Source: Anthoceros angustus (Eukaryota; Plantae; Anthocerotophyta). From it: DNA of 64,000 bases. The DNA is taken from positions 1,054,001 through 1,118,000 of the forward strand of contig MU008174.1 in the NCBI GenBank assembly GCA_010909165.1. Reading direction: 5' to 3'. Positions 1-64,000 of the stretch are shown here, one piece after another. The position numbers and the translations under genes were made by a program. The notes beneath the pieces were generated by a model, which worked only from the letters and a program-made list of their open reading frames with translations, made no database searches and was not told where the DNA came from. Numbering within the stretch: position 1 is the first letter of the stretch; the number at the start of each line of letters is the position of its first letter.

Positions 1-199
1 TCAAGGTGGATTATGTAATTGTACACATCATATAATAATATTATATACCATGTTAATGATGAATCTCTTTGTCATGAACCTCTTGCCTAACAAACGGATT
101 TTGAAATATTATTATATAAAATAAAAAATCTAAGCTTAATGGAGAACAGCGTGTGGAAATAGCCTGTGGACCAGAAAAACTCAAGTGGGAACTCTATGG

Positions 200-960
200 G
201 GCGACAGGACTACATCCTTTTGGTTCAATAGCTATTCACATCCTTGTCCTTACACCACACAACAGTGCACCAGAACCTTCGGCTGGCCCTTCTATCTTGA
301 GCGATGAGGCCATGGAAGCCTCCCAACAATGACTTTGCCGATCCAAAGTGCCGTTTCTGATCCAAAGTGTCAGAAACAATCGAGCTAGTTATGAGATTGA
401 ATGGCTATCCAGCCATGGAAGCAAAGTACTTGCGACCCTTGTGGACCAGTCCTTCATTACTGCATGCTACTAGAAGGCAAGTAAAAGTAGCATCATTAAG
501 CTGAACACCGGCAACTAGCATCTCCTCTAAACAAGCTAGCGCCTTGTGACCTTTATCACAAGTACCATACCCAAATATCAGCAACCTGGAGTGCATCTTC
601 CATATCACCACATTTTGCATATATGTCCACCAGGCATTACGTCATCTAGGAGTCCTCTTTCGACAATGTGTGAGTGAAGCTGGCTGCTCGTTTGCAAGGC
701 TCCAATGCTTCCACTACCTTCATAAGGCAAGAGAAAGTAATATGGACAGCCAAAATCAGCCCTTCCTCCTCCATTTGTCCATACACTGGCAAGCGCCTCT
801 TGTCCGAGCCCTTGCTGCCCACCTGCCACATCCTGCATTCCCCACAAGCCACATTCTTTTTCCCCACAAGCCACATTCTTTTTCCCCACAAGCCACATTC
901 TTTTTCCCCACAAGCCACATTCTTTGTGTCCATGCTGTCAAAAATAACTGGCAAGCATCT
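200..960 (-). pseudogene. Degenerate PLS-class PPR gene fragment
   Basis: ORFs 405..620 (KGHKALACLEEMLVAGVQLNDATFTCLLVACSNEGLVHKGRKYFASM, P2/L2-like) and 605..913 (ASQLHSHIVERGLLDDV, L-like) are broken by frameshifts and by an inserted 22-bp tandem repeat. Confidence 0.8.
841..925. repeat. 22-bp tandem repeat, ~3.9 copies (CCCACAAGCCACATTCTTTTTC), inside the PPR relic
   Basis: Units read directly at 841, 863, 885 and 907. Confidence 0.95.
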
Positions 961-1438
961 TTTCCCTAGATTTTTAATTATAAATATTTATTATAGATAA
1001 AAAATTAAAACCTTATTGGGACACCTCTCCAAATAAGAGCATAGAGCTACTCCCATATGTTCCCCACTACAAGGGGTGGACTGTAGCTTGAAGATAACCA
1101 CCCTAAATGGCTTAGGCCAAATGGACACACATTTATAAATATGGTTATTAAGCATTTTGTGCTTGGTTCGGTACTTAGATGGAGTACCTAAAGGGAATGG
1201 ATGCCCTTGGTGGAAGTAGCTTAGGCATACCATGGTACAAGTTGTTAAGTACTAAGTCCCATGACGGAAATCCGTCCTTAGTGGACTTAAATATAATTCT
1301 TCTTCTTCTTGTTCTAAACAATATGAATTTCTCTACAATGAATCTGGATTGTGAATATTTAATGGATTACCCAATATTCCACGGTAGGCTTTTATGGCAT
1401 ACATGACTCCAAAGTGGCTCACTGCAACTACTTGCCAT

Positions 1439-2732
1439 CTAGATATCGTGAAAAATCAAGAAGCCCCCTTTGTACCGCCCACAAAAGATTTCCTCCAGGC
1501 GATACCGTTGGTTCCCAAGATGCCAACTCAGATATCCCTGAAAGAATTTCACAATCCTGTTTTTGATGACAGCAGAATCAGACCTATCCGCCAAGGCCAT
1601 CAGTCTTCTCCTGGAATGGATCACAGCCTGCATCCTGTGCCGAAGAGATTGAAGAAGCGGCAGGTTGTGAATCCTTGGACGGGTCACAACGTGGATGCAA
1701 TACTCTCCGTCCTGCATCTCCTTGTAAAAGGACAGCACATCGTTGCCGAAATCAAACGCATCGATAAGCTCAGGGACCATGGGGTTGAGCCTGTTGTAGA
1801 GGAAGTACTCATCTCCCCTCGCAGAGCCCGAGGACGATGTCTACATGATGACAAAGTATGCAAAAACCTCAGCAATCCCGGACCTGTACCGGATGAACCT
1901 GGGGAAGCATGTCGGCAGTGGTCTCCATCGGATACTCCTCGTAATGCTGCTCCTGCAAGTTGCCCTCGATGAAGTCGAAGGTGGACTTGATCATCAGGCT
2001 GTGCAGCCGGAGCTCCGTGGAGAGGATTGGGTTCTGGTCCGTCTTGAGGTAGGCGATGAGATCGTCCAGGGCCTGGTGGGCGGCCGGGGTACCGCCTGGA
2101 GTACTCTTGTGGGTCGGTGTACTTCATCTGGAACAAGCTCATGTCCTTCAGGTACCTCTCTCGCACCGCCCCCCAGAGCTTCCCTGCCAGATCGTCCACC
2201 ACCAGGACCAGAGCTGCGAAATGTGCGATCTTCGCTTGCAGGTCGACCGGTGGACGCTGTGCGCTAGATTCCCGTACGCAGCTCCCATTTTGATGTACCG
2301 GTCCGAGAGGTAGGATCCGGCGTTCGCTCTCACCCGTGCAGCGACTGCGTCCAGCCGCTGAGGGTAGCAGGACTCCCAGGAATCGGAGAAGGACATGCTC
2401 TGCAGGAAATCCATGTACACAGGCGTCAGCTCGCTGTTGTCGATGCCACCGCCACCTTCATCGATCACCGCCCTGCCAACGGCAGCAGGTAGCTTGGCAG
2501 GAGCAGCGGCCTCGCCCTGCACGCATCTCACCGTCACAGAAACAGAAGGAGAAGAAACACTCTCCGCCTGGGCATGCTTCTGCTCCAAGGTGGAAGAAAT
2601 GAATGGAAGTCTCAACAGCAAAGAGGAATCCGCAGCGCCTTGTTGTGGGAAATCTGCCACTGCTCTGCAGCTGCTGCTTCCAGTAATATTACCGACACAC
2701 CTCACACTCGCTGTGAAGCTGCACACATCCAT
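1439..2732 (-). pseudogene. Microbial-type terpene synthase (MTPSL), trichodiene-synthase-like, intronless; frameshifted in this sequence
   Basis: Joining frames gives ...YIKMGAAYGNLA/PVDLQAKIAHFAALVLVVDDLAGKLW.../AHQALDDLIAYLK...KSTFDFIEGNLQE.../FPRFIRYRSGIAEVFAYF...PELIDAFDFGNDVLSFYKE...FQGYLSWHLGNQRYRL. This contains the Asp-rich VDD, the RxxSG motif, the NSE/DTE motif (NDVLSFYKE) and the RY motif. About 3 frameshifts (~2255, ~2080, ~1905) and an in-frame TAG at 1841-1843. Likely start MDVCSF at 2732. Confidence 0.8.
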
Positions 2733-2863
2733 GTTGTGTATGTCAGATTCTCTATAACTTCGGGAACAAGGATCCGTCAGGGGCACACAAACAACGGGCA
2801 CACACGGCTGAGGGTGTGCTTGGCTTTTAAATTATTCCAGCAAGCAGCAATATTTCAGATACT

Positions 2864-2959
2864 TCGCCACACAACACTTATCACACTTGGTGCACTAACA
2901 TGGTGTCCCATCTCCTCGCCACACAACACTTATCACACTTGGTGCACTAACATAGTGTC
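2864..2959. repeat. 44-bp direct repeat (period 52) upstream of the terpene synthase
   Basis: TCGCCACACAACACTTATCACACTTGGTGCACTAACAT(G/A)GTGTC at 2864 and 2916. Confidence 0.9.
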
Positions 2960-2999
2960 TGATCAATCCTAACTGTGCACACAAACAATTCCGTCGCAA

Positions 3000-3600
3000 A
3001 CTTTGCTATGGAATTATGTAAGAGTTGATTCAAAAGTGAAGCTTGCTTCTCCTCAAACTGTTAGTGACCAGCCCTTCAGCTGACCACTGGGCTTCCACCC
3101 GACCCTTCAGCTGAAGTACTTTGAAGAGAGTTTTAAGTCTGAGTGCTGACTGATTGTACTCGTGCGCCGTGGCTGACTACATAGTGAAACGAGGATTTCC
3201 AAGACACACCAATGGCCTCCTGCAGACTACCTCCCCACTGTACACAGTTTTAGCACAGTGTACAGCAGAGATCGAGAAACAGCAGGTCAGAGTCTGTTTG
3301 CGCCAGAGGTTCCAGGGCTCCAACGGCCCCAGAAAGCTTCCCCTGCTGACACAACGTTTCCATTTCCGAAACTTCCTCTTCCCCCGTGTGTGACGATCCT
3401 GCAACCTGCAATTCCATCGCAAAATTTGCTCTGGAATTAACGAAGAGTTGATTCAAAGGTGAACCTTACTTGATCACTAACACCCATCAGCTCTCATCCC
3501 TGCTCCCTGCCGTTTTCTGGTTAATGCTTCCTCCATTTCTTCTGGAATTACCGAAGACTTTTGTACCCAAACTTTTAGTGACTCTCCCCTCAAACTCAAA
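3000..3600 (-). pseudogene. Highly degenerate PPR N-terminal relic
   Basis: Minus frame EMETLCQQGKLSGAVGALEPLAQTDSDLLFLDL resembles RRLCEEGQPSEAVAALELL at the start of the PPR at 9990. Further PPR-like pieces (SLLNQLL, FHYVVSHG) are interrupted by stops. Confidence 0.45.
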
Positions 3601-3864
3601 CTCTGCTGCCACAATTGCTGCGCATGTGCTTCACATACACTAAGAGAGCCCGCAACCATCAACCATGAGGAAATATTAAAACTCAACTGGTATGTTTTGA
3701 GCCAGATGAAGTAGTGCAACAACGAAAGCATGACTTCGTGCATGCATCCTCGTTCCTTCACAAATTGTAGAGTACCGAGTCCCACGACGAGAATTCGTCG
3801 TCAGTGGACTTCAAGAAAATTCTTCTCTTCTTCTTCTATCATATGAATGCAGTCAGCCGCTGCG

Positions 3865-3995
3865 TCCGTCTACAATATAAGTATTCACACACTCGAGCCG
3901 GCGCCGGCGTACCACTATAATATAATTCTCACACTCGAGCTGGGCGGACGTCTATAATATAATTCACACAATCGAGCCAGGCGTACGTCTACAAC
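3865..3995 (+). repeat. Three degenerate 37-45-bp units with a TATAATATAA-like core upstream of the dioxygenase
   Basis: Variants of CTATAATATAATT..CACACTCGAGC near 3870, 3916 and 3952. Confidence 0.75.
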
Positions 3996-4259
3996 AGGCC
4001 CGATGCCTATCCCGATCCCGAACCCGGCTCCAATCCCGGCAAACCGTGCATCGCTGCCCACGCGCAGGAAACCGCACCTTCTCCTTCTGCTCCGACGTTG
4101 CGTGGATTCGATGGTGTGGAATCTGATGAGATGCACACCGTGGGAAAGAGATTGCACAGCAGTATGAGAGGCTGGGTGAAGGAATGGGACAGCAATTGCA
4201 AGCGACGGGCACATCTCAATCGCAGATCTGCAAGTGCCTACCGAGCTAGCTCGATTTCC

Positions 4260-5567
4260 ATGGCCCTTCTCAGCCACCCGCTGCGCCTGTACACCCACGG
4301 CTCCAGAACTCCATGCCTGCCGGCTGCCCGGACTGGGGGAAGAATGATCACGACCCGATGCATGTGTAGCCACCTCGTATCCGCAGCGTCCTTGCAGCAA
4401 CATCTCCCTGAAACATGGAGCAGGGCGCAGCGGGAGCTGGTGGGCGGGACGCTGGACTTGGGCTCCCTGGACGTGAGCTCCACACGCCGCGCAGAGCTGG
4501 TGGAGGAGGTCCGGCATCGGGCGGAGGCCGGAGTGCTGTACGTGAGCAACTTCGGGGTGGATCCTGCCCTGGAGGCCCAGGTCCGGGATCTGGCACGGAC
4601 CTTCTTCTCGCAGCCCGCAGAGTACAAGACGAGGCTGAAAGTCGGCGGAGACGATCTGCATCTCCCGACATCGACGAACCTACCCGCAGCAGCGGCCCCG
4701 GACAACGTCTGGTTCCCGCAGAACGCGCGCGGCTACGCGTGCAAGTTCAGCACCTCGGTGCCGGATTCCGCCGCCCTGGCGGAGCTGGAAGCAAGCGACA
4801 ACGAGCCGGCGGGGTTCCGGGAACTCTTCCGCTCCATCGCCTACCCGGAATCCGAGCGGGCAGGCAACGTCTGGCCCGATTCCGCCCTCCCCGGATTCAA
4901 GCACGCAGCGGAGAAGTACTCGGCGCAGATGCAGCGGGCGGTGGAGTTCCTGGTGGGTCTGCTGGCGGAGGGGCTGGGTCTGCCGGCGTCGTATCTCTAC
5001 GAGGAGTACCGGGACGAGGTCGTCACCAACATGGTGCTGCTCAACTACCCGCCTCAGCAGCTTCCGGCCGGGCACATGGCGGCCCCCGCGCTGCCGTCGC
5101 ACACGGACGCCAACCTGCTCAACTTGAGCGTGTCTGATGTCCCGGGGTTGCAGTTCTTCCGGCGGGGCCAGTGGGTTACCGCCCCTGCCTTGCTGGGTAG
5201 CGCGCTGGTGAGCCTGGGGGAGGCCTTGGAGACCGTCAGCAACGGGAGGTACCGAGCTGCTTGTCACAGAGTGGTGTCGGGGCCCAGAAGCCGCCTCTCC
5301 ATAGTCACCTCGTTGCAGTTCGGGGCGACTACGGTCCTTGCTCCTGCCGCGCAGCTCATCGACGACGACAATCCGGCGCGCTACCGATCCAGACTGCAGA
5401 TCGAGCGCATCAGCAACCGGGAGAATTTGTCCAAGCGGGAGCGGAGCAAAGCGCCCATCATGCTCGACCCTGCCTCGCACCTGGACCCCATGTCCGACGT
5501 CTACACACTGGGCCGTCAGGACTTCATCAATGGGAAGCCGCTGCAGGATTGGGGTGTCACTGTTTGA
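4260..5567 (+). CDS. 2-oxoglutarate/Fe(II)-dependent dioxygenase (DIOX_N + 2OG-FeII_Oxy), intronless, with N-terminal extension
   Basis: Intact ORF 4098..5567, likely ATG at 4260 (MALLSHPLR). DIOX_N-like LDLGSL...RAELVEEVR...GVLYVSNFGVD, Fe ligands HTD (PSHTDANLL) and distal H (RYRAACHRVV), and the 2OG-binding RLS motif. Confidence 0.92.
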   Translation: MALLSHPLRLYTHGSRTPCLPAARTGGRMITTRCMCSHLVSAASLQQHLPETWSRAQRELVGGTLDLGSLDVSSTRRAELVEEVRHRAEAGVLYVSNFGVDPALEAQVRDLARTFFSQPAEYKTRLKVGGDDLHLPTSTNLPAAAAPDNVWFPQNARGYACKFSTSVPDSAALAELEASDNEPAGFRELFRSIAYPESERAGNVWPDSALPGFKHAAEKYSAQMQRAVEFLVGLLAEGLGLPASYLYEEYRDEVVTNMVLLNYPPQQLPAGHMAAPALPSHTDANLLNLSVSDVPGLQFFRRGQWVTAPALLGSALVSLGEALETVSNGRYRAACHRVVSGPRSRLSIVTSLQFGATTVLAPAAQLIDDDNPARYRSRLQIERISNRENLSKRERSKAPIMLDPASHLDPMSDVYTLGRQDFINGKPLQDWGVTV

Positions 5568-6057
5568 TGCCTTTTCTCTCTCTGCAACCGCCAGATTATA
5601 GAAAGAGAAGTTTTACTGTTTTTCTCTCACTTTTTACTTTTGGAATGAAAGTTAAAAATATTAACTTCGCATTATGCTCCAAGGAACATGTAACACGCTA
5701 GAAGGCTGCTGCTGAGTTGCTGAGGTTTGAACTCCCAGTACTGCTGGGCAGGTTGTTGCTGGAACTCCTCTGCAAGTTCAGCTGCAGCATGCTGTTCCTG
5801 TTGAACCGTAATCGATAACACCCATTAGCTCTGATCCCTGCCGTTTTCTGGTTATGCAATTCAGGAGGGGGTGCCACTATCTGAAGCTCGGAATACACAC
5901 CCCGTCGCCCTCATGTAGACTGAGAACTCTGCCCTCTCTCCCAAGTATTTCGGCTGGAGGGCTAGGTGGAAGCCCAGTGCTCAAGAGTTTTTTCATGAAT
6001 GTTCCAAGATGAACCAAGCGTGGTAATTTGCACATTCCTCAGGAGCATTTACATCCC

Positions 6058-9000
6058 CGGGAGGAAGTCTAAGCTGGCTTAGGACGAGCCTGGCTTGGCT
6101 CTCCTGCAAGTACCTGGAGGCTGAAGATCTCAGACACATTGTAGGCCTACGAACTCAACAACAGACTACCACCTGAAGTGCACTGAAATTGTGCAGGGAA
6201 CACCTTTCACTCACACTCTTGCTATCCCTAATTCGGAAGATGTCACGGCTTCGACCCTGCTCATAGACCTCACAGTACATCCACGAAGCATCCGGCGTGC
6301 CCATTTCTGAAAAGGACGGATGTAGCCTGTACTCTCTACCCGGGCATGGGTAGCTGTCGAGGATGATGTAGCTTGTGCTCCATCGTGGGCAGGCGGATAC
6401 TTTGTGGATGTAATGGGGAGGTCCGATGGCTCTGGGGAGATTTGGAACACACTTGTAGCAAACAGGTGAAACTATGCTGCGTGAACAAGGGCTATATAGG
6501 CCTGGTACAGTTGAGATGTGATTACCTGCACAAAGGAGACAGCAATTCAACTGCTACAAAGCTGAGACAGACCAGAGCTCTGTGCAGGATGTTACCTTCT
6601 GGCGTGATAAGAGCGTCAGGATAGCCCTTGGTTCTGTTCCCACTTCATGAACTGAAAGCAGGATACTGCACTCCAGCTGGAAGGGTTCCGGGCATGTGAG
6701 AAACACCTGCAGAGCCCATCTGTGATCTACCTGAACAGCGATGGTTGTACTGCTGTGCAAGATGTGATAAAACGATGCAGCTCTGCCGCTGGACTTGGTC
6801 ATCGACGCGGCACAGATGTAGCTCCAGAAGAATCAGCCCCACCTGAAGGTGCGCAGCTTGAAATGGCCTGCAGTGCGTCTCGAAATGTGCAAAACCCTCC
6901 TCGCAGCCAACACGTTCCGATATCCTCATGTCCCGGATAGACGCTGGGTTGATGAAGACCGGGTGACGTTGAGGAAGTGGCCCAGCTGCCCGGTTGATAC
7001 TTGAGTCCCACATGGTACAAGCGTCGGGAAGGCCACCCAGACAAAGGTGGGCAGCACCTAAGTCTTCCAGCGCTCTCCACTTCGAACACTCGGAAACCAT
7101 TCAAGCTCCATCCATCTTTGCCACTCGGCACTCACCACCCGTCCAGCCAAGCCATCAGATTGACTACACTTCCTTGAGTAGAAAGATAGCTCATCGGAGC
7201 GTTCAGCCTGATTCGGACTCGTCCCCAACAGCACTCACTCACGATGCAACGTCTGCTCAACCTGACCTGCATTCCAGGTCTTCCAACACTACCGCGACCT
7301 TGCAGCTTGCTCTCATTTTATGCTCGTGTTGCCTGTTTCTAGGGTTATGAGGCTAACCGAGGTCCGAATGCATCTTTGGCTTGAGAATGGTAGAAGCGGT
7401 CTTCGTGGCTTATCGCATGTATGTTTGGCTTGATGAGAATGGCAGAAGTGACAAGAGGAGCTCGACCTTTTGATGCCGGTGGCACCAACTATTTCTGGAC
7501 CTAGATGTTTATGTTGTGATTTTTCCGTCTTCCCATGGTTCTCCAGTAGGAGAAAATGAGGAGAGGTGGAGGCGTGGGCGTCCACTGGGTTGGCTGGGGC
7601 CTGGTTCAAGGCAGAGCGAGGCCAGGCAGCCCGTTGGAGGAATGGTGCAGGCAGATGTCGTCGGTGGCGGGCGTGGCGGAGCAGCGAAGATCTACAGCCA
7701 GCAGCTTTGGTTGGTATTGCAGTCGGTTTTGAAGAAATGGAGCTCCGTTGTATGGATGGATTCTTATCTGGCCTGGCTTACAGGTGAGGAGTGCAGAGCA
7801 GGTCTGGTGGGGAGGCCTGTGGTGGATTCTCCGAAGTGGTGGGCCAGGAGGAAGTCTAAGCTGGCTTAGGACGAGCCTGGCTTGGCTCTCCTGCAAGTAC
7901 CTGGAGGCTGAAGATCTCAGACACATTGTAGGCCTACGAACTCAACAACAGACTACCACCTGAAGTGCACTGAAATTGTGCAGGAACACCTTTCACTCAC
8001 TCTTGCTATCCCTAATTCGGAAGATGTCACGGCTTCGACCCTGCTCATAGACCTCACAGTACATCCACGAAGCATCCGGCATTTCTGAAAAGGACGGATG
8101 TAGCCTGTACTCTCTACCCGGGCATGGGTAGCTGTCGAGGATGATGTAGCTTGTGCTCCATCGTGGGCAGGCGGATACTTTGTGGATGTAATGGGGAGGT
8201 CCGATGGCTCTGGGGAGATTTGGAACACACTTGTAGCAAACAGGTGAAACTATGCTGCGTGAACAAGGGCTATATAGGCCTGGTACAGTTGAGATGTGAT
8301 TACCTGCACAAAGGAGACAGCAATTCAACTGCTACAAAGCTGAGACAGACCAGAGCTCTGTGCAGGATGTTACCTTCTGGCGTGATAAGAGCGTCAGGAT
8401 AGCCCTTGGTTCTGTTCCCACTTCATGAACTGAAAGCAGGATACTGCACTCCAGCTGGAAGGGTTCCGGGCATGTGAGAAACACCTGCAGAGCCCATCTG
8501 TGATCTACCTGAACAGCGATGGTTGTACTGCTGTGCAAGATGTGATAAAACGATGCAGCTCTGCCGCTGGACTTGGTCATCGACGCGGCACAGATGTAGC
8601 TCCAGAAGAATCAGCCCCACCTGAAGGTGCGCAGCTTGGAAATGGCCTGCAGTGCGTCTCGAAATGTGCAAAACCCCTCCTCGCAGCCAACACGTTCCGA
8701 TATCCTCATGTCCCGGATAGACGCTGGGTTGATGAAGACCGGGTGACGTTGAGGAAGTGGCCCAGCTGCCCGGTTGATACTTGAGTCCCACATGGTACAA
8801 GCGTCGGGAAGGCCACCCAGACAAAGGTGGGCAGCACCTAAGTCTTCCAGCGCTCTCCACTTCGAACACTCGGAAACCATTCAAGCTCCATCCATCTTTG
8901 CCCTCGGCACTCACCACCCGTCCAGCCAAGCCATCAGATTGACTACACTTCCTTGAGTAGAAAGATAGCTCATCGGAGCGTTCAGCCTGATTCGGACTCG

Positions 9001-9633
9001 TCCCCAACAGCACTCACTCACGATGCAACGTCTGCTCAACCTGACCTGCATTCCAGGTCTTCCAACACTACCGCGACCTTGCAGCTTGCTCTCATTTTAT
9101 GCTCGTGTTGCCTGTTTCTAGGGTTATGAGGCTAACCGAGGTCCGAATGCATCTTTGGCTTGAGAATGGTAGAAGCGGTCTTCGTGGCTTATCGCATGTA
9201 TGTTTGGCTTGATGAGAATGGCAGAAGTGACAAGAGGAGCTCGACCTTTTGATGCCGGTGGCACCAACTATTTCTGGACCTAGATGTTTATGTTGTGATT
9301 TTTCCGTCTTCCCATGGTTCTCCAGTAGGAGAAAATGAGGAGAGGTGGAGGCGTGGGCGTCCACTGGGTTGGCTGGGGCCTGGTTCAAGGCAGAGCGAGG
9401 CCAGGCAGCCCGTTGGAGGAATGGTGCAGGCAGATGTCGTCGGTGGCGGGCGTGGCGGAGCAGCGAAGATCTACAGCCAGCAGCTTTGGTTGGTATTGCA
9501 GTCGGTTTTGAAGAAATGGAGCTCCGTTGTATGGATGGATTCTTATCTGGCCTGGCTTACAGGTGAGGGGAGTGCAGAGCAGGTCTGGTGGGGGAGGCCT
9601 GTGGTGGATTCTCCGAAGTGGTGGGCCGGGAGG
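6058..9633. repeat. ~1.79-kb internal tandem duplication present only in copy 1
   Basis: GAGGAAGTCTAAGCTGGCTTAGG occurs at ~6060 and ~7848, with the junction CCAGGAGGA at 7844-7852. Copy 2 has a single unit at 24094-25885. Confidence 0.95.
6400..7000 (+). pseudogene. Degenerate PPR-like relic (repeated at ~8200-8800 and ~24450-25050)
   Basis: Fragments EIWNTLVA, DTALQL, VIKRCSSAAGLGH and GNGLQCVSKC echo PLS motifs (WNTLI, LLKACS, GNALVDMYAKC). Many stops. Confidence 0.35.
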
Positions 9634-12395
9634 GAGGTAAGTAATGTGGTCCTTTCGATGTGTAGCTTGCTGTTTGTAGATCAGGCCCATGTTGGGTAGG
9701 GCAGGCATTTGAATTATGGCAGCATTGCAGAAAAACTTCCATAATCCGGACTTCGTGCACAGCACATCAGGGGTGAACTTGTGGGTTGAGGAACGGGGAT
9801 CAGGAGACAGCGTTGTGAGGCCTATAGTTGAGCGTGGAGCTGAGTGTGAGGCCTCTGGCAGGTCGAGGTCGTCTTCTGGACTCTGTTGAGCTAGTTTTGA
9901 TGAGTTTAATGCCGTCTCTTCTGTTCTGACTACACAGAGACTTTGTATCTTGCAGGTGTGAGAATGATTCGGAGAAGATTGAGACACGGAGAAGACTGTG
10001 TGAGGAGGGGCAGCCGAGTGAGGCTGTGGCAGCCTTGGAGCTTTTGGTGGGAAAAGGAGCTCCGGTTGCCTTGTCTCTTTTTTATCGTGTCCTCAGAGGA
10101 TGCATATTACAGAAAGATTTGGTTCTTGGCAGGCGTGTGCACCACCTTGCTGTTCAGCGTGGGTATGATTCAAGCCCATTCTTGGCAAATCACTTCATCC
10201 GTATGTATGCTTCTCATGGGAGTTTGCGGGACGCGGCACAGGTGTTCAGCAAACTGGCTGCACCAGATCTTTTCACGTGGGCCTCCATTATTTTGGCACA
10301 TGCTGATCATGGACACCCTAAACAGGCCATAAAACTTTATCAACAGATGCGGCAATCGGCTGTGAAGCCAGACAGCTATATACTTGTGGCAGTTCTGAAA
10401 GCATGTACTCGGGCAGTGGATCTGGTTTCTGGCAAAGACGTCCATGCGGACATATTGGACTGTGCAATTGAGCCGAATGTGTTTGTTGGAAACTGCCTGG
10501 TCGACATGTATGCGAAATGTGGAAGTCTGGTCGATGCTCGGAGGGTGTTTGACAGCTTGCCCATGAAGACTGTGGTTACATGGAATTCAATGATTGCAGG
10601 ATATGCTCAGCACGGGCTTGGTCATGAGGCCCTTGAGCTCCATTCAAGGATGCAACGAGATGGCATCAGTGCCCCCAATAATGTGACTTTTCTGTGCCTG
10701 CTGAAGGCATGTGCTAGTGTGGGAGCTTTACATGAGGGGAAGGAGCTGCACTCGCAGATCAGGGAACGAGGCTTAGACTCGGATGTGGTGGTTGCCAGCA
10801 GCCTGGTGGACATGTATGCAAAATGTGGCAGCTTAGGAGATGCCCGAGCAGTGTTTGACAGATTGAGCAGGAGAGATGTGGTGGCCTGGACTGCCATGAT
10901 AACTGGATATGTGCAGCATGGGTTTGGTCAAGAAGCGCTTGCACTTTATGCGCGTATGCAACATGAGGGTGTTATTCAAGCCAATCGTGTCACCTTTGCA
11001 TGCCTCCTCAACGCTTGTGCCAGTGTCGGAGGTTTACGCCAGGGCAAGGAGCTTCACTCACAGATCCAGGAAAGCAGGCTGGAAGGTGATGTGGTTGTCG
11101 GCAGCAGCCTGGTGGACATGTATGCAAAATGTGGGAGCTTAGAGGATGCTCAGAGGGTTTTTGATAGACTGCCGACGAAGAACGTGGTGACATGGAATGC
11201 CATGTTTGGGGTTATGCTCAGCATGGACTCGGGCAGGAAGCACTGGATCTGTACAAGAGTATGCTGCTGGAGGCGTCACTCCAGCCGACCATGTGACGTT
11301 TTCGTGCCTGGTGAAAGCATGTGCGAGCATAGGAGCTGTGCATCAGGGGAAGCAACTCCACTCACACATCCAGGAAAGAGGACTTGAATCAGAGGATGTG
11401 CTGGCCAGCAGTCTGGTAGACATGTATGTCAAATTCGGGAGCTTGGATGATGCTCGGGAGCTGTTTGACAGATTGCCAGCAAAGATGCCGTGACATGGAA
11501 TGCTCTTTTGAATGGCTACGCCCAACACAACAATGTACAAATGGCAATGCAGTGCTTCGAAGATATGCGGCATCATGGTGTCCAACCCAACAGCTCAACA
11601 TTCGTGGGTCTACTTGTGGCATGTAGCCATGCTGGCCTGGTGGATGAAGGTAAGCAGTATTTTGCTGCAATGAAGGATGCCCATGGCATCGAGCCGTCAG
11701 TGTACCACTACAACTGCATGGTTGATCTCCTTGGACGGTCAGGCCGGCTGGATGAAGCAGAAAACCTATTGCAGGCCATGCCACACAACACCGACATCGT
11801 AGGCTGGATCTCTCTCCTGACCGCCTGCAAAAGCCATGGTGACGAAGCCCGGGCATGGAGGTGCTTCCACTCTGTCACTGCTCTGGAACCTCAAAACTCA
11901 GCTGCCTATGCTCTCCTGGCGAGCATATATGCCTCAACAGGCCGACGGAGAGAGGTAGAATCCATCGAGAACCTGAGAAAAGCTGCAGGTGCTTGCAAGA
12001 AGCCTGCTAGGGCCTGGATCGAGGTAAACAGCAGGGTTGCAACATTCATCGTTGGCGAAGAAAGGAATGACACATCCTCCAAGCTGAGCAGTGTGAATCA
12101 CCAGCTCGAAGACCCAGGACCTCATCTTCACGTCCAACACTCCAAGCCGGTGACTGAAGCAGAAAAGGAAGACGCCCTGTGTGGCCACGCTGAGAAACTG
12201 GCCTTAGCATACGGTCTTCTCAACACCCCAGACGGAACCACATTACTGGTCACCAAGAACCTTCGCATGTGCGATGACTGCCACAACGGCACCAAGATGA
12301 TGTCCAGGACGGAGAAGCGTGAAATCATCGTGAGAGACGCCCACCGTGTCCACCACTTCGTCGACGGCTGCTGTACCTGCGGCGACCGGCATTGA
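9516..12395 (+). CDS. PLS-E1-E2-DYW:KP pentatricopeptide repeat protein (C-terminal DRH), candidate organellar U-to-C RNA editing factor, copy 1
   Basis: Predicted exon 9516-9562 (MELRCMDGFLSGLAY, phase-2 GT) plus exon 9956-12395. 17 PLS motifs, E1/E2, KPARAWIEV in place of the PG box, HAEKLA, CDDCH and terminal CTCGDRH. Three 1-bp homopolymer deletions (~11210, ~11272, ~11476) are absent from copy 2. Confidence 0.92.
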
Positions 12396-12767
12396 CAGAG
12401 TCACTGTGACAGGCTGTATTTCAGATGACGCCAGTCTTGAAGTCCTCCTCACGTCAGCCGAGAATGTGAGTAGATAAGGTCGCTTGGTATTGTAGATGAG
12501 GTGGCATCGGTGTAAGAGCATCCCGCCTGCCGCCTCCCGACAAAACGCGTCTTCCCTTCCCGTCCAAACGGATGCGCAGATGCATGTAGATAGTGATGAG
12601 GTTAACAGAGAGCGGCCGTTGCCTCCAAGGACGCTGCATGACGTCTCTCCAGCGAGTCCAGGACGTAGGCATATATCCAACCAAAGCTGTTTCAGGGGCT
12701 TTTCCCAGTAAAGTGATCAGGTGAGACGTCATGTGCGAGGTGCAGCCTAGGGCGTGCACCGAGGCGG

Positions 12768-12837
12768 CAGCAACAGGGCCAATGAGAATCAGCAACAGGG
12801 CCAATGAGAAGCAGCAACAGGGCCAATGAGAAGCAGC
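12768..12837. repeat. 22-bp tandem repeat x3 (CAGCAACAGGGCCAATGAGAA[T/G]); also at ~29008-29077
   Basis: Read directly. Confidence 0.95.
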
Positions 12838-14520
12838 CACAGAGAGATGCACCTTTCTCGCCCTGTCCTCCAAGTTAGCGCGCATTCAACTCCATGGAAG
12901 CTACTTGTCGCACTGCAGTTCTCCGATCACGATCTTGGCGTCTTGTCGTACTTCTCATACACTGCGGCAGTTGGCAAGCTGCTTTGCTTGTTTGGAAAGA
13001 TCCCAAGCTAACTACGCGTTGCCCACGCTTCCACAGAGCGTACCGAGATATGGAAACCTCGAGACCGATCATTGATGCCTCTCGTGTCGCAGTACATACG
13101 TATGCGCACCAGCGGGTGCGGTGTAGTACAGTCATCTGCACCTCTTCACCGTCTCCATATGCTATGTGGTTTGAGGGTTTGAGCATGTCGTCCCTGAGTT
13201 CGAGCAGGCTTACATCCGTCTATGGAGTTGTGTGCGTGAGACCACAAATTTTTGGATTTGAGCTGATAATGTTTTAATCAAACATCCGAAGAAGCTGTTC
13301 TCGTTGCTGGACACTTCCACATGCGGGGCCAGGCCAGTTTATTCGAACCTGGCGTGAAATCTCCTATCCTACGTCTCTGCAAACGCCAACGAACACTCCA
13401 AAAGCCATGTAAACAGTGAAAGCAGGAAGAGCCATAGCCGGGCCACCTGTTGTCAGGACTCGGGTCGTAACCGATGCATGTTGGAACTTGGGCACCCAGG
13501 AATGGTGGGCCCGCCTCATCCACACCACCACCCGGCGTCGTTTTTCTTCACTATCCAGCCGGCAGGCCTCGCCGGTGCCGTACGGTACAGGTTACATGCA
13601 TGTATGTATGTACATATGTATATAACATAACATAACGGCTGGACAAATACAGTGAAACGGAGGCCAACAGCTGTCAGCGGCTTATCCATAAAAGTCGACT
13701 CCGAATTCGATTTGTGATTTCGAGGCATTGTCGCTTCAATGGCGTTCTCCAGTCTGGATTTATGTATTGCTTCCTACTGGATGAGTATGGCAACTGCATT
13801 ACATAATCTCCCAGTTCTAATCTTTCTAATCCTTAAGGACACACTCGTAGACATCCTCCTGAATCCTAAAGAGACTCGTAACATCCCCTTAAGCCTAAAG
13901 AGACACTAAGAGGTCACTGTAGACACCGTTCAATAGTATCCGAGTCAGTCTGCATATGGCTTCTGGTTGTGGAAAGTGGGGTGAGGTCAGTTTCTTACTT
14001 CAACAGTTGCCACATTTGTATCTGGAAATATCGTTGAGAGGGCCCAGTTTGAAAAGCCGGTCGTGAGTCACCGCCACCGGATGAAATGGAATGATGCCGC
14101 GGCATCGGAATCTGTCCACGTGAATATGAGCGCCTCCTTGGCCCCAGCACCTATGCCGTCTGTTTTTGACTGTGAGCGCTTCCACGGTAAGAGGGAGGTG
14201 GCAGAGAGCACAAGCCCGGCAGATCGAGGGGCGGAATTGGCAGAGGTCAGGGACGCAGGGCCCAGGGCCAGGCCAGGTCCCACGAAAGGCTGATCGCTTC
14301 CGGCAACGACAAGCTTCGGGAGGGGCAAACAGTAGGAAGACAGAAGAGAGAGCAAAGTGGGCACGGAAGGCCGGCAGGTATTTAAGCGTTGCAAGGCTTC
14401 TGGGGGGAAGTGGAAACGAGGAGCCAGTGGAGGCGCAGATAGTGGGCAATGGAGCTCTGAATTCGCTGCGAGGAGGAGGGAAAATTGGCGCGGAGAGGAT
14501 CTGAGGAGGAGGACGGCAAG

Positions 14521-15659
14521 ATGGGGTCGCAGAGAGTGGGAGGATGCTTCAGCGGGGGCCGCGAAGGGGTGAGGGAGCCGGGGCATGCAAGAAAGTCAGG
14601 AAACCCTCGGGCTATCTGTGGTGGTGCTGGCGTCGGATCTGGCTGTGGATACGCATGACTTGGGCCTGCATGCTCACCGTCTCCTGCTCCAGCACCGCCA
14701 GCACCGCGTCTGACGCCTCCTCGGAAGACTTCGAGAATGATGATTTCCTGGACCTGGAGGAGCTCGAATTCCTGCGCTTCGAGGGGGTGGACAAGGAGGG
14801 CCGCCAAATTGTGCGCCTCGTCGGCAAGTTTCTCCCAGGTATGTATGATTCCGGTCTGGTTGCTGCAGCCTTGCAATGCCGGTGACGGGATGTCCTGTTG
14901 GGCAAGGTTGTTGGTCTGATGTGTCCGCCCGCCGCCTGCAGCTACTGTTGTGGACGGCAGGAGGCTCAAGGCCTTCGTGCAGCGGAAGATTGTGCAGGAG
15001 CTTAAGGACGGGTCTTTCTGTCTCGTATACTTCCACTCCAATGTCCAGAGTGGGGACAACTCCCCTGGAATGTTCACTCTCAGGTCCATATACGAGTCTT
15101 TGCCGTGCGAGTATAAGCAGAGGCTTGAAGTGGTGTACTTCCTGCACCCCGGCCTGCGCTCCCGTCTGCTGCTTGGCACCTTTGGAAGGTTCTTCTTGAC
15201 CGAGAGGTATGCTTGGCTTGCCCCCGCTTTCTTTCTCAGACAGCTAAGCTTCCCGTCCCGGGATGCTGGTGTTGCACAAAGTTCTTAGCTTCGCTTCCTT
15301 GAGTTCCTGCAGGCTCTACTGGAAGATTCAGTATGTGAGCCGCCTGGAGTTCCTGTGGGACTTCATCAGGAAGGGACAAGTGCAAGTCCCTGAGCATGTC
15401 ATTGAGCACGACCAAGAGCTTGAAACCAGGCCCCTGATGGACTATGGCTTGGAGACCGACCCTTTACAAAATGCTGACCTGCCTGCCTCGGGCGCCAACC
15501 TTGCTTTCAACAGATATTCTAGCTCATATGCCTACAGGTGAGGTTCCTGACGCTTGTGCATACTTGTCATACCGGAGTATTTGTGTCTGGAAACAGGATC
15601 CCTGCGATAGTCAGAGGAGCCTGGACTAATCTGTCAAACTCATTCCCTTTTGCAGGTAA
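14521..15659 (+). CDS. CRAL-TRIO/BNIP2 (BCH, GDAP2-like Sec14-type) domain protein, 4 exons, copy 1
   Basis: Exons ~14521-14838, 14942-15206, 15313-15537 and 15656-15659 with GT-AG introns. They splice to ...FLRFEGVDKEGRQIVRLVGKFLPATVVDGRRLK...FCLVYFHSNVQ...LEVVYFLHPGLRSRLLL...LYWKIQYVSRLEFLW...QVPEHVIEHD...YAYR*. Exon 1 5' part has indels relative to copy 2. Confidence 0.88.
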
Positions 15660-16385
15660 CAGAACTTGACGACCAACCTTCGCCAGACACATCGAAGTAT
15701 GTGTGGTACTATCCCTTGTATCATAGGGGGGGTCTGCAGACCCCTAAACAGTCTTCATCCTCGTCCATTGAATATGGCATGCATAGTTCACGCACATACT
15801 GCAGAGTTCATAGATCGCTTTCTGCCATATCTGGAATAGACGTTGTAGCACCAGCAGCAGGTCCGCTGTTCATCGGGGACAGGAAACCTGCGGAACTTCC
15901 TTTCTCTGCAATTAGTGTACAAAGAGTAAATATGCAGAGTGCTTTCTCACTTGCACAAAAAGTAAATATACAGTGTGCTTTCTCACTTGCACTTCCTATA
16001 ATCTGTTTAAGATTGTTCCATGTTGTTCCATGTGTTCTGGCCTGCGAATCAAACTGCAAGTATTGGTGTTTTCCCACGTCAATTGTGTAACATCATATCA
16101 ACAGCGAGCAAACTGTAAAGTATTGGCGTCGTTTTCCCACATCAAGTGTTCCACATCAAAGCAACAGCGAGGAGCAGGAAGATGCAGGAACACGGCACTG
16201 CAGCAAAACATGTATGCTTCACAAGTGGAGACCTTGACAGCAAGCTATTCGACGTCCACAAATTGCACTCTTCCCTCCACCGCTGTGCATGTTTGCAACG
16301 TCAGCCGTCCTGCACCGCCAGTCCTGTGCATGTTGGCAACTTGAACCTTCTTGCACGTCTCTTAAAGTAATGGATACCAGGTCTT

Positions 16386-16630
16386 GCTAGGCGTCTTCTA
16401 TACCGGAGGCTCGATGCAACCTACATGCAACCAGGGGACAAACAAAAAGGAACATTCTGCAACTCAGAAACCATCTCCAACAATCAGTTAAAAAATCAGA
16501 CATCTAGGCGTCTTCTATACTTCGGCACACCGTAGGCTCGATGCAACCTACATGCAACCAGGGGACAAACAAGAAGGAACATTCTGCAACTCAGAAACCA
16601 TCTCCAACAATCAGTTAAAAAATCAGACAT
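16386..16630. repeat. ~120-bp tandem duplication between the convergent CRAL-TRIO and USP genes (recurs at ~17970, ~19550, ~32630)
   Basis: CTAGGCGTCTTCTATAC...GGCTCGATGCAACCTACATGCAACCAGGG...AATCAGACAT occurs twice. Confidence 0.9.
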
Positions 16631-17027
16631 CCAGCAGGGAACTCTAAGCTGTACAAGTGCTGAGATTATGTATTGAATCGGTCTTCTAAATACTGTATCT
16701 CTGAAAGAAAACGTAGAAGCTGCAACACTGTGACTTGCCTTCTCAAAGGCTTCAAGGCTCACAACGAGACAGGAGAGTTTCAAGATCTGCATTGCCTGAA
16801 GTTTTACGAATTGCTAAACCTATAAAACCTTCCGATCACACCTATCCACAGGTAGCCCTTCATGTAGCATAAGGTCACTTCATCCATTCAAGATCCATTC
16901 GCAGATTCCTGAACCCGGCCGATGAGTCTTCTCACCAAAAACAAAATAAAGGAGTAACAATTGCATCATCCCGCAACAACGAAACTCCCATCCGATCTCT
17001 GACGCTTCCACAACGAGGGCGGGAAGC

Positions 17028-17338
17028 TCAGAACGAGGGAACCGGCATGAGAGCCTCAGCGTCCTTTTCCTCCAGCAACCTCACCACCACTACAGGCACG
17101 TCGCAATGGTGCACGCAGTAGTCACTGACACTCCCAAGCCGCGCCTTCCTGGAGCGCTTGGCCGCGCCAAAGCCCCGGCTTCCCATGATCACGGCAGCAG
17201 CTCCAGGCGCTCCACTTCCAAGCAAATACGCTCCTTCATGTCGTGGTCCTTGACGATATGAATCTTGTGCGGAATTTTGGCTTCCACAAGCGGCTTGGCC
17301 AGATCGTCCGCCTTGGACGCAGTGAGTGCCTCGAATTC
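17028..17338 (-). pseudogene. 3' half of the USP gene (rearrangement product)
   Basis: Encodes EFEALTASKADDLAKPLVEAKIPHKIHIVKDHDMKERICLEVERL...GSVSDYCVHHCDVPVVVV and is cut at CTCGAATTC (17330-17338). Confidence 0.85.
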
Positions 17339-17892
17339 CTGCGCTTCGAGGGGTGGACAAGGAGGGCCCAAATTGTGCGCCTCGTCGGCAAGTTTCTCCC
17401 AGGTATGTATGATTCCGGTCTGGTTGCTGCAGCCTTGCAATGCCGGTGACGGGATGTCCTGTTGGGCAAGGTTGTTGGTCTGATGTGTCCGCCCGCCGCC
17501 TGCAGCTACTGTTGTGGACGGCAGGAGGCTCAAGGCCTTCGTGCAGCGGAAGATTGTGCAGGAGCTTAAGGACGGGTCTTTCTGTCTCGTATACTTCCAC
17601 CCAATGTCCAGAGTGGGGACAACTCCTGGAATGTTCACTCTCAGGTCCATATACGAGTCTTTGCCGTGCGAGTATAAGCAGAGGCTTGAAGTGGTGTACT
17701 TCCTGCACCCCGGCCTGCGCTCCCGTCTGCTGCTTGGCACCTTTGGAAGGTTCTTCTTGACTGAGAGGTATGCTTGCTTTCTTTCTCAGACAGCTAAGCT
17801 TCCCGTCCTGGGATGCTGGTGTTGCACAAAGTTCTTAGCTTCGCTTCCTTGAGTTCCTGCAGGCTCTACTGGAAGATTCAGTATGTGAGCCG
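17330..17892 (+). pseudogene. Internal fragment of the CRAL-TRIO gene (end of exon 1 to start of exon 3)
   Basis: Matches 14763-15342 and is bounded by microhomologies CTCGAATTC and AGCCG. Confidence 0.9.
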
Positions 17893-18608
17893 TCCTGCAC
17901 CGCCAGTCCTGTGCATGTTGGCAACTTGAACCTTCTTGCACGTCTCTTAAAGTAATGGATACCAGGTCTTGCTAGGCGTCTTCTATACCGGAGGCTCGAT
18001 GCAACCTACATGCAACCAGGGGACAAACAAAAGGAACATTCTGCAACTCAGAAACCATCTCCAACAATCAGTTAAAAATCAGACATCTAGGCGTCTTCTA
18101 TACTTCGGCACACCGTAGGCTCGATGCAACCTACATGCAACCAGGGGACAAACAAGAAGGAACATTCTGCAACTCAGAAACCATCTCCAACAATCAGTTA
18201 AAAATCAGACATCCAGCAGGGAACTCTAAGCTGTACAAGTGCTGAGATTATGTATTGAATCGGTCTTCTAAATACTGTATCTCTGAAAAAAACGTAGAAG
18301 CTGCAACACTGTGACTTGCCTTCTCAAAGGCTTCAAGGCTCACAACGAGACAGGAGAGTTTCAAGATCTGCATTGCCTGAAGTTTTACGAATTGCTAAAC
18401 CTATAAAACCTTCCGATCACACCTATCCACAGGTAGCCCTTCATGTAGCATAAGGTCACTTCATCCATTCAAGATCCATTCGCAGATTCCTGAACCCGGC
18501 CGATGAGTCTTCTCACCAAAAACAAAATAAAGGAGTAACAATTGCATCATCCCGCAACAACGAAACTCCCATCCGATCTCTGACGCTTCCACAACGAGGG
18601 CGGGAAGC

Positions 18609-18925
18609 TCAGAACGAGGGAACCGGCATGAGAGCCTCAGCGTCCTTTTCCTCCAGCAACCTCACCACCACTACAGGCACGTCGCAATGGTGCACGCAGT
18701 AGTCACTGACACTCCCAAGCCGCGCCTTCCTGGAGCGCTTGGCCGCGCCAAAGCCCCGGCTTCCCATGATCACGGCAGCAGCTCCAGGCGCTCCACTTCC
18801 AAGCAAATACGCTCCTTCATGTCGTGGTCCTTGACGATATGAATCTTGTGCGGAATTTTGGCTTCCACAAGCGGCTTGGCCAGATCGTCCGCCTTGGACG
18901 CAGTGAGTGCCTCGAATTCATCCTC
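18609..18925 (-). pseudogene. Second 3' half copy of the USP gene
   Basis: Same USP C-terminal peptide, joined at TTCATCCTC (18917-18925) to DNA matching 15753 onward. Confidence 0.85.
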
Positions 18926-20131
18926 GTCCATTGAATATGGCATGCATAGTTCACGCACATACTGCAGAGTTCATAGATCGCTTTCTGCCATATCTGGAAT
19001 AGACGTTGTAGCACCAGCAGCAGGTCCGCTGTTCATCGGGGACAGGAAACCTGCGGAACTTCCTTTCTCTGCAATTAGGAGTGTACAAAGAGTAAATATG
19101 CAGAGTGCTTTCTCACTTGCACAAAAAGTAAATATACAGTGTGCTTTCTCACTTGCACTTCCTATAATCTGTTTAAGATTGTTCCATGTTGTTCCATGTG
19201 TTCTGGCCTGCGAATCAAACTGCAAGTATTGGTGTTTTCCCACGTCAATTGTGTAACATCATATCAACAGCGAGCAAACTGTAAAGTATTGGCGTCGTTT
19301 TCCACATCAAGTGTTCCACATCAAAGCAACAGCGAGGAGCAGGAAGATGCAGGAACACGGCACTGCAGCAAAACATGTATGCTTCACAAGTGGAGACCTT
19401 GACAGCAAGCTATTCGACGTCCACAAATTGCACTCTTCCCTCCACCGCTGTGCATGTTTGCAACGTCAGCCGTCCTGCACCGCCAGTCCTGTGCATGTTG
19501 GCAACTTGAACCTTCTTGCACGTCTCTTAAAGTAATGGATACCAGGTCTTGCTAGGCGTCTTCTATACCGGAGGCTCGATGCAACCTACATGCAACCAGG
19601 GACAAACAAAAGGAACATTCTGCAACTCAGAAACCATCTCCAACAATCAGTTAAAAATCAGACATCTAGGCGTCTTCTATACTTCGGCACACCGTAGGCT
19701 CGATGCAACCTACATGCAACCAGGGACAAACAAGAAGGAACATTCTGCAACTCAGAAACCATCTCCAACAATCAGTTAAAAATCAGACATCCAGCAGGGA
19801 ACTCTAAGCTGTACAAGTGCTGAGATTATGTATTGAATCGGTCTTCTAAATACTGTATCTCTGAAAGAAAACGTAGAAGCTGCAACACAGTGTGACTTGC
19901 CTTCTCAAAGGCTTCAAGGCTCACAAACGAGACAGGAGAGTTTCAAGATCTGCATTGCCTGAAGTTTTACGAATTGCTAAACCTATAAAAACCTTCCGAT
20001 CTCACACCTATCCACAGGTAGCCCTTCATGTAGCATAAGGTCACTTCATCCATTCAAGATCCATTCGCAGATTCCTGAACCCGGCCGATGAGTCTTCTCA
20101 CCAAAAACAAAATAAAGGAGTAACAATTGCA

Positions 20132-20740
20132 TCATCCCGCAACAACGAAACTCCCATCCGATCTCTGACGCTTCCACAACGAGGGCGGGAAGCTCAGAAC
20201 GAGGGAGCCGGCATGAGCCTCAGCGTCCTTTTCCTCCGGCAACCTCACCACCACTACAGGCACGTCGCAATGGTGCACGCAGTAGTCACTGACACTCCCA
20301 AGCCGCGCCTTCCTGGAGCGCTTGGCCGCGCCAAAGCCCCGGCTTCCCATGATCACGGCAGCAGCTCCCAGGCGCTCCACTTCCAAGCAAATACGCTCCT
20401 TCATGTCGTGGTCCTTGACGATATGAATCTTGTGCGGAATTTTGGCTTCCACAAGCGGCTTGGCCAGATCGTCCGCCTTGGACGCAGTGAGTGCCTCGAA
20501 TTCATCCTCCATCCGCTGCTGCTGCGCCGGCGATGCGCTCTTGTGGCCCGGCTCCGACGCAGGCCCCCAGTCCGCCCCGTACAGCACGCTCGTCGGCCGC
20601 ACATGCAGCAGAATCACATGGTCCCCGGGCCGCAGGTAGTTCGCCACGGCCCAGCGTACTGCGTATGCGCTCTCATCGCTCAGATCCACAGGTATGGCGA
20701 TCTTTCTGTCCGAACTCGGCACCGACCCTGACAGTGGCAT
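20132..20740 (-). CDS. Universal stress protein A-like (USP domain, PHOS32/34-like), copy 1
   Basis: 202-aa ORF: RKIAIPVDLSDESAYAVRWAVANYLRPGDHVILLHV...IMGSRGFGAAKR...LGSVSDYCVHHCDVPVVVV. Confidence 0.93.
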   Translation of the reverse strand: MPLSGSVPSSDRKIAIPVDLSDESAYAVRWAVANYLRPGDHVILLHVRPTSVLYGADWGPASEPGHKSASPAQQQRMEDEFEALTASKADDLAKPLVEAKIPHKIHIVKDHDMKERICLEVERLGAAAVIMGSRGFGAAKRSRKARLGSVSDYCVHHCDVPVVVVRLPEEKDAEAHAGSLVLSFPPSLWKRQRSDGSFVVAG

Positions 20741-22773
20741 TTCTCCAGATCCTGCTTCCTGGCTTCCGGCTTCCTGCTTCCGCTCCGATCAGCTGCACAA
20801 TCCTCCACACAATCTCGTCACTGGCAACGATTTAAGCCAAACCCTGGGTGCACGGGCTTACAATCTCCCAAAACACCTCAGCTTGCAGCGGTACATTCCG
20901 GAATCCTGGATGCTTGTCCCATCACCATTTGCGTAATTTACATTTTGCGGCTTTGCCTTACGATTTTGCTTCTCTGAAGCTCTAAACTGGAGATGCACCC
21001 GGCCTGCCACCTAGAGTACCTACCTAGGTAGGTTCCTAATGCATTCGCCCAGACCTTTCCTGCAGGACTTTAGGCAAGGTATAACTAATTAATTAAACTT
21101 AAATATTTAGAAGGGCGATCGTTTCATAACGACATACATATGGACATATGTATGTCTCCAGTAGTATGGCAAGTCAAGTCTTTACCATCATGAACAAGAA
21201 CTCAAATGCACTCTTTCCCACCATGAGCGACAACTCAATTGCACTCCCTTACCTTCAATGTGACAGCTACAGTGAGCATAGTTTTTCCATGACTCGACAA
21301 TGAGAAGGATTGTTGCAATGTTCAAATGCGATTTCTTGACGAACACCAAAGACAAGGGTCCACGCCCTTCACAGCCTAGCATTCAAGGCCATGCTAAAAG
21401 AATTCAGACACCGCTAGCAACACAATTAAAGATTTGTGTCCACCTCTTCATACCCTTCACAACATAGCATTCGAAGCGATATATCTGCTAGAAGAATGAC
21501 AGTAGCCTGACAGTACCTATCGACTTGCTGATCCAAACTTCGTTCGGAAGCAACATGTCGACATGGAAATCAGCTTCGATTGCTGCAACTCACGAGATCC
21601 CCAAACTCGGAAAACTTTGAGTAATATTTGGCTGTCACCAATATCCTCTCAAAAGCTATATCTCATCTTCATGAAGTACCCGTGATATCCACATCCTATA
21701 TATTGCCTCCGAAAGCTTTATCTTATTTCTCCATGAATATGGAATGCGCTTAAATAAGGGCCATACAAACCCATAAGAAAAGCTAGCCGAAGCTAGGACC
21801 AAGGATATCAGACAAGGTAACCGAGGACCCTTCGACTAACAGCTTACCATCGAGTAATTAAAGATCCTCTGTGGCAATTACCTCAAACTATGGCTTGAGT
21901 AGTGTAGTTCATCGAATTATGTGCGAAGTCGGTAGTTGAGTTTCGGATTGAACAGTTCAGTTCGAAAATCCAACTGAATTGGTTAGGAAACCATGTGCCC
22001 AAGGGATTGTTGAAGATATTTAACAGTTCATTTTGAAAATCCAACTGAACTGGTTAGCAAACTGTGGCTTCTCAAACAGGCGCATAGATTTGAACTAGGG
22101 TCGGTTTGAAGTGAACTCCCCACAATTCGCATGGAAATTAAAGCGCATGTAAATAACTGGTAAAAATGAATGTACAATTTTTTTTAATTTGAATTTGTCA
22201 AATGTGGCTCATCTATCGCAGATTCGATTCAAGATCGGGAGAAACCCAACAAGCACGCAATCATTACTTGTTATGTCAGCGCATTGTAGTGGGAGGTCAA
22301 TTCGTGTTCGACCGTTGGTCTTGGACTGCACCACAAGAGAACGCTGGTGCTCTCTCGGCAAAGAGTGTAACTTCAACAATACACTCCACTATAGAAAAAC
22401 TTATTTGTTCTTTCAACAAAGAGTGCAACTTCAACAAAGAGCGGAGTTACAACACACTATACATCTCAGGCCCCAGCCCCCAGTACGTGGAGGAATAGGT
22501 GGTGTGCTGCTTCTCATCACGGACATTGCTCAGAAGGGCGTTGAAAAAGCCCAAAGTAATACAAAGAGTTCAACAAAAGCTAAATATAAACTATCCACCA
22601 TCGCTCAACCTCTCACACAATATATTGTAAAAAATGCATACCTATGGACAACGGACTCTCCTTGGGGTTAGGAAATAAGCTGGGTTTGTTTTTTTTCGTA
22701 GGTGTGGAGTGTAAAATAAGGTGGAAAGGGAGGAATAAGCATCCGGGTGCGCCCTTCCGCACACACCACCACA

Positions 22774-23716
22774 TGTTAGGGTCCGTCACGGACCTTGATC
22801 GATCTCTCCCGAGGCGCCGGGCACCTCGACTCGGGACTCACGCTAGTAAGAAGGCACACAAAGGGCACCGAAGACGCAGCATCAACACCAAGAGAAAGAT
22901 GCTTACTTAGAGCATTTCGGCCCTCTTATACTACGCCGAAGGTTGGCATCTTTATTACACACCTATTTTGAGTGGTGGCTGGCTCGATCTAATCGCCGCC
23001 TACTATTTCCCTTTATTCACCTATCTCTACGAGTCGGTGGTGTGGGATTGCCCCAGTTCGCCTCGGCCCAAGCCCTAGCACTGGCGCCCCAATCGGATGA
23101 TCGCGGTAGCCCCTACCTCTGCGGGACTCAGCCTGCGCTCGGCGGCGACAGCGGTCACCACTAAATACTCCCCATCCTCTCTTATCTCTGGCGGGGCCCT
23201 TATGCAGTAGGATTACCGAGGAGAAGGTTACATCGGGGCGTGATTGGTGGCTCCCTCGCTCCACAGTCGGACTTGAGGTCCGGTCTTGACTCGAGTCCGG
23301 ACCTCTAGGTCCGGTCTTCTCTCCGGTCAGGACCTCAGGTCCGGTCTTCTCTCAGGTCCGGACCTGGGTCCGGTCTTCTTCTGAGTCCAGGACCTCGGTG
23401 TCCTCGCCTCTAGGGTCCGATCTTGGGCCCGGCCTTCCCCAGGTCCAGGACCTCGGGGTCCTGGTCTCGTCCAGGACCTCGAGTCAGACTTTCTTCGAGG
23501 CCGGACCTCGGGGTCCGCCTCAGTCCGGATCCGAACAAAGTCGGGACTCACACTGGGTTTCCCTTCTTGGACTTCTCAATGGTTCTGCCCAGGTCCTCCA
23601 TGTTCCGGTTGCCACAGTCGCCTTCTCGGTTCCCCAGGCCCTCCTCCCCTCCTTGGTGGTGAGTGTCAGTGCCTCAGGGCAGGCCTTCCCTCGTCCTCAG
23701 TTGCTCCCCCTGTGCT
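22774..23716. mobile_element. LTR-like segment (TGTTAG...GTTACA, 22774-23232) plus CCGGA-rich tandem repeats; truncated copy of the element at 35851
   Basis: Collinear with 35851-36900 and cut at the block junction. Confidence 0.6.
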
Positions 23717-25767
23717 GTGCTCCAAGGAACATGTAACACGCTAGAAGGCTGCTGCTGAGTTGCTGAGGTTTGAACTCCCAGTACTGCTGGGCAGGTTGTT
23801 GCTGGAACTCCTCTGCAAGTTCAGCTGCAGCATGCTGTTCCTGTTGAACCGTAATCGATAACACCCATTAGCTCTGATCCCTGCCGTTTTCTGGTTATGC
23901 AATTCAGGAGGGGTGCCACTATCTGAAGCTCGGAATACACACCCTCGCCCTCATGTAGACTGAGAACTCTGCCTCTCTCCCAAGTATTTCGGCTGGAGGG
24001 CTGGGTGGAAGCCCAGTGCTCAAGAGTTTTTCATGAATGTTCCAAGATGAACCAAGCGTGGTAATTTGCACATTCCTCAGGAGCATTTACATCCCAGGAG
24101 GAAGTCTAAGCTGGCTTAGGACGAGCCTGGCTTGGCTCTCCTGCAAGTACCTGGAGGCTGAAGATCTCAGACACATTGTAGGCCTACGAACTCAACAACA
24201 GACTACCACCTGAAGTGCACTGAAATTGTGCAGGGAACACCTTTCACTCACACTCTTGCTATCCCTAATTCGGAAGATGTCACGGCTTCGACCCCGCTGC
24301 TCATAGACCTCACAGTACATCCACGAAGCATCCGGCGTGCCCATTTCTGAAAAGGACGGATGTAGCCTGTACTCTCTACCCGGGCATGGGTAGCTGTCGA
24401 GGGATGATGTAGCTTGTGCTCCATCGTGGGCAGGCGGGATACTTTGTGGATGTAATGGGGAGGTCCGATGGCTCTGGGGGGAGATTTGGAACACACACTT
24501 GTAGCAAACGGGTGAAACTATGCTGCGTGAACAAGGGCTATATAGGCCTGGTACAGTTGAGATGTGATTACCTGCACAAAGGAGACAGCAATTCAACTGC
24601 TACAAAGCTGAGACAGACCAGAGCTCTGTGCAGGATGTTACCTTCTGGCGTGATAAGAGCGTCGGGATAGCCCTTGGTTCTGTTCCCCACTTCATGAACT
24701 GAAAGCAGGATACTGCACTCCAGCTGGAAGGGTTCCGGGCATGTGAGAAACACCTGCAGAGCCCATCTGTGATCTACCTGAACAGCGATGGTTGTACTGC
24801 TGTGCAAGATGTGATAAAACGATGCAGCTCTGCCGCTGGACTTGGTCATCGACGCGGCACAGATGTAGCTCCAGAAGAATCAGCCCCACCTGAAGGTGCG
24901 CAGCTTGAAATGGCCTGCAGTGCGTCTCGAAATGTGCAAAACCCTCCTCGCAGCCAACACGTTCCGATATCCTCATGTCCCGGATAGACGCTGGGTTGAT
25001 GAAGACCGGGTGACGTTGAGGAAGTGGCCCCTGGTTGATATGAGTCCACATGGTACAAGCGTCAGGAAGGCCACCCAGACAAAGGTGGGCAGCACCTAAG
25101 TCTTCCAGCGCTCTCCACTTCGAACACTCGAAACCATTCAAGCTCCATCCATCTTTGCCCACTCGGCACTCACCACCCGTCCAGCCAAGCCATCAGATTG
25201 ACTACACTTCCTTGAGTAGAAAGATAGCTCATCGGAGCGTTCAGCCTGATTCGGACTCGTCCCCAACAGCACTCACTCACGATGCAACGTCTGCTCAACC
25301 TGACCTGCATTCCAGGTCTTCCTACCGCGACCTTGCAGCTTGCTCTCATTTTATGCTCGTGTTGCCTGTTTCTAGGGTTATGAGGGCTAACCGAGGTCCG
25401 AATGCATCTTTGGCTTGAGAATGGTAGAAGCGGTCTTCGTGGCTTATCGCATGTATGTTTGGCTTGATGAATGGCAGAAGTGACAAGAGGAGCTCGACCT
25501 TTGATGCCGGTGGCACCAACTATTTCTGGACCTAGATGTTTATGTTGTGATTTTTCCGTCTTCCCATGGTTCTCCAGTAGGAGAAAATGAGGAGAGGTGG
25601 AGGCGTGGGCGTCCACTGGGTTGGCTGGGGCCTGGTTCAAGGCAGAGCGAGGCCAGGCAGCCCGTTGGAGGAATGGTGCAGGCAGATGTCGTCGGTGGCG
25701 GGCGTGGCGGAGCAGCGAAGATCTACAGCCAGCAGCTTTGGTTGGTATTGCAGTCGGTTTTGAAGAA

Positions 25768-28636
25768 ATGGAGCTCCGTTGTATGGATGGATTCTTATCT
25801 GGCCTGGCTTACAGGTGAGGGGAGTGCAGAGCAGGTCTGGTGGGGAGGCCTGTGGTGGATTCTCCGAAGTGGTGGGCCAGGAGGAGGTAAGTAATGTGGT
25901 CCTTTCGATGTGTAGCTTGCTGTTTGTAGATCAGGCCCATGTTGGGTAGGGCAGGCATTTGAATTATGGCAGCATTGCAGAAAAACTTCCATAATCCGGA
26001 CTTCGTGCACAGCACATCAGGGGTGAACTTGTGGGTTGAGGAACGGGGATCAGGAGACAGCGTTGTGAGGCCTATAGTTGAGCGTGGAGCTGAGTGTGAG
26101 GCCTCTGGCAGGTCGAGGTCGTCTTCTGGACTCTGTTGAGCTAGTTTTGATGAGTTTAATGCCGTCTCTTCTGTTCTGACTACACAGAGACTTTGTATCT
26201 TGCAGGTGTGAGAATGATTCGGAGAAGATTGAGACACGGAGAAGACTGTGTGAGGAGGGGCAGCCGAGTGAGGCTGTGGCAGCCTTGGAGCTTTTGGTGG
26301 GGAGCTCCGGTTGCCTTGTCTCTTTATCGTGTCCTCAGAGGATGCATATTACAGAAAGATTTGGTTCTTGGCAGGCGTGTGCACCACCTTGCTGTTCAGC
26401 GTGGGTATGATTCAAGCCCATTCTTGGCAAATCACTTCATCCGTATGTATGCTTCTCATGGGAGTTTGCGGGACGCGGCACAGGTGTTCAGCAAACTGGC
26501 TGCACCAGATCTTTTCACGTGGGCCTCCATTATTTTGGCACATGCTGATCATGGACACCCTAAACAGGCCATAAAACTTTATCAACAGATGCGGCAATCG
26601 GCTGTGAAGCCAGACAGCTATATACTTGTGGCAGTTCTGAAAGCATGTACTCGGGCAGTGGATCTGGTTTCTGGCAAAGACGTCCATGCGGACATATTGA
26701 CTGTGCAATTGAGCCGAATGTGTTTGTTGGAAACTGCCTGGTCGACATGTATGCGAAATGTGGAAGTCTGGTCGATGCTCGGAGGGTGTTTGACAGCTTG
26801 CCCATGAAGACTGTGGTTACATGGAATTCAATGATTGCAGGATATGCTCAGCACGGGCTTGGTCATGAGGCCCTTGAGCTCCATTCAAGGATGCAACGAG
26901 ATGGCATCAGTGCCCCAATAATGTGACTTTTCTGTGCCTGCTGAAGGCATGTGCTAGTGTGGGAGCTTTACATGAGGGGAAGGAGCTGCACTGCAGATCA
27001 GGGAACGAGGCTTAGACTCGGATGTGGTGGTTGCCAGCAGCCTGGTGGACATGTATGCAAAATGTGGCAGCTTAGGAGATGCCCGAGCAGTGTTTGACAG
27101 ATTGAGCAGGAGAGATGTGGTGGCCTGGACTGCCATGATAACTGGATATGTGCAGCATGGGTTTGGTCAAGAAGCGCTTGCACTTTATGCGCGTATGCAA
27201 CATGAGGGTGTTATTCAAGCCAATCGTGTCACCTTTGCATGCCTCCTCAACGCTTGTGCCAGTGTCGGAGGTTTACGCCAGGGCAAGGAGCTTCACTCAC
27301 AGATCCAGGAAAGCAGGCTGGAAGGTGATGTGGTTGTCGGCAGCAGCCTGGTGGACATGTATGCAAAATGTGGGAGCTTAGAGGATGCTCAGAGGGTTTT
27401 TGATAGACTGCCGACGAAGAACGTGGTGACATGGAATGCCATGTTTGGGGGTTATGCTCAGCATGGACTCGGGCAGGAAGCACTGGATCTGTACAAGAGT
27501 ATGCTGCTGGAGGGCGTCACTCCAGCCGACCATGTGACGTTTTCGTGCCTGGTGAAAGCATGTGCGAGCATAGGAGCTGTGCATCAGGGGAAGCAACTCC
27601 ACTCACACATCCAGGAAAGAGGACTTGAATCAGAGGATGTGCTGGCCAGCAGTCTGGTAGACATGTATGTCAAATTCGGGAGCTTGGATGATGCTCGGGA
27701 GCTGTTTGACAGATTGCCCAGCAAAGATGCCGTGACATGGAATGCTCTTTTGAATGGCTACGCCCAACACAACAATGTACAAATGGCAATGCAGTGCTTC
27801 GAAGATATGCGGCATCATGGTGTCCAACCCAACAGCTCAACATTCGTGGGTCTACTTGTGGCATGTAGCCATGCTGGCCTGGTGGATGAAGGTAAGCAGT
27901 ATTTTGCTGCAATGAAGGATGCCCATGGCATCGAGCCGTCAGTGTACCACTACAACTGCATGGTTGATCTCCTTGGACGGTCAGGCCGGCTGGATGAAGC
28001 AGAAAACCTATTGCAGGCCATGCCACACAACACCGACATCGTAGGCTGGATCTCTCTCCTGACCGCCTGCAAAAGCCATGGTGACGAAGCCCGGGCATGG
28101 AGGTGCTTCCACTCTGTCACTGCTCTGGAACCTCAAAACTCAGCTGCCTATGCTCTCCTGGCGAGCATATATGCCTCAACAGGCCGACGGAGAGAGGTAG
28201 AATCCATCGAGAACCTGAGAAAAGCTGCAGGTGCTTGCAAGAAGCCTGCTAGGGCCTGGATCGAGGTAAACAGCAGGGTTGCAACATTCATCGTTGGCGA
28301 AGAAAGGAATGACACATCCTCCAAGCTGAGCAGTGTGAATCACCAGCTCGAAGACCCAGGACCTCATCTTCACGTCCAACACTCCAAGCCGGTGACTGAA
28401 GCAGAAAGGAAGACGCCCTGTGTGGCCACGCTGAGAAACTGGCCTTAGCATACGGTCTTCTCAACACCCCAGACGGAACCACATTACTGGTCACCAAGAA
28501 CCTTCGCATGTGCGATGACTGCCACAACGGCACCAAGATGATGTCCAGGACGGAGAAGCGTGAAATCATCGTGAGAGACGCCCACCGTGTCCACCACTTC
28601 GTCGACGGCTGCTGTACCTGCGGCGACCGGCATTGA
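25768..28636 (+). CDS. PLS-E1-E2-DYW:KP PPR protein (DRH), copy 2
   Basis: Same gene as 9516-12395. Its indels (~26300, ~26325, ~26698, ~26920, ~26990, ~28405) are at positions intact in copy 1. Confidence 0.88.
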
Positions 28637-30760
28637 CAGAGTCACTGTGACAGGCTGTATTTCAGATGACGCCAGTCTTGAAGTCCTCCTCACGTCAGCC
28701 GAGAATGTGAGTAGATAAGGTCGCTTGGTATTGTAGATGAGGTGGCATCGGTGTAAGAGCATCCCGCCTGCCGCCTCCCGACAAAACGCGTCTTCCTTCC
28801 CGTCCAAACGGATGCGCAGATGCATGTAGATAGTGATGAGGTTAACAGAGAGCGGCCGTTGCCTCCAAGGACGCTGCATGACGTCGTCTCCAGCGAGTCC
28901 AGGACGTAGGCATATATCCAACCAAAGCTGTTTCAGGGCTTTTCCCAGTAAAGTGATCAGGTGAGACGTCATGTGCGAGGTGCAGCCTGGGGCGTGCACC
29001 GAGGCGGCAGCAACAGGGCCAATGAGAATCAGCAACAGGGCCAATGAGAAGCAGCAACAGGGCCAATGAGAAGCAGCCACAGAGATGCACCTTTCTCGCC
29101 CTGTCCTCCAAGTTAGCGCGCATTCAACTCCATGGAAGCTACTTGTCGCACTGCAGTTCTCCGATCACGATCTTGGCGTCTTGTCGTACTTCTCATACAC
29201 TGCGGCAGTTGGCAAGCTGCTTTGCTTGTTTGGAAAGATCCCAAGCTAACTACGCGTTGCCCACGCTTCCACAGAGCGTACCGAGATATGGGAAACCTCG
29301 AGACCGATCATTGATGCCTCTCGTGTCGCAGTACATACGTATGCGCACCAGCGGGTGCGGTGTAGTACAGTCATCTGCACCTCTTCACCGTCTCCATATG
29401 CTATGTGGTTTGAGGGTTTGAGCATGTCGTCCCTGAGTTCGAGCAGGCTTACATCCGTCTATGGAGTTGTGTGCGTGAGACCACAAATTTTTGGATTTGA
29501 GCTGATAATGTTTTAATCAAACATCCGAAGAAGCTGTTCTCGTTGCTGGACACTTCCACATGCGGCCAGGCCAGTTTATTCGAACCTGGCGTGAAATCTC
29601 CTATCCTACGTCTCTGCAAACGCCAACGAACACTCCAAAGCCATGTAAACAGTGAAAGCAGGAAGAGCCATAGCCGGGCCACCTGTTGTCAGGACTCGGG
29701 TCGTAACCGATGCATGTTGGAACTTGGGCACCCAGGAATGGTGGGCCCGCCTCATCCACACCACCACCCGGCGTCGTTTTTCTTCACTATCCAGCCGGCA
29801 GGCCTCGCCGGTGCCGTACGGTACAGGTTACATGCATATGTATGTACATATGTATATAACATAACATAACGGCTGGACAAATACAGTGAAACGGAGGCCA
29901 ACAGCTGTCAGCGGCTTATCCATAAAAGTCGACTCCGAATTCGATTTGTGATTTCGAGGCATTGTCGCTTCAATGGCGTTCTCCAGTCTGGATTTATGTA
30001 TTGCTTCCTACTGGATGAGTATGGCAACTGCATTACATAATCTCCCAGTTCTAATCTTTCTAATCCTTAAGGACACACTCGTAGACATCCTCCTGAATCC
30101 TAAAGAGACTCGTAACATCCCCCTTAAGCCTAAAGAGACACTAAGAGGTCACTCGTAGACACCGTTCCAATAGTATCCGAGTCAGTCTGCATATGGCTTT
30201 CTGGTTGTGGAAAGTGGGGTGAGGTCAGTTTCTTACTTCAACAGTTGCCACATTTGTATCTGGAAATATCGTTGAGAGGGCCCAGTTTGAAAAGCCGGTC
30301 GTGAGTCACCGCCACCGGATGAAATGGAATGATGCCGCGGCATCGGAATCTGTCCACGTGAATATGAGCGCCTCCTTGGCCCCCAGCACCTATGCCGTCT
30401 GTTTTTGACTGTGAGCGCTTCCACGGTAAGAGGGAGGTGGCAGAGAGCACAAGCCCGGCAGATCGAGGGGGCGGAATTGGCAGAGGTCAGGGACGCAGGG
30501 CCCAGGGCCAGGCCAGGTCCCACGAAAGGCTGATCGCTTCCGGCAACGACAAGCTTCGGGAGGGGCAAACAGTAGGAAGACAGAAGAGAGAGCAAAGTGG
30601 GCACGGAAGGCCGGCAGGTATTTAAGCGTTGCAAGGCTTCTGGGGGGAAGTGGAAACGAGGAGCCAGTGGAGGCGCAGATAGTGGGCAATGGAGCTCTGA
30701 ATTCGCTGCGAGGAGGAGGGAAAATTGGCGCGGAGAGGATCTGAGGAGGAGGACGGCAAG

Positions 30761-31901
30761 ATGGGGTCGCAGAGAGTGGGAGAGGATGCTTCAGCGGGGG
30801 CCGCGAAGGGGGTGAGGGAGCCGGGGGCATGCAAGAAAGTCAGGAAACCCTCGGGGCTATCTGTGGTGGTGCTGGCGTCGGATCTGGCTGTGGATACGCA
30901 TGACTTGGGCCTGCATGCTTCACCGTCTCCCTGCTCCAGCACCGCCAGCACCGCGTCTGACGCCTCCTCGGAAGACTTCGAGAATGATGATTTCCTGGAC
31001 CTGGAGGAGCTCGAATTCCTGCGCTTCGAGGGGGTGGACAAGGAGGGCCGCCAAATTGTGCGCCTCGTCGGCAAGTTTCTCCCAGGTATGTATGATTCCG
31101 GTCTGGTTGCTGCAGCCTTGCAATGCCGGTGACGGGATGTCCTGTTGGGCAAGGTTGTTGGTCTGATGTGTCCGCCCGCCGCCTGCAGCTACTGTTGTGG
31201 ACGGCAGGAGGCTCAAGGCCTTCGTGCAGCGGAAGATTGTGCAGGAGCTTAAGGACGGGTCTTTCTGTCTCGTATACTTCCACCCAATGTCCAGAGTGGG
31301 GACAACTCCTGGAATGTTCACTCTCAGGTCCATATACGAGTCTTTGCCGTGCGAGTATAAGCAGAGGCTTGAAGTGGTGTACTTCCTGCACCCCGGCCTG
31401 CGCTCCCGTCTGCTGCTTGGCACCTTTGGAAGGTTCTTCTTGACTGAGAGGTATGCTTGGCTTGCCCCCGCTTTCTTTCTCAGACAGCTAAGCTTCCCGT
31501 CCCGGGATGCTGGTGTTGCACAAAGTTCTTAGCTTCGCTTCCTTGAGTTCCTGCAGGCTCTACTGGAAGATTCAGTATGTGAGCCGCCTGGAGTTCCTGT
31601 GGGACTTCATCAGGAAGGGACAAGTGCAAGTCCCTGAGCATGTCATTGAGCACGACCAAGAGCTTGAAACCAGGCCCTGATGGACTATGGCTTGAGACCG
31701 ACCCTTTACAAAATGCTGACCTGCCTGCCTCGGGCGCCAACCTTGCTTTCAACAGATATTCTAGCTCATATGCCTACAGGTGAGGTTCCTGACGCTTGTG
31801 CATACTTGTCATACCGGAGTATTTGTGTCTGGAAACAGGATCCCTGCGATAGTCAGAGGAGCCTGGACTAATCTGTCAAACTCATTCCCTTTTGCAGGTA
31901 A
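30761..31901 (+). CDS. CRAL-TRIO/BNIP2 domain protein, copy 2
   Basis: Exon 1 is open from MGSQRVGEDAS to VGKFLP and has the same splice sites. Indels near 31283-31310 and ~31675. Confidence 0.82.
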
Positions 31902-33207
31902 CAGAACTTGACGACCAACCTTCGCCAGACACATCGAAGTATGTGTGGTACTATCCCTTGTATCATAGGGGGTCTGCAGACCCTAAACAGTCTTCATCCT
32001 CGTCCATTGAATATGGCATGCATAGTTCACGCACATACTGCAGAGTTCATAGATCGCTTTCTGCCATATCTGGAATAGACGTTGTAGCACCAGCAGCAGG
32101 TCCGCTGTTCATCGGGGACAGGAAACCTGCGGAACTTCCTTTCTCTGCAATTAGGAGTGTACAAAGAGTAAATATGCAGAGTGCTTTCTCACTTGCACAA
32201 AAAGTAAATATACAGTGTGCTTTCTCACTTGCACTTCCTATAATCTGTTTAAGATTGTTCCATGTTGTTCCATGTGTTCTGGCCTGCGAATCAAACTGCA
32301 AGTATTGGTGTTTTCCCACGTCAATTGTGTAACATCATATCAACAGCGAGCAAACTGTAAAGTATTGGCGTCGTTTTCCACATCAAGTGTTCCACATCAA
32401 AGCAACAGCGAGGAGCAGGAAGATGCAGGAACACGGCACTGCAGCAAAACATGTATGCTTCACAAGTGGAGACCTTGACAGCAAGCTATTCGACGTCCAC
32501 AAATTGCACTCTTCCCTCCACCGCTGTGCATGTTTGCAACGTCAGCCGTCCTGCACCGCCAGTCCTGTGCATGTTGGCAACTTGAACCTTCTTGCACGTC
32601 TCTTAAAGTAATGGATACCAGGTCTTGCTAGGCGTCTTCTATACCGGAGGCTCGATGCAACCTACATGCAACCAGGGACAAACAAAAGGAACATTCTGCA
32701 ACTCAGAAACCATCTCCAACAATCAGTTAAAAATCAGACATCTAGGCGTCTTCTATACTTCGGCACACCGTAGGCTCGATGCAACCTACATGCAACCAGG
32801 GACAAACAAGAAGGAACATTCTGCAACTCAGAAACCATCTCCAACAATCAGTTAAAAATCAGACATCCAGCAGGGAACTCTAAGCTGTACAAGTGCTGAG
32901 ATTATGTATTGAATCGGTCTTCTAAATACTGTATCTCTGAAAGAAAACGTAGAAGCTGCAACACAGTGTGACTTGCCTTCTCAAAGGCTTCAAGGCTCAC
33001 AAACGAGACAGGAGAGTTTCAAGATCTGCATTGCCTGAAGTTTTACGAATTGCTAAACCTATAAAAACCTTCCGATCTCACACCTATCCACAGGTAGCCC
33101 TTCATGTAGCATAAGGTCACTTCATCCATTCAAGATCCATTCGCAGATTCCTGAACCCGGCCGATGAGTCTTCTCACCAAAAACAAAATAAAGGAGTAAC
33201 AATTGCA

Positions 33208-33814
33208 TCATCCCGCAACAACGAAACTCCCATCCGATCTCTGACGCTTCCACAACGAGGGCGGGAAGCTCAGAACGAGGGAGCCGGCATGAGCCTCAGC
33301 GTCCTTTTCCTCCGGCAACCTCACCACCACTACAGGCACGTCGCAATGGTGCACGCAGTAGTCACTGACACTCCCAAGCCGCGCCTTCCTGGAGCGCTTG
33401 GCCGCGCCAAAGCCCCGGCTTCCCATGATCACGGCAGCAGCTCCCAGGCGCTCCACTTCCAAGCAAATACGCTCCTTCATGTCGTGGTCCTTGACGATAT
33501 GAATCTTGTGCGGAATTTTGGCTTCCACAAGCGGCTTGGCCAGATCGTCCGCCTTGGACGCAGTGAGTGCCTCGAATTCATCCTCCATCCGCTGCTGCTG
33601 CGCCGGCGATGCGCTCTTGTGGCCCGGCTCCGACGCAGGCCCCCAGTCCGCCCGTACAGCACGCTCGTCGGCCGCACATGCAGCAGAATCACATGGTCCC
33701 CGGGCCGCAGGTAGTTCGCCACGGCCCAGCGTACTGCGTATGCGCTCTCATCGCTCAGATCCACAGGTATGGCGATCTTCTGTCCGAACTCGGCACCGAC
33801 CCTGACAGTGGCAT
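33208..33814 (-). CDS. Universal stress protein, copy 2 (small indels)
   Basis: Matches 20132-20740, with single-base losses near 33652 and 33778. Confidence 0.85.
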
Positions 33815-35850
33815 TTCTCCAGATCCTGCTTCCTGGCTTCCGGCTTCCTGCTTCCGCTCCGATCAGCTGCACAATCCTCCACACAATCTCGTCACTGGCA
33901 ACGATTTAAGCCAAACCCTGGGTGCACGGGCTTACAATCTCCCAAAACACCTCAGCTTGCAGCGGTACATTCCGGAATCCTGGATGCTTGTCCCATCACC
34001 ATTTGCGTAATTTACATTTTGCGGCTTTGCCTTACGATTTTGCTTCTCTGAAGCTCTAAACTGGAGATGCACCCGGCCTGCCACCTAGAGTACCTACCTA
34101 GGTAGGTTCCTAATGCATTCGCCCAGACCTTTCCTGCAGGACTTTAGGCAAGGTATAACTAATTAATTAAACTTAAATATTTAGAAGGGGCGATCGTTTC
34201 ATAACGACATACATATGGACATATGTATGTCTCCAGTGTAGTATGGCCGAAGTCAAGTCTTTACCATCATGAACAAGAACTCAAATGCACTCTTTCCCAC
34301 CATGAGCGACAACTCAATTGCACTCCCTTACCTTCAATGTGACAGCTACAGTGAGCATAGTTTTTCCATGACTCGTCAATGAGAAGGATTGTTGCAATGT
34401 TCAAATGCGATTTCTTACGAGCGAACACCAAAGACAAGGGTCCACGCCCTTCACAGCCTAGCATTCAAGGCCATGCTAAAAGAATTCAGACACCGCTAGC
34501 AACACAATTAAAGATTTGTGTCCACCTCTTCATACCCTTCACAACATAGCATTCGAAGCGATATATCTGCTAGAAGAATTGATGAGCGGTGCCTATCGAC
34601 TTGATCCAAACTGCTCGGAAGCAACATGTCGACATGGAAATCGACCGATTCGCAACTCACGAGATCCCCAAACTCGAAAACTTTGAGTAATATTTGGTAT
34701 CACCAATATCCTCTCAAAAGCTATATCTCATCTTCATGAAGTACCCGTGATATCCACATCCTATATATTGCCTCCGAAAGCTTTATCTTATTTCTCCATG
34801 AATATGGAATGCGCTTAAATAAGGGCCATACAAACCCATAAGAAAAGCTAGCCGAAGCTAGGACCAAGGATATCAGACAAGGTAACTGAGGACCCTTCTG
34901 GACTAACAGTTACCATCAGACCAGGTAATTAAAGATCCCTCCAGACTGGCAATTACCTCAAACTATGTCAGTTCAGTTGAGTAGTGTAGTTCATCGAATT
35001 ATGTGCGAAGTCGGTAGTTGAGTTTCGGATTGAACAGTTCAGTTCGAAAATCCAACTGAATTGGTTAGGAAACCATGTGCCCAAGGGATTGTTGAAGATA
35101 TTTAACAGTTCATTTTGAAAATCCAACAAGTTAGCAAACTGGCTTCTCAAGCGGTATAGATTTGAACTAGGGTCGGTTTGAAGTGAACTCCCCACAATTC
35201 GCATGGAAATTAAAGCGCATGTAAATAACTGGTAAAAATGAATGTACAATACCTTTTTTTTTAATTTGAATTTGTCCGAAATGTGGCTCATCTATCGCAG
35301 TTCAGTTCAAGATCCGAACGGGGAGAAACCCAACAAGCACGCAATCATTACTTGTTATGTCAGCGCATTGTAGTGGGAGGTCAATTCGTGTTCGACCGTT
35401 GGTCTTGGACTGCACCACAAGAGAACGCTGGTGCTCTCTCGGCAAAGAGTGTAACTTCAACAATACACTCCACTATAGAAAAACTTATTTGTTCTTTCAA
35501 CAAAGAGTGCAACTTCAACAAAGAGCGGAGTTACAACACACTATCATTTTGACCCCGATCGTGGAGGAATAGGTGGTGTCGCTGCTTCTCATCACGGACA
35601 TTGCTCAGAAGGGCGTTGAAAAAGCCCAAAGTAATACAAAGAGTTCAACAAAAGCTAAATATAAACTATCCACCATCGCTCAACCTCTCACACAATATAT
35701 TGTAAAAAATGCATACCTATGGACAACGGACTCTCCTTGGGGTTAGGAAATAAGCTGGGTTTGTTTTTTTTCGTAGGTGTGGAGTGTAAAATAAGGTGGA
35801 AAGGGAGGAATAAGCATCCCGGGTCGCCCTTCCCTGCACACACCACCACA

Positions 35851-36351
35851 TGTTAGGGTCCGTCACCAGGACCTTGATCAGTCTCTCCGGAGCTGTCGGG
35901 CCTGCTCAGTGACTCAGGACTCACGCTAGTAAGAAGGCACACAAAGGGCCTGCAAGAAGACGCGGCATCAACACCAAGAGAAAGATGCTTTACTTAGAGC
36001 AGCCTCAGCCCTCTTATACTACGCCGAAGGTTGGCATCTTTATTACACACCTATTTTGAGCTGGTGGCCAGCTCAGTGCGCCCTAATCGGCCGCCTACTA
36101 TTTCCCTTTATTCCGCCTATCTCGCGTCGGTGGTGGTGGGCTGGATTGCCCCTTCGCCTCGGCTGGTGGCCCAAGCCCTAGCCACGACAAGCTGGCGCCC
36201 CAATCGGATGATCCGGCGGGCCCTACCTCTCCGCGGGACTCACCATCTGCGCTACGGCGGCGACGCAGCAATCACCACTAAATACTCCTCCCCATCCTCT
36301 CTTATCTCTCTGGCGGGCCCTTGTACAGCGGGATTACCAGAGAAGGTTACA
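35851..36351. mobile_element. LTR-like 500-bp segment (TG...CA) at the end of the GC-rich host element
   Basis: TGTTAGGG...GGTTACA termini; the partner LTR is not identified in the window. Confidence 0.5.
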
Positions 36352-36384
36352 TCGGGGCGGTGATTGGTGGCTCCCTCCGCTCCA

Positions 36385-36720
36385 CAGTGACTTGAGGTCC
36401 AGTCTTGACTCCGGAGTCCGGACCTCTAGGTCCGGTCTTCTCTCCGGAGTCCGGACCTCTAGGTCCGGTCTTCTCTCCGGGGTCCGGACCTCTGGGTCCG
36501 GTCTTCTTTCTGGAGTCCGGACCTCGGGGTCCGGACTCGCCTCTGGGGTCCGATCTTCTGGGCCCAGCCTTCCCCCTGGAGTCCGGACCTCAGGGTCCGG
36601 TCTCGTCACTAGAGTCTGGACCTCTGAGTCCAGACTTTCTTCAGGAGGCCGGACCTCGGGGTCCGGCCTTTCTTCAGGAGTCCGGACAAAGTCCGGACTC
36701 ACGAGCACCTGGGTTTCCCC
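36385..36720. repeat. 33-bp tandem repeat array (CCGGACCTCTAGGTCCGGTCTTCTCTCCGGAGT-like)
   Basis: Gives an 11-aa periodicity TPERRPD(L/P)EVR in ORF 36334..36771. A related array lies at 23270-23530. Confidence 0.85.
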
Positions 36721-37594
36721 CCTTGCTGGACTTCTCAATGGTTCTGCCAGGTCCTCCATTCCGGTTGCCACAGTCGCCTTCTACGGTTCCCCAGGCCCTC
36801 CTCCTCCTTCCGTGGTGAGGTGCGGAGTGCCTCTCGAGGCCTGACCCTCGTCCTGCTCCTCCTCCGGTTGCTCCCCTCGCTGCTGTCGTCGTCAAACAGC
36901 GCTCCTAAGGTCCCGTGGCCGTGCTATCTCCGGGCCCTCCTCCTCCTCCTCCGACCGGAAATCCGCCACACCGTGGGTGGCGCGACACCTCCAGTGCCTT
37001 GAGAAGCTCCGCGTGGTAGTAGGCAAAGTCGGAGTCGACTTGTTGGATTGCCTCCTCCACATGGGCTCGGAGCACCCGATACTCCCTCCTCCAGAGGTGC
37101 TCCGGCAGTTGGGCGTGTTGTCCGGCCTGCTGGCCCGTCTCCGTCGCCAGGCTTGCCAAATGTAGCCGGGCGGACTCCCTTGATGCCGCCAAGGCGGCCT
37201 CCGACACCTCCTGCAGCCTTTGATTTGCTGCTGCTCGACGTGCTCCTCCTCCCTTCGTCGTTGCAGCTCCACCAATTCTTTGGGCATGGGTGAGCTCCCC
37301 TCGCCTCCCAATCGGACAAGCGGCCTCCTCCTCCGCTCTCGTCCCTCCGTTCATCCTTACCCGGAGGTCCGCCACTTCCTTCTCCAGGCGGGCCGGTATC
37401 TCCGCCCGACTCCTGGCTTCCTCCAGCTCCTTCTTCAGCCTGGCGACGTCCAACTCCTTGGATCGCCGCCTATTCTCCTCTGTCTTCAAGCGAAGCTGGA
37501 GGCGCTCTATCTCCTGCTCGAAGTCTTGGATTCTCCCGTTGAGAATCCCGTGTTGCTCCGACGCGTCTTGGAGTTGCAGCTCCAAAGTGTCCTT

Positions 37595-40500
37595 TGAAGG
37601 ATCGTGGGGCAGCCATGCTGGTGGAAAGAGGAGAGGAGAGGAGGAGGCAAGTGTAACTCTCTCATTGAGATGAGGCTTGGAGGGTATTTATACCCTCCAA
37701 TAGGGCTCCTAGGAAGCTCCACAAGAAGCCCCTAGGAAGGAGCACAAGAAGCTTCCTAGTGATTAGCTTAGCTAAACTAATGATATAATGACACCTAACT
37801 TAGACTAAGTGTATTAGTCTAAGTACATTGAGCTTTAATACCCTTACAACCTCCCACTTAAAGGCCAATTTACCTTCGTGGAAGAATGGACTACCTCATG
37901 CCCATCGATTGTCCGAGCTTGTGCAAATTGCTCGTAGAGAGTCCCTTGGTAAGAATATCTGCGGGGTTGGTGGTGTGAACCTTGACAAGTTGTACCCTCT
38001 TGTCGTCCAACACCTCTCGAATGAAGTGATACTTCACATCCACATGTTTAGTCTTCGCATGAAACTGGATTCTTTGCCAATTGGATAGCACTGCTATCAC
38101 AATGCAACACCGGCACTCAACCTTGATCCCCAAGTCTCCCACTAAGCGAGCAAGCCATATGGCTTCCTTGCAAGCCTCGATTCTTTTAACATACTCGGCC
38201 TCTGTGGTAGATAGCGTAATGCACGATCGCAAACGAGATCGCCATGAGCCCCTCCGGTGCACATGAAGACATAACGATGTGGACCTCCTTTTGTCCATAT
38301 CCACATAATCGCGTGTACCCAACCACACATGCATCTTCACTACCAAAACATATGCACAAAGCTTTTGTACCATTCGGATACCTCATAACTCCTTTTGCCT
38401 CCCAATGCTTCTTGCGGGGTTTGACATAAACACCTAACTTAGACTAAGTGTATTAGTCTAAGTACATTGGGCTTTAATACCCTTACAACCTCCCACTTAA
38501 AGGCCAATTTACCTTCGTGGAAGAATGGACTATCTCATGCCCATCTGTCCGAGCTTGTGCAAATTGTCGTAGAGAGTCCCTTGGTAAGAATATCTGCGGG
38601 GTTGGTGGTGTGAACCTTGACAAGTTGTACCTCTCCCAACACCTCTCGAATGAAGTGATACTTCACATCCACATGTTTAGTCTTCGCATGAAACATCGGA
38701 TTCTTTGCCAATTGATAGCACTGCTATCACAATGCAACACCGGCACTCAACCTTGATCCCCAAGTCTCCCACTAAACGAGCAAGCCATATGGCTTCCTTG
38801 CAAGCCTCGCTTGTCGCAACATACTCGGTAGATAGCGAATGCACGATCGCAAACGAGATCGCCATGAGATCGCCTCCAAAGGCACGTGAAGACATAACTG
38901 ATGTGGACCTCCTTTTGTCCATATCCTCGCATAATCGATCTGTACCCAACCACATGCATCTTCACTACCAAAACATATGCACAAAGCTTTTGTACCATTC
39001 GATACCTCATAACTCCTTTTATCGCCTCCCAATGCTTCTTGCCGTGGTTTGACATAAACTAACCACTCCGCAAAGGCAATGTCGGGACGTGTAGCAATCA
39101 TTGCATACATCAAACTCCCTACGGTGATGAGTATGGGACCTTCTCCATTTCAGCTTTTGTCCTCCTCGAGCTTGGGCAATCCGGCTTGAAAGTTTCACAT
39201 ATGGAGGCAATGGGTACCCAATGGCTTCCCTTCTCCATGTTGAAGCGTTGAAGCACCTGTTAATGTATTATGCGAGACAAATAAAGCGGTATACATGCAT
39301 TCGGCGAATCATGCCAAGTATATGGCTCGCCTCTCCCAAGTCTGTCATTTCAAAGTGAGCATTCAACTTTGACTTCAACGAAATCTCATCGATCTTGTTC
39401 CGACAATTAGCATATCATCCACATAGAGGATCAAAATGAGCAAGCTTTGATCCTTAGCTTTTGTATAGAGGCAATGATCCTCATCGCTCGTTTGTAGCCT
39501 TGAGAAAGCATAAATGAGTGGAACTTGTGATACCACTCTCGGGTGCTGTTTCAAACCATAAAGGCTCTTCCTCAACACACACGGATGCTCTTTGCCCTTC
39601 TCAACAAAACCTTGGTTCTTTGCATGTAGACGTCCTCTTGAAGGTCACCATGCAAGAATGCCGTCTTGACATCCATCTGCAAGTTCCATATCATTCACGG
39701 CAACCAAAGCAAGAACACATCGCAAAGTTGTCATTTTGACTCGGTGAGAAAATCTCATCAAAGTCAATGCACAGTTGTTGCTTGAAACCCTTAGCAACCA
39801 ATCGTGCCTTGTACTTTGGTTTGCCATCAAGTATGACCTTCATCTTGTACACCCATTTGCAGTAGTGCCTTCTTATCCTTAGGCAACAACCAACTCCCAA
39901 GTTTGGTTCTTGCGGTAATTCATTTCGATCGCATGGCCTTCTCCCACTTCTCTTTGTTACTCATTGACATGGCCTCTTTGTAAGAAGAGGGTTCCCACAA
40001 TCTGTCGATAACATAATCCAGAGATGGATCATACCGAGGTCGTGTAATCACGACCTCGACCCGAGCACCTCTATAGGTGCTTGTTCGACTCTTGGTTCAT
40101 CTACCGGTGGAGGAATGTGCTCCTGCACATTACCACGGTTATCAACCTGCCCATGATGATCATGTCCATCTTCTTGGAAGATCACCCTTCGCACCTCCAC
40201 AGTTGGAGTAGGCTTCTTGTGCATCTTGTTCTCATTGAAGAACACGTCATTAGTACGAACAACCTTTCTAGCTTCATCCCACAAACGGTATCCCATCTCA
40301 CCAGAATCACCATAGCCAAGAAAAATACATTTCTTGGACTTAGGTGCCAACTTATCCCGAAATTGTTTTGGAACATGGCAGTATGCCTCACAGCCAAACA
40401 CTCTCAGATGCTTGTAGGATGGTTGCTTTCCAGACCATAGCTCCTCTGGAACCTGCTCATCAATTTATTAGGAGATCATTAATAAGATGAACTGCGATGA

Positions 40501-42106
40501 ACATACGCCCAAAACCCATTAGGCAATCCGAGTTTGACAACAAACTCGCATCCTCTCACGAATGGTTACATTCATCGCCACACCATTTTGTGGAGGAGTA
40601 TCTGGTGATCAATTCTCTTTTGATTCCCTTGGAATCACGAATGGCCGAAAGCTTTCGAAACATACTCCACCATTATCCGCCTTAGACACTTCAATCGGTG
40701 GCGTGATTCTCTACAAGGGTGACAAATTTACGAAACACCGTCGAACTTCATCCTTTTTCCTCAAAGGATAAACCCACACCTTGCGTGAGAAAATCATCTA
40801 TGAAAGTGACAAAATAGGAGGCACCGCCTAATGATGCGATGAGCATAGGTCCACATACATCACGTGAACCAACTCAAGAGGTTTACTCCTACTTTTACCT
40901 CGTGTTCGATGTGATGATTTTGTCTGCTTCCCATATAAGCAGTGCTCACACATCGAGATCGGAGAAGTTAAACAGGATATAACGAGCGAGATAAAACCTT
41001 CATTCCCTTCGAGACATATGTCCTAACCGCAATGCCACAAGGAAACATTTGGCTGCCTGTCACCACAGATCACATGATCTTTGGCGGTGTTTACACAGTG
41101 AGTACAAAGTGCCACACTTGATCCACGAGCTAACACAAGAGAACCTTTGGAGATCTTCCAAGAGTGATCCCCAAACCAGCAGTGGTAACCAGCATCATCC
41201 AAGCGTCTGCGCTAATCATGCTCTTTGTCAACTTCGGAACATGCCTAACGTCCTTCAGCATGAATGAAGATCCGTTGTCAAACTTGAGTTGCACATCACC
41301 TACGCCTGCGATCTGGCATGCATAGTTATTTCCAAGCCTAACGCATCCTTTCCTTGTAGCATCATACGTGCTAAACCACTCTCTGAGGAGTAACATGGAA
41401 AGATGCACCGAGTCAATTATCCAATTGCGAATAAATGACTATCCACTGGTATGCGACATTCAAGTAAGAAGAGATAAGGACATCTCCGTCCTCAACAAGT
41501 TTAACTCTTCCAACTGACACGAAGTCGCCTTCTTGTCGTCTGCTTCTTCTCTTTTCCTTGGTCCTTTTGAACTTCTCGCACTCTCTTTTTAGTGACCCCT
41601 TTTGTGACAATAGTGACACTCCACATTCTTATTACGACTACGAGATTTGCTACGAGAAGCTTACATCCGGTTGCTTCCCCTTATGGACCTCCCTCTCACT
41701 ATGAGGCCTTTGGAACCTTTGGAAGGTTCCATGTTTTCTGTTCACCTCCTCGGTTAACAGGCTACCTTCTACATTTACAATGGTAAGACCACTAGCGAGG
41801 CGAATTACTCTGAAAGGTGTCCCAACTCTCGTAATGTGACCAGCGAAACATAGCTCTCACGGAATGCAGGCGTGATACCTTGAGATGAGAGTCGGCTGAA
41901 AATGGTATTGAAATCATTCGGATGATCGGACATCCTCGTCCCTTCCTTCATCTTCAAGTCCACCATTTTGTTTCAACCAATACACGAAGCCGCACTTTGC
42001 TTCTCATCTAGTCCTCTGGTGGTGTAAAGCTAAACTAATGATATATCGACACTAACTTAGACTAAGTGTATTAGTCTAAGTACATTGAAACTTTAATACC
42101 CTTACA
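37595..42106 (-). mobile_element. Ty1/copia LTR retrotransposon, 5' part deleted, 5-bp TSD TCCTT
   Basis: 3' LTR 37595-37848 and PPT 37849-37859. RNase H (HAKTKHVDVKYHFIRE), RT (YKARLVAKGFKQ, LILYVDDML), integrase (KLAPKSKKCIFLGYG), protease and gag (QMVDLKMKEG). Only ~80 bp of the 5' LTR remain (42025-42106). TCCTT at 37590-37594 and 42107-42111. Internal duplications at ~37793-39060 and ~41855-44395. Confidence 0.9.
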
Positions 42107-45100
42107 TCCTTGCGCCTTCCGGCTCTGGCCGCTCCTCCGCTTCCTGATGCACGGAGGTCCCTATTTCTCAGTCTTTGGCCTCCATCTCTTCTTCGCGGCT
42201 GCGCTTTGCTCATGCCACTGTTCGGCCTTGAGTTGGCAGCTACCCGTCTCTCTCCACCGGTTCGATCACGTCGGTAGTGATCCCGGTCGACCGCGCGGCT
42301 TCCGCCTCGCGCCGCCTTCACCGAGCCTCGCCCGGCTTGGTGTTGGTCTAGCCGAGCCGCCTCGGCTGGGTCGCGGCATTCTCCGCCGCCTCGACCTCCT
42401 CCGCCTCCTTGCCCGCCTCCGTTTGCGGTCCCCGGCCGTGCTTGGGCCTCCCGCCGCACCTGACCGCACGGTGAGGATCTTGGTCCGGTCTTGCTGGACC
42501 GTCCGGACCTCTCGCTCCGCCTCCCGACGCTTTCCCTCCTCGATTCGAGCGAGGGATTCCGCCTTCTTCTTCGCATCCTGGGCTGCCTCCACCTGCTCCT
42601 GGAGGAGCACCATGCGCCTTCTTGTGGCCTCCACCTCCTGGGTCTTCTCGGCCGTCCCGCAAAGACCCCAAAGCATACCGTCCATGACGGTAGCCAAAAC
42701 CCGCCGCGTTTCCTCCACGGCTGCCGCTTGGGAGATGCCCAGGAAGTCCGCTGTGGGCGCGGGCATCTCCCGTCCGTTAAGGACGCCATCTCTGACGGGC
42801 GAGTCGGGCGGGCTCTTGGTTCATCGGGACCCTCGGGTCACAGTGCTGTCCGGACCTCTCGCCTCCTTGGCCCTCTTGGCCGCTAACTCCTTCTCCGCCC
42901 GCCTCCACAGGGGCTCGGAGGGGTGAAGGTCGAGCGGCCCTTTACCTCTCGGTCGGAGGCAGGGCCCAGTGGGCTGCGCCCGATGGCCTCCGCTCCTTGG
43001 GCGGCGTCCTCTCCGCCTTACGCCTCCTCCTTCTTGCCACTCCGTTGGCGGGCGAGAACGCAGGCGTTGTCCGTCTTTCATGTTGCGACCGTCTTCCGCC
43101 TCTTGATGCAGAGTGGGTGGCTCATTATCGTTGTTGTTGGTCTGGCCCTCACGGAATGCGTGATACCTTGAGATGAGCTGAAAATGGTATTGAAATCGTT
43201 CGGATGATCGGACATCCTCGTCCCTTCCTTCATCTTCAAGTCCACCATTTGTTTCAACCAATACACGAAGCGCACTTTGCTTCTCATACGAGGTCATATG
43301 GTGCAAGCTAAACTAATGATATATCGACACTAACTTAGACTAAGTGTATTAGTCTAAGTACATTGAGCTTTAATACCCTTACATCCTTGCGCCTTCCGCC
43401 TCCGCGCCGCCTCCTCCGCTTCCTGCAGGAGGTCCCTATTTCGGTCTTGGCCTCCATCTCTTCTTCGCGGCTCGCCTCCGCCTCCGCTTCTTGCCACTCG
43501 GCCTTGAGTTGGCTACCGGCTGCCTCTCTCCACCGGTTGGATCACGTCGGTAGTGATCCCGATCGACCTTCGCCCGGCTTCCGCCTCCGCGCCGCCTTCA
43601 CCGAGCCTCGCCGGCTTGGTGTTGGTCTAGCCGAGCCGCCCGGCTGGGTCGCGGCATTCTCCGCCGCCTCGACCTCCTCCGCCTCCTTCAACCGCCTCCG
43701 TTTGCAGCTCTTGGCCGTGCTTGGGCCTCCGCCTCCGCGCCGCCTTGTGACCGTGAGGATCTTGGTCCGGTCTTCTTTGAGCCGTCCAGGACCTCTCGCT
43801 CCGCCTCGGCGCTTTCCCTCGATTCGAGCAAAGTTCCGCCTTCTTCTTCGTGTCTGGGCGCCTCCACTTGCTCTGGAGGAGCACCATGCTGGCCTCCACC
43901 TCTGGTCTTCTCGGCCGTCAAGACCCCAAAGCATACCGTCCATGATGGTAGCCAAAACCCGCGTTCCTCCACGGTGCCGCTTGGGAGATGCCAGAAGTCC
44001 ACATGGGCGCGGGCATCTCCCGTCCGTTAAGGACCTTCATCTGACGGCCGGAGGAGTCCGGGCGGGCTCTTGGACCTAATCGGGACCCTCGGGTCCCGGT
44101 CGTCAGTCCGGGCTCCTCGCCGCCTCCTGGCTCTTCCTTCCGCCTCGCCCGTCACTCCAGGGCTCGGAGGGGTGAAGGTCAAGTGGCCTACCTCTCCCGG
44201 TCGGAGGCAGGGCCCAGCTCGGTGGGCTGCCGATGGCCTCCCGCTCCTTGGGCGTCCCTCTCCGCCGCCTCCGCTTCTTGCCACTGGGCGGAAGCACAGG
44301 CGTTGTCTGGAGTCTTGTGTTGCGCGTCTTCCGCCTCTTGGTGCACGAGTCCCTCAGCTCGGTATTGTCGTTGTTGTTGGCTGGCAGCCTCGGAACCGCC
44401 AACTCCGTCCGTCTTTGCTTCTTCCTGTTCGGTGGGGGCACCGGGAGGAGAGGCGGGATGTCCTCCCACACTTACCTAGGTGGCGAGGGGTCCGCTCCAG
44501 ACGTATGGAGTCTGGAATCCCCTCCCAGTCGTCCTCCTCCCGGACCCTCTTACTCCGGACTGGGCGGGCCTCCGCCTCCTGGCTCTTCCTTACGCCTCCC
44601 GGTGCGGCCCTTTCCGGTGCTCGTTCCTCTTCACCCTCCTTCAGGAGGTTCGCGTGCCCCCACACATGAATCAAAAACGGTGATAACGCCGACGGAGGTG
44701 GCTTCTCGCACCTCAGCTTGCAAGCTTCCTGATTGACCCGGGCGAAGATTCACCCGGTCGGCGCTTCCCCTTACAGAGTCGTGGAGGAACACTAGCAGAT
44801 TATCCCCAAGGTGGTCCACCTTGGTGAGCATGTTCCAGTGGACAAAAATCTTCGCCACTGAACGTACCCTCATGTCCAGGAGGTCCGACATCAGCCATCC
44901 GTTGGAGGACACTGCGTTCTGTCGCAAAGGGCCGCCTGCCGCTTCCACCTTTCCCTTCACCTTTAGGGGTTCCGGTACTACTCCTCCTCCGGCGGTGTAA
45001 CCGCCCCCAGGACCTCCACGGTCCACCTCCTAGGGTCCTCCCGCAGGTTCTTGGATCGGACCTCCTTGTTGGCCGCTGCCAACATCTTGATACTCGGACT

Positions 45101-45411
45101 AGGGTGACGCTGTCGAAGGTCCAGGCCTGGAAAATGTCCAGGTGCCACTCCTCCACCAGCTCCTCCGCCTCCTCCAGCCACGGCCCGAAGTCCGGGTAGC
45201 GCTTGGTGACGATGTTGCGCTCCACCAAGCGCCATGGCTCCCACGCCTCCGCCGCTTTCTTGGGTCCCATCTTCACACTCCTTCTGTTCCGCTGTTGAGA
45301 CGGGAGGCTCCACAATCTCTCGCTCCTCGGGCGCGGCGTCAGTTGCTTCCCTCGCCAAGTCGAACCGCGCGGAAGGGTGCCTGAGCGATCAAAAAGACAA
45401 CGCCAAAGAGC

Positions 45412-48400
45412 TGATAAAATAGCTTACTATTAGGGCACTCTTCACTAGGGCACCTAGGACTTAATAATTAATTTAGTCCTTAGGGCTCTAGGTAGTTTCT
45501 TTTAGTAGTTATTTAATTGGTTAGTTGTTACAACCACTTATTGGTTACAACTACCTTGCCTACATAAAGGCATGTACTTTCTATTATGAATGTAATGCAA
45601 CACATATTGCTAGAGCTTGTGTATGATTCTCATCATGGTATCGAGCACACTTGCTCTTTGTTTGCTTGTGCATCCTCATGCATCTAAGTAGCTTATCTAG
45701 GAGACACTTTCTAATCTAGCATTTGCCTAGATGGATTGTGTTTATCCTAGAATTGCTATCTTTGCATGCATTCTTTATGCTAACATTTCTCTTCTAACAA
45801 TGCTTTTATGCACTAATTCTTTGTTCTTCCTCCATGGATTTGTGTTCCTTAGAAGGAGAAGGCATAGAGTTAAGAAGAGAAGTAGTCCGCAAGACAACAA
45901 GAACAAATTAGGAGCCCAACACATAGAAGCAATAGAAGACAACAAGCTATAGAGGAGAGATAGTAGAAACCTCCTCTTGTATAGCAAACTTCATTGCATC
46001 TATTTTAATTTCTAAACCGGATCAAGGGAAGTTTATCAAGCTAGCTAGACGTGATTTGCTAGAAGTTTTAGTCCAATTCACGTCAAGGCATTAGAATTAG
46101 CTCTCAACATATCCCAAATTTGAATCGGTATTAGTACTCCTTTATCTTCTAGTCGCAAGACAAAATAGCATAGAAACTCTTAGATTTCAAGAAATTGATA
46201 GTCAATTAGCAACTCTTAGAATCCAATCCTTTGATCTTAAGGGAGAATTATCTGAATTAAGGACAAAATTGTCTATTCTCTCTAAGGTTGATAATGCGCA
46301 GAGATTTGAGAGCATGCTATCATCATCCGAATCATTATGATGCAAGAGAAGAGTTTCGCGTGCAATAAAGAAGATGAGAGGTCAGAGGCGAGGCCTAGTC
46401 CTCTAAATCACCTACAATGGCTGGAGTGATCAATAATGAAGAACAAACTGCTCCTAATTCCCCATTGGGTAATGATAATGCTAACACTTCATTGCATTAT
46501 CATTATGGTGACTTCAAAGAGAAAGATAGATTCAATGGAAGGGATTATGACATCGGTCATTGAGAATGCGAGGAGCTTTGCGGCAAAGAGACCTTTGGGG
46601 CATCGTCGATGGATCAATTCCAAGGCCACACGCCCGATTTGAACGTGAACTTCAACCTTCCGGGACGCCGTGGACGAGAAGGCACAAGATTTATTGGTCG
46701 TGGACTTTCTCAACATATGGTGAGACATGTCGCACGCAAAGACCTCCAAGGATATGTGGACTCACCTTGCTCAATTATATTCATCTCGAGATGTAATGAG
46801 TATTGTTGCGACTTCACGTAACTTCCGCAACCTCTCAATGAAGGAGTCCGACACCATCGAACATCATGTTAATGCATTTCGATTGGCACGATCCCATTTG
46901 GAATCTTCAATGGCGTACCTATCTCGTAGATGGAGGCTTACGTCATTCTCTTATCTTCATTGCCACCTTCTTATAGGGCTTTCATTACAACTCAAAATGC
47001 AGTGATTCGCAATGTCAGAAAAGCTGCAGATGAAGATCCAAATGAAGAGCCAGACATCAGTGTTTCCGAACTTATTGGAGCATTGCTACAGGAGGAGGCA
47101 AGCAGACGTCACCATCACTCCAGAGCCAACAAGCAGCAGGTGATGTATTCACAAAGGGGTAGAGGAAGAGGACGAGGCAGAGGCCGAGGTTCTACTTTCC
47201 AACGACCCCCATATCCTGCACATACTTTCCAAGATGGAGAGGCATCTTCTTCAACACCTGCAAGAGGTAACAAGAAGACTGGGATTATATGTAATTGGTG
47301 CGTAATCCAAATCACATGGAAAAGGATTGTCGAAGAAGAAGAATGGGGAACCTCGCAAGGAGGCCCCACTGAGCTAACATTGCGTAAGAAACAATCTTCC
47401 TCAACTCCAGAAGGTTTCACTCGGTGCTTGGCTTCTTCCAAGCCCTCCAATACCTCATGGTACTTAGACGGTGGAGCTACTTCACATATTTGTTACAATG
47501 AAACTCTTTTGAGTCTTACTCACCGTGACATCACCGTCTCCTCCGGAGATGATCACAACCTACCCATTGCGGGTGTTGGTCAGTTGTATTCAAGTGTGAT
47601 TCAGTCGTTCTTCATCTTCATCACGTCCTCCATGTTCCTTCAATGTGCAAGAATCTAGTATCACCGCAAGTCTTTGTCAAGAACACACTGCGGTGATCCT
47701 TTATGCAGATAGTTGTCTTCTCTCTTTCATAAGTGATAGAAACTATACGATCTGCACAGGCACTTTAGATGATGGTCTCTATAGATTGTCAGGACAAGTG
47801 GGAGCCACCCATTCTCGCTAATGTTGCCATTCCAAACCCAAATGACACCTACCCAAACCATGCTTTGGCATTGTCGCCTTGGTCATCCTAATAGTCAAAA
47901 ATTAATCCAAATGTCTAAGGGAGCTTTATATAGAACCCTTGCCTTGCAAAGGTTGAACACCTACCTTGGTGCGAATCTTGTGTCCTCACTAAACGACATC
48001 AAGAGCCTTTCAAAATAAATCTCCACAAAGGGCCAAGTCACCTTTAGAGATAGTGCACAGACATTGTGGACCCTTGTCTACACCTCCTTTAGTGGTAGTG
48101 GATACTTTTTGACATTCACAGATGATTTCTCTCGATTTGTCTTTTCCTACATCCTGAAAAACAAGAGTGATGCCTTTCACTTCTTCAAGGACTACATGAA
48201 ATGGGCTGAGAGACTTACAGATAACAAACTCAAGACCTTACGTTCCGACAATGGTGGAGAGTTTACATCTACTGAATTTGAGGAGTTTTGTCGAGCTGAA
48301 GGTATAGCTCAACAACTTACAGTTGTCTACACTCCTCAACAAAATGGCGTAGCCGAGAACAAGAATCTACGCCTTCAAGAGATCACAGGTTGCTTATTGG

Positions 48401-51400
48401 TACAAGCTAAGTTATCTAAGGCTTATTGGGCAGAGGCCCTCCTCACAGCAACCTATCTCATGAATCGATTGCCTACATTAGCAGTTCAAGGTATGACTCC
48501 ATATGAAGCATTCATTGGCAAGAAGCCTTCTATTGACCACCTTCAATTTTTGGATCCCGCATATGTTTTTATTCCCAAAGCATTGCGTAAGAAGTTGGAT
48601 CCCAAAGCGCTAAGTACACTTTCATTGGCTACAGAAGGTATCAAAGGTACAAATTGTTCAACCCTTCTACAAGGCAACTTTTATACGCGAGTGTTACTTT
48701 TCATGAGTCTTACCTCTTTTCCCCAGGGGAGCTGATAGGCTTGGTCCTCCTCTTGATGAGACCATTGACCCTTCTTATTTTGATGATACGATTATTTCAC
48801 TCCATTTCCCATTCCCGCTTCGTGTTCCTTTAGTTGAACCTATTATGCGGAGGAGGAGGAGTTAGCATCTATTCCACAACTGGTACAACTCAACGACCTC
48901 GATGTTGACATCCCAGCAGAGGCGCTGACACTCATGATGATGAGTTTGATGACCCTCGGAGGATGACATTGTGGAGCCAGCAGATCCGCCGTTGATCCCG
49001 CCTGTGGATGATGCACTGCACAAAGGTACAACCTTAGATCCCGACCTACTATCTCAGTCCTGCAGTTGGAAGGAACCTCCTTTAGGATACCTAGCTGTTT
49101 TGATGATCCTATACCCCTATATCACTTTATTCTCAAGCTGTCTACAAGGCAACTATAGACCCGGAAGAACCTCTTACCTTAAAACAAGCTTTCTCTTCTC
49201 CGAAAAAGACTTATGGAAGGTAGTCAGATTAATATAATTCCCTAGTTAATAACTCTACATGGGAATTGGTCAAACCACCTAGGGGTAGGAAGATAGTAAC
49301 CAGCAAATGGGTATTCAAAATTAAAAGAAAAGGAGATGGTTCTATAGAAAGGTATAAGGCACGCCTAGTAGCGAGGTTTTACACAAATTCTGGTCTAGAT
49401 TACATACCTTGGGCCACTTATGCCCCAAGAGCCAAATTTGCCACACTTGAATGATATTTGCCTTATGTGCCCAACATGATCTTGAACTCCACATGATGGA
49501 TGTTAAGACAAGATATTTGTATGGGCGCAAGAGGAAATATACATGAGACAACCCGAGGGTTACTGTCAAAGGCAAAGAAGATTGGGTATGCCGACTCATC
49601 AAAGGTTTGTATGGCCTTAAGCAGCAAGAATTGGAATTAACCATACATGTACAACTTATTGGGAGAGGATTTAAGCAAAGCCGGTGATGCTTGTATGTAC
49701 ATCCTAATATCCGCAATGATATATTTTATCTTCTACTTTATGTTGATGATGTTTTATGGCAACAAACTCCCTCACTCTCCTAGCGAAACTAAAGCATGGC
49801 TTAGGACTCTATTTGAGATGTCCGATCTAGGAGAAATGACATATGCACTTGGTGTTAATATTATACGAAATAGAGGTAATAAGACTCTAAGTATAGTTCA
49901 AACCAAGTATATTAAGGAGAGTTTAGCTAAATTTGGACTTGAGGATGCAAAGCTGCACCCACACCTTTTGCAAGTGGTGTTAGGCTTACCTCGGATATGA
50001 GTCCCAAAACAAAATGAAGAAAAGCTAGAAATGTCGCTTCCATACCGACATCTTGTTGGCACTCTAATATATTTATGCAATTTTACGAGACCGGATATAT
50101 CTTTTGAAGTCGGCCTCGCTCACAATTCTTGGAGAACCACGGACGTGAGCCTTTGGATGTCTGTTAAGCGTATATTCGATACCTTAAAGGCACTATGTAC
50201 AGATCGATGTTCAAGAATACACCAGCTATCAACACATTAACTTTAACGGCATATGCTGATGCCAACTATGCTGGTGACCCCGACACACGAAAATCTGTAT
50301 CGGGGTATGTATTGCTCTTGGGAGGAGCACCAATATCCGGTCAAGTAAGAAACAACCTACTATAGCTTTGTCAAGTACTGAATCTGAGTACAGGGTACTA
50401 ACCTCAGTTTCTAAAGACATAGTGTGGTCCAGGTTAGTTTTGAGTGAACTTCACCATCCTCAACTTAAGCCTACATCTTTGTTTAGTGATAGCCGGTGCC
50501 ATTGCACTTGCACGAAATCTGTTTTCATTCTAGAACTAAACATATAGCTGTTGAGTATCACTACATAAGGGAAAAGTTAGAAGATCAAACCATAAATATT
50601 AGTTATGTTCAAACTTTAGACAATGCCGATTTATTAACAAAGTCATTGGGAATTGAGTTACATAGGAAACACATGAAATGTTTGGGTATAATGGACACAC
50701 TGTCCAAACCTTTAACCTAATACTCACCCTAGCAGCCTTAGGGCCGATTTAAGATAACCTTAAAATCTTAGCCCAAAAATTATTGTCTTACTATTTTCTG
50801 AACATTTTCTTCTTCTATCTCAAAATAGCTTAGGTCATCCTGCCTTCCTCTTCATAGACGGCCAACATAGAACCTGGAATATTTATATTAAAAATAAAAA
50901 TAATATTTAAGCAGTATTTATGTGATTAAAACAATAAATTCCCTTAGCACCAAAGGCACCTACGGAAAATATGTTTGATATGTCCTGAAATTCCTCACAT
51001 GGGAGACTTGCTATTTTTATCATGTGGATGGTAGTTTCCTCACATATATAGGAGTCCGGACATCTCCTTTTCACTTAAACCTAAGGTGAGTATGTATACT
51101 TTATTTTCCGGTCACCTTTTGGTAGAATTCGCTTATAATAGCCCATGTTTTTGTCTTTAATACACTTAGGAAACAAAATGTGTTTACCGCATCAATCAGA
51201 AAATTTATGCTAGGTTATTATGATCCTAAAACTCATATAGAAATTAGGATGCTTAAAATCGGATAACCCTTATTTAATATATTGCACCTTTCTTTTCCAG
51301 CCCTTCCTTGTCATATCCTCCCCATGCCGTCTCCACCCATCTCGCAAGCGCCCACACAAGTGTCACCTCTTATCCATCAAGTTAGCATCCTTGTAATCCA

Positions 51401-52581
51401 CTTGTGTCATAGCTTCTTCTTAGAAGCATAAGATGGGCAGCAATCTTTCCTACAAACACTTTTGGCAGGTGGGCTTTTTGCGGAGCATCATTCATTGAGG
51501 GGAGGCACGTCCTCATCACCTAGGCTGCGCTTCCTCCCCTTTGGTGAGCACATCCGAATTGCTTCACAAATGAAGACATGGCGGAAATGAAGACATGGCG
51601 AAAATGAAGACGCAATCTTACACTTGGACTTCAGCTTTCCTCTTCGCTGGAGCGCCCCAGGGATCCTTAGGCATCTCTCGTTCTCTTCATCCTCCGAGGA
51701 TGAGGTCGATCAATGACAAATGCGGAGATTTCTTTGAAAGGGCAGGAAGGACGAGGTCCGTGGAGGCGAGACTCTTCATCACCAGCAGGACACGATGGAT
51801 GCATCGGGTAGTAGCGCGTCCTTTTGTTTGGGCCAGGCGCCTGCGTGAGCGCCCTTGCTCGCAAGGACGACAGATTACTGGAAGGCGCCGCCCACGGCGG
51901 CGCGGAGGGGGCTGTGAGACGGGCGCGATGGCGCCGGCGCCTCCTCCGTGGGCGGATCAGCTTGTAGCCACCCTCCGCCATCGCCATCACCGCATGTACC
52001 AACCACCAAGTTGTCGGGATCGCGTTCGTGAAGTTTGAGGAAGAAGGGTATTATCCATTATCCTTTTGATTTTCCTTTTCGGAAATTAGGGTATTTTCTG
52101 GATTTTCCTCTATATATAAATCCGCTTAAATACTTTTAATTAGTTTTAATTCCACCTATTTCTGAAGTTGGGTTATTAGTTTCTCATCTCGTTCTCCTTA
52201 AGTGGGAGTTATTTTAATAGTGATTATTACTTTCAGTTTTACCTTAAGTTTTACTTTATGCCTTTAAGTAAAGTTTAGTTAGGGACTAGTTTTACTAGAC
52301 TAGTTTTCCTAGACCTCTTTTGGTCGAAAATCACCCCTAGTTCATAGTGAGTGGGAGTGATAAAATAGCTTACTATTAGGGCACTCTTCACTAGGGCACC
52401 TAGGACTTAATAATTAATTTAGTCCTTAGGGCTCTAGGTAGTTTCTTTTAGTAGTTATTTAATTGGTTAGTTGTTACAACCACTTATTGGTTACAACTAC
52501 CTTGCCTACATAAAGGCATGTACTTTCTATTATGAATGTAATGCAACACATATTGCTAGAGCTTGTGTATGATTCTCATCA
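45412..52581 (+). mobile_element. Full-length Ty1/copia LTR retrotransposon, 224-bp LTRs, TSD AGAGC
   Basis: LTRs 45412-45635 and 52358-52581 (TGATAA...CATCA) with no difference seen. PBS TGGTATCGAGC (iMet-like) at 45636 and PPT at 52346-52357. gag/UBN2, WYLDGGATSHIC protease, LWHCRLGH, integrase (LRSDNGGEF, PQQNGVAE), RT and RNase H (RTKHIAVEYHYIRE). AGAGC at 45407-45411 and 52582-52586. Confidence 0.95.
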
Positions 52582-52899
52582 AGAGCCGGGTGTCTGAGCG
52601 CGAGAGAATGCGAAAATCGCCGCGAAGTTCTTGGAAGAATGACCTCCGCCTCGCTTCTCTCCGTTGGAAGTAACCATCGCGCGGAAGGGCGGCTCGGAAT
52701 CGCTGGGGCCTGCATAGCTTTCGCCTTACGCCCGCTTACTGCCCATACGCTGCATCGAGCGTGAATACCTGCCTATAACGGCCACTGGCAACCCTACGGT
52801 CCTGGTCTGCTGCATGCCCGTCTACCACTCAGTACCATCCACGTGGCGCCGCCCTGTCTAACTCACGCTCCAACTTCTAAGTTACTTTACTTGGCGTAC

Positions 52900-53160
52900 T
52901 TATCCCGTTTTGACCCGGAGTGGGGTCCGGACTTATCCCGATACTCCGGTGCGTGGTCCGGAGGTCCTCCGGAGTGGGCTCCAGGGTCCGTTACCTACCC
53001 CGGAGTCCGGAGTGCAGTCCGGAGTACAGTCCGGAGTACCGTCTCTTGCTCGTCCCAAGCAGCGACCTAGCGTCGGACGGGCCGGAACGCGTGAGCCAGA
53101 GAAACTCCGGAGGGCGTGTAGAGACCGGACGGAGAGGCCCGGCGGAGTGACGGAGGAGGT
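52900..53160. repeat. TCCGGAGT-rich short tandem repeats of the host element
   Basis: GTCCGGAGTGCAGTCCGGAGTACAGTCCGGAGTAC and related units. Confidence 0.75.
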
Positions 53161-54069
53161 CCGGACCGCACGGCCACCCGCGTTTTTCTCCAAGGACGAT
53201 GAGTGTAGTGGGAATGGTGAGAGGAACGGACTAGAGGAATGAGTGACAAACTTGAATGATACGGACGCGAATGGGTCCTTAAACGTTTGGCCACGCCGGG
53301 CCTATCCGGTGAACGATACGGGTAGTTAGTCGTAACACGGCGAACGTGTGTGTTGAGTCTGAAACGGGTGAGAAACGATTGAAACGTGGCAATCGGAGCC
53401 TATCATTCTCTTGGGAACGGACCTCCTTACTACAACGACACGGGATTGTGCGTGCCCGGCTGAGCGTCAGCGAAAGTCGCGCCACAATACCCTTAGCTAA
53501 AGCTAAAAATGTTATCCTCGGATAAAATATCCTCTTCGGTATGGATTTCCTGATGACGTTGCAACCTCGGCAAGGGCGGTTGCCATGAAACCTAATGCAC
53601 CAGAAGGCTAAGCGTATGAGGTACTAAGTAGTGCTCACAGATTCCAAGGCTTGAAACAATTTACAGATTGCATGACGACTGCAAGAAGGCATGCCTACCT
53701 TCCTAGCTATTAGTCTCGCGCTCCTTCACTGATCACAAGTACCTTGGTAGTCCAGCTGTGAAAAACAAAAAAAAAAAAAGCTCAACAATATTCCACCAAC
53801 AATTGTTGGGGATATTATTTGCCTCAGCAGTGATAAAATACTTACCTATTGAGGGCATTAAAGAAGAGTGCATTATTCTTTAGGACACCTATAAATCCCT
53901 AAGATTAATGACTAATTAATTCTTAGGGCTAGAAGTAATTTCTTAAAATTTCATCCATGATACTTAGAACACATAGGATAGATTGTGTTTTGTGTGCCTT
54001 TTATATTCTTTACAAGGCTCACACCCTAACCATACACCCTAACTATACCATGTGGATCCCAGTCCATTG

Positions 54070-54380
54070 TGTGTGGCCGTGGATGCATCTCTACTTCCTC
54101 CCAATTAGCATCAGGAGCGGGCACCGTGGCCACGGCTCTCCTCCTAGACTCTCATATAGACTTCCTTGAAGATACCCCTGCCATGGGACCTGCACAACAC
54201 CTTGCAAAAGCCTTTCGAGGACGAGAGCAAGCAACCGCGAAATCCCGTCTTTTCGAGATGTGGATAAGTTTGGATATTCCGTGGGTCAATAGAGCAGTTT
54301 GCAAGATCGCTATAAAAAAGATAGAGCGCAACTGCGCGGCGAACAAAAGGTTGAACTTCATAATAAGCTACCTTTGGTGA
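54070..54380 (+). mobile_element. Possible C-terminal (REL endonuclease-side) fragment of a CRE-like non-LTR retrotransposon
   Basis: PAMGPAQHLAKAFRGREQATAKSRLFEMWISL resembles the GPEA...L.ER.S.AIQ tail of CRE/R2-type ORFs; weak match. Confidence 0.35.
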
Positions 54381-55384
54381 AGTCACAGTGGGGCTTTCTT
54401 GATCGGTGTTGGTGAGGAGCGGCAGTGCAGAGAGGAGCTAATAGGCGGTCACACAGCGGCAGGCCGTGGCATGGCGGTTTAGGGCCCACCATAGGAACAT
54501 GTCGGGTGGGGGCCCACCAGTTGTGGGCCTTGAGGCGGCTTAGGTTCCGACGGCGTCGATGGCTTAGGCCGGGCTTAGGGCAGCGGCGGCAGGCAGAGCC
54601 GGTGTCTTAGGGCAGCGGCGGCGTTGGCCCGGAGTGAGCCGAGGTCATGCAGCGAAGTTGGGCTGTGCGGCGGCACTGGCCGGCGTCCATGAGTCACCCC
54701 ACAGGACGGTGGGGGCCCACCATAGGAACATGTCGGGTGGGGCCTTTCACAAGGACAGGTGAAGAGGCGGCCCACCACAGGGACAGGAACCGATAGGGCC
54801 CACCAGTTGTGGGCCTTCTTCTTCAACCTCTTCCCGGGATACCCCATGTCCTGTCTATGGAAAATTTTTCAGAGCTCGGGGGGTTAGGAACAATCACTAC
54901 TACATTTGAGGATCCAAAACAACGTGTAAAAACAACGCATGTTTGTAAAAAACAACGGAAAAGTTGAAAAAACAACGGCCACCCGAACCTAGCTGAAAAT
55001 AACGAAACGCCGTTGTTTTCGTTTTGCGTTATTTAGGAATTGTGTTTTTCCTAACTCATCTTTAACCCATACCCCTAACCTCGTTCCGTTATTTCTTTCC
55101 GTTCACCGTTACGTTGGTCGTCCCGTCCGCCCCGTTCATCATTATCGCCCAACGTTCCGTCCGCCGTTCCGTCCCGTTCTGCCGCCCGCTGCTCGCCCGC
55201 CGTTCCTGCGTTCGTCCGTCATTCTCGTCGCCGTTCCGTCGTCATTCTCGCCGTTCGTTCCGTTCCGTCCGCCGTTCGTATTTACGTTTCCATTCCCGTT
55301 CTATTATTCCCCATTTGGATAATAAAACAATAATTACTCAATAAAATACTTTACTAAAAATGGGATCATAACGGGGATGCTCCG

Positions 55385-55630
55385 GTCAATTCCACCGGTT
55401 TATGCAGCCAAGTCATCAAGGACTCCGCCATATCCAAAGTGATCAAACCGCTCCTCAATAGTATGAACATATCGGCAGGCGGTGATAGTATAATAATCTC
55501 GCCTCAACACCTCGGGCCAAATCATCAAGGACTCCGCCATATCCAAAGTGATCAAACCGCCTCAATAGTGTGAACATATCCACAGGCGAGAAGTGATAGT
55601 ATAATAATCTCGCCTCAACACCTCGGACCA
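55385..55630. repeat. ~118-bp tandem duplication inside the CACTA element
   Basis: ATCAAGGACTCCGCCATATCCAAAGTGATCAAACCGC at ~55415 and ~55524, and TAGTATAATAATCTCGCCTCAACACCTCGG twice. Confidence 0.85.
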
Positions 55631-57379
55631 AATAAAAGAAACAATCGAACTCGACTTTCTTGTCGAATGTTGCCACTTAAAGGTCACTCAATTCGAAATT
55701 CCATGGAGGTATGTAGGGACTTGGTGCTTCTTACCACAGTTTAGACACGAAGTCGGTCGGACCAATCGTGCAAGCCGACCTCCTCCTACCATGAACTCAG
55801 ATTTAAGGAGCCTTCAAGATATCCCTTAGCACTTGGGCTGATCAAGAAACAAGAAATGTACCTCAAGTATGCATTTTCCAACAAGAAATGTACCTCAAGA
55901 ATGCATTTTCCAGAAATAATCCACAATATAAAACCACCAGTGTCACAATGATAGTCTAGCTGGTTCTTTCCAAGAATGTGTCTTTACAGAAGGAGTAAGA
56001 GACACGACCACACGTGGCTGCATCCAGCCTTGCACTTCAGTGCGAGATGCTTACTTGGGCCTATCAACGACAAAATCGATGAACCCCGAAACCGCAAAGA
56101 TATGGACAAAATAAGACATAACGCAAGATCTTGATCGCACTTAATACCTGTGAACAAAATATTCAGAACTGGTGCATTGACAGACACATCCAAGACAGTG
56201 GCAAAACAGACACCCATAGCTCTTTCCTCTCCATCCAAAGAAAGAAAGCCTATACTCTCCTTGAGGAACCTGCTACAGGACAGGAGAAAAGACATAAGAA
56301 GCATGAACATACATGATTACATACTAGACCATGGAGGGCCACCTACCTCGAAACAAAACAATCCCTTGTCATCAACCTTCTTTGTTTGACTCAAGGCTTC
56401 AACACAGTCCATGGGTGAGTTGGATGTAATGTTGGCGGGACCCAAAAGATCAACAGTTAGAATGCCAAATCACGATTTCCACACGAGACGGCAATGAACA
56501 TCCGCACCATCCACCTTCTTGACTTATCACTACAAACACCAACCTTGCTTTCAACACCGGGAGAATACTTTCAACAACTCCACAAACATTGTAGTGCGTA
56601 GCAATTATATATGATATAGAAGCCATGTTTGGTAGCACTTTGTTTGGCATCTTGGGAGTTAGCAAGAAGCCACGACATATTTGCAAAACAAAAGCACATG
56701 ACCTACAGGAGGAGGCAAATAGATAAGCCTCACCAGAAAGTTCTGCAAGGGGCCGAATCAGAGTGAGTTTTCTCCCCATATTGTGTAGTGGGTAGAGGTG
56801 ACCTGATGAGAACATTGACCAACACTCTTTGCTAAAGTTCTAGAATGTAATAAATGGCATTCTAACATCCAGCAGGAGGTGCATGCAAGCGCTACAAGAA
56901 ACACAAACAGCTGCATGCATGGTCAAGCTTGTAGTATCCTTGTGAGACCGAGGTTGCTCGAAAAACATCAGAATATAAATCTTCGATCTCCAACACTGTA
57001 CCATCACCCCCGACAACACGCCCAAAAGAATCGAGAATCCAGTCACCGCAAGTTCACAGGGAGAACTATAAGTCACCGTTAGGAGGAAGAATCCCGCAGA
57101 TGAAATTTAGGCCACACAATGGACAGGAAAAGTCTAGCTTCACAAGCACTGGAAGGGGTTGGGCGAGTGAGACTCATGATGAATGGCAACGTCAACAACA
57201 CTGGGTGACACATCAAATATGGAGTGAAGGGAAGGCCCACAGGACAGAGACTCACCCTCCGTAAAGTATCACAAGATGTAAATTTCCGATCTCCTTGGAT
57301 AACATACTCCACGCCATACAATATCTAGTCCCTTCTTCGATGATGCGAGCAAAATAGGTGAGGTGCAAAATAGCCCTCT

Positions 57380-58250
57380 CTACATCCTCCACATGCCAGC
57401 ATCTGTACACATTTCCAAGTAGCACATATGCTGCTGCATTTTAGGTTCAAGTTTTATAAGTTGCTCAAAGCATCGACCCTCACGCTCAGGATCTCCATGG
57501 CTTTTGCACGCATTCAGCAAGGCTTTCCACCTTACAACATCATTCTCAAAGGGCATGGAGTACAACAACTTCCCTGCCTCATCCAGACGCCCGGCTCGCC
57601 CAAGGATGTTATCCATGCAAGCGCAGTGATAAACCCCAGATGAGATCCCGCCATGCTCCTGCACCATGCGTTCAAAATACTGCTGACCCTCATCCACCAG
57701 TCCAGCGTGTCTGCATGCCACAGGAAGCGTGCATAAAGAGTCCAAGCTTCTTCACCAAGCCCTGGCTGAACAAAGCCTATGATCATGGTATTCCACGTCA
57801 CCAAACTAGTTTCTGGCAGGCAGTCTGTCCAACACCTGCAACAATCCTCTAAGCTACCACATTCTGCATACATGCTCACCATACTGGTACCATCAATCAA
57901 ATCAGCTTCTAGACCTATTGCTTAGTGCTGAAGATGGAGCTCCCTCCCCTCCTGTAGGTCACCCAAGCCAGCACATGCATGATTGAAGAGGCAAACAAAC
58001 GTAAAACTATCAGCAGGCATCCTCCAGGACAGCTCCTCAACGAAATGGCCTCCAGTTGCATACATCTGGAAAGCCCAAGAGCTTCCGAACCCTTGGTGTG
58101 CATGCTGCAATCAAGCCATACCCCACTGGGTCTGGCTCCAACAGCGGCTGAGACTTTATGAAGCTGTGAGGAAATCGGTGGTGCGTTTCGATGGGGTATT
58201 GGTGGCGTTCTCCAGGCCATCCTAGCTGTTCGAGTCCATTTTGCAGGGGC
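57380..58250 (-). pseudogene. PLS-E-class PPR gene fragment inside the CACTA element
   Basis: FTFVCLFN..CAGLGDLQEGRELH, SMVSMYAECGSLED, LVTWNTMIIGFVQPGLGEEA, ACRHAGLVDEGQQYFERM, ILGRAGRLDEA, VVRWKALLNACKSHG. Frameshifted, and no DYW domain seen. Confidence 0.88.
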
Positions 58251-60072
58251 AGCAGCTGGGCTCAGGTTCCAAGCTCTATCCGCATTGGCGTCCGCATACC
58301 CTCATGAATGGGGTTGCTGCGAGAAAAGAATATCAGACCATGATCATACAAAGGCAAGGCTATGTCAACACAACGAGATTGAGATTGATCATCACACTCA
58401 CCTGATGGATCCCGCATGGGAGAGTCATGAAGGAGCCTGGGTGCATGGGAGTTCTTGAAGGGTGCGTAGGTATTTCACCACCAAGTCCATATCTACAGGA
58501 TTCCTGCAAGGAAATGGCAGAGGGTTTATAAATACGCTTCTAACAAGCTTACTTGAGTCTGTCACAGAGCACAGACCTGAAGGAGCTCGAAGCCATCGGC
58601 GTGTCACCAATGTCTGAGAGTTGATCTCTCCGCACTGCCACACGATCAGATGCAGGCTCAGACACAACATCCTAGATAGACAGCACCTCAGAAGCCGGCA
58701 GTTCAGAGTTGTGAACAATTGTTTGGACAAACACACACGAGGACACAAGGCATAACTGTACCCTCCTCCATTTGAGACTCTAGGTCAAATCGAACAGTGG
58801 TGTTTGTACATCCTTTACACGGCCTCGGTAACCTTTGGACCGCCCCAATCTTATTTTGACTGTCCTCCCAAGTAGCCCCTCATCTCTTAGGGCGTGGCCC
58901 CATAACCTCCTCCAAACCCTGCAGTCAATTTTATCTCAGCAACGTTGGTCTACCTACGAAACCCAGGAACATCACGGTGCCTGCAGAAGGCCAGTCAAAC
59001 CTAACACTTTGAGGAAGGTACCGAGATGGAGGATTTAGGTTGCTGAAGCTTGATGTAACCGCTCTGCAAGATAGCCCAAGAACTTCCAAAGTTGCAGACA
59101 CGTTGAATTGCATGCACATATAATCCCAATGCCTATCAATTCCAACCACCGTCGTCAAACCAAAACTTCAATGTAAAGAATTAAGGTCCATACAGACTAC
59201 CAATACTGTTTGCCCGACAGCCTCCGCATGCTGAACACACATAACAAAGGGCTTACCACTGCTCATTCCCACTTCATACCACCAAGTGCAACACACACTT
59301 GTGATCGCACAAAAAAAGCCACCATTCTCCAAGTGGTGACGGTCATATATAAATAGGATGCTGCGGTTTACGTGCTCCACCGGCTCTTGTCTACCTTGTA
59401 CATCAGTTGCATCAGCTACACCAAGACTACCATTTCTGACTGATGTCTACCAGAATTGAACATTCACAGCTTGTACTAGACAGAAGAAGTACCTTGCAGA
59501 GACCATCACGCACTCATACAATGTCCTTCACACCGACAGTTGCTTGACGCCCAACAAAACAATACTCGCGCATCAGAGGATATTGGAGTTTTGGTAATTA
59601 CTGGAATGCATGAACAATATGATCTTACTCCAGTAGAACAAGGTCATGTAGCTCATCATCCCCAACTTGAAAGACCTGTTGTGACCTCTGAGCTTCCACT
59701 ACATCACCGTGAAAACTTGAAACTGTCACATTACACAAGCATCGCTGGCTCCAAGACCAAGTCCACATGCACGCACATAAAACCCAGTGGTCCACAGCAT
59801 CACTTACATCCTCCGCTGTGGTATCATTCAGAAAACCACTGGATGGTGGTTCACCTTACCACCTTTCCAAGAGATCCTAAACGAGCCCCTCCGATCACCT
59901 TTACATGATCTCCGCCTTGAAGAAGTAACGCACTTGTGACTCTCACCGCAATGGTTTCTGTCACATCAAAGGGTTAAGCAAGTAGAGTGATATCGTGTAG
60001 AGTGATATATCAGGATATATCGTGTTTCTACATATACCGATGTATATGTAGAAACACGCAGTAAAACATGAT

Positions 60073-60152
60073 GCATTGTTCTAGTGGTTTGTCTTTGAGT
60101 GTCGGATCGGGGAGACCCGGGTTCAAACCCAATAGCTTCCCTCCACCCTTTT
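60073..60152 (+). ncRNA. tRNA-derived Pol III-type element (SINE head or tRNA relic)
   Basis: A-box-like TTCTAGTGGTT (~60079), B-box GGGTTCAAACCC (60119-60130) and TTTT at ~60149. A complete cloverleaf is not evident. Confidence 0.5.
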
Positions 60153-61389
60153 GAGGGTCCTCACCACACTCGGATATGCGAGACCCGTCAGTCCGGACGG
60201 GATGCGACTTGAATGTTCCGCTAGGCTAAACGGAACCGTTAGGATCGTCTGCCCGTGGCTGAACGGAACCGTTAGGATCGGACGAGCCGTTCCGCTAGGG
60301 AATGGAACCGTTAGGATCGGACGGAGCCATCGGCCGAAACAGAACTAGGATCGGACGGAGCTGCTGGGATGACAGTTAGGACCGAACATGACGGAGTCAC
60401 CGTTAGGGCTGAACGGAACCGTTAGGATCGGACGAGCCGTTGGGACGGGAAAGGCTCCTTAGGACCGAACTTGACGGAGTCATATCATAGGGCTGAACGG
60501 AACCGTTAGGATCGGACGGGTGGGACGGAAAGGCTCCTTAGGATCGAATGGGACGGGATGGGCTTCTCGGCTCTTAACGAGATGGGATGTGCACATTAGG
60601 TGGGGCAGGCCCGTTGGATTGGACCGCTAAGTTCGACAAGTTATAGCAGGACGGACCCGTTGGGTCCGAATGAAGCCGCGTTAAGTGTACTCCATTTACT
60701 AAATATCAGATTAATTATATACTATATTTATTAAATATAAAATTAATCATTGAGAATTAAAATTATTTGTTAAGAAGTAAAATTACTCGTTAAGAATTCA
60801 AATTACCCGTTAAGAATTACCCAGACCAAGCCGTACCTAAATCCACACCAAACGAGGTATGGCTCCGAACCTAAGAAACAACGACTTTTCCAACCGTTAT
60901 TTTGGAGCGTTGTTTTGGATCCTCAAATGTAGTAGTGAATATCAGGTTAGTTCATAAGGACTTCGACTGGACAATGTGGGAGGCTCAACTGCGGTTGGCT
61001 TCTTCTTCTGTCGCTGCTCCCTCGGCTCCAAGCGAGATTCTCGCTCTATACCTTCTTCGGGGTCATAGCAGCGACTTTATAGACAAGCTGGTCACCTTTT
61101 GGCTCTTTATGAGACCCTTTTTTTCGGACCTCGCCTATTTCGGCGCCTCCCGAGGTGCCTTGAAGATGATGTCCATCTTACCTATCGGCTCCCCTTGGAG
61201 CATCTCGCGCAAGATCCCTGGGACGAGGCTGCCTAGGCATTGTTTCTTTTTCTCCCCAAGTGGTGCCTTCGATGCTCCCGCGGCAGTTTTTTAGGTCACC
61301 AGGAGGTCACCTCCCATCTCCACCGTTTCTCTGATGGGGACTGGAGGCTCTACAACAAGAGTATGGACGCGCAGCGAGGTCTTGGTTAG

Positions 61390-62125
61390 ACTCCGCTAAG
61401 GTGGATGGTGTTCATCCGGACCCTAGGAAGGCGCATCTTAAGCAATGTCTTTTGCTTGGTCGCGCTGGGGAGTATATTCGGGCTGCTCGAGCTCTCCAAC
61501 TGCAGCCAATGGTGCCAGCTTCAGAGGAGACTATCAGCACTCTTTACGCCCTCTATCCGATGTCGAGCAACCCCATTTCGCCAGACATGAGGGACTACTT
61601 CGGTGAGGAGCCTTTTTGTTTGGATAAGGCCGGCTTCAGTCAAGCCTTTATCGGTTGCCCCGCACCTTTCCGCAAGGGGTCTGTCGGGGATGGTCTATGA
61701 CCATCTCCAAGATTACTTTACCCCCGAGGATCCCTCTAGCAGGTTCTCGTAGTTGTTTCTTTTGGCGACTACGATGGCAAGGCGGAACATCCCCTTCCGG
61801 ATTGCTCAAGTGTTGGGGGCCAATCGCTTGTTGCCTATGGAGAAGCCCACCCCTGGGGTTCGTCCCATAGCAGTGGAGGAGGTGTCTTTGCGGTTAGTTA
61901 ATTGCAACATTGCCATCCAACTTCGGGAGCAATTCCAGGGTCACCTCAGCCCACACCAATTCGGCATAGCTACTCCGGGGGGTGCGAGTCTATGGCTTTT
62001 GGTGTGGGAGCGATCTTGGAGTCCCATCCCGATGGGATCGTATTGTAGGTGGACATCGAAAATGCTTTTAACACAATCTATTGGGCGACCATTTTTTACG
62101 AGCTCAAGGATGCAGGTGGGCAGCT
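61390..62125 (+). mobile_element. Reverse-transcriptase fragment of a CRE/SLACS-like non-LTR retrotransposon
   Basis: YIRAARAL, LLPMEKPTPGVRPIAVEEVSLRL, HQFGIATPGG and VDIENAFN (the last in another frame); truncated before the YxDD motif. Confidence 0.7.
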
Positions 62126-62129
62126 TGCC

Positions 62130-63500
62130 ACCCTTATCCCTCCAGAAAACTATACATCTCATGTCCAGCTACCGTGTTCGACACACTATCCATGAAAGGT
62201 AAGGGGTGGTGGTCCTTTTTCGTTGCTTCATTGAGCTTTCTGAAATTTTGACACACCCGTACCTTCCCTTGTTGCTTCTTAGGTACAATAACGATGGGGG
62301 CAACCCACTCACTGGTAAGCACCGGGTAAATTACCTCAGCCTCCAAGTATTGGTCCAGCTAATCCTTGACGACCATAGAATACTTGGGATTCAATCTATA
62401 TTGCTTGATCCTTACAGGAGTGCTGCCCTCCTTCAAATCGATTCGGTGTATCCCCAATCCTATTGCTTGATCCTTATAGGATTTTCATAATAAAGTCTTC
62501 CGACACTACCTTTGGTGTGTGTCGCCATGTAGTGATTTGCACGTAAGAATTTAACCCCCGTTTCGTATTCCACGCGTAAGACAAGAAAATTGCGATGGAT
62601 CCGGATTCCGGAATGAAACACTTGGCTGATGAAGGGCTGACTGTCGTCCTAGTCAGAGGTACGGTGGAGGAACGAGTTGGCGACAGCCACGGACCAACGG
62701 TCTGACCTGAGTTGCCGCAGAAGCCGTGTTGGGCGATACTGGTAGCGTCTCCAACAGGTCCCCGATGCTTGCGGAATCCTGTGAAATTGCAGCGCGCAAG
62801 CACAACCAATTCGAATGCCCTCTCTTGCATGCACGTAGGCGCAAGTGGGCAGTAGTGGATCGACTGCCCATTTTCGCCGGGAGCTCTTCACCCACTCGCT
62901 AGGCTGCAGCTGGAGGGGAGGCAAGCTTTTCTGTGGTCTGCAGGCCTTGTGGCTCGCATAACGGGTTGCACTTGTTAGCGGAAAAGCAGGCAGTCGGAGG
63001 AAAGTTCCCCGTTCATGTGACATGAGGAGAAATATTTCCACGCTCACTGTCGATGACACGGTTCAGAATTCTGTAAGGCTGCATCTGGTATCTCCGAGCT
63101 GCCAATTCTGCAGGAAGAACGTACCGGGCTCCAGGTGAGGGAGAGAGTGTCGGGAGGGAGCTGGCTTTAGCTTGAAAGTCGGTACGAGTCATCTGTTTCG
63201 TCAGCTTTTGCTACCGGTGTAGCCGTGCCCTTGCGTGGCCTCTTGCTGGTCCGTTTTTCTCGGCAAGGTTGCGGAGCTGGGTGGGGGAGGCTCCGGGTTT
63301 TAGAAACTGCGGGAGCAATTTCCGCAAACAAGCTCGTGAGATTTCCCGTCCTTTTCTCTGTGGGTTCCGCTGTTGGAAGGCCGTGTAGCAAGCTTGCCGG
63401 TTCCGGCTCTGGAAGCAACTTTGTGTCACTTTCTTTTGATTCGTGCGCGAGTAGGTTGGTGATGTGCTTGGAATTTGAGTGCAGTTATCTCGCTGATGAA
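62130..63500 (-). mobile_element. Truncated Ty3/gypsy gag-pol fragment
   Basis: IYPVLTSEWVAPIVIVPKKQQGKVRVCQNFRKLNEATKKDHHPLPFMD (RT N-terminus), with degenerate protease/gag-like sequence upstream. Confidence 0.8.
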
Positions 63501-64000
63501 AAGTTCGTTTGCTTGTTGTTTACTCTTGGTGCATTCAGGCCTCGGGATCGTGGGATACCGAGATAGGCATCTGTCTATATATATATTGTATGCGTGAGAG
63601 GGATTAGAGGCTTATCGGAAGGGATTGTAGAATTGTAAGGGACGTACGAGGATCAGTATGGCTTCCAGGCGTGCAGTTGTGACCATTCTTGGTCCTATTG
63701 GTAGATCACGGCTTGTTTCCTTGAGATACGCTCTTCCCTCGGCTTGTATTACGCCTGATGGCATCATTCCAGCTCCCTCTACTTCATCTTCATCCGAGGA
63801 TGTCCCCATTCCTTGTCGTGGGAAGGGGGCCTTGAAGGCTGGTGGGCGATTCTGGGACCGTAAGTTGTTGCCTCCGGGTGGGATGAGGCCTGGTAAGGAC
63901 TTGGCCGGGGTTTCTCGTTCTTACGTTTTTGGAAGAGAGTGTGTCTCTCTGTCCTCCTGCCGAGGGTTGGTCTCAAAGCCGCAGAGGAGCAGCGTGGATG

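What the first reader, a model, noticed from the sequence alone, without database searches (positions are those of the whole stretch)
1439..5567. Divergent microbial-type terpene synthase + intronless 2OG dioxygenase pair: candidate terpenoid gene cluster in a seed-free plant
Seen: a trichodiene-synthase-like class I TPS (VDD, NDVLSFYKE, RY) and a 2OG-Fe(II) dioxygenase start ~1.5 kb apart, head to head. Both are intronless and GC-rich, unlike the spliced genes nearby. Established: MTPSL genes of non-seed plants are related to fungal and bacterial terpene synthases, and 2OGDs are common terpene-tailoring enzymes. Inference: a scaffold-plus-oxidation module sharing a bidirectional promoter. I do not know of an MTPSL-2OGD cluster being described, but cannot check the literature.
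Basis: partly seen in the sequence, partly recalled or inferred. Interest (0 to 1): 0.75.

Follow-up and report, generated by a model that had tools for sequence, protein, structure and literature searches.

The report
Broken fungal-type terpene synthase beside dioxygenase
In a hornwort-like plant genome, a fungal-type terpene synthase gene whose reading frame is broken in four places sits head to head with an intact but unusually divergent oxygenase gene; only this adjacency suggests that they work together.

Summary
On the minus strand (2471 to 1439) lies a trichodiene-synthase-family (TRI5, PF06330) class I terpene synthase with VVDD, NDVLSFYKE and RY motifs. On the plus strand (4260 or 4344 to 5567) lies an intronless 2OG/Fe(II) dioxygenase. 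Their possible start codons are 1.4-1.9 kb apart.

The terpene synthase is not one open frame. Its coding signal passes through three frame changes and an in-frame TAG. It is probably a young pseudogene. However, duplicated DNA in the same window shows 72 small indels against 8 substitutions, the pattern of long-read assembly errors, so the frame changes alone prove little.

The dioxygenase is intact: one frame, GC3 83%, all iron and 2OG ligands, and a confident fold model. It has no full-length relative above about 33% identity among 1.84 billion proteins. Two database fragments share its odd C-terminal tail. In a tree it falls between plant DOXC enzymes and bacterial IPNS-family oxygenases.

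Fungal-type terpene synthases in hornworts were published in 2020. This scan had already noted other such loci in this genome. I found no paper pairing one with a 2OG dioxygenase. As assembled, this is a candidate relic at most, not a demonstrated cluster.

The parts
2253..2471 (-). TPS piece A (frame 0): N-terminal helices upstream of the first metal-binding motif. Possible start codons in this frame are at 2732 and 2414.
   Evidence: GC3 is 0.73-0.83 in this frame only. The piece gives no Pfam or PDB hit on its own, and a word search was blank.
2086..2244 (-). TPS piece B (frame 2) with the aspartate-rich motif VVDD (D codons 2196-2191). The first frame change lies at about 2262-2244.
   Evidence: GC3 is 0.77-0.90 in frame 2. 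The junction is shown. The piece gives no independent database hit.
1899..2084 (-). TPS piece C (frame 0). The second frame change lies at about 2100-2084, beside runs of C.
   Evidence: GC3 is 0.77-0.97 in frame 0. The junction is shown.
1844..1906 (-). TPS piece D1 (frame 1). The third frame change lies at about 1912-1900, beside a CCCC run.
   Evidence: GC3 switches to frame 1. The junction is shown.
1841..1843 (-). In-frame TAG inside the TPS coding frame.
   Evidence: GC3 stays in frame 1 on both sides of it.
1439..1840 (-). TPS piece D2 with the natural stop at 1441-1439. It holds the TRI5-homologous C-terminal half, with the NSE motif NDVLSFYKE (1744-1718) and RY (1507-1502).
   Evidence: Pfam TRI5 at 3.8e-13. 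PDB trichodiene synthase at 1.7e-10, aligned to residues 206-311. The nearest Atlas clusters are Ascomycota terpene synthases.
2472..4259 (.). Divergent intergenic region (GC 49.7%). It contains three tandem units of about 40 nt with TATAAT-like cores (3864-3979) and a 63-nt direct repeat (2986-3048 and 3409-3471).
   Evidence: No promoter function was tested.
4260..5567 (+). Intact intronless 2OG/Fe(II) dioxygenase (436 aa from ATG 4260, or 407 aa from ATG 4344). In the 407-aa numbering the conserved residues are H253 (5100-5102), D255 (5106-5108), H308 (5265-5267), R317 (5292-5294) and S319 (5298-5300). A family-specific C-terminal tail follows, from about 5450 to 5564.
   Evidence: Pfam. 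Single-frame GC3 of 0.8-0.93. Conserved residues. AlphaFold2 model with pLDDT 80.7 and pTM 0.83. Foldseek best hits are ANS, HSL1 and H6H at 6e-26 to 1e-23. The tail is shared with fragment P0044.
5675..17338 (.). First copy of a tandemly duplicated block (second copy 23718-33579, 98-99% identical). It begins 108 nt after the dioxygenase stop codon. It is not part of the gene pair but marks its right-hand boundary.
   Evidence: Self-BLAST. Indel-to-substitution count.

Best explanation
The locus holds a fungal-type (TRI5-family, MTPSL) sesquiterpene-synthase-like gene copy that is most likely a young pseudogene. It lies head to head, 1.4-1.9 kb away, with an intact and probably active 2OG/Fe(II) dioxygenase of an orphan lineage.

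Shown:
- Both gene identities.
- The four breaks in the TPS frame as assembled.
- The integrity of the dioxygenase: one frame, strong codon bias, the His-Asp-His iron triad, Arg-x-Ser for 2OG, and a confident double-stranded beta-helix model.

Inferred:
- The TPS no longer makes a full-length enzyme, because its two metal-binding motifs lie in different frames and a TAG separates them.
- The pair therefore does not now work as a cyclase-plus-oxidase module.
- The adjacency is either a relic of such a module or chance.

If the TPS once worked, it would have ionised a prenyl diphosphate through the DD and NSE magnesium sites. The dioxygenase would hydroxylate or desaturate a small molecule, spending 2OG and O2. 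Its substrate is unknown.
For: - TPS identity.
- Frame path from translation and independently from GC3.
- The TAG at 1843-1841 is a substitution-type lesion. Substitutions are rare in this assembly (8 in 9.5 kb between duplicate copies), so it is unlikely to be an error.
- The dioxygenase, 1.8 kb away, has no break over 1.2-1.47 kb. This argues against a uniformly high local error rate.
- Dioxygenase integrity.
- The C-terminal tail and the loop before HxD are conserved in fragments P0044 and P0067. With the window protein they form a clade with 97% support, which indicates a real protein family under constraint.
- Three of the four annotated TRI5-domain genes of Anthoceros angustus are also intronless (PMC7027989 supplement).
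Against: - The same window shows the signature of residual long-read errors: 72 gap events against 8 substitutions between two 9.5-kb copies, mostly 1-2 nt, with 42 of the 65 short gaps beside a same-base run.
- Two of the three TPS frame changes sit beside C runs, so they could be artefacts.
- GC3 remains very high (up to 0.97) and all catalytic motifs are intact, as expected of a living gene.
- The assignment of pieces A-C to the TPS has no independent database support.
- No expression data were available for either gene.
Confidence: 0.6

Rival explanations
1. The TPS is intact in the living plant and its breaks are assembly errors. The pair would then be a working two-gene terpenoid module transcribed divergently from a shared promoter.
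For: - The indel-dominated error signature in the same window.
- Frame changes beside C runs.
- Undecayed GC3 and motifs.
- In the A. angustus gene lists another TRI5-type gene, AANG002888, has consecutive gene numbers with two CYP85-clan P450s.
Against: - The in-frame TAG is not an indel-type lesion.
- The neighbouring dioxygenase ORF has no error over 1.2 kb or more.
- There is no evidence of co-expression or conserved linkage.
- The dioxygenase has no relative with a terpenoid role.
Confidence: 0.2
2. The adjacency is chance. A dead TPS copy happens to lie beside an unrelated dioxygenase in a gene-dense, rearranging region rich in PPR genes.
For: - The genome is compact (14,629 genes in 119 Mb), so divergent pairs 1-2 kb apart are common.
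- Many enzyme families count as 'tailoring' enzymes. By my rough reckoning, some TPS locus beside one of them is not unexpected.
- The pair abuts a recent tandem duplication that did not copy it.
Against: A dioxygenase as the immediate neighbour of one of only about five TRI5-type loci is fairly unlikely by chance (a few per cent, rough estimate). A second TRI5-type locus beside oxidases hints at a pattern.
Confidence: 0.35
3. Both genes came together from a microbe, as a piece of a microbial biosynthetic cluster.
For: - Both genes are intronless and more GC-rich than the window.
- The TPS family is accepted as fungus-derived in bryophytes (PMC7027989).
- The dioxygenase is not nested in the plant DOXC clade. 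It shares 'YPPQ' plus a long loop before HxD, and 'LPGFK', with bacterial IPNS-family oxygenases.
Against: - The dioxygenase shows no fungal affinity. Named best hits are land plants. Solved fungal enzymes score far lower than plant ones. Nearest Atlas clusters are oomycete and streptophyte.
- Its tree position is on the path between plant and bacterial groups with weak support (83 and 65).
- If the dioxygenase is microbial at all its affinities are bacterial, while the TPS is fungal-type, so the donors would differ.
Confidence: 0.05

Closest known systems
Fungal-type MTPSL (TRI5-domain) genes of hornworts and liverworts, e.g. AANG014095, AANG014097, AANG002888 and AANG006699 of Anthoceros angustus (Zhang et al. 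2020, PMC7027989)
   Same: The TRI5 Pfam domain, a single alpha-domain class I architecture, no introns (as in three of the four published genes), the NSE motif and RY, and a hornwort-like genomic setting rich in PPR genes.
   Different: This copy is frame-broken and carries a stop codon in the assembly. I could not map it to any published gene id. Its N-terminal part found no relative by word search.
Trichodiene synthase of Fusarium (PDB 1kiy, 1jfa)
   Same: The C-terminal half aligns to residues 206-311, including N-D-x-x-S-x-x-x-E and the RY pair.
   Different: The match is distant (E 1.7e-10 over 106 residues). The first motif is VVDDLAG rather than a DDxxD-type motif. The product and substrate are unknown.
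Plant DOXC-class 2OG dioxygenases (anthocyanidin synthase, hyoscyamine 6-beta-hydroxylase, HIS1/HSL1)
   Same: DIOX_N plus 2OG-FeII_Oxy domains, the HxD...H triad and RxS. These are the best sequence and fold matches among solved structures, and the named best database hits are land plants.
   Different: Identity is only 22-33%. The protein lies outside the 98%-supported clade of plant sequences in my tree. It has a roughly 40-residue insertion after the N-terminal domain, a longer loop before HxD and a roughly 35-residue C-terminal tail.
Bacterial isopenicillin-N-synthase-family oxygenases (Variovorax, Acidimicrobiales, Caulobacteraceae; COG3491-type)
   Same: 35-38% identity over the catalytic core, 'YPPQ' with a long loop before HxD, and 'LPGF[KR]' after the WP motif.
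   Different: It lacks their long 'GPNxWP' loop and is not nested among them (support 90 for the bacterial group excluding it).
MpMTPSL2-MpCPT5 mini-cluster of Marchantia polymorpha (bioRxiv 10.64898/2026.07.16.738752)
   Same: An MTPSL gene head to head with a second pathway gene, with start codons about 1.5 kb apart.
   Different: There the partner is a cis-prenyltransferase that supplies the substrate, both genes are intact, and co-expression, knockouts and a bidirectional promoter were shown. None of this is shown here.

Membership tests
TRI5-family microbial-type terpene synthase (MTPSL, PF06330) | Pfam TRI5 match above the gathering score | tested here: met
   49.5 bits against a cut-off of 25.2, but only for profile positions 200-309 of 362.
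TRI5-family microbial-type terpene synthase (MTPSL, PF06330) | Second metal-binding NSE motif (N-D-x-x-S-x-x-x-E) and the RY pair | tested here: met
   NDVLSFYKE at 1744-1718 and RY at 1507-1502, aligned to the same motifs of 1kiy.
TRI5-family microbial-type terpene synthase (MTPSL, PF06330) | First aspartate-rich motif upstream at the expected spacing | tested here: inconclusive
   VVDDLAG lies about 150 codons upstream, but in another reading frame. The piece has no database match of its own.
TRI5-family microbial-type terpene synthase (MTPSL, PF06330) | One continuous reading frame encoding the whole alpha domain | tested here: not met
   Three frame changes and a TAG in the assembly. Assembly error is not excluded.
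Plant DOXC-class 2OG/Fe(II) dioxygenase | DIOX_N plus 2OG-FeII_Oxy domains with HxD...H and RxS | tested here: met
   Model pLDDT is above 90 over the core.
Plant DOXC-class 2OG/Fe(II) dioxygenase | Phylogenetic position inside the plant DOXC radiation | tested here: inconclusive
   It is excluded from the 52-row plant clade (98% support). It sits on the path between the plant side and the bacterial side, with supports of 83 and 65. The tree is unrooted, quick-search, and the branch is long.
Plant biosynthetic gene cluster (terpenoid) | Neighbouring genes for at least two different enzyme classes of one pathway | tested here: inconclusive
   Two enzyme classes are adjacent. A shared pathway is not shown.
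Plant biosynthetic gene cluster (terpenoid) | All member genes intact | tested here: not met
   The TPS is broken as assembled.
Plant biosynthetic gene cluster (terpenoid) | Co-expression or a shared promoter | not testable with these tools
   No expression data are available here. The intergenic repeats are descriptive only.
Plant biosynthetic gene cluster (terpenoid) | Linkage conserved in related species | not testable with these tools
No hornwort genome collection is on hand. Metagenome scans gave only relatives at 22% identity.

The most novel reading that the evidence does not exclude
The pair is a live or only recently disabled two-gene terpenoid module of hornworts. In it, a horizontally acquired fungal-type terpene synthase was coupled, across a divergent promoter, to a lineage-specific 2OG dioxygenase. 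That dioxygenase belongs to a previously unrecognised clade lying between plant DOXC and bacterial IPNS-family enzymes. This would be the first MTPSL-2OGD pairing described.
Probability: 0.15. Interest if true: 0.6.

Novelty: new member of a known kind. Interest (0 to 1): 0.3.

Why it matters
Fungal-type terpene synthases in bryophytes are a textbook case of gene transfer into plants. How such genes are wired into plant metabolism is only now being worked out, and the Marchantia MTPSL2-CPT5 pair is the first proven mini-cluster. A hornwort terpene synthase coupled to a dioxygenase would be a second, different design.

As it stands, the synthase looks dead or mis-assembled, so the locus mainly offers three things:
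- One more copy, probably unannotated, for the birth-and-death history of this gene family.
- An orphan dioxygenase lineage worth placing properly in the 2OG oxygenase tree.
- A practical warning that frameshifts in this assembly are unreliable evidence of gene death.

Tried and rejected
- **Word search of the dioxygenase.** Only 27-32% identical hits, so I ran the full HMMER search.
- **Word search of the TPS N-terminal piece inside the 217-aa ORF.** Blank. The length window of that tool kept the 133-aa C-terminal piece from reaching full-length relatives, so no intact TPS homologue was obtained. The frame changes could therefore not be placed against a homologue.
- **Pfam and PDB searches of TPS pieces A-C alone.** No TPS hit.
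- **NCBIfam.** Nothing.
- **tblastn of all pieces against the window.** No paralogue.
- **Two metagenome scans with alignments of the dioxygenase clade.** Only two loci at 22% identity, which are of no use for synteny.
- **The search of earlier findings by sequence.** Blank.
- **Positive control with a universal stress protein of the window.** The best hit was an unnamed 89% Logan protein, then liverworts at 76-77%. The databases therefore hold no annotated hornwort proteome, and 'no close relative' of the dioxygenase is weak evidence of absence.
- **Retrocopy origin of the dioxygenase.** Considered and dropped, because no poly(A) remnant follows the stop codon.
- **Identity with the published Ascomycota-like 2OG oxygenase AANG013869.** Considered unlikely, because this protein shows no fungal affinity.
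- **Joined read-through of the TPS.** I did not build one. Pieces were searched apart, by reference.
Full report
**What is there**

On the minus strand, translation of 2900-1300 in three frames shows a protein-like sequence that cannot be read in one frame. I cut it into five pieces:
- A: 2471-2253, frame 0
- B: 2244-2086, frame 2
- C: 2084-1899, frame 0
- D1: 1906-1844, frame 1
- D2: 1840-1442, frame 1

A TAG at 1843-1841 separates D1 from D2. The natural stop is at 1441-1439.

Only D2 has database support. It matches Pfam TRI5 PF06330 at 3.8e-13 (49.5 bits against a cut-off of 25.2) over profile positions 200-309 of 362. It also matches solved trichodiene synthase 1kiy at 1.7e-10, aligned to residues 206-311. 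The language-model atlas puts it nearest to Ascomycota terpene synthase clusters.

NDVLSFYKE is at 1744-1718, RY at 1507-1502, and VVDD at 2196-2191, about 150 codons upstream.

**Is the frame path real?**

Pieces A, B and C give no Pfam or PDB match alone, and a word search with piece A was blank. I therefore looked for evidence that does not depend on homology.

Third-position GC in 90-nt windows is 0.73-0.97 in exactly the assigned frame of each piece. It switches at about 2250, 2100 and 1920. The junctions leave no room for introns, because the pieces abut or overlap.

As assembled, the gene therefore has three frame changes (about 2262-2244, 2100-2084 and 1912-1900) and one nonsense codon. 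The two metal-binding motifs lie in different frames.

**Pseudogene or assembly error?**

The window contains a recent tandem duplication: 5675-17338 against 23718-33579, at 98-99% identity. Over 9.5 kb the two copies differ by 8 substitutions but by 72 gap events. Of these, 65 are 1-2 nt long and 42 of those sit beside a same-base run.

Real divergence is dominated by substitutions, so this ratio is the mark of residual long-read consensus errors. The pattern fits the Nanopore, wtdbg and Pilon assembly of Anthoceros angustus (PMC7027989). Earlier notes of this scan name that species as the source, but I did not verify this.

Two of the three TPS frame changes lie beside C runs and could be such errors.

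Two points argue for a real pseudogene:
- The TAG is a substitution-type lesion, and substitutions are rare in this assembly.
- The dioxygenase 1.8 kb away is unbroken over 1.2-1.47 kb.

I put a real, young pseudogene at about 0.75. This figure concerns the TPS alone and is higher than the 0.6 given for the whole best explanation. GC3 and the motifs have not yet decayed.

**The dioxygenase**

The ORF 4098-5567 has in-frame ATGs at 4131, 4164, 4260 and 4344. GC3 rises to 0.8-0.93 from about 4380 and stays in one frame to about 5500.

It carries DIOX_N and 2OG-FeII_Oxy. Numbered from ATG 4344, it keeps H253, D255, H308, R317 and S319.

An AlphaFold2 model built on 92 sequences has pLDDT 80.7 and pTM 0.83, with the core above 90. 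Confidence is low only in the insertion at about residues 100-160 and in the tail at 370-407. Foldseek's best solved matches are anthocyanidin synthase, HSL1 and hyoscyamine 6-beta-hydroxylase, at 6e-26 to 1e-23. This agrees with the sequence search of the PDB.

No poly(A) remnant follows the stop codon, so nothing marks the gene as a retrocopy.

**Relatives of the dioxygenase**

The word search found nothing above 32% identity. The exhaustive HMMER search of 1.84 billion representatives gave 3,725 hits, but the best full-length ones are only 30-33% identical.

Two short Logan fragments are closer. P0044 is 40% identical and includes the unusual roughly 35-residue C-terminal tail, ending at the same residue. 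P0067 is 46% identical and shares the lengthened loop before HxD.

Every organism-named protein among the top-ranked hits I looked up is a land plant: Rumex, Linum, Oryza, Pohlia, Calypogeia, Riccia, Diphasiastrum and others.

In a quick maximum-likelihood tree of 92 sequences:
- The window protein joins P0044 and P0067 (97% support).
- This trio lies outside the 52-row clade that holds all the named plant proteins (98% support).
- It sits on the path to a 30-row group.
- Of the ten proteins I looked up in that group, those with organism names are Variovorax, Acidimicrobiales and Caulobacteraceae, plus one protist transcriptome entry.
- The two flanking splits have only 83 and 65 support, and the tree is unrooted.

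The motifs are mixed. The short loop before WP is plant-like. 'YPPQ' with a long loop before HxD, and 'LPGFK', are as in the bacterial group. The atlas lists oomycete and streptophyte clusters as nearest, not fungal ones.

The origin is therefore unresolved. It is a DOXC-like enzyme of an orphan lineage.

A control search with a universal stress protein from the window found an unnamed 89% hit and then liverworts at 76-77%. The window is thus from a land plant without an annotated proteome in these databases. 'No close relative' is weak evidence of absence in other hornworts.

**Do the two genes work together?**

Nothing beyond adjacency says so. Synteny could not be tested, and no expression data are available here.

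The intergenic 1.8 kb holds short direct repeats, including three tandem units of about 40 nt with TATAAT-like cores at 3864-3979. Their function is unknown.

By rough reckoning (inference, not measured), with 14,629 genes and several dozen DOXC-like genes, a given TPS locus has about a 1% chance of a dioxygenase neighbour. If any tailoring family counts, at least one such pairing among about five loci is unremarkable.

There is a precedent. In Marchantia, MpMTPSL2 and MpCPT5 form a proven mini-cluster with a bidirectional promoter.

**Comparison with the literature**

Zhang et al. 2020 reported four TRI5-domain MTPSL genes in A. angustus as fungus-derived, three of them intronless. They also reported a separate Ascomycota-like intronless 2OG oxygenase on another scaffold. 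I could not map my window to their gene ids.

No paper in the searchable library pairs an MTPSL with a 2OG dioxygenase.

**Verdict**

The cluster reading is unproven and, as assembled, unlikely to be functional.

The TPS is one more member, probably dead, of a published family. This scan had already found other fungal-type terpene synthase loci in this genome on other DNA (s1-680318, s1-305944). The dioxygenase is the more unusual gene.

I built no mended or joined version of the TPS. The pieces were searched apart, by reference.

Noticed in passing
window 5675-17338 vs 23718-33579 (also 18917-23697 vs 31993-36854): A large recent tandem duplication of about 18 kb carrying PPR and universal-stress-protein genes. 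The two copies differ by 72 small indels but only 8 substitutions over 9.5 kb, which looks like residual long-read assembly error. ORF lengths of the PPR gene differ between the copies, as such errors would produce.
   Followed up: partly
window 5450-5564; proteins P0044 and P0067: The dioxygenase has a roughly 35-residue C-terminal tail (LDPxSHLD...FINGxxxQxWGxT) shared with an unnamed Logan fragment. A second fragment shares its long loop before HxD. The two fragments break at about the same place, which may mark an intron that the window gene lacks.
   Followed up: partly
window 20132-20740 (-), 17028-17708 (-): Universal stress protein (PHOS32/34-like) gene copies inside nested tandem repeats of about 1.6 kb. 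The best named relatives are liverworts at 76-77% identity.
   Followed up: partly
window 46930-48735 (+): Pieces of a Copia-type retrotransposon (Pol_BBD, integrase core and an SH3-like domain), split over several ORFs.
   Followed up: no
window 41853-43146 vs 43145-44385: A GC-rich (about 63%) tandem pair at 83% identity with long ORFs on both strands and no Pfam match.
   Followed up: no
window 2864-2964, 2986-3048/3409-3471, 3864-3979: Short direct repeats in the TPS-dioxygenase intergenic region, including three tandem units of about 40 nt with TATAAT-like cores, 280-400 nt upstream of ATG 4260.
   Followed up: no
literature: PMC7027989 supplement: Of the four published TRI5-type genes of A. 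angustus, only AANG006699 is said to have introns. If gene models were drawn around frame breaks like those seen here, such 'introns' could be artefacts. AANG002888 is numbered next to a DYW PPR gene and two CYP85-clan P450 genes.
   Followed up: no
window 405-620 (-) and upstream: A PLS-class PPR gene runs off the left end of the window, directly downstream of the TPS stop codon.
   Followed up: no
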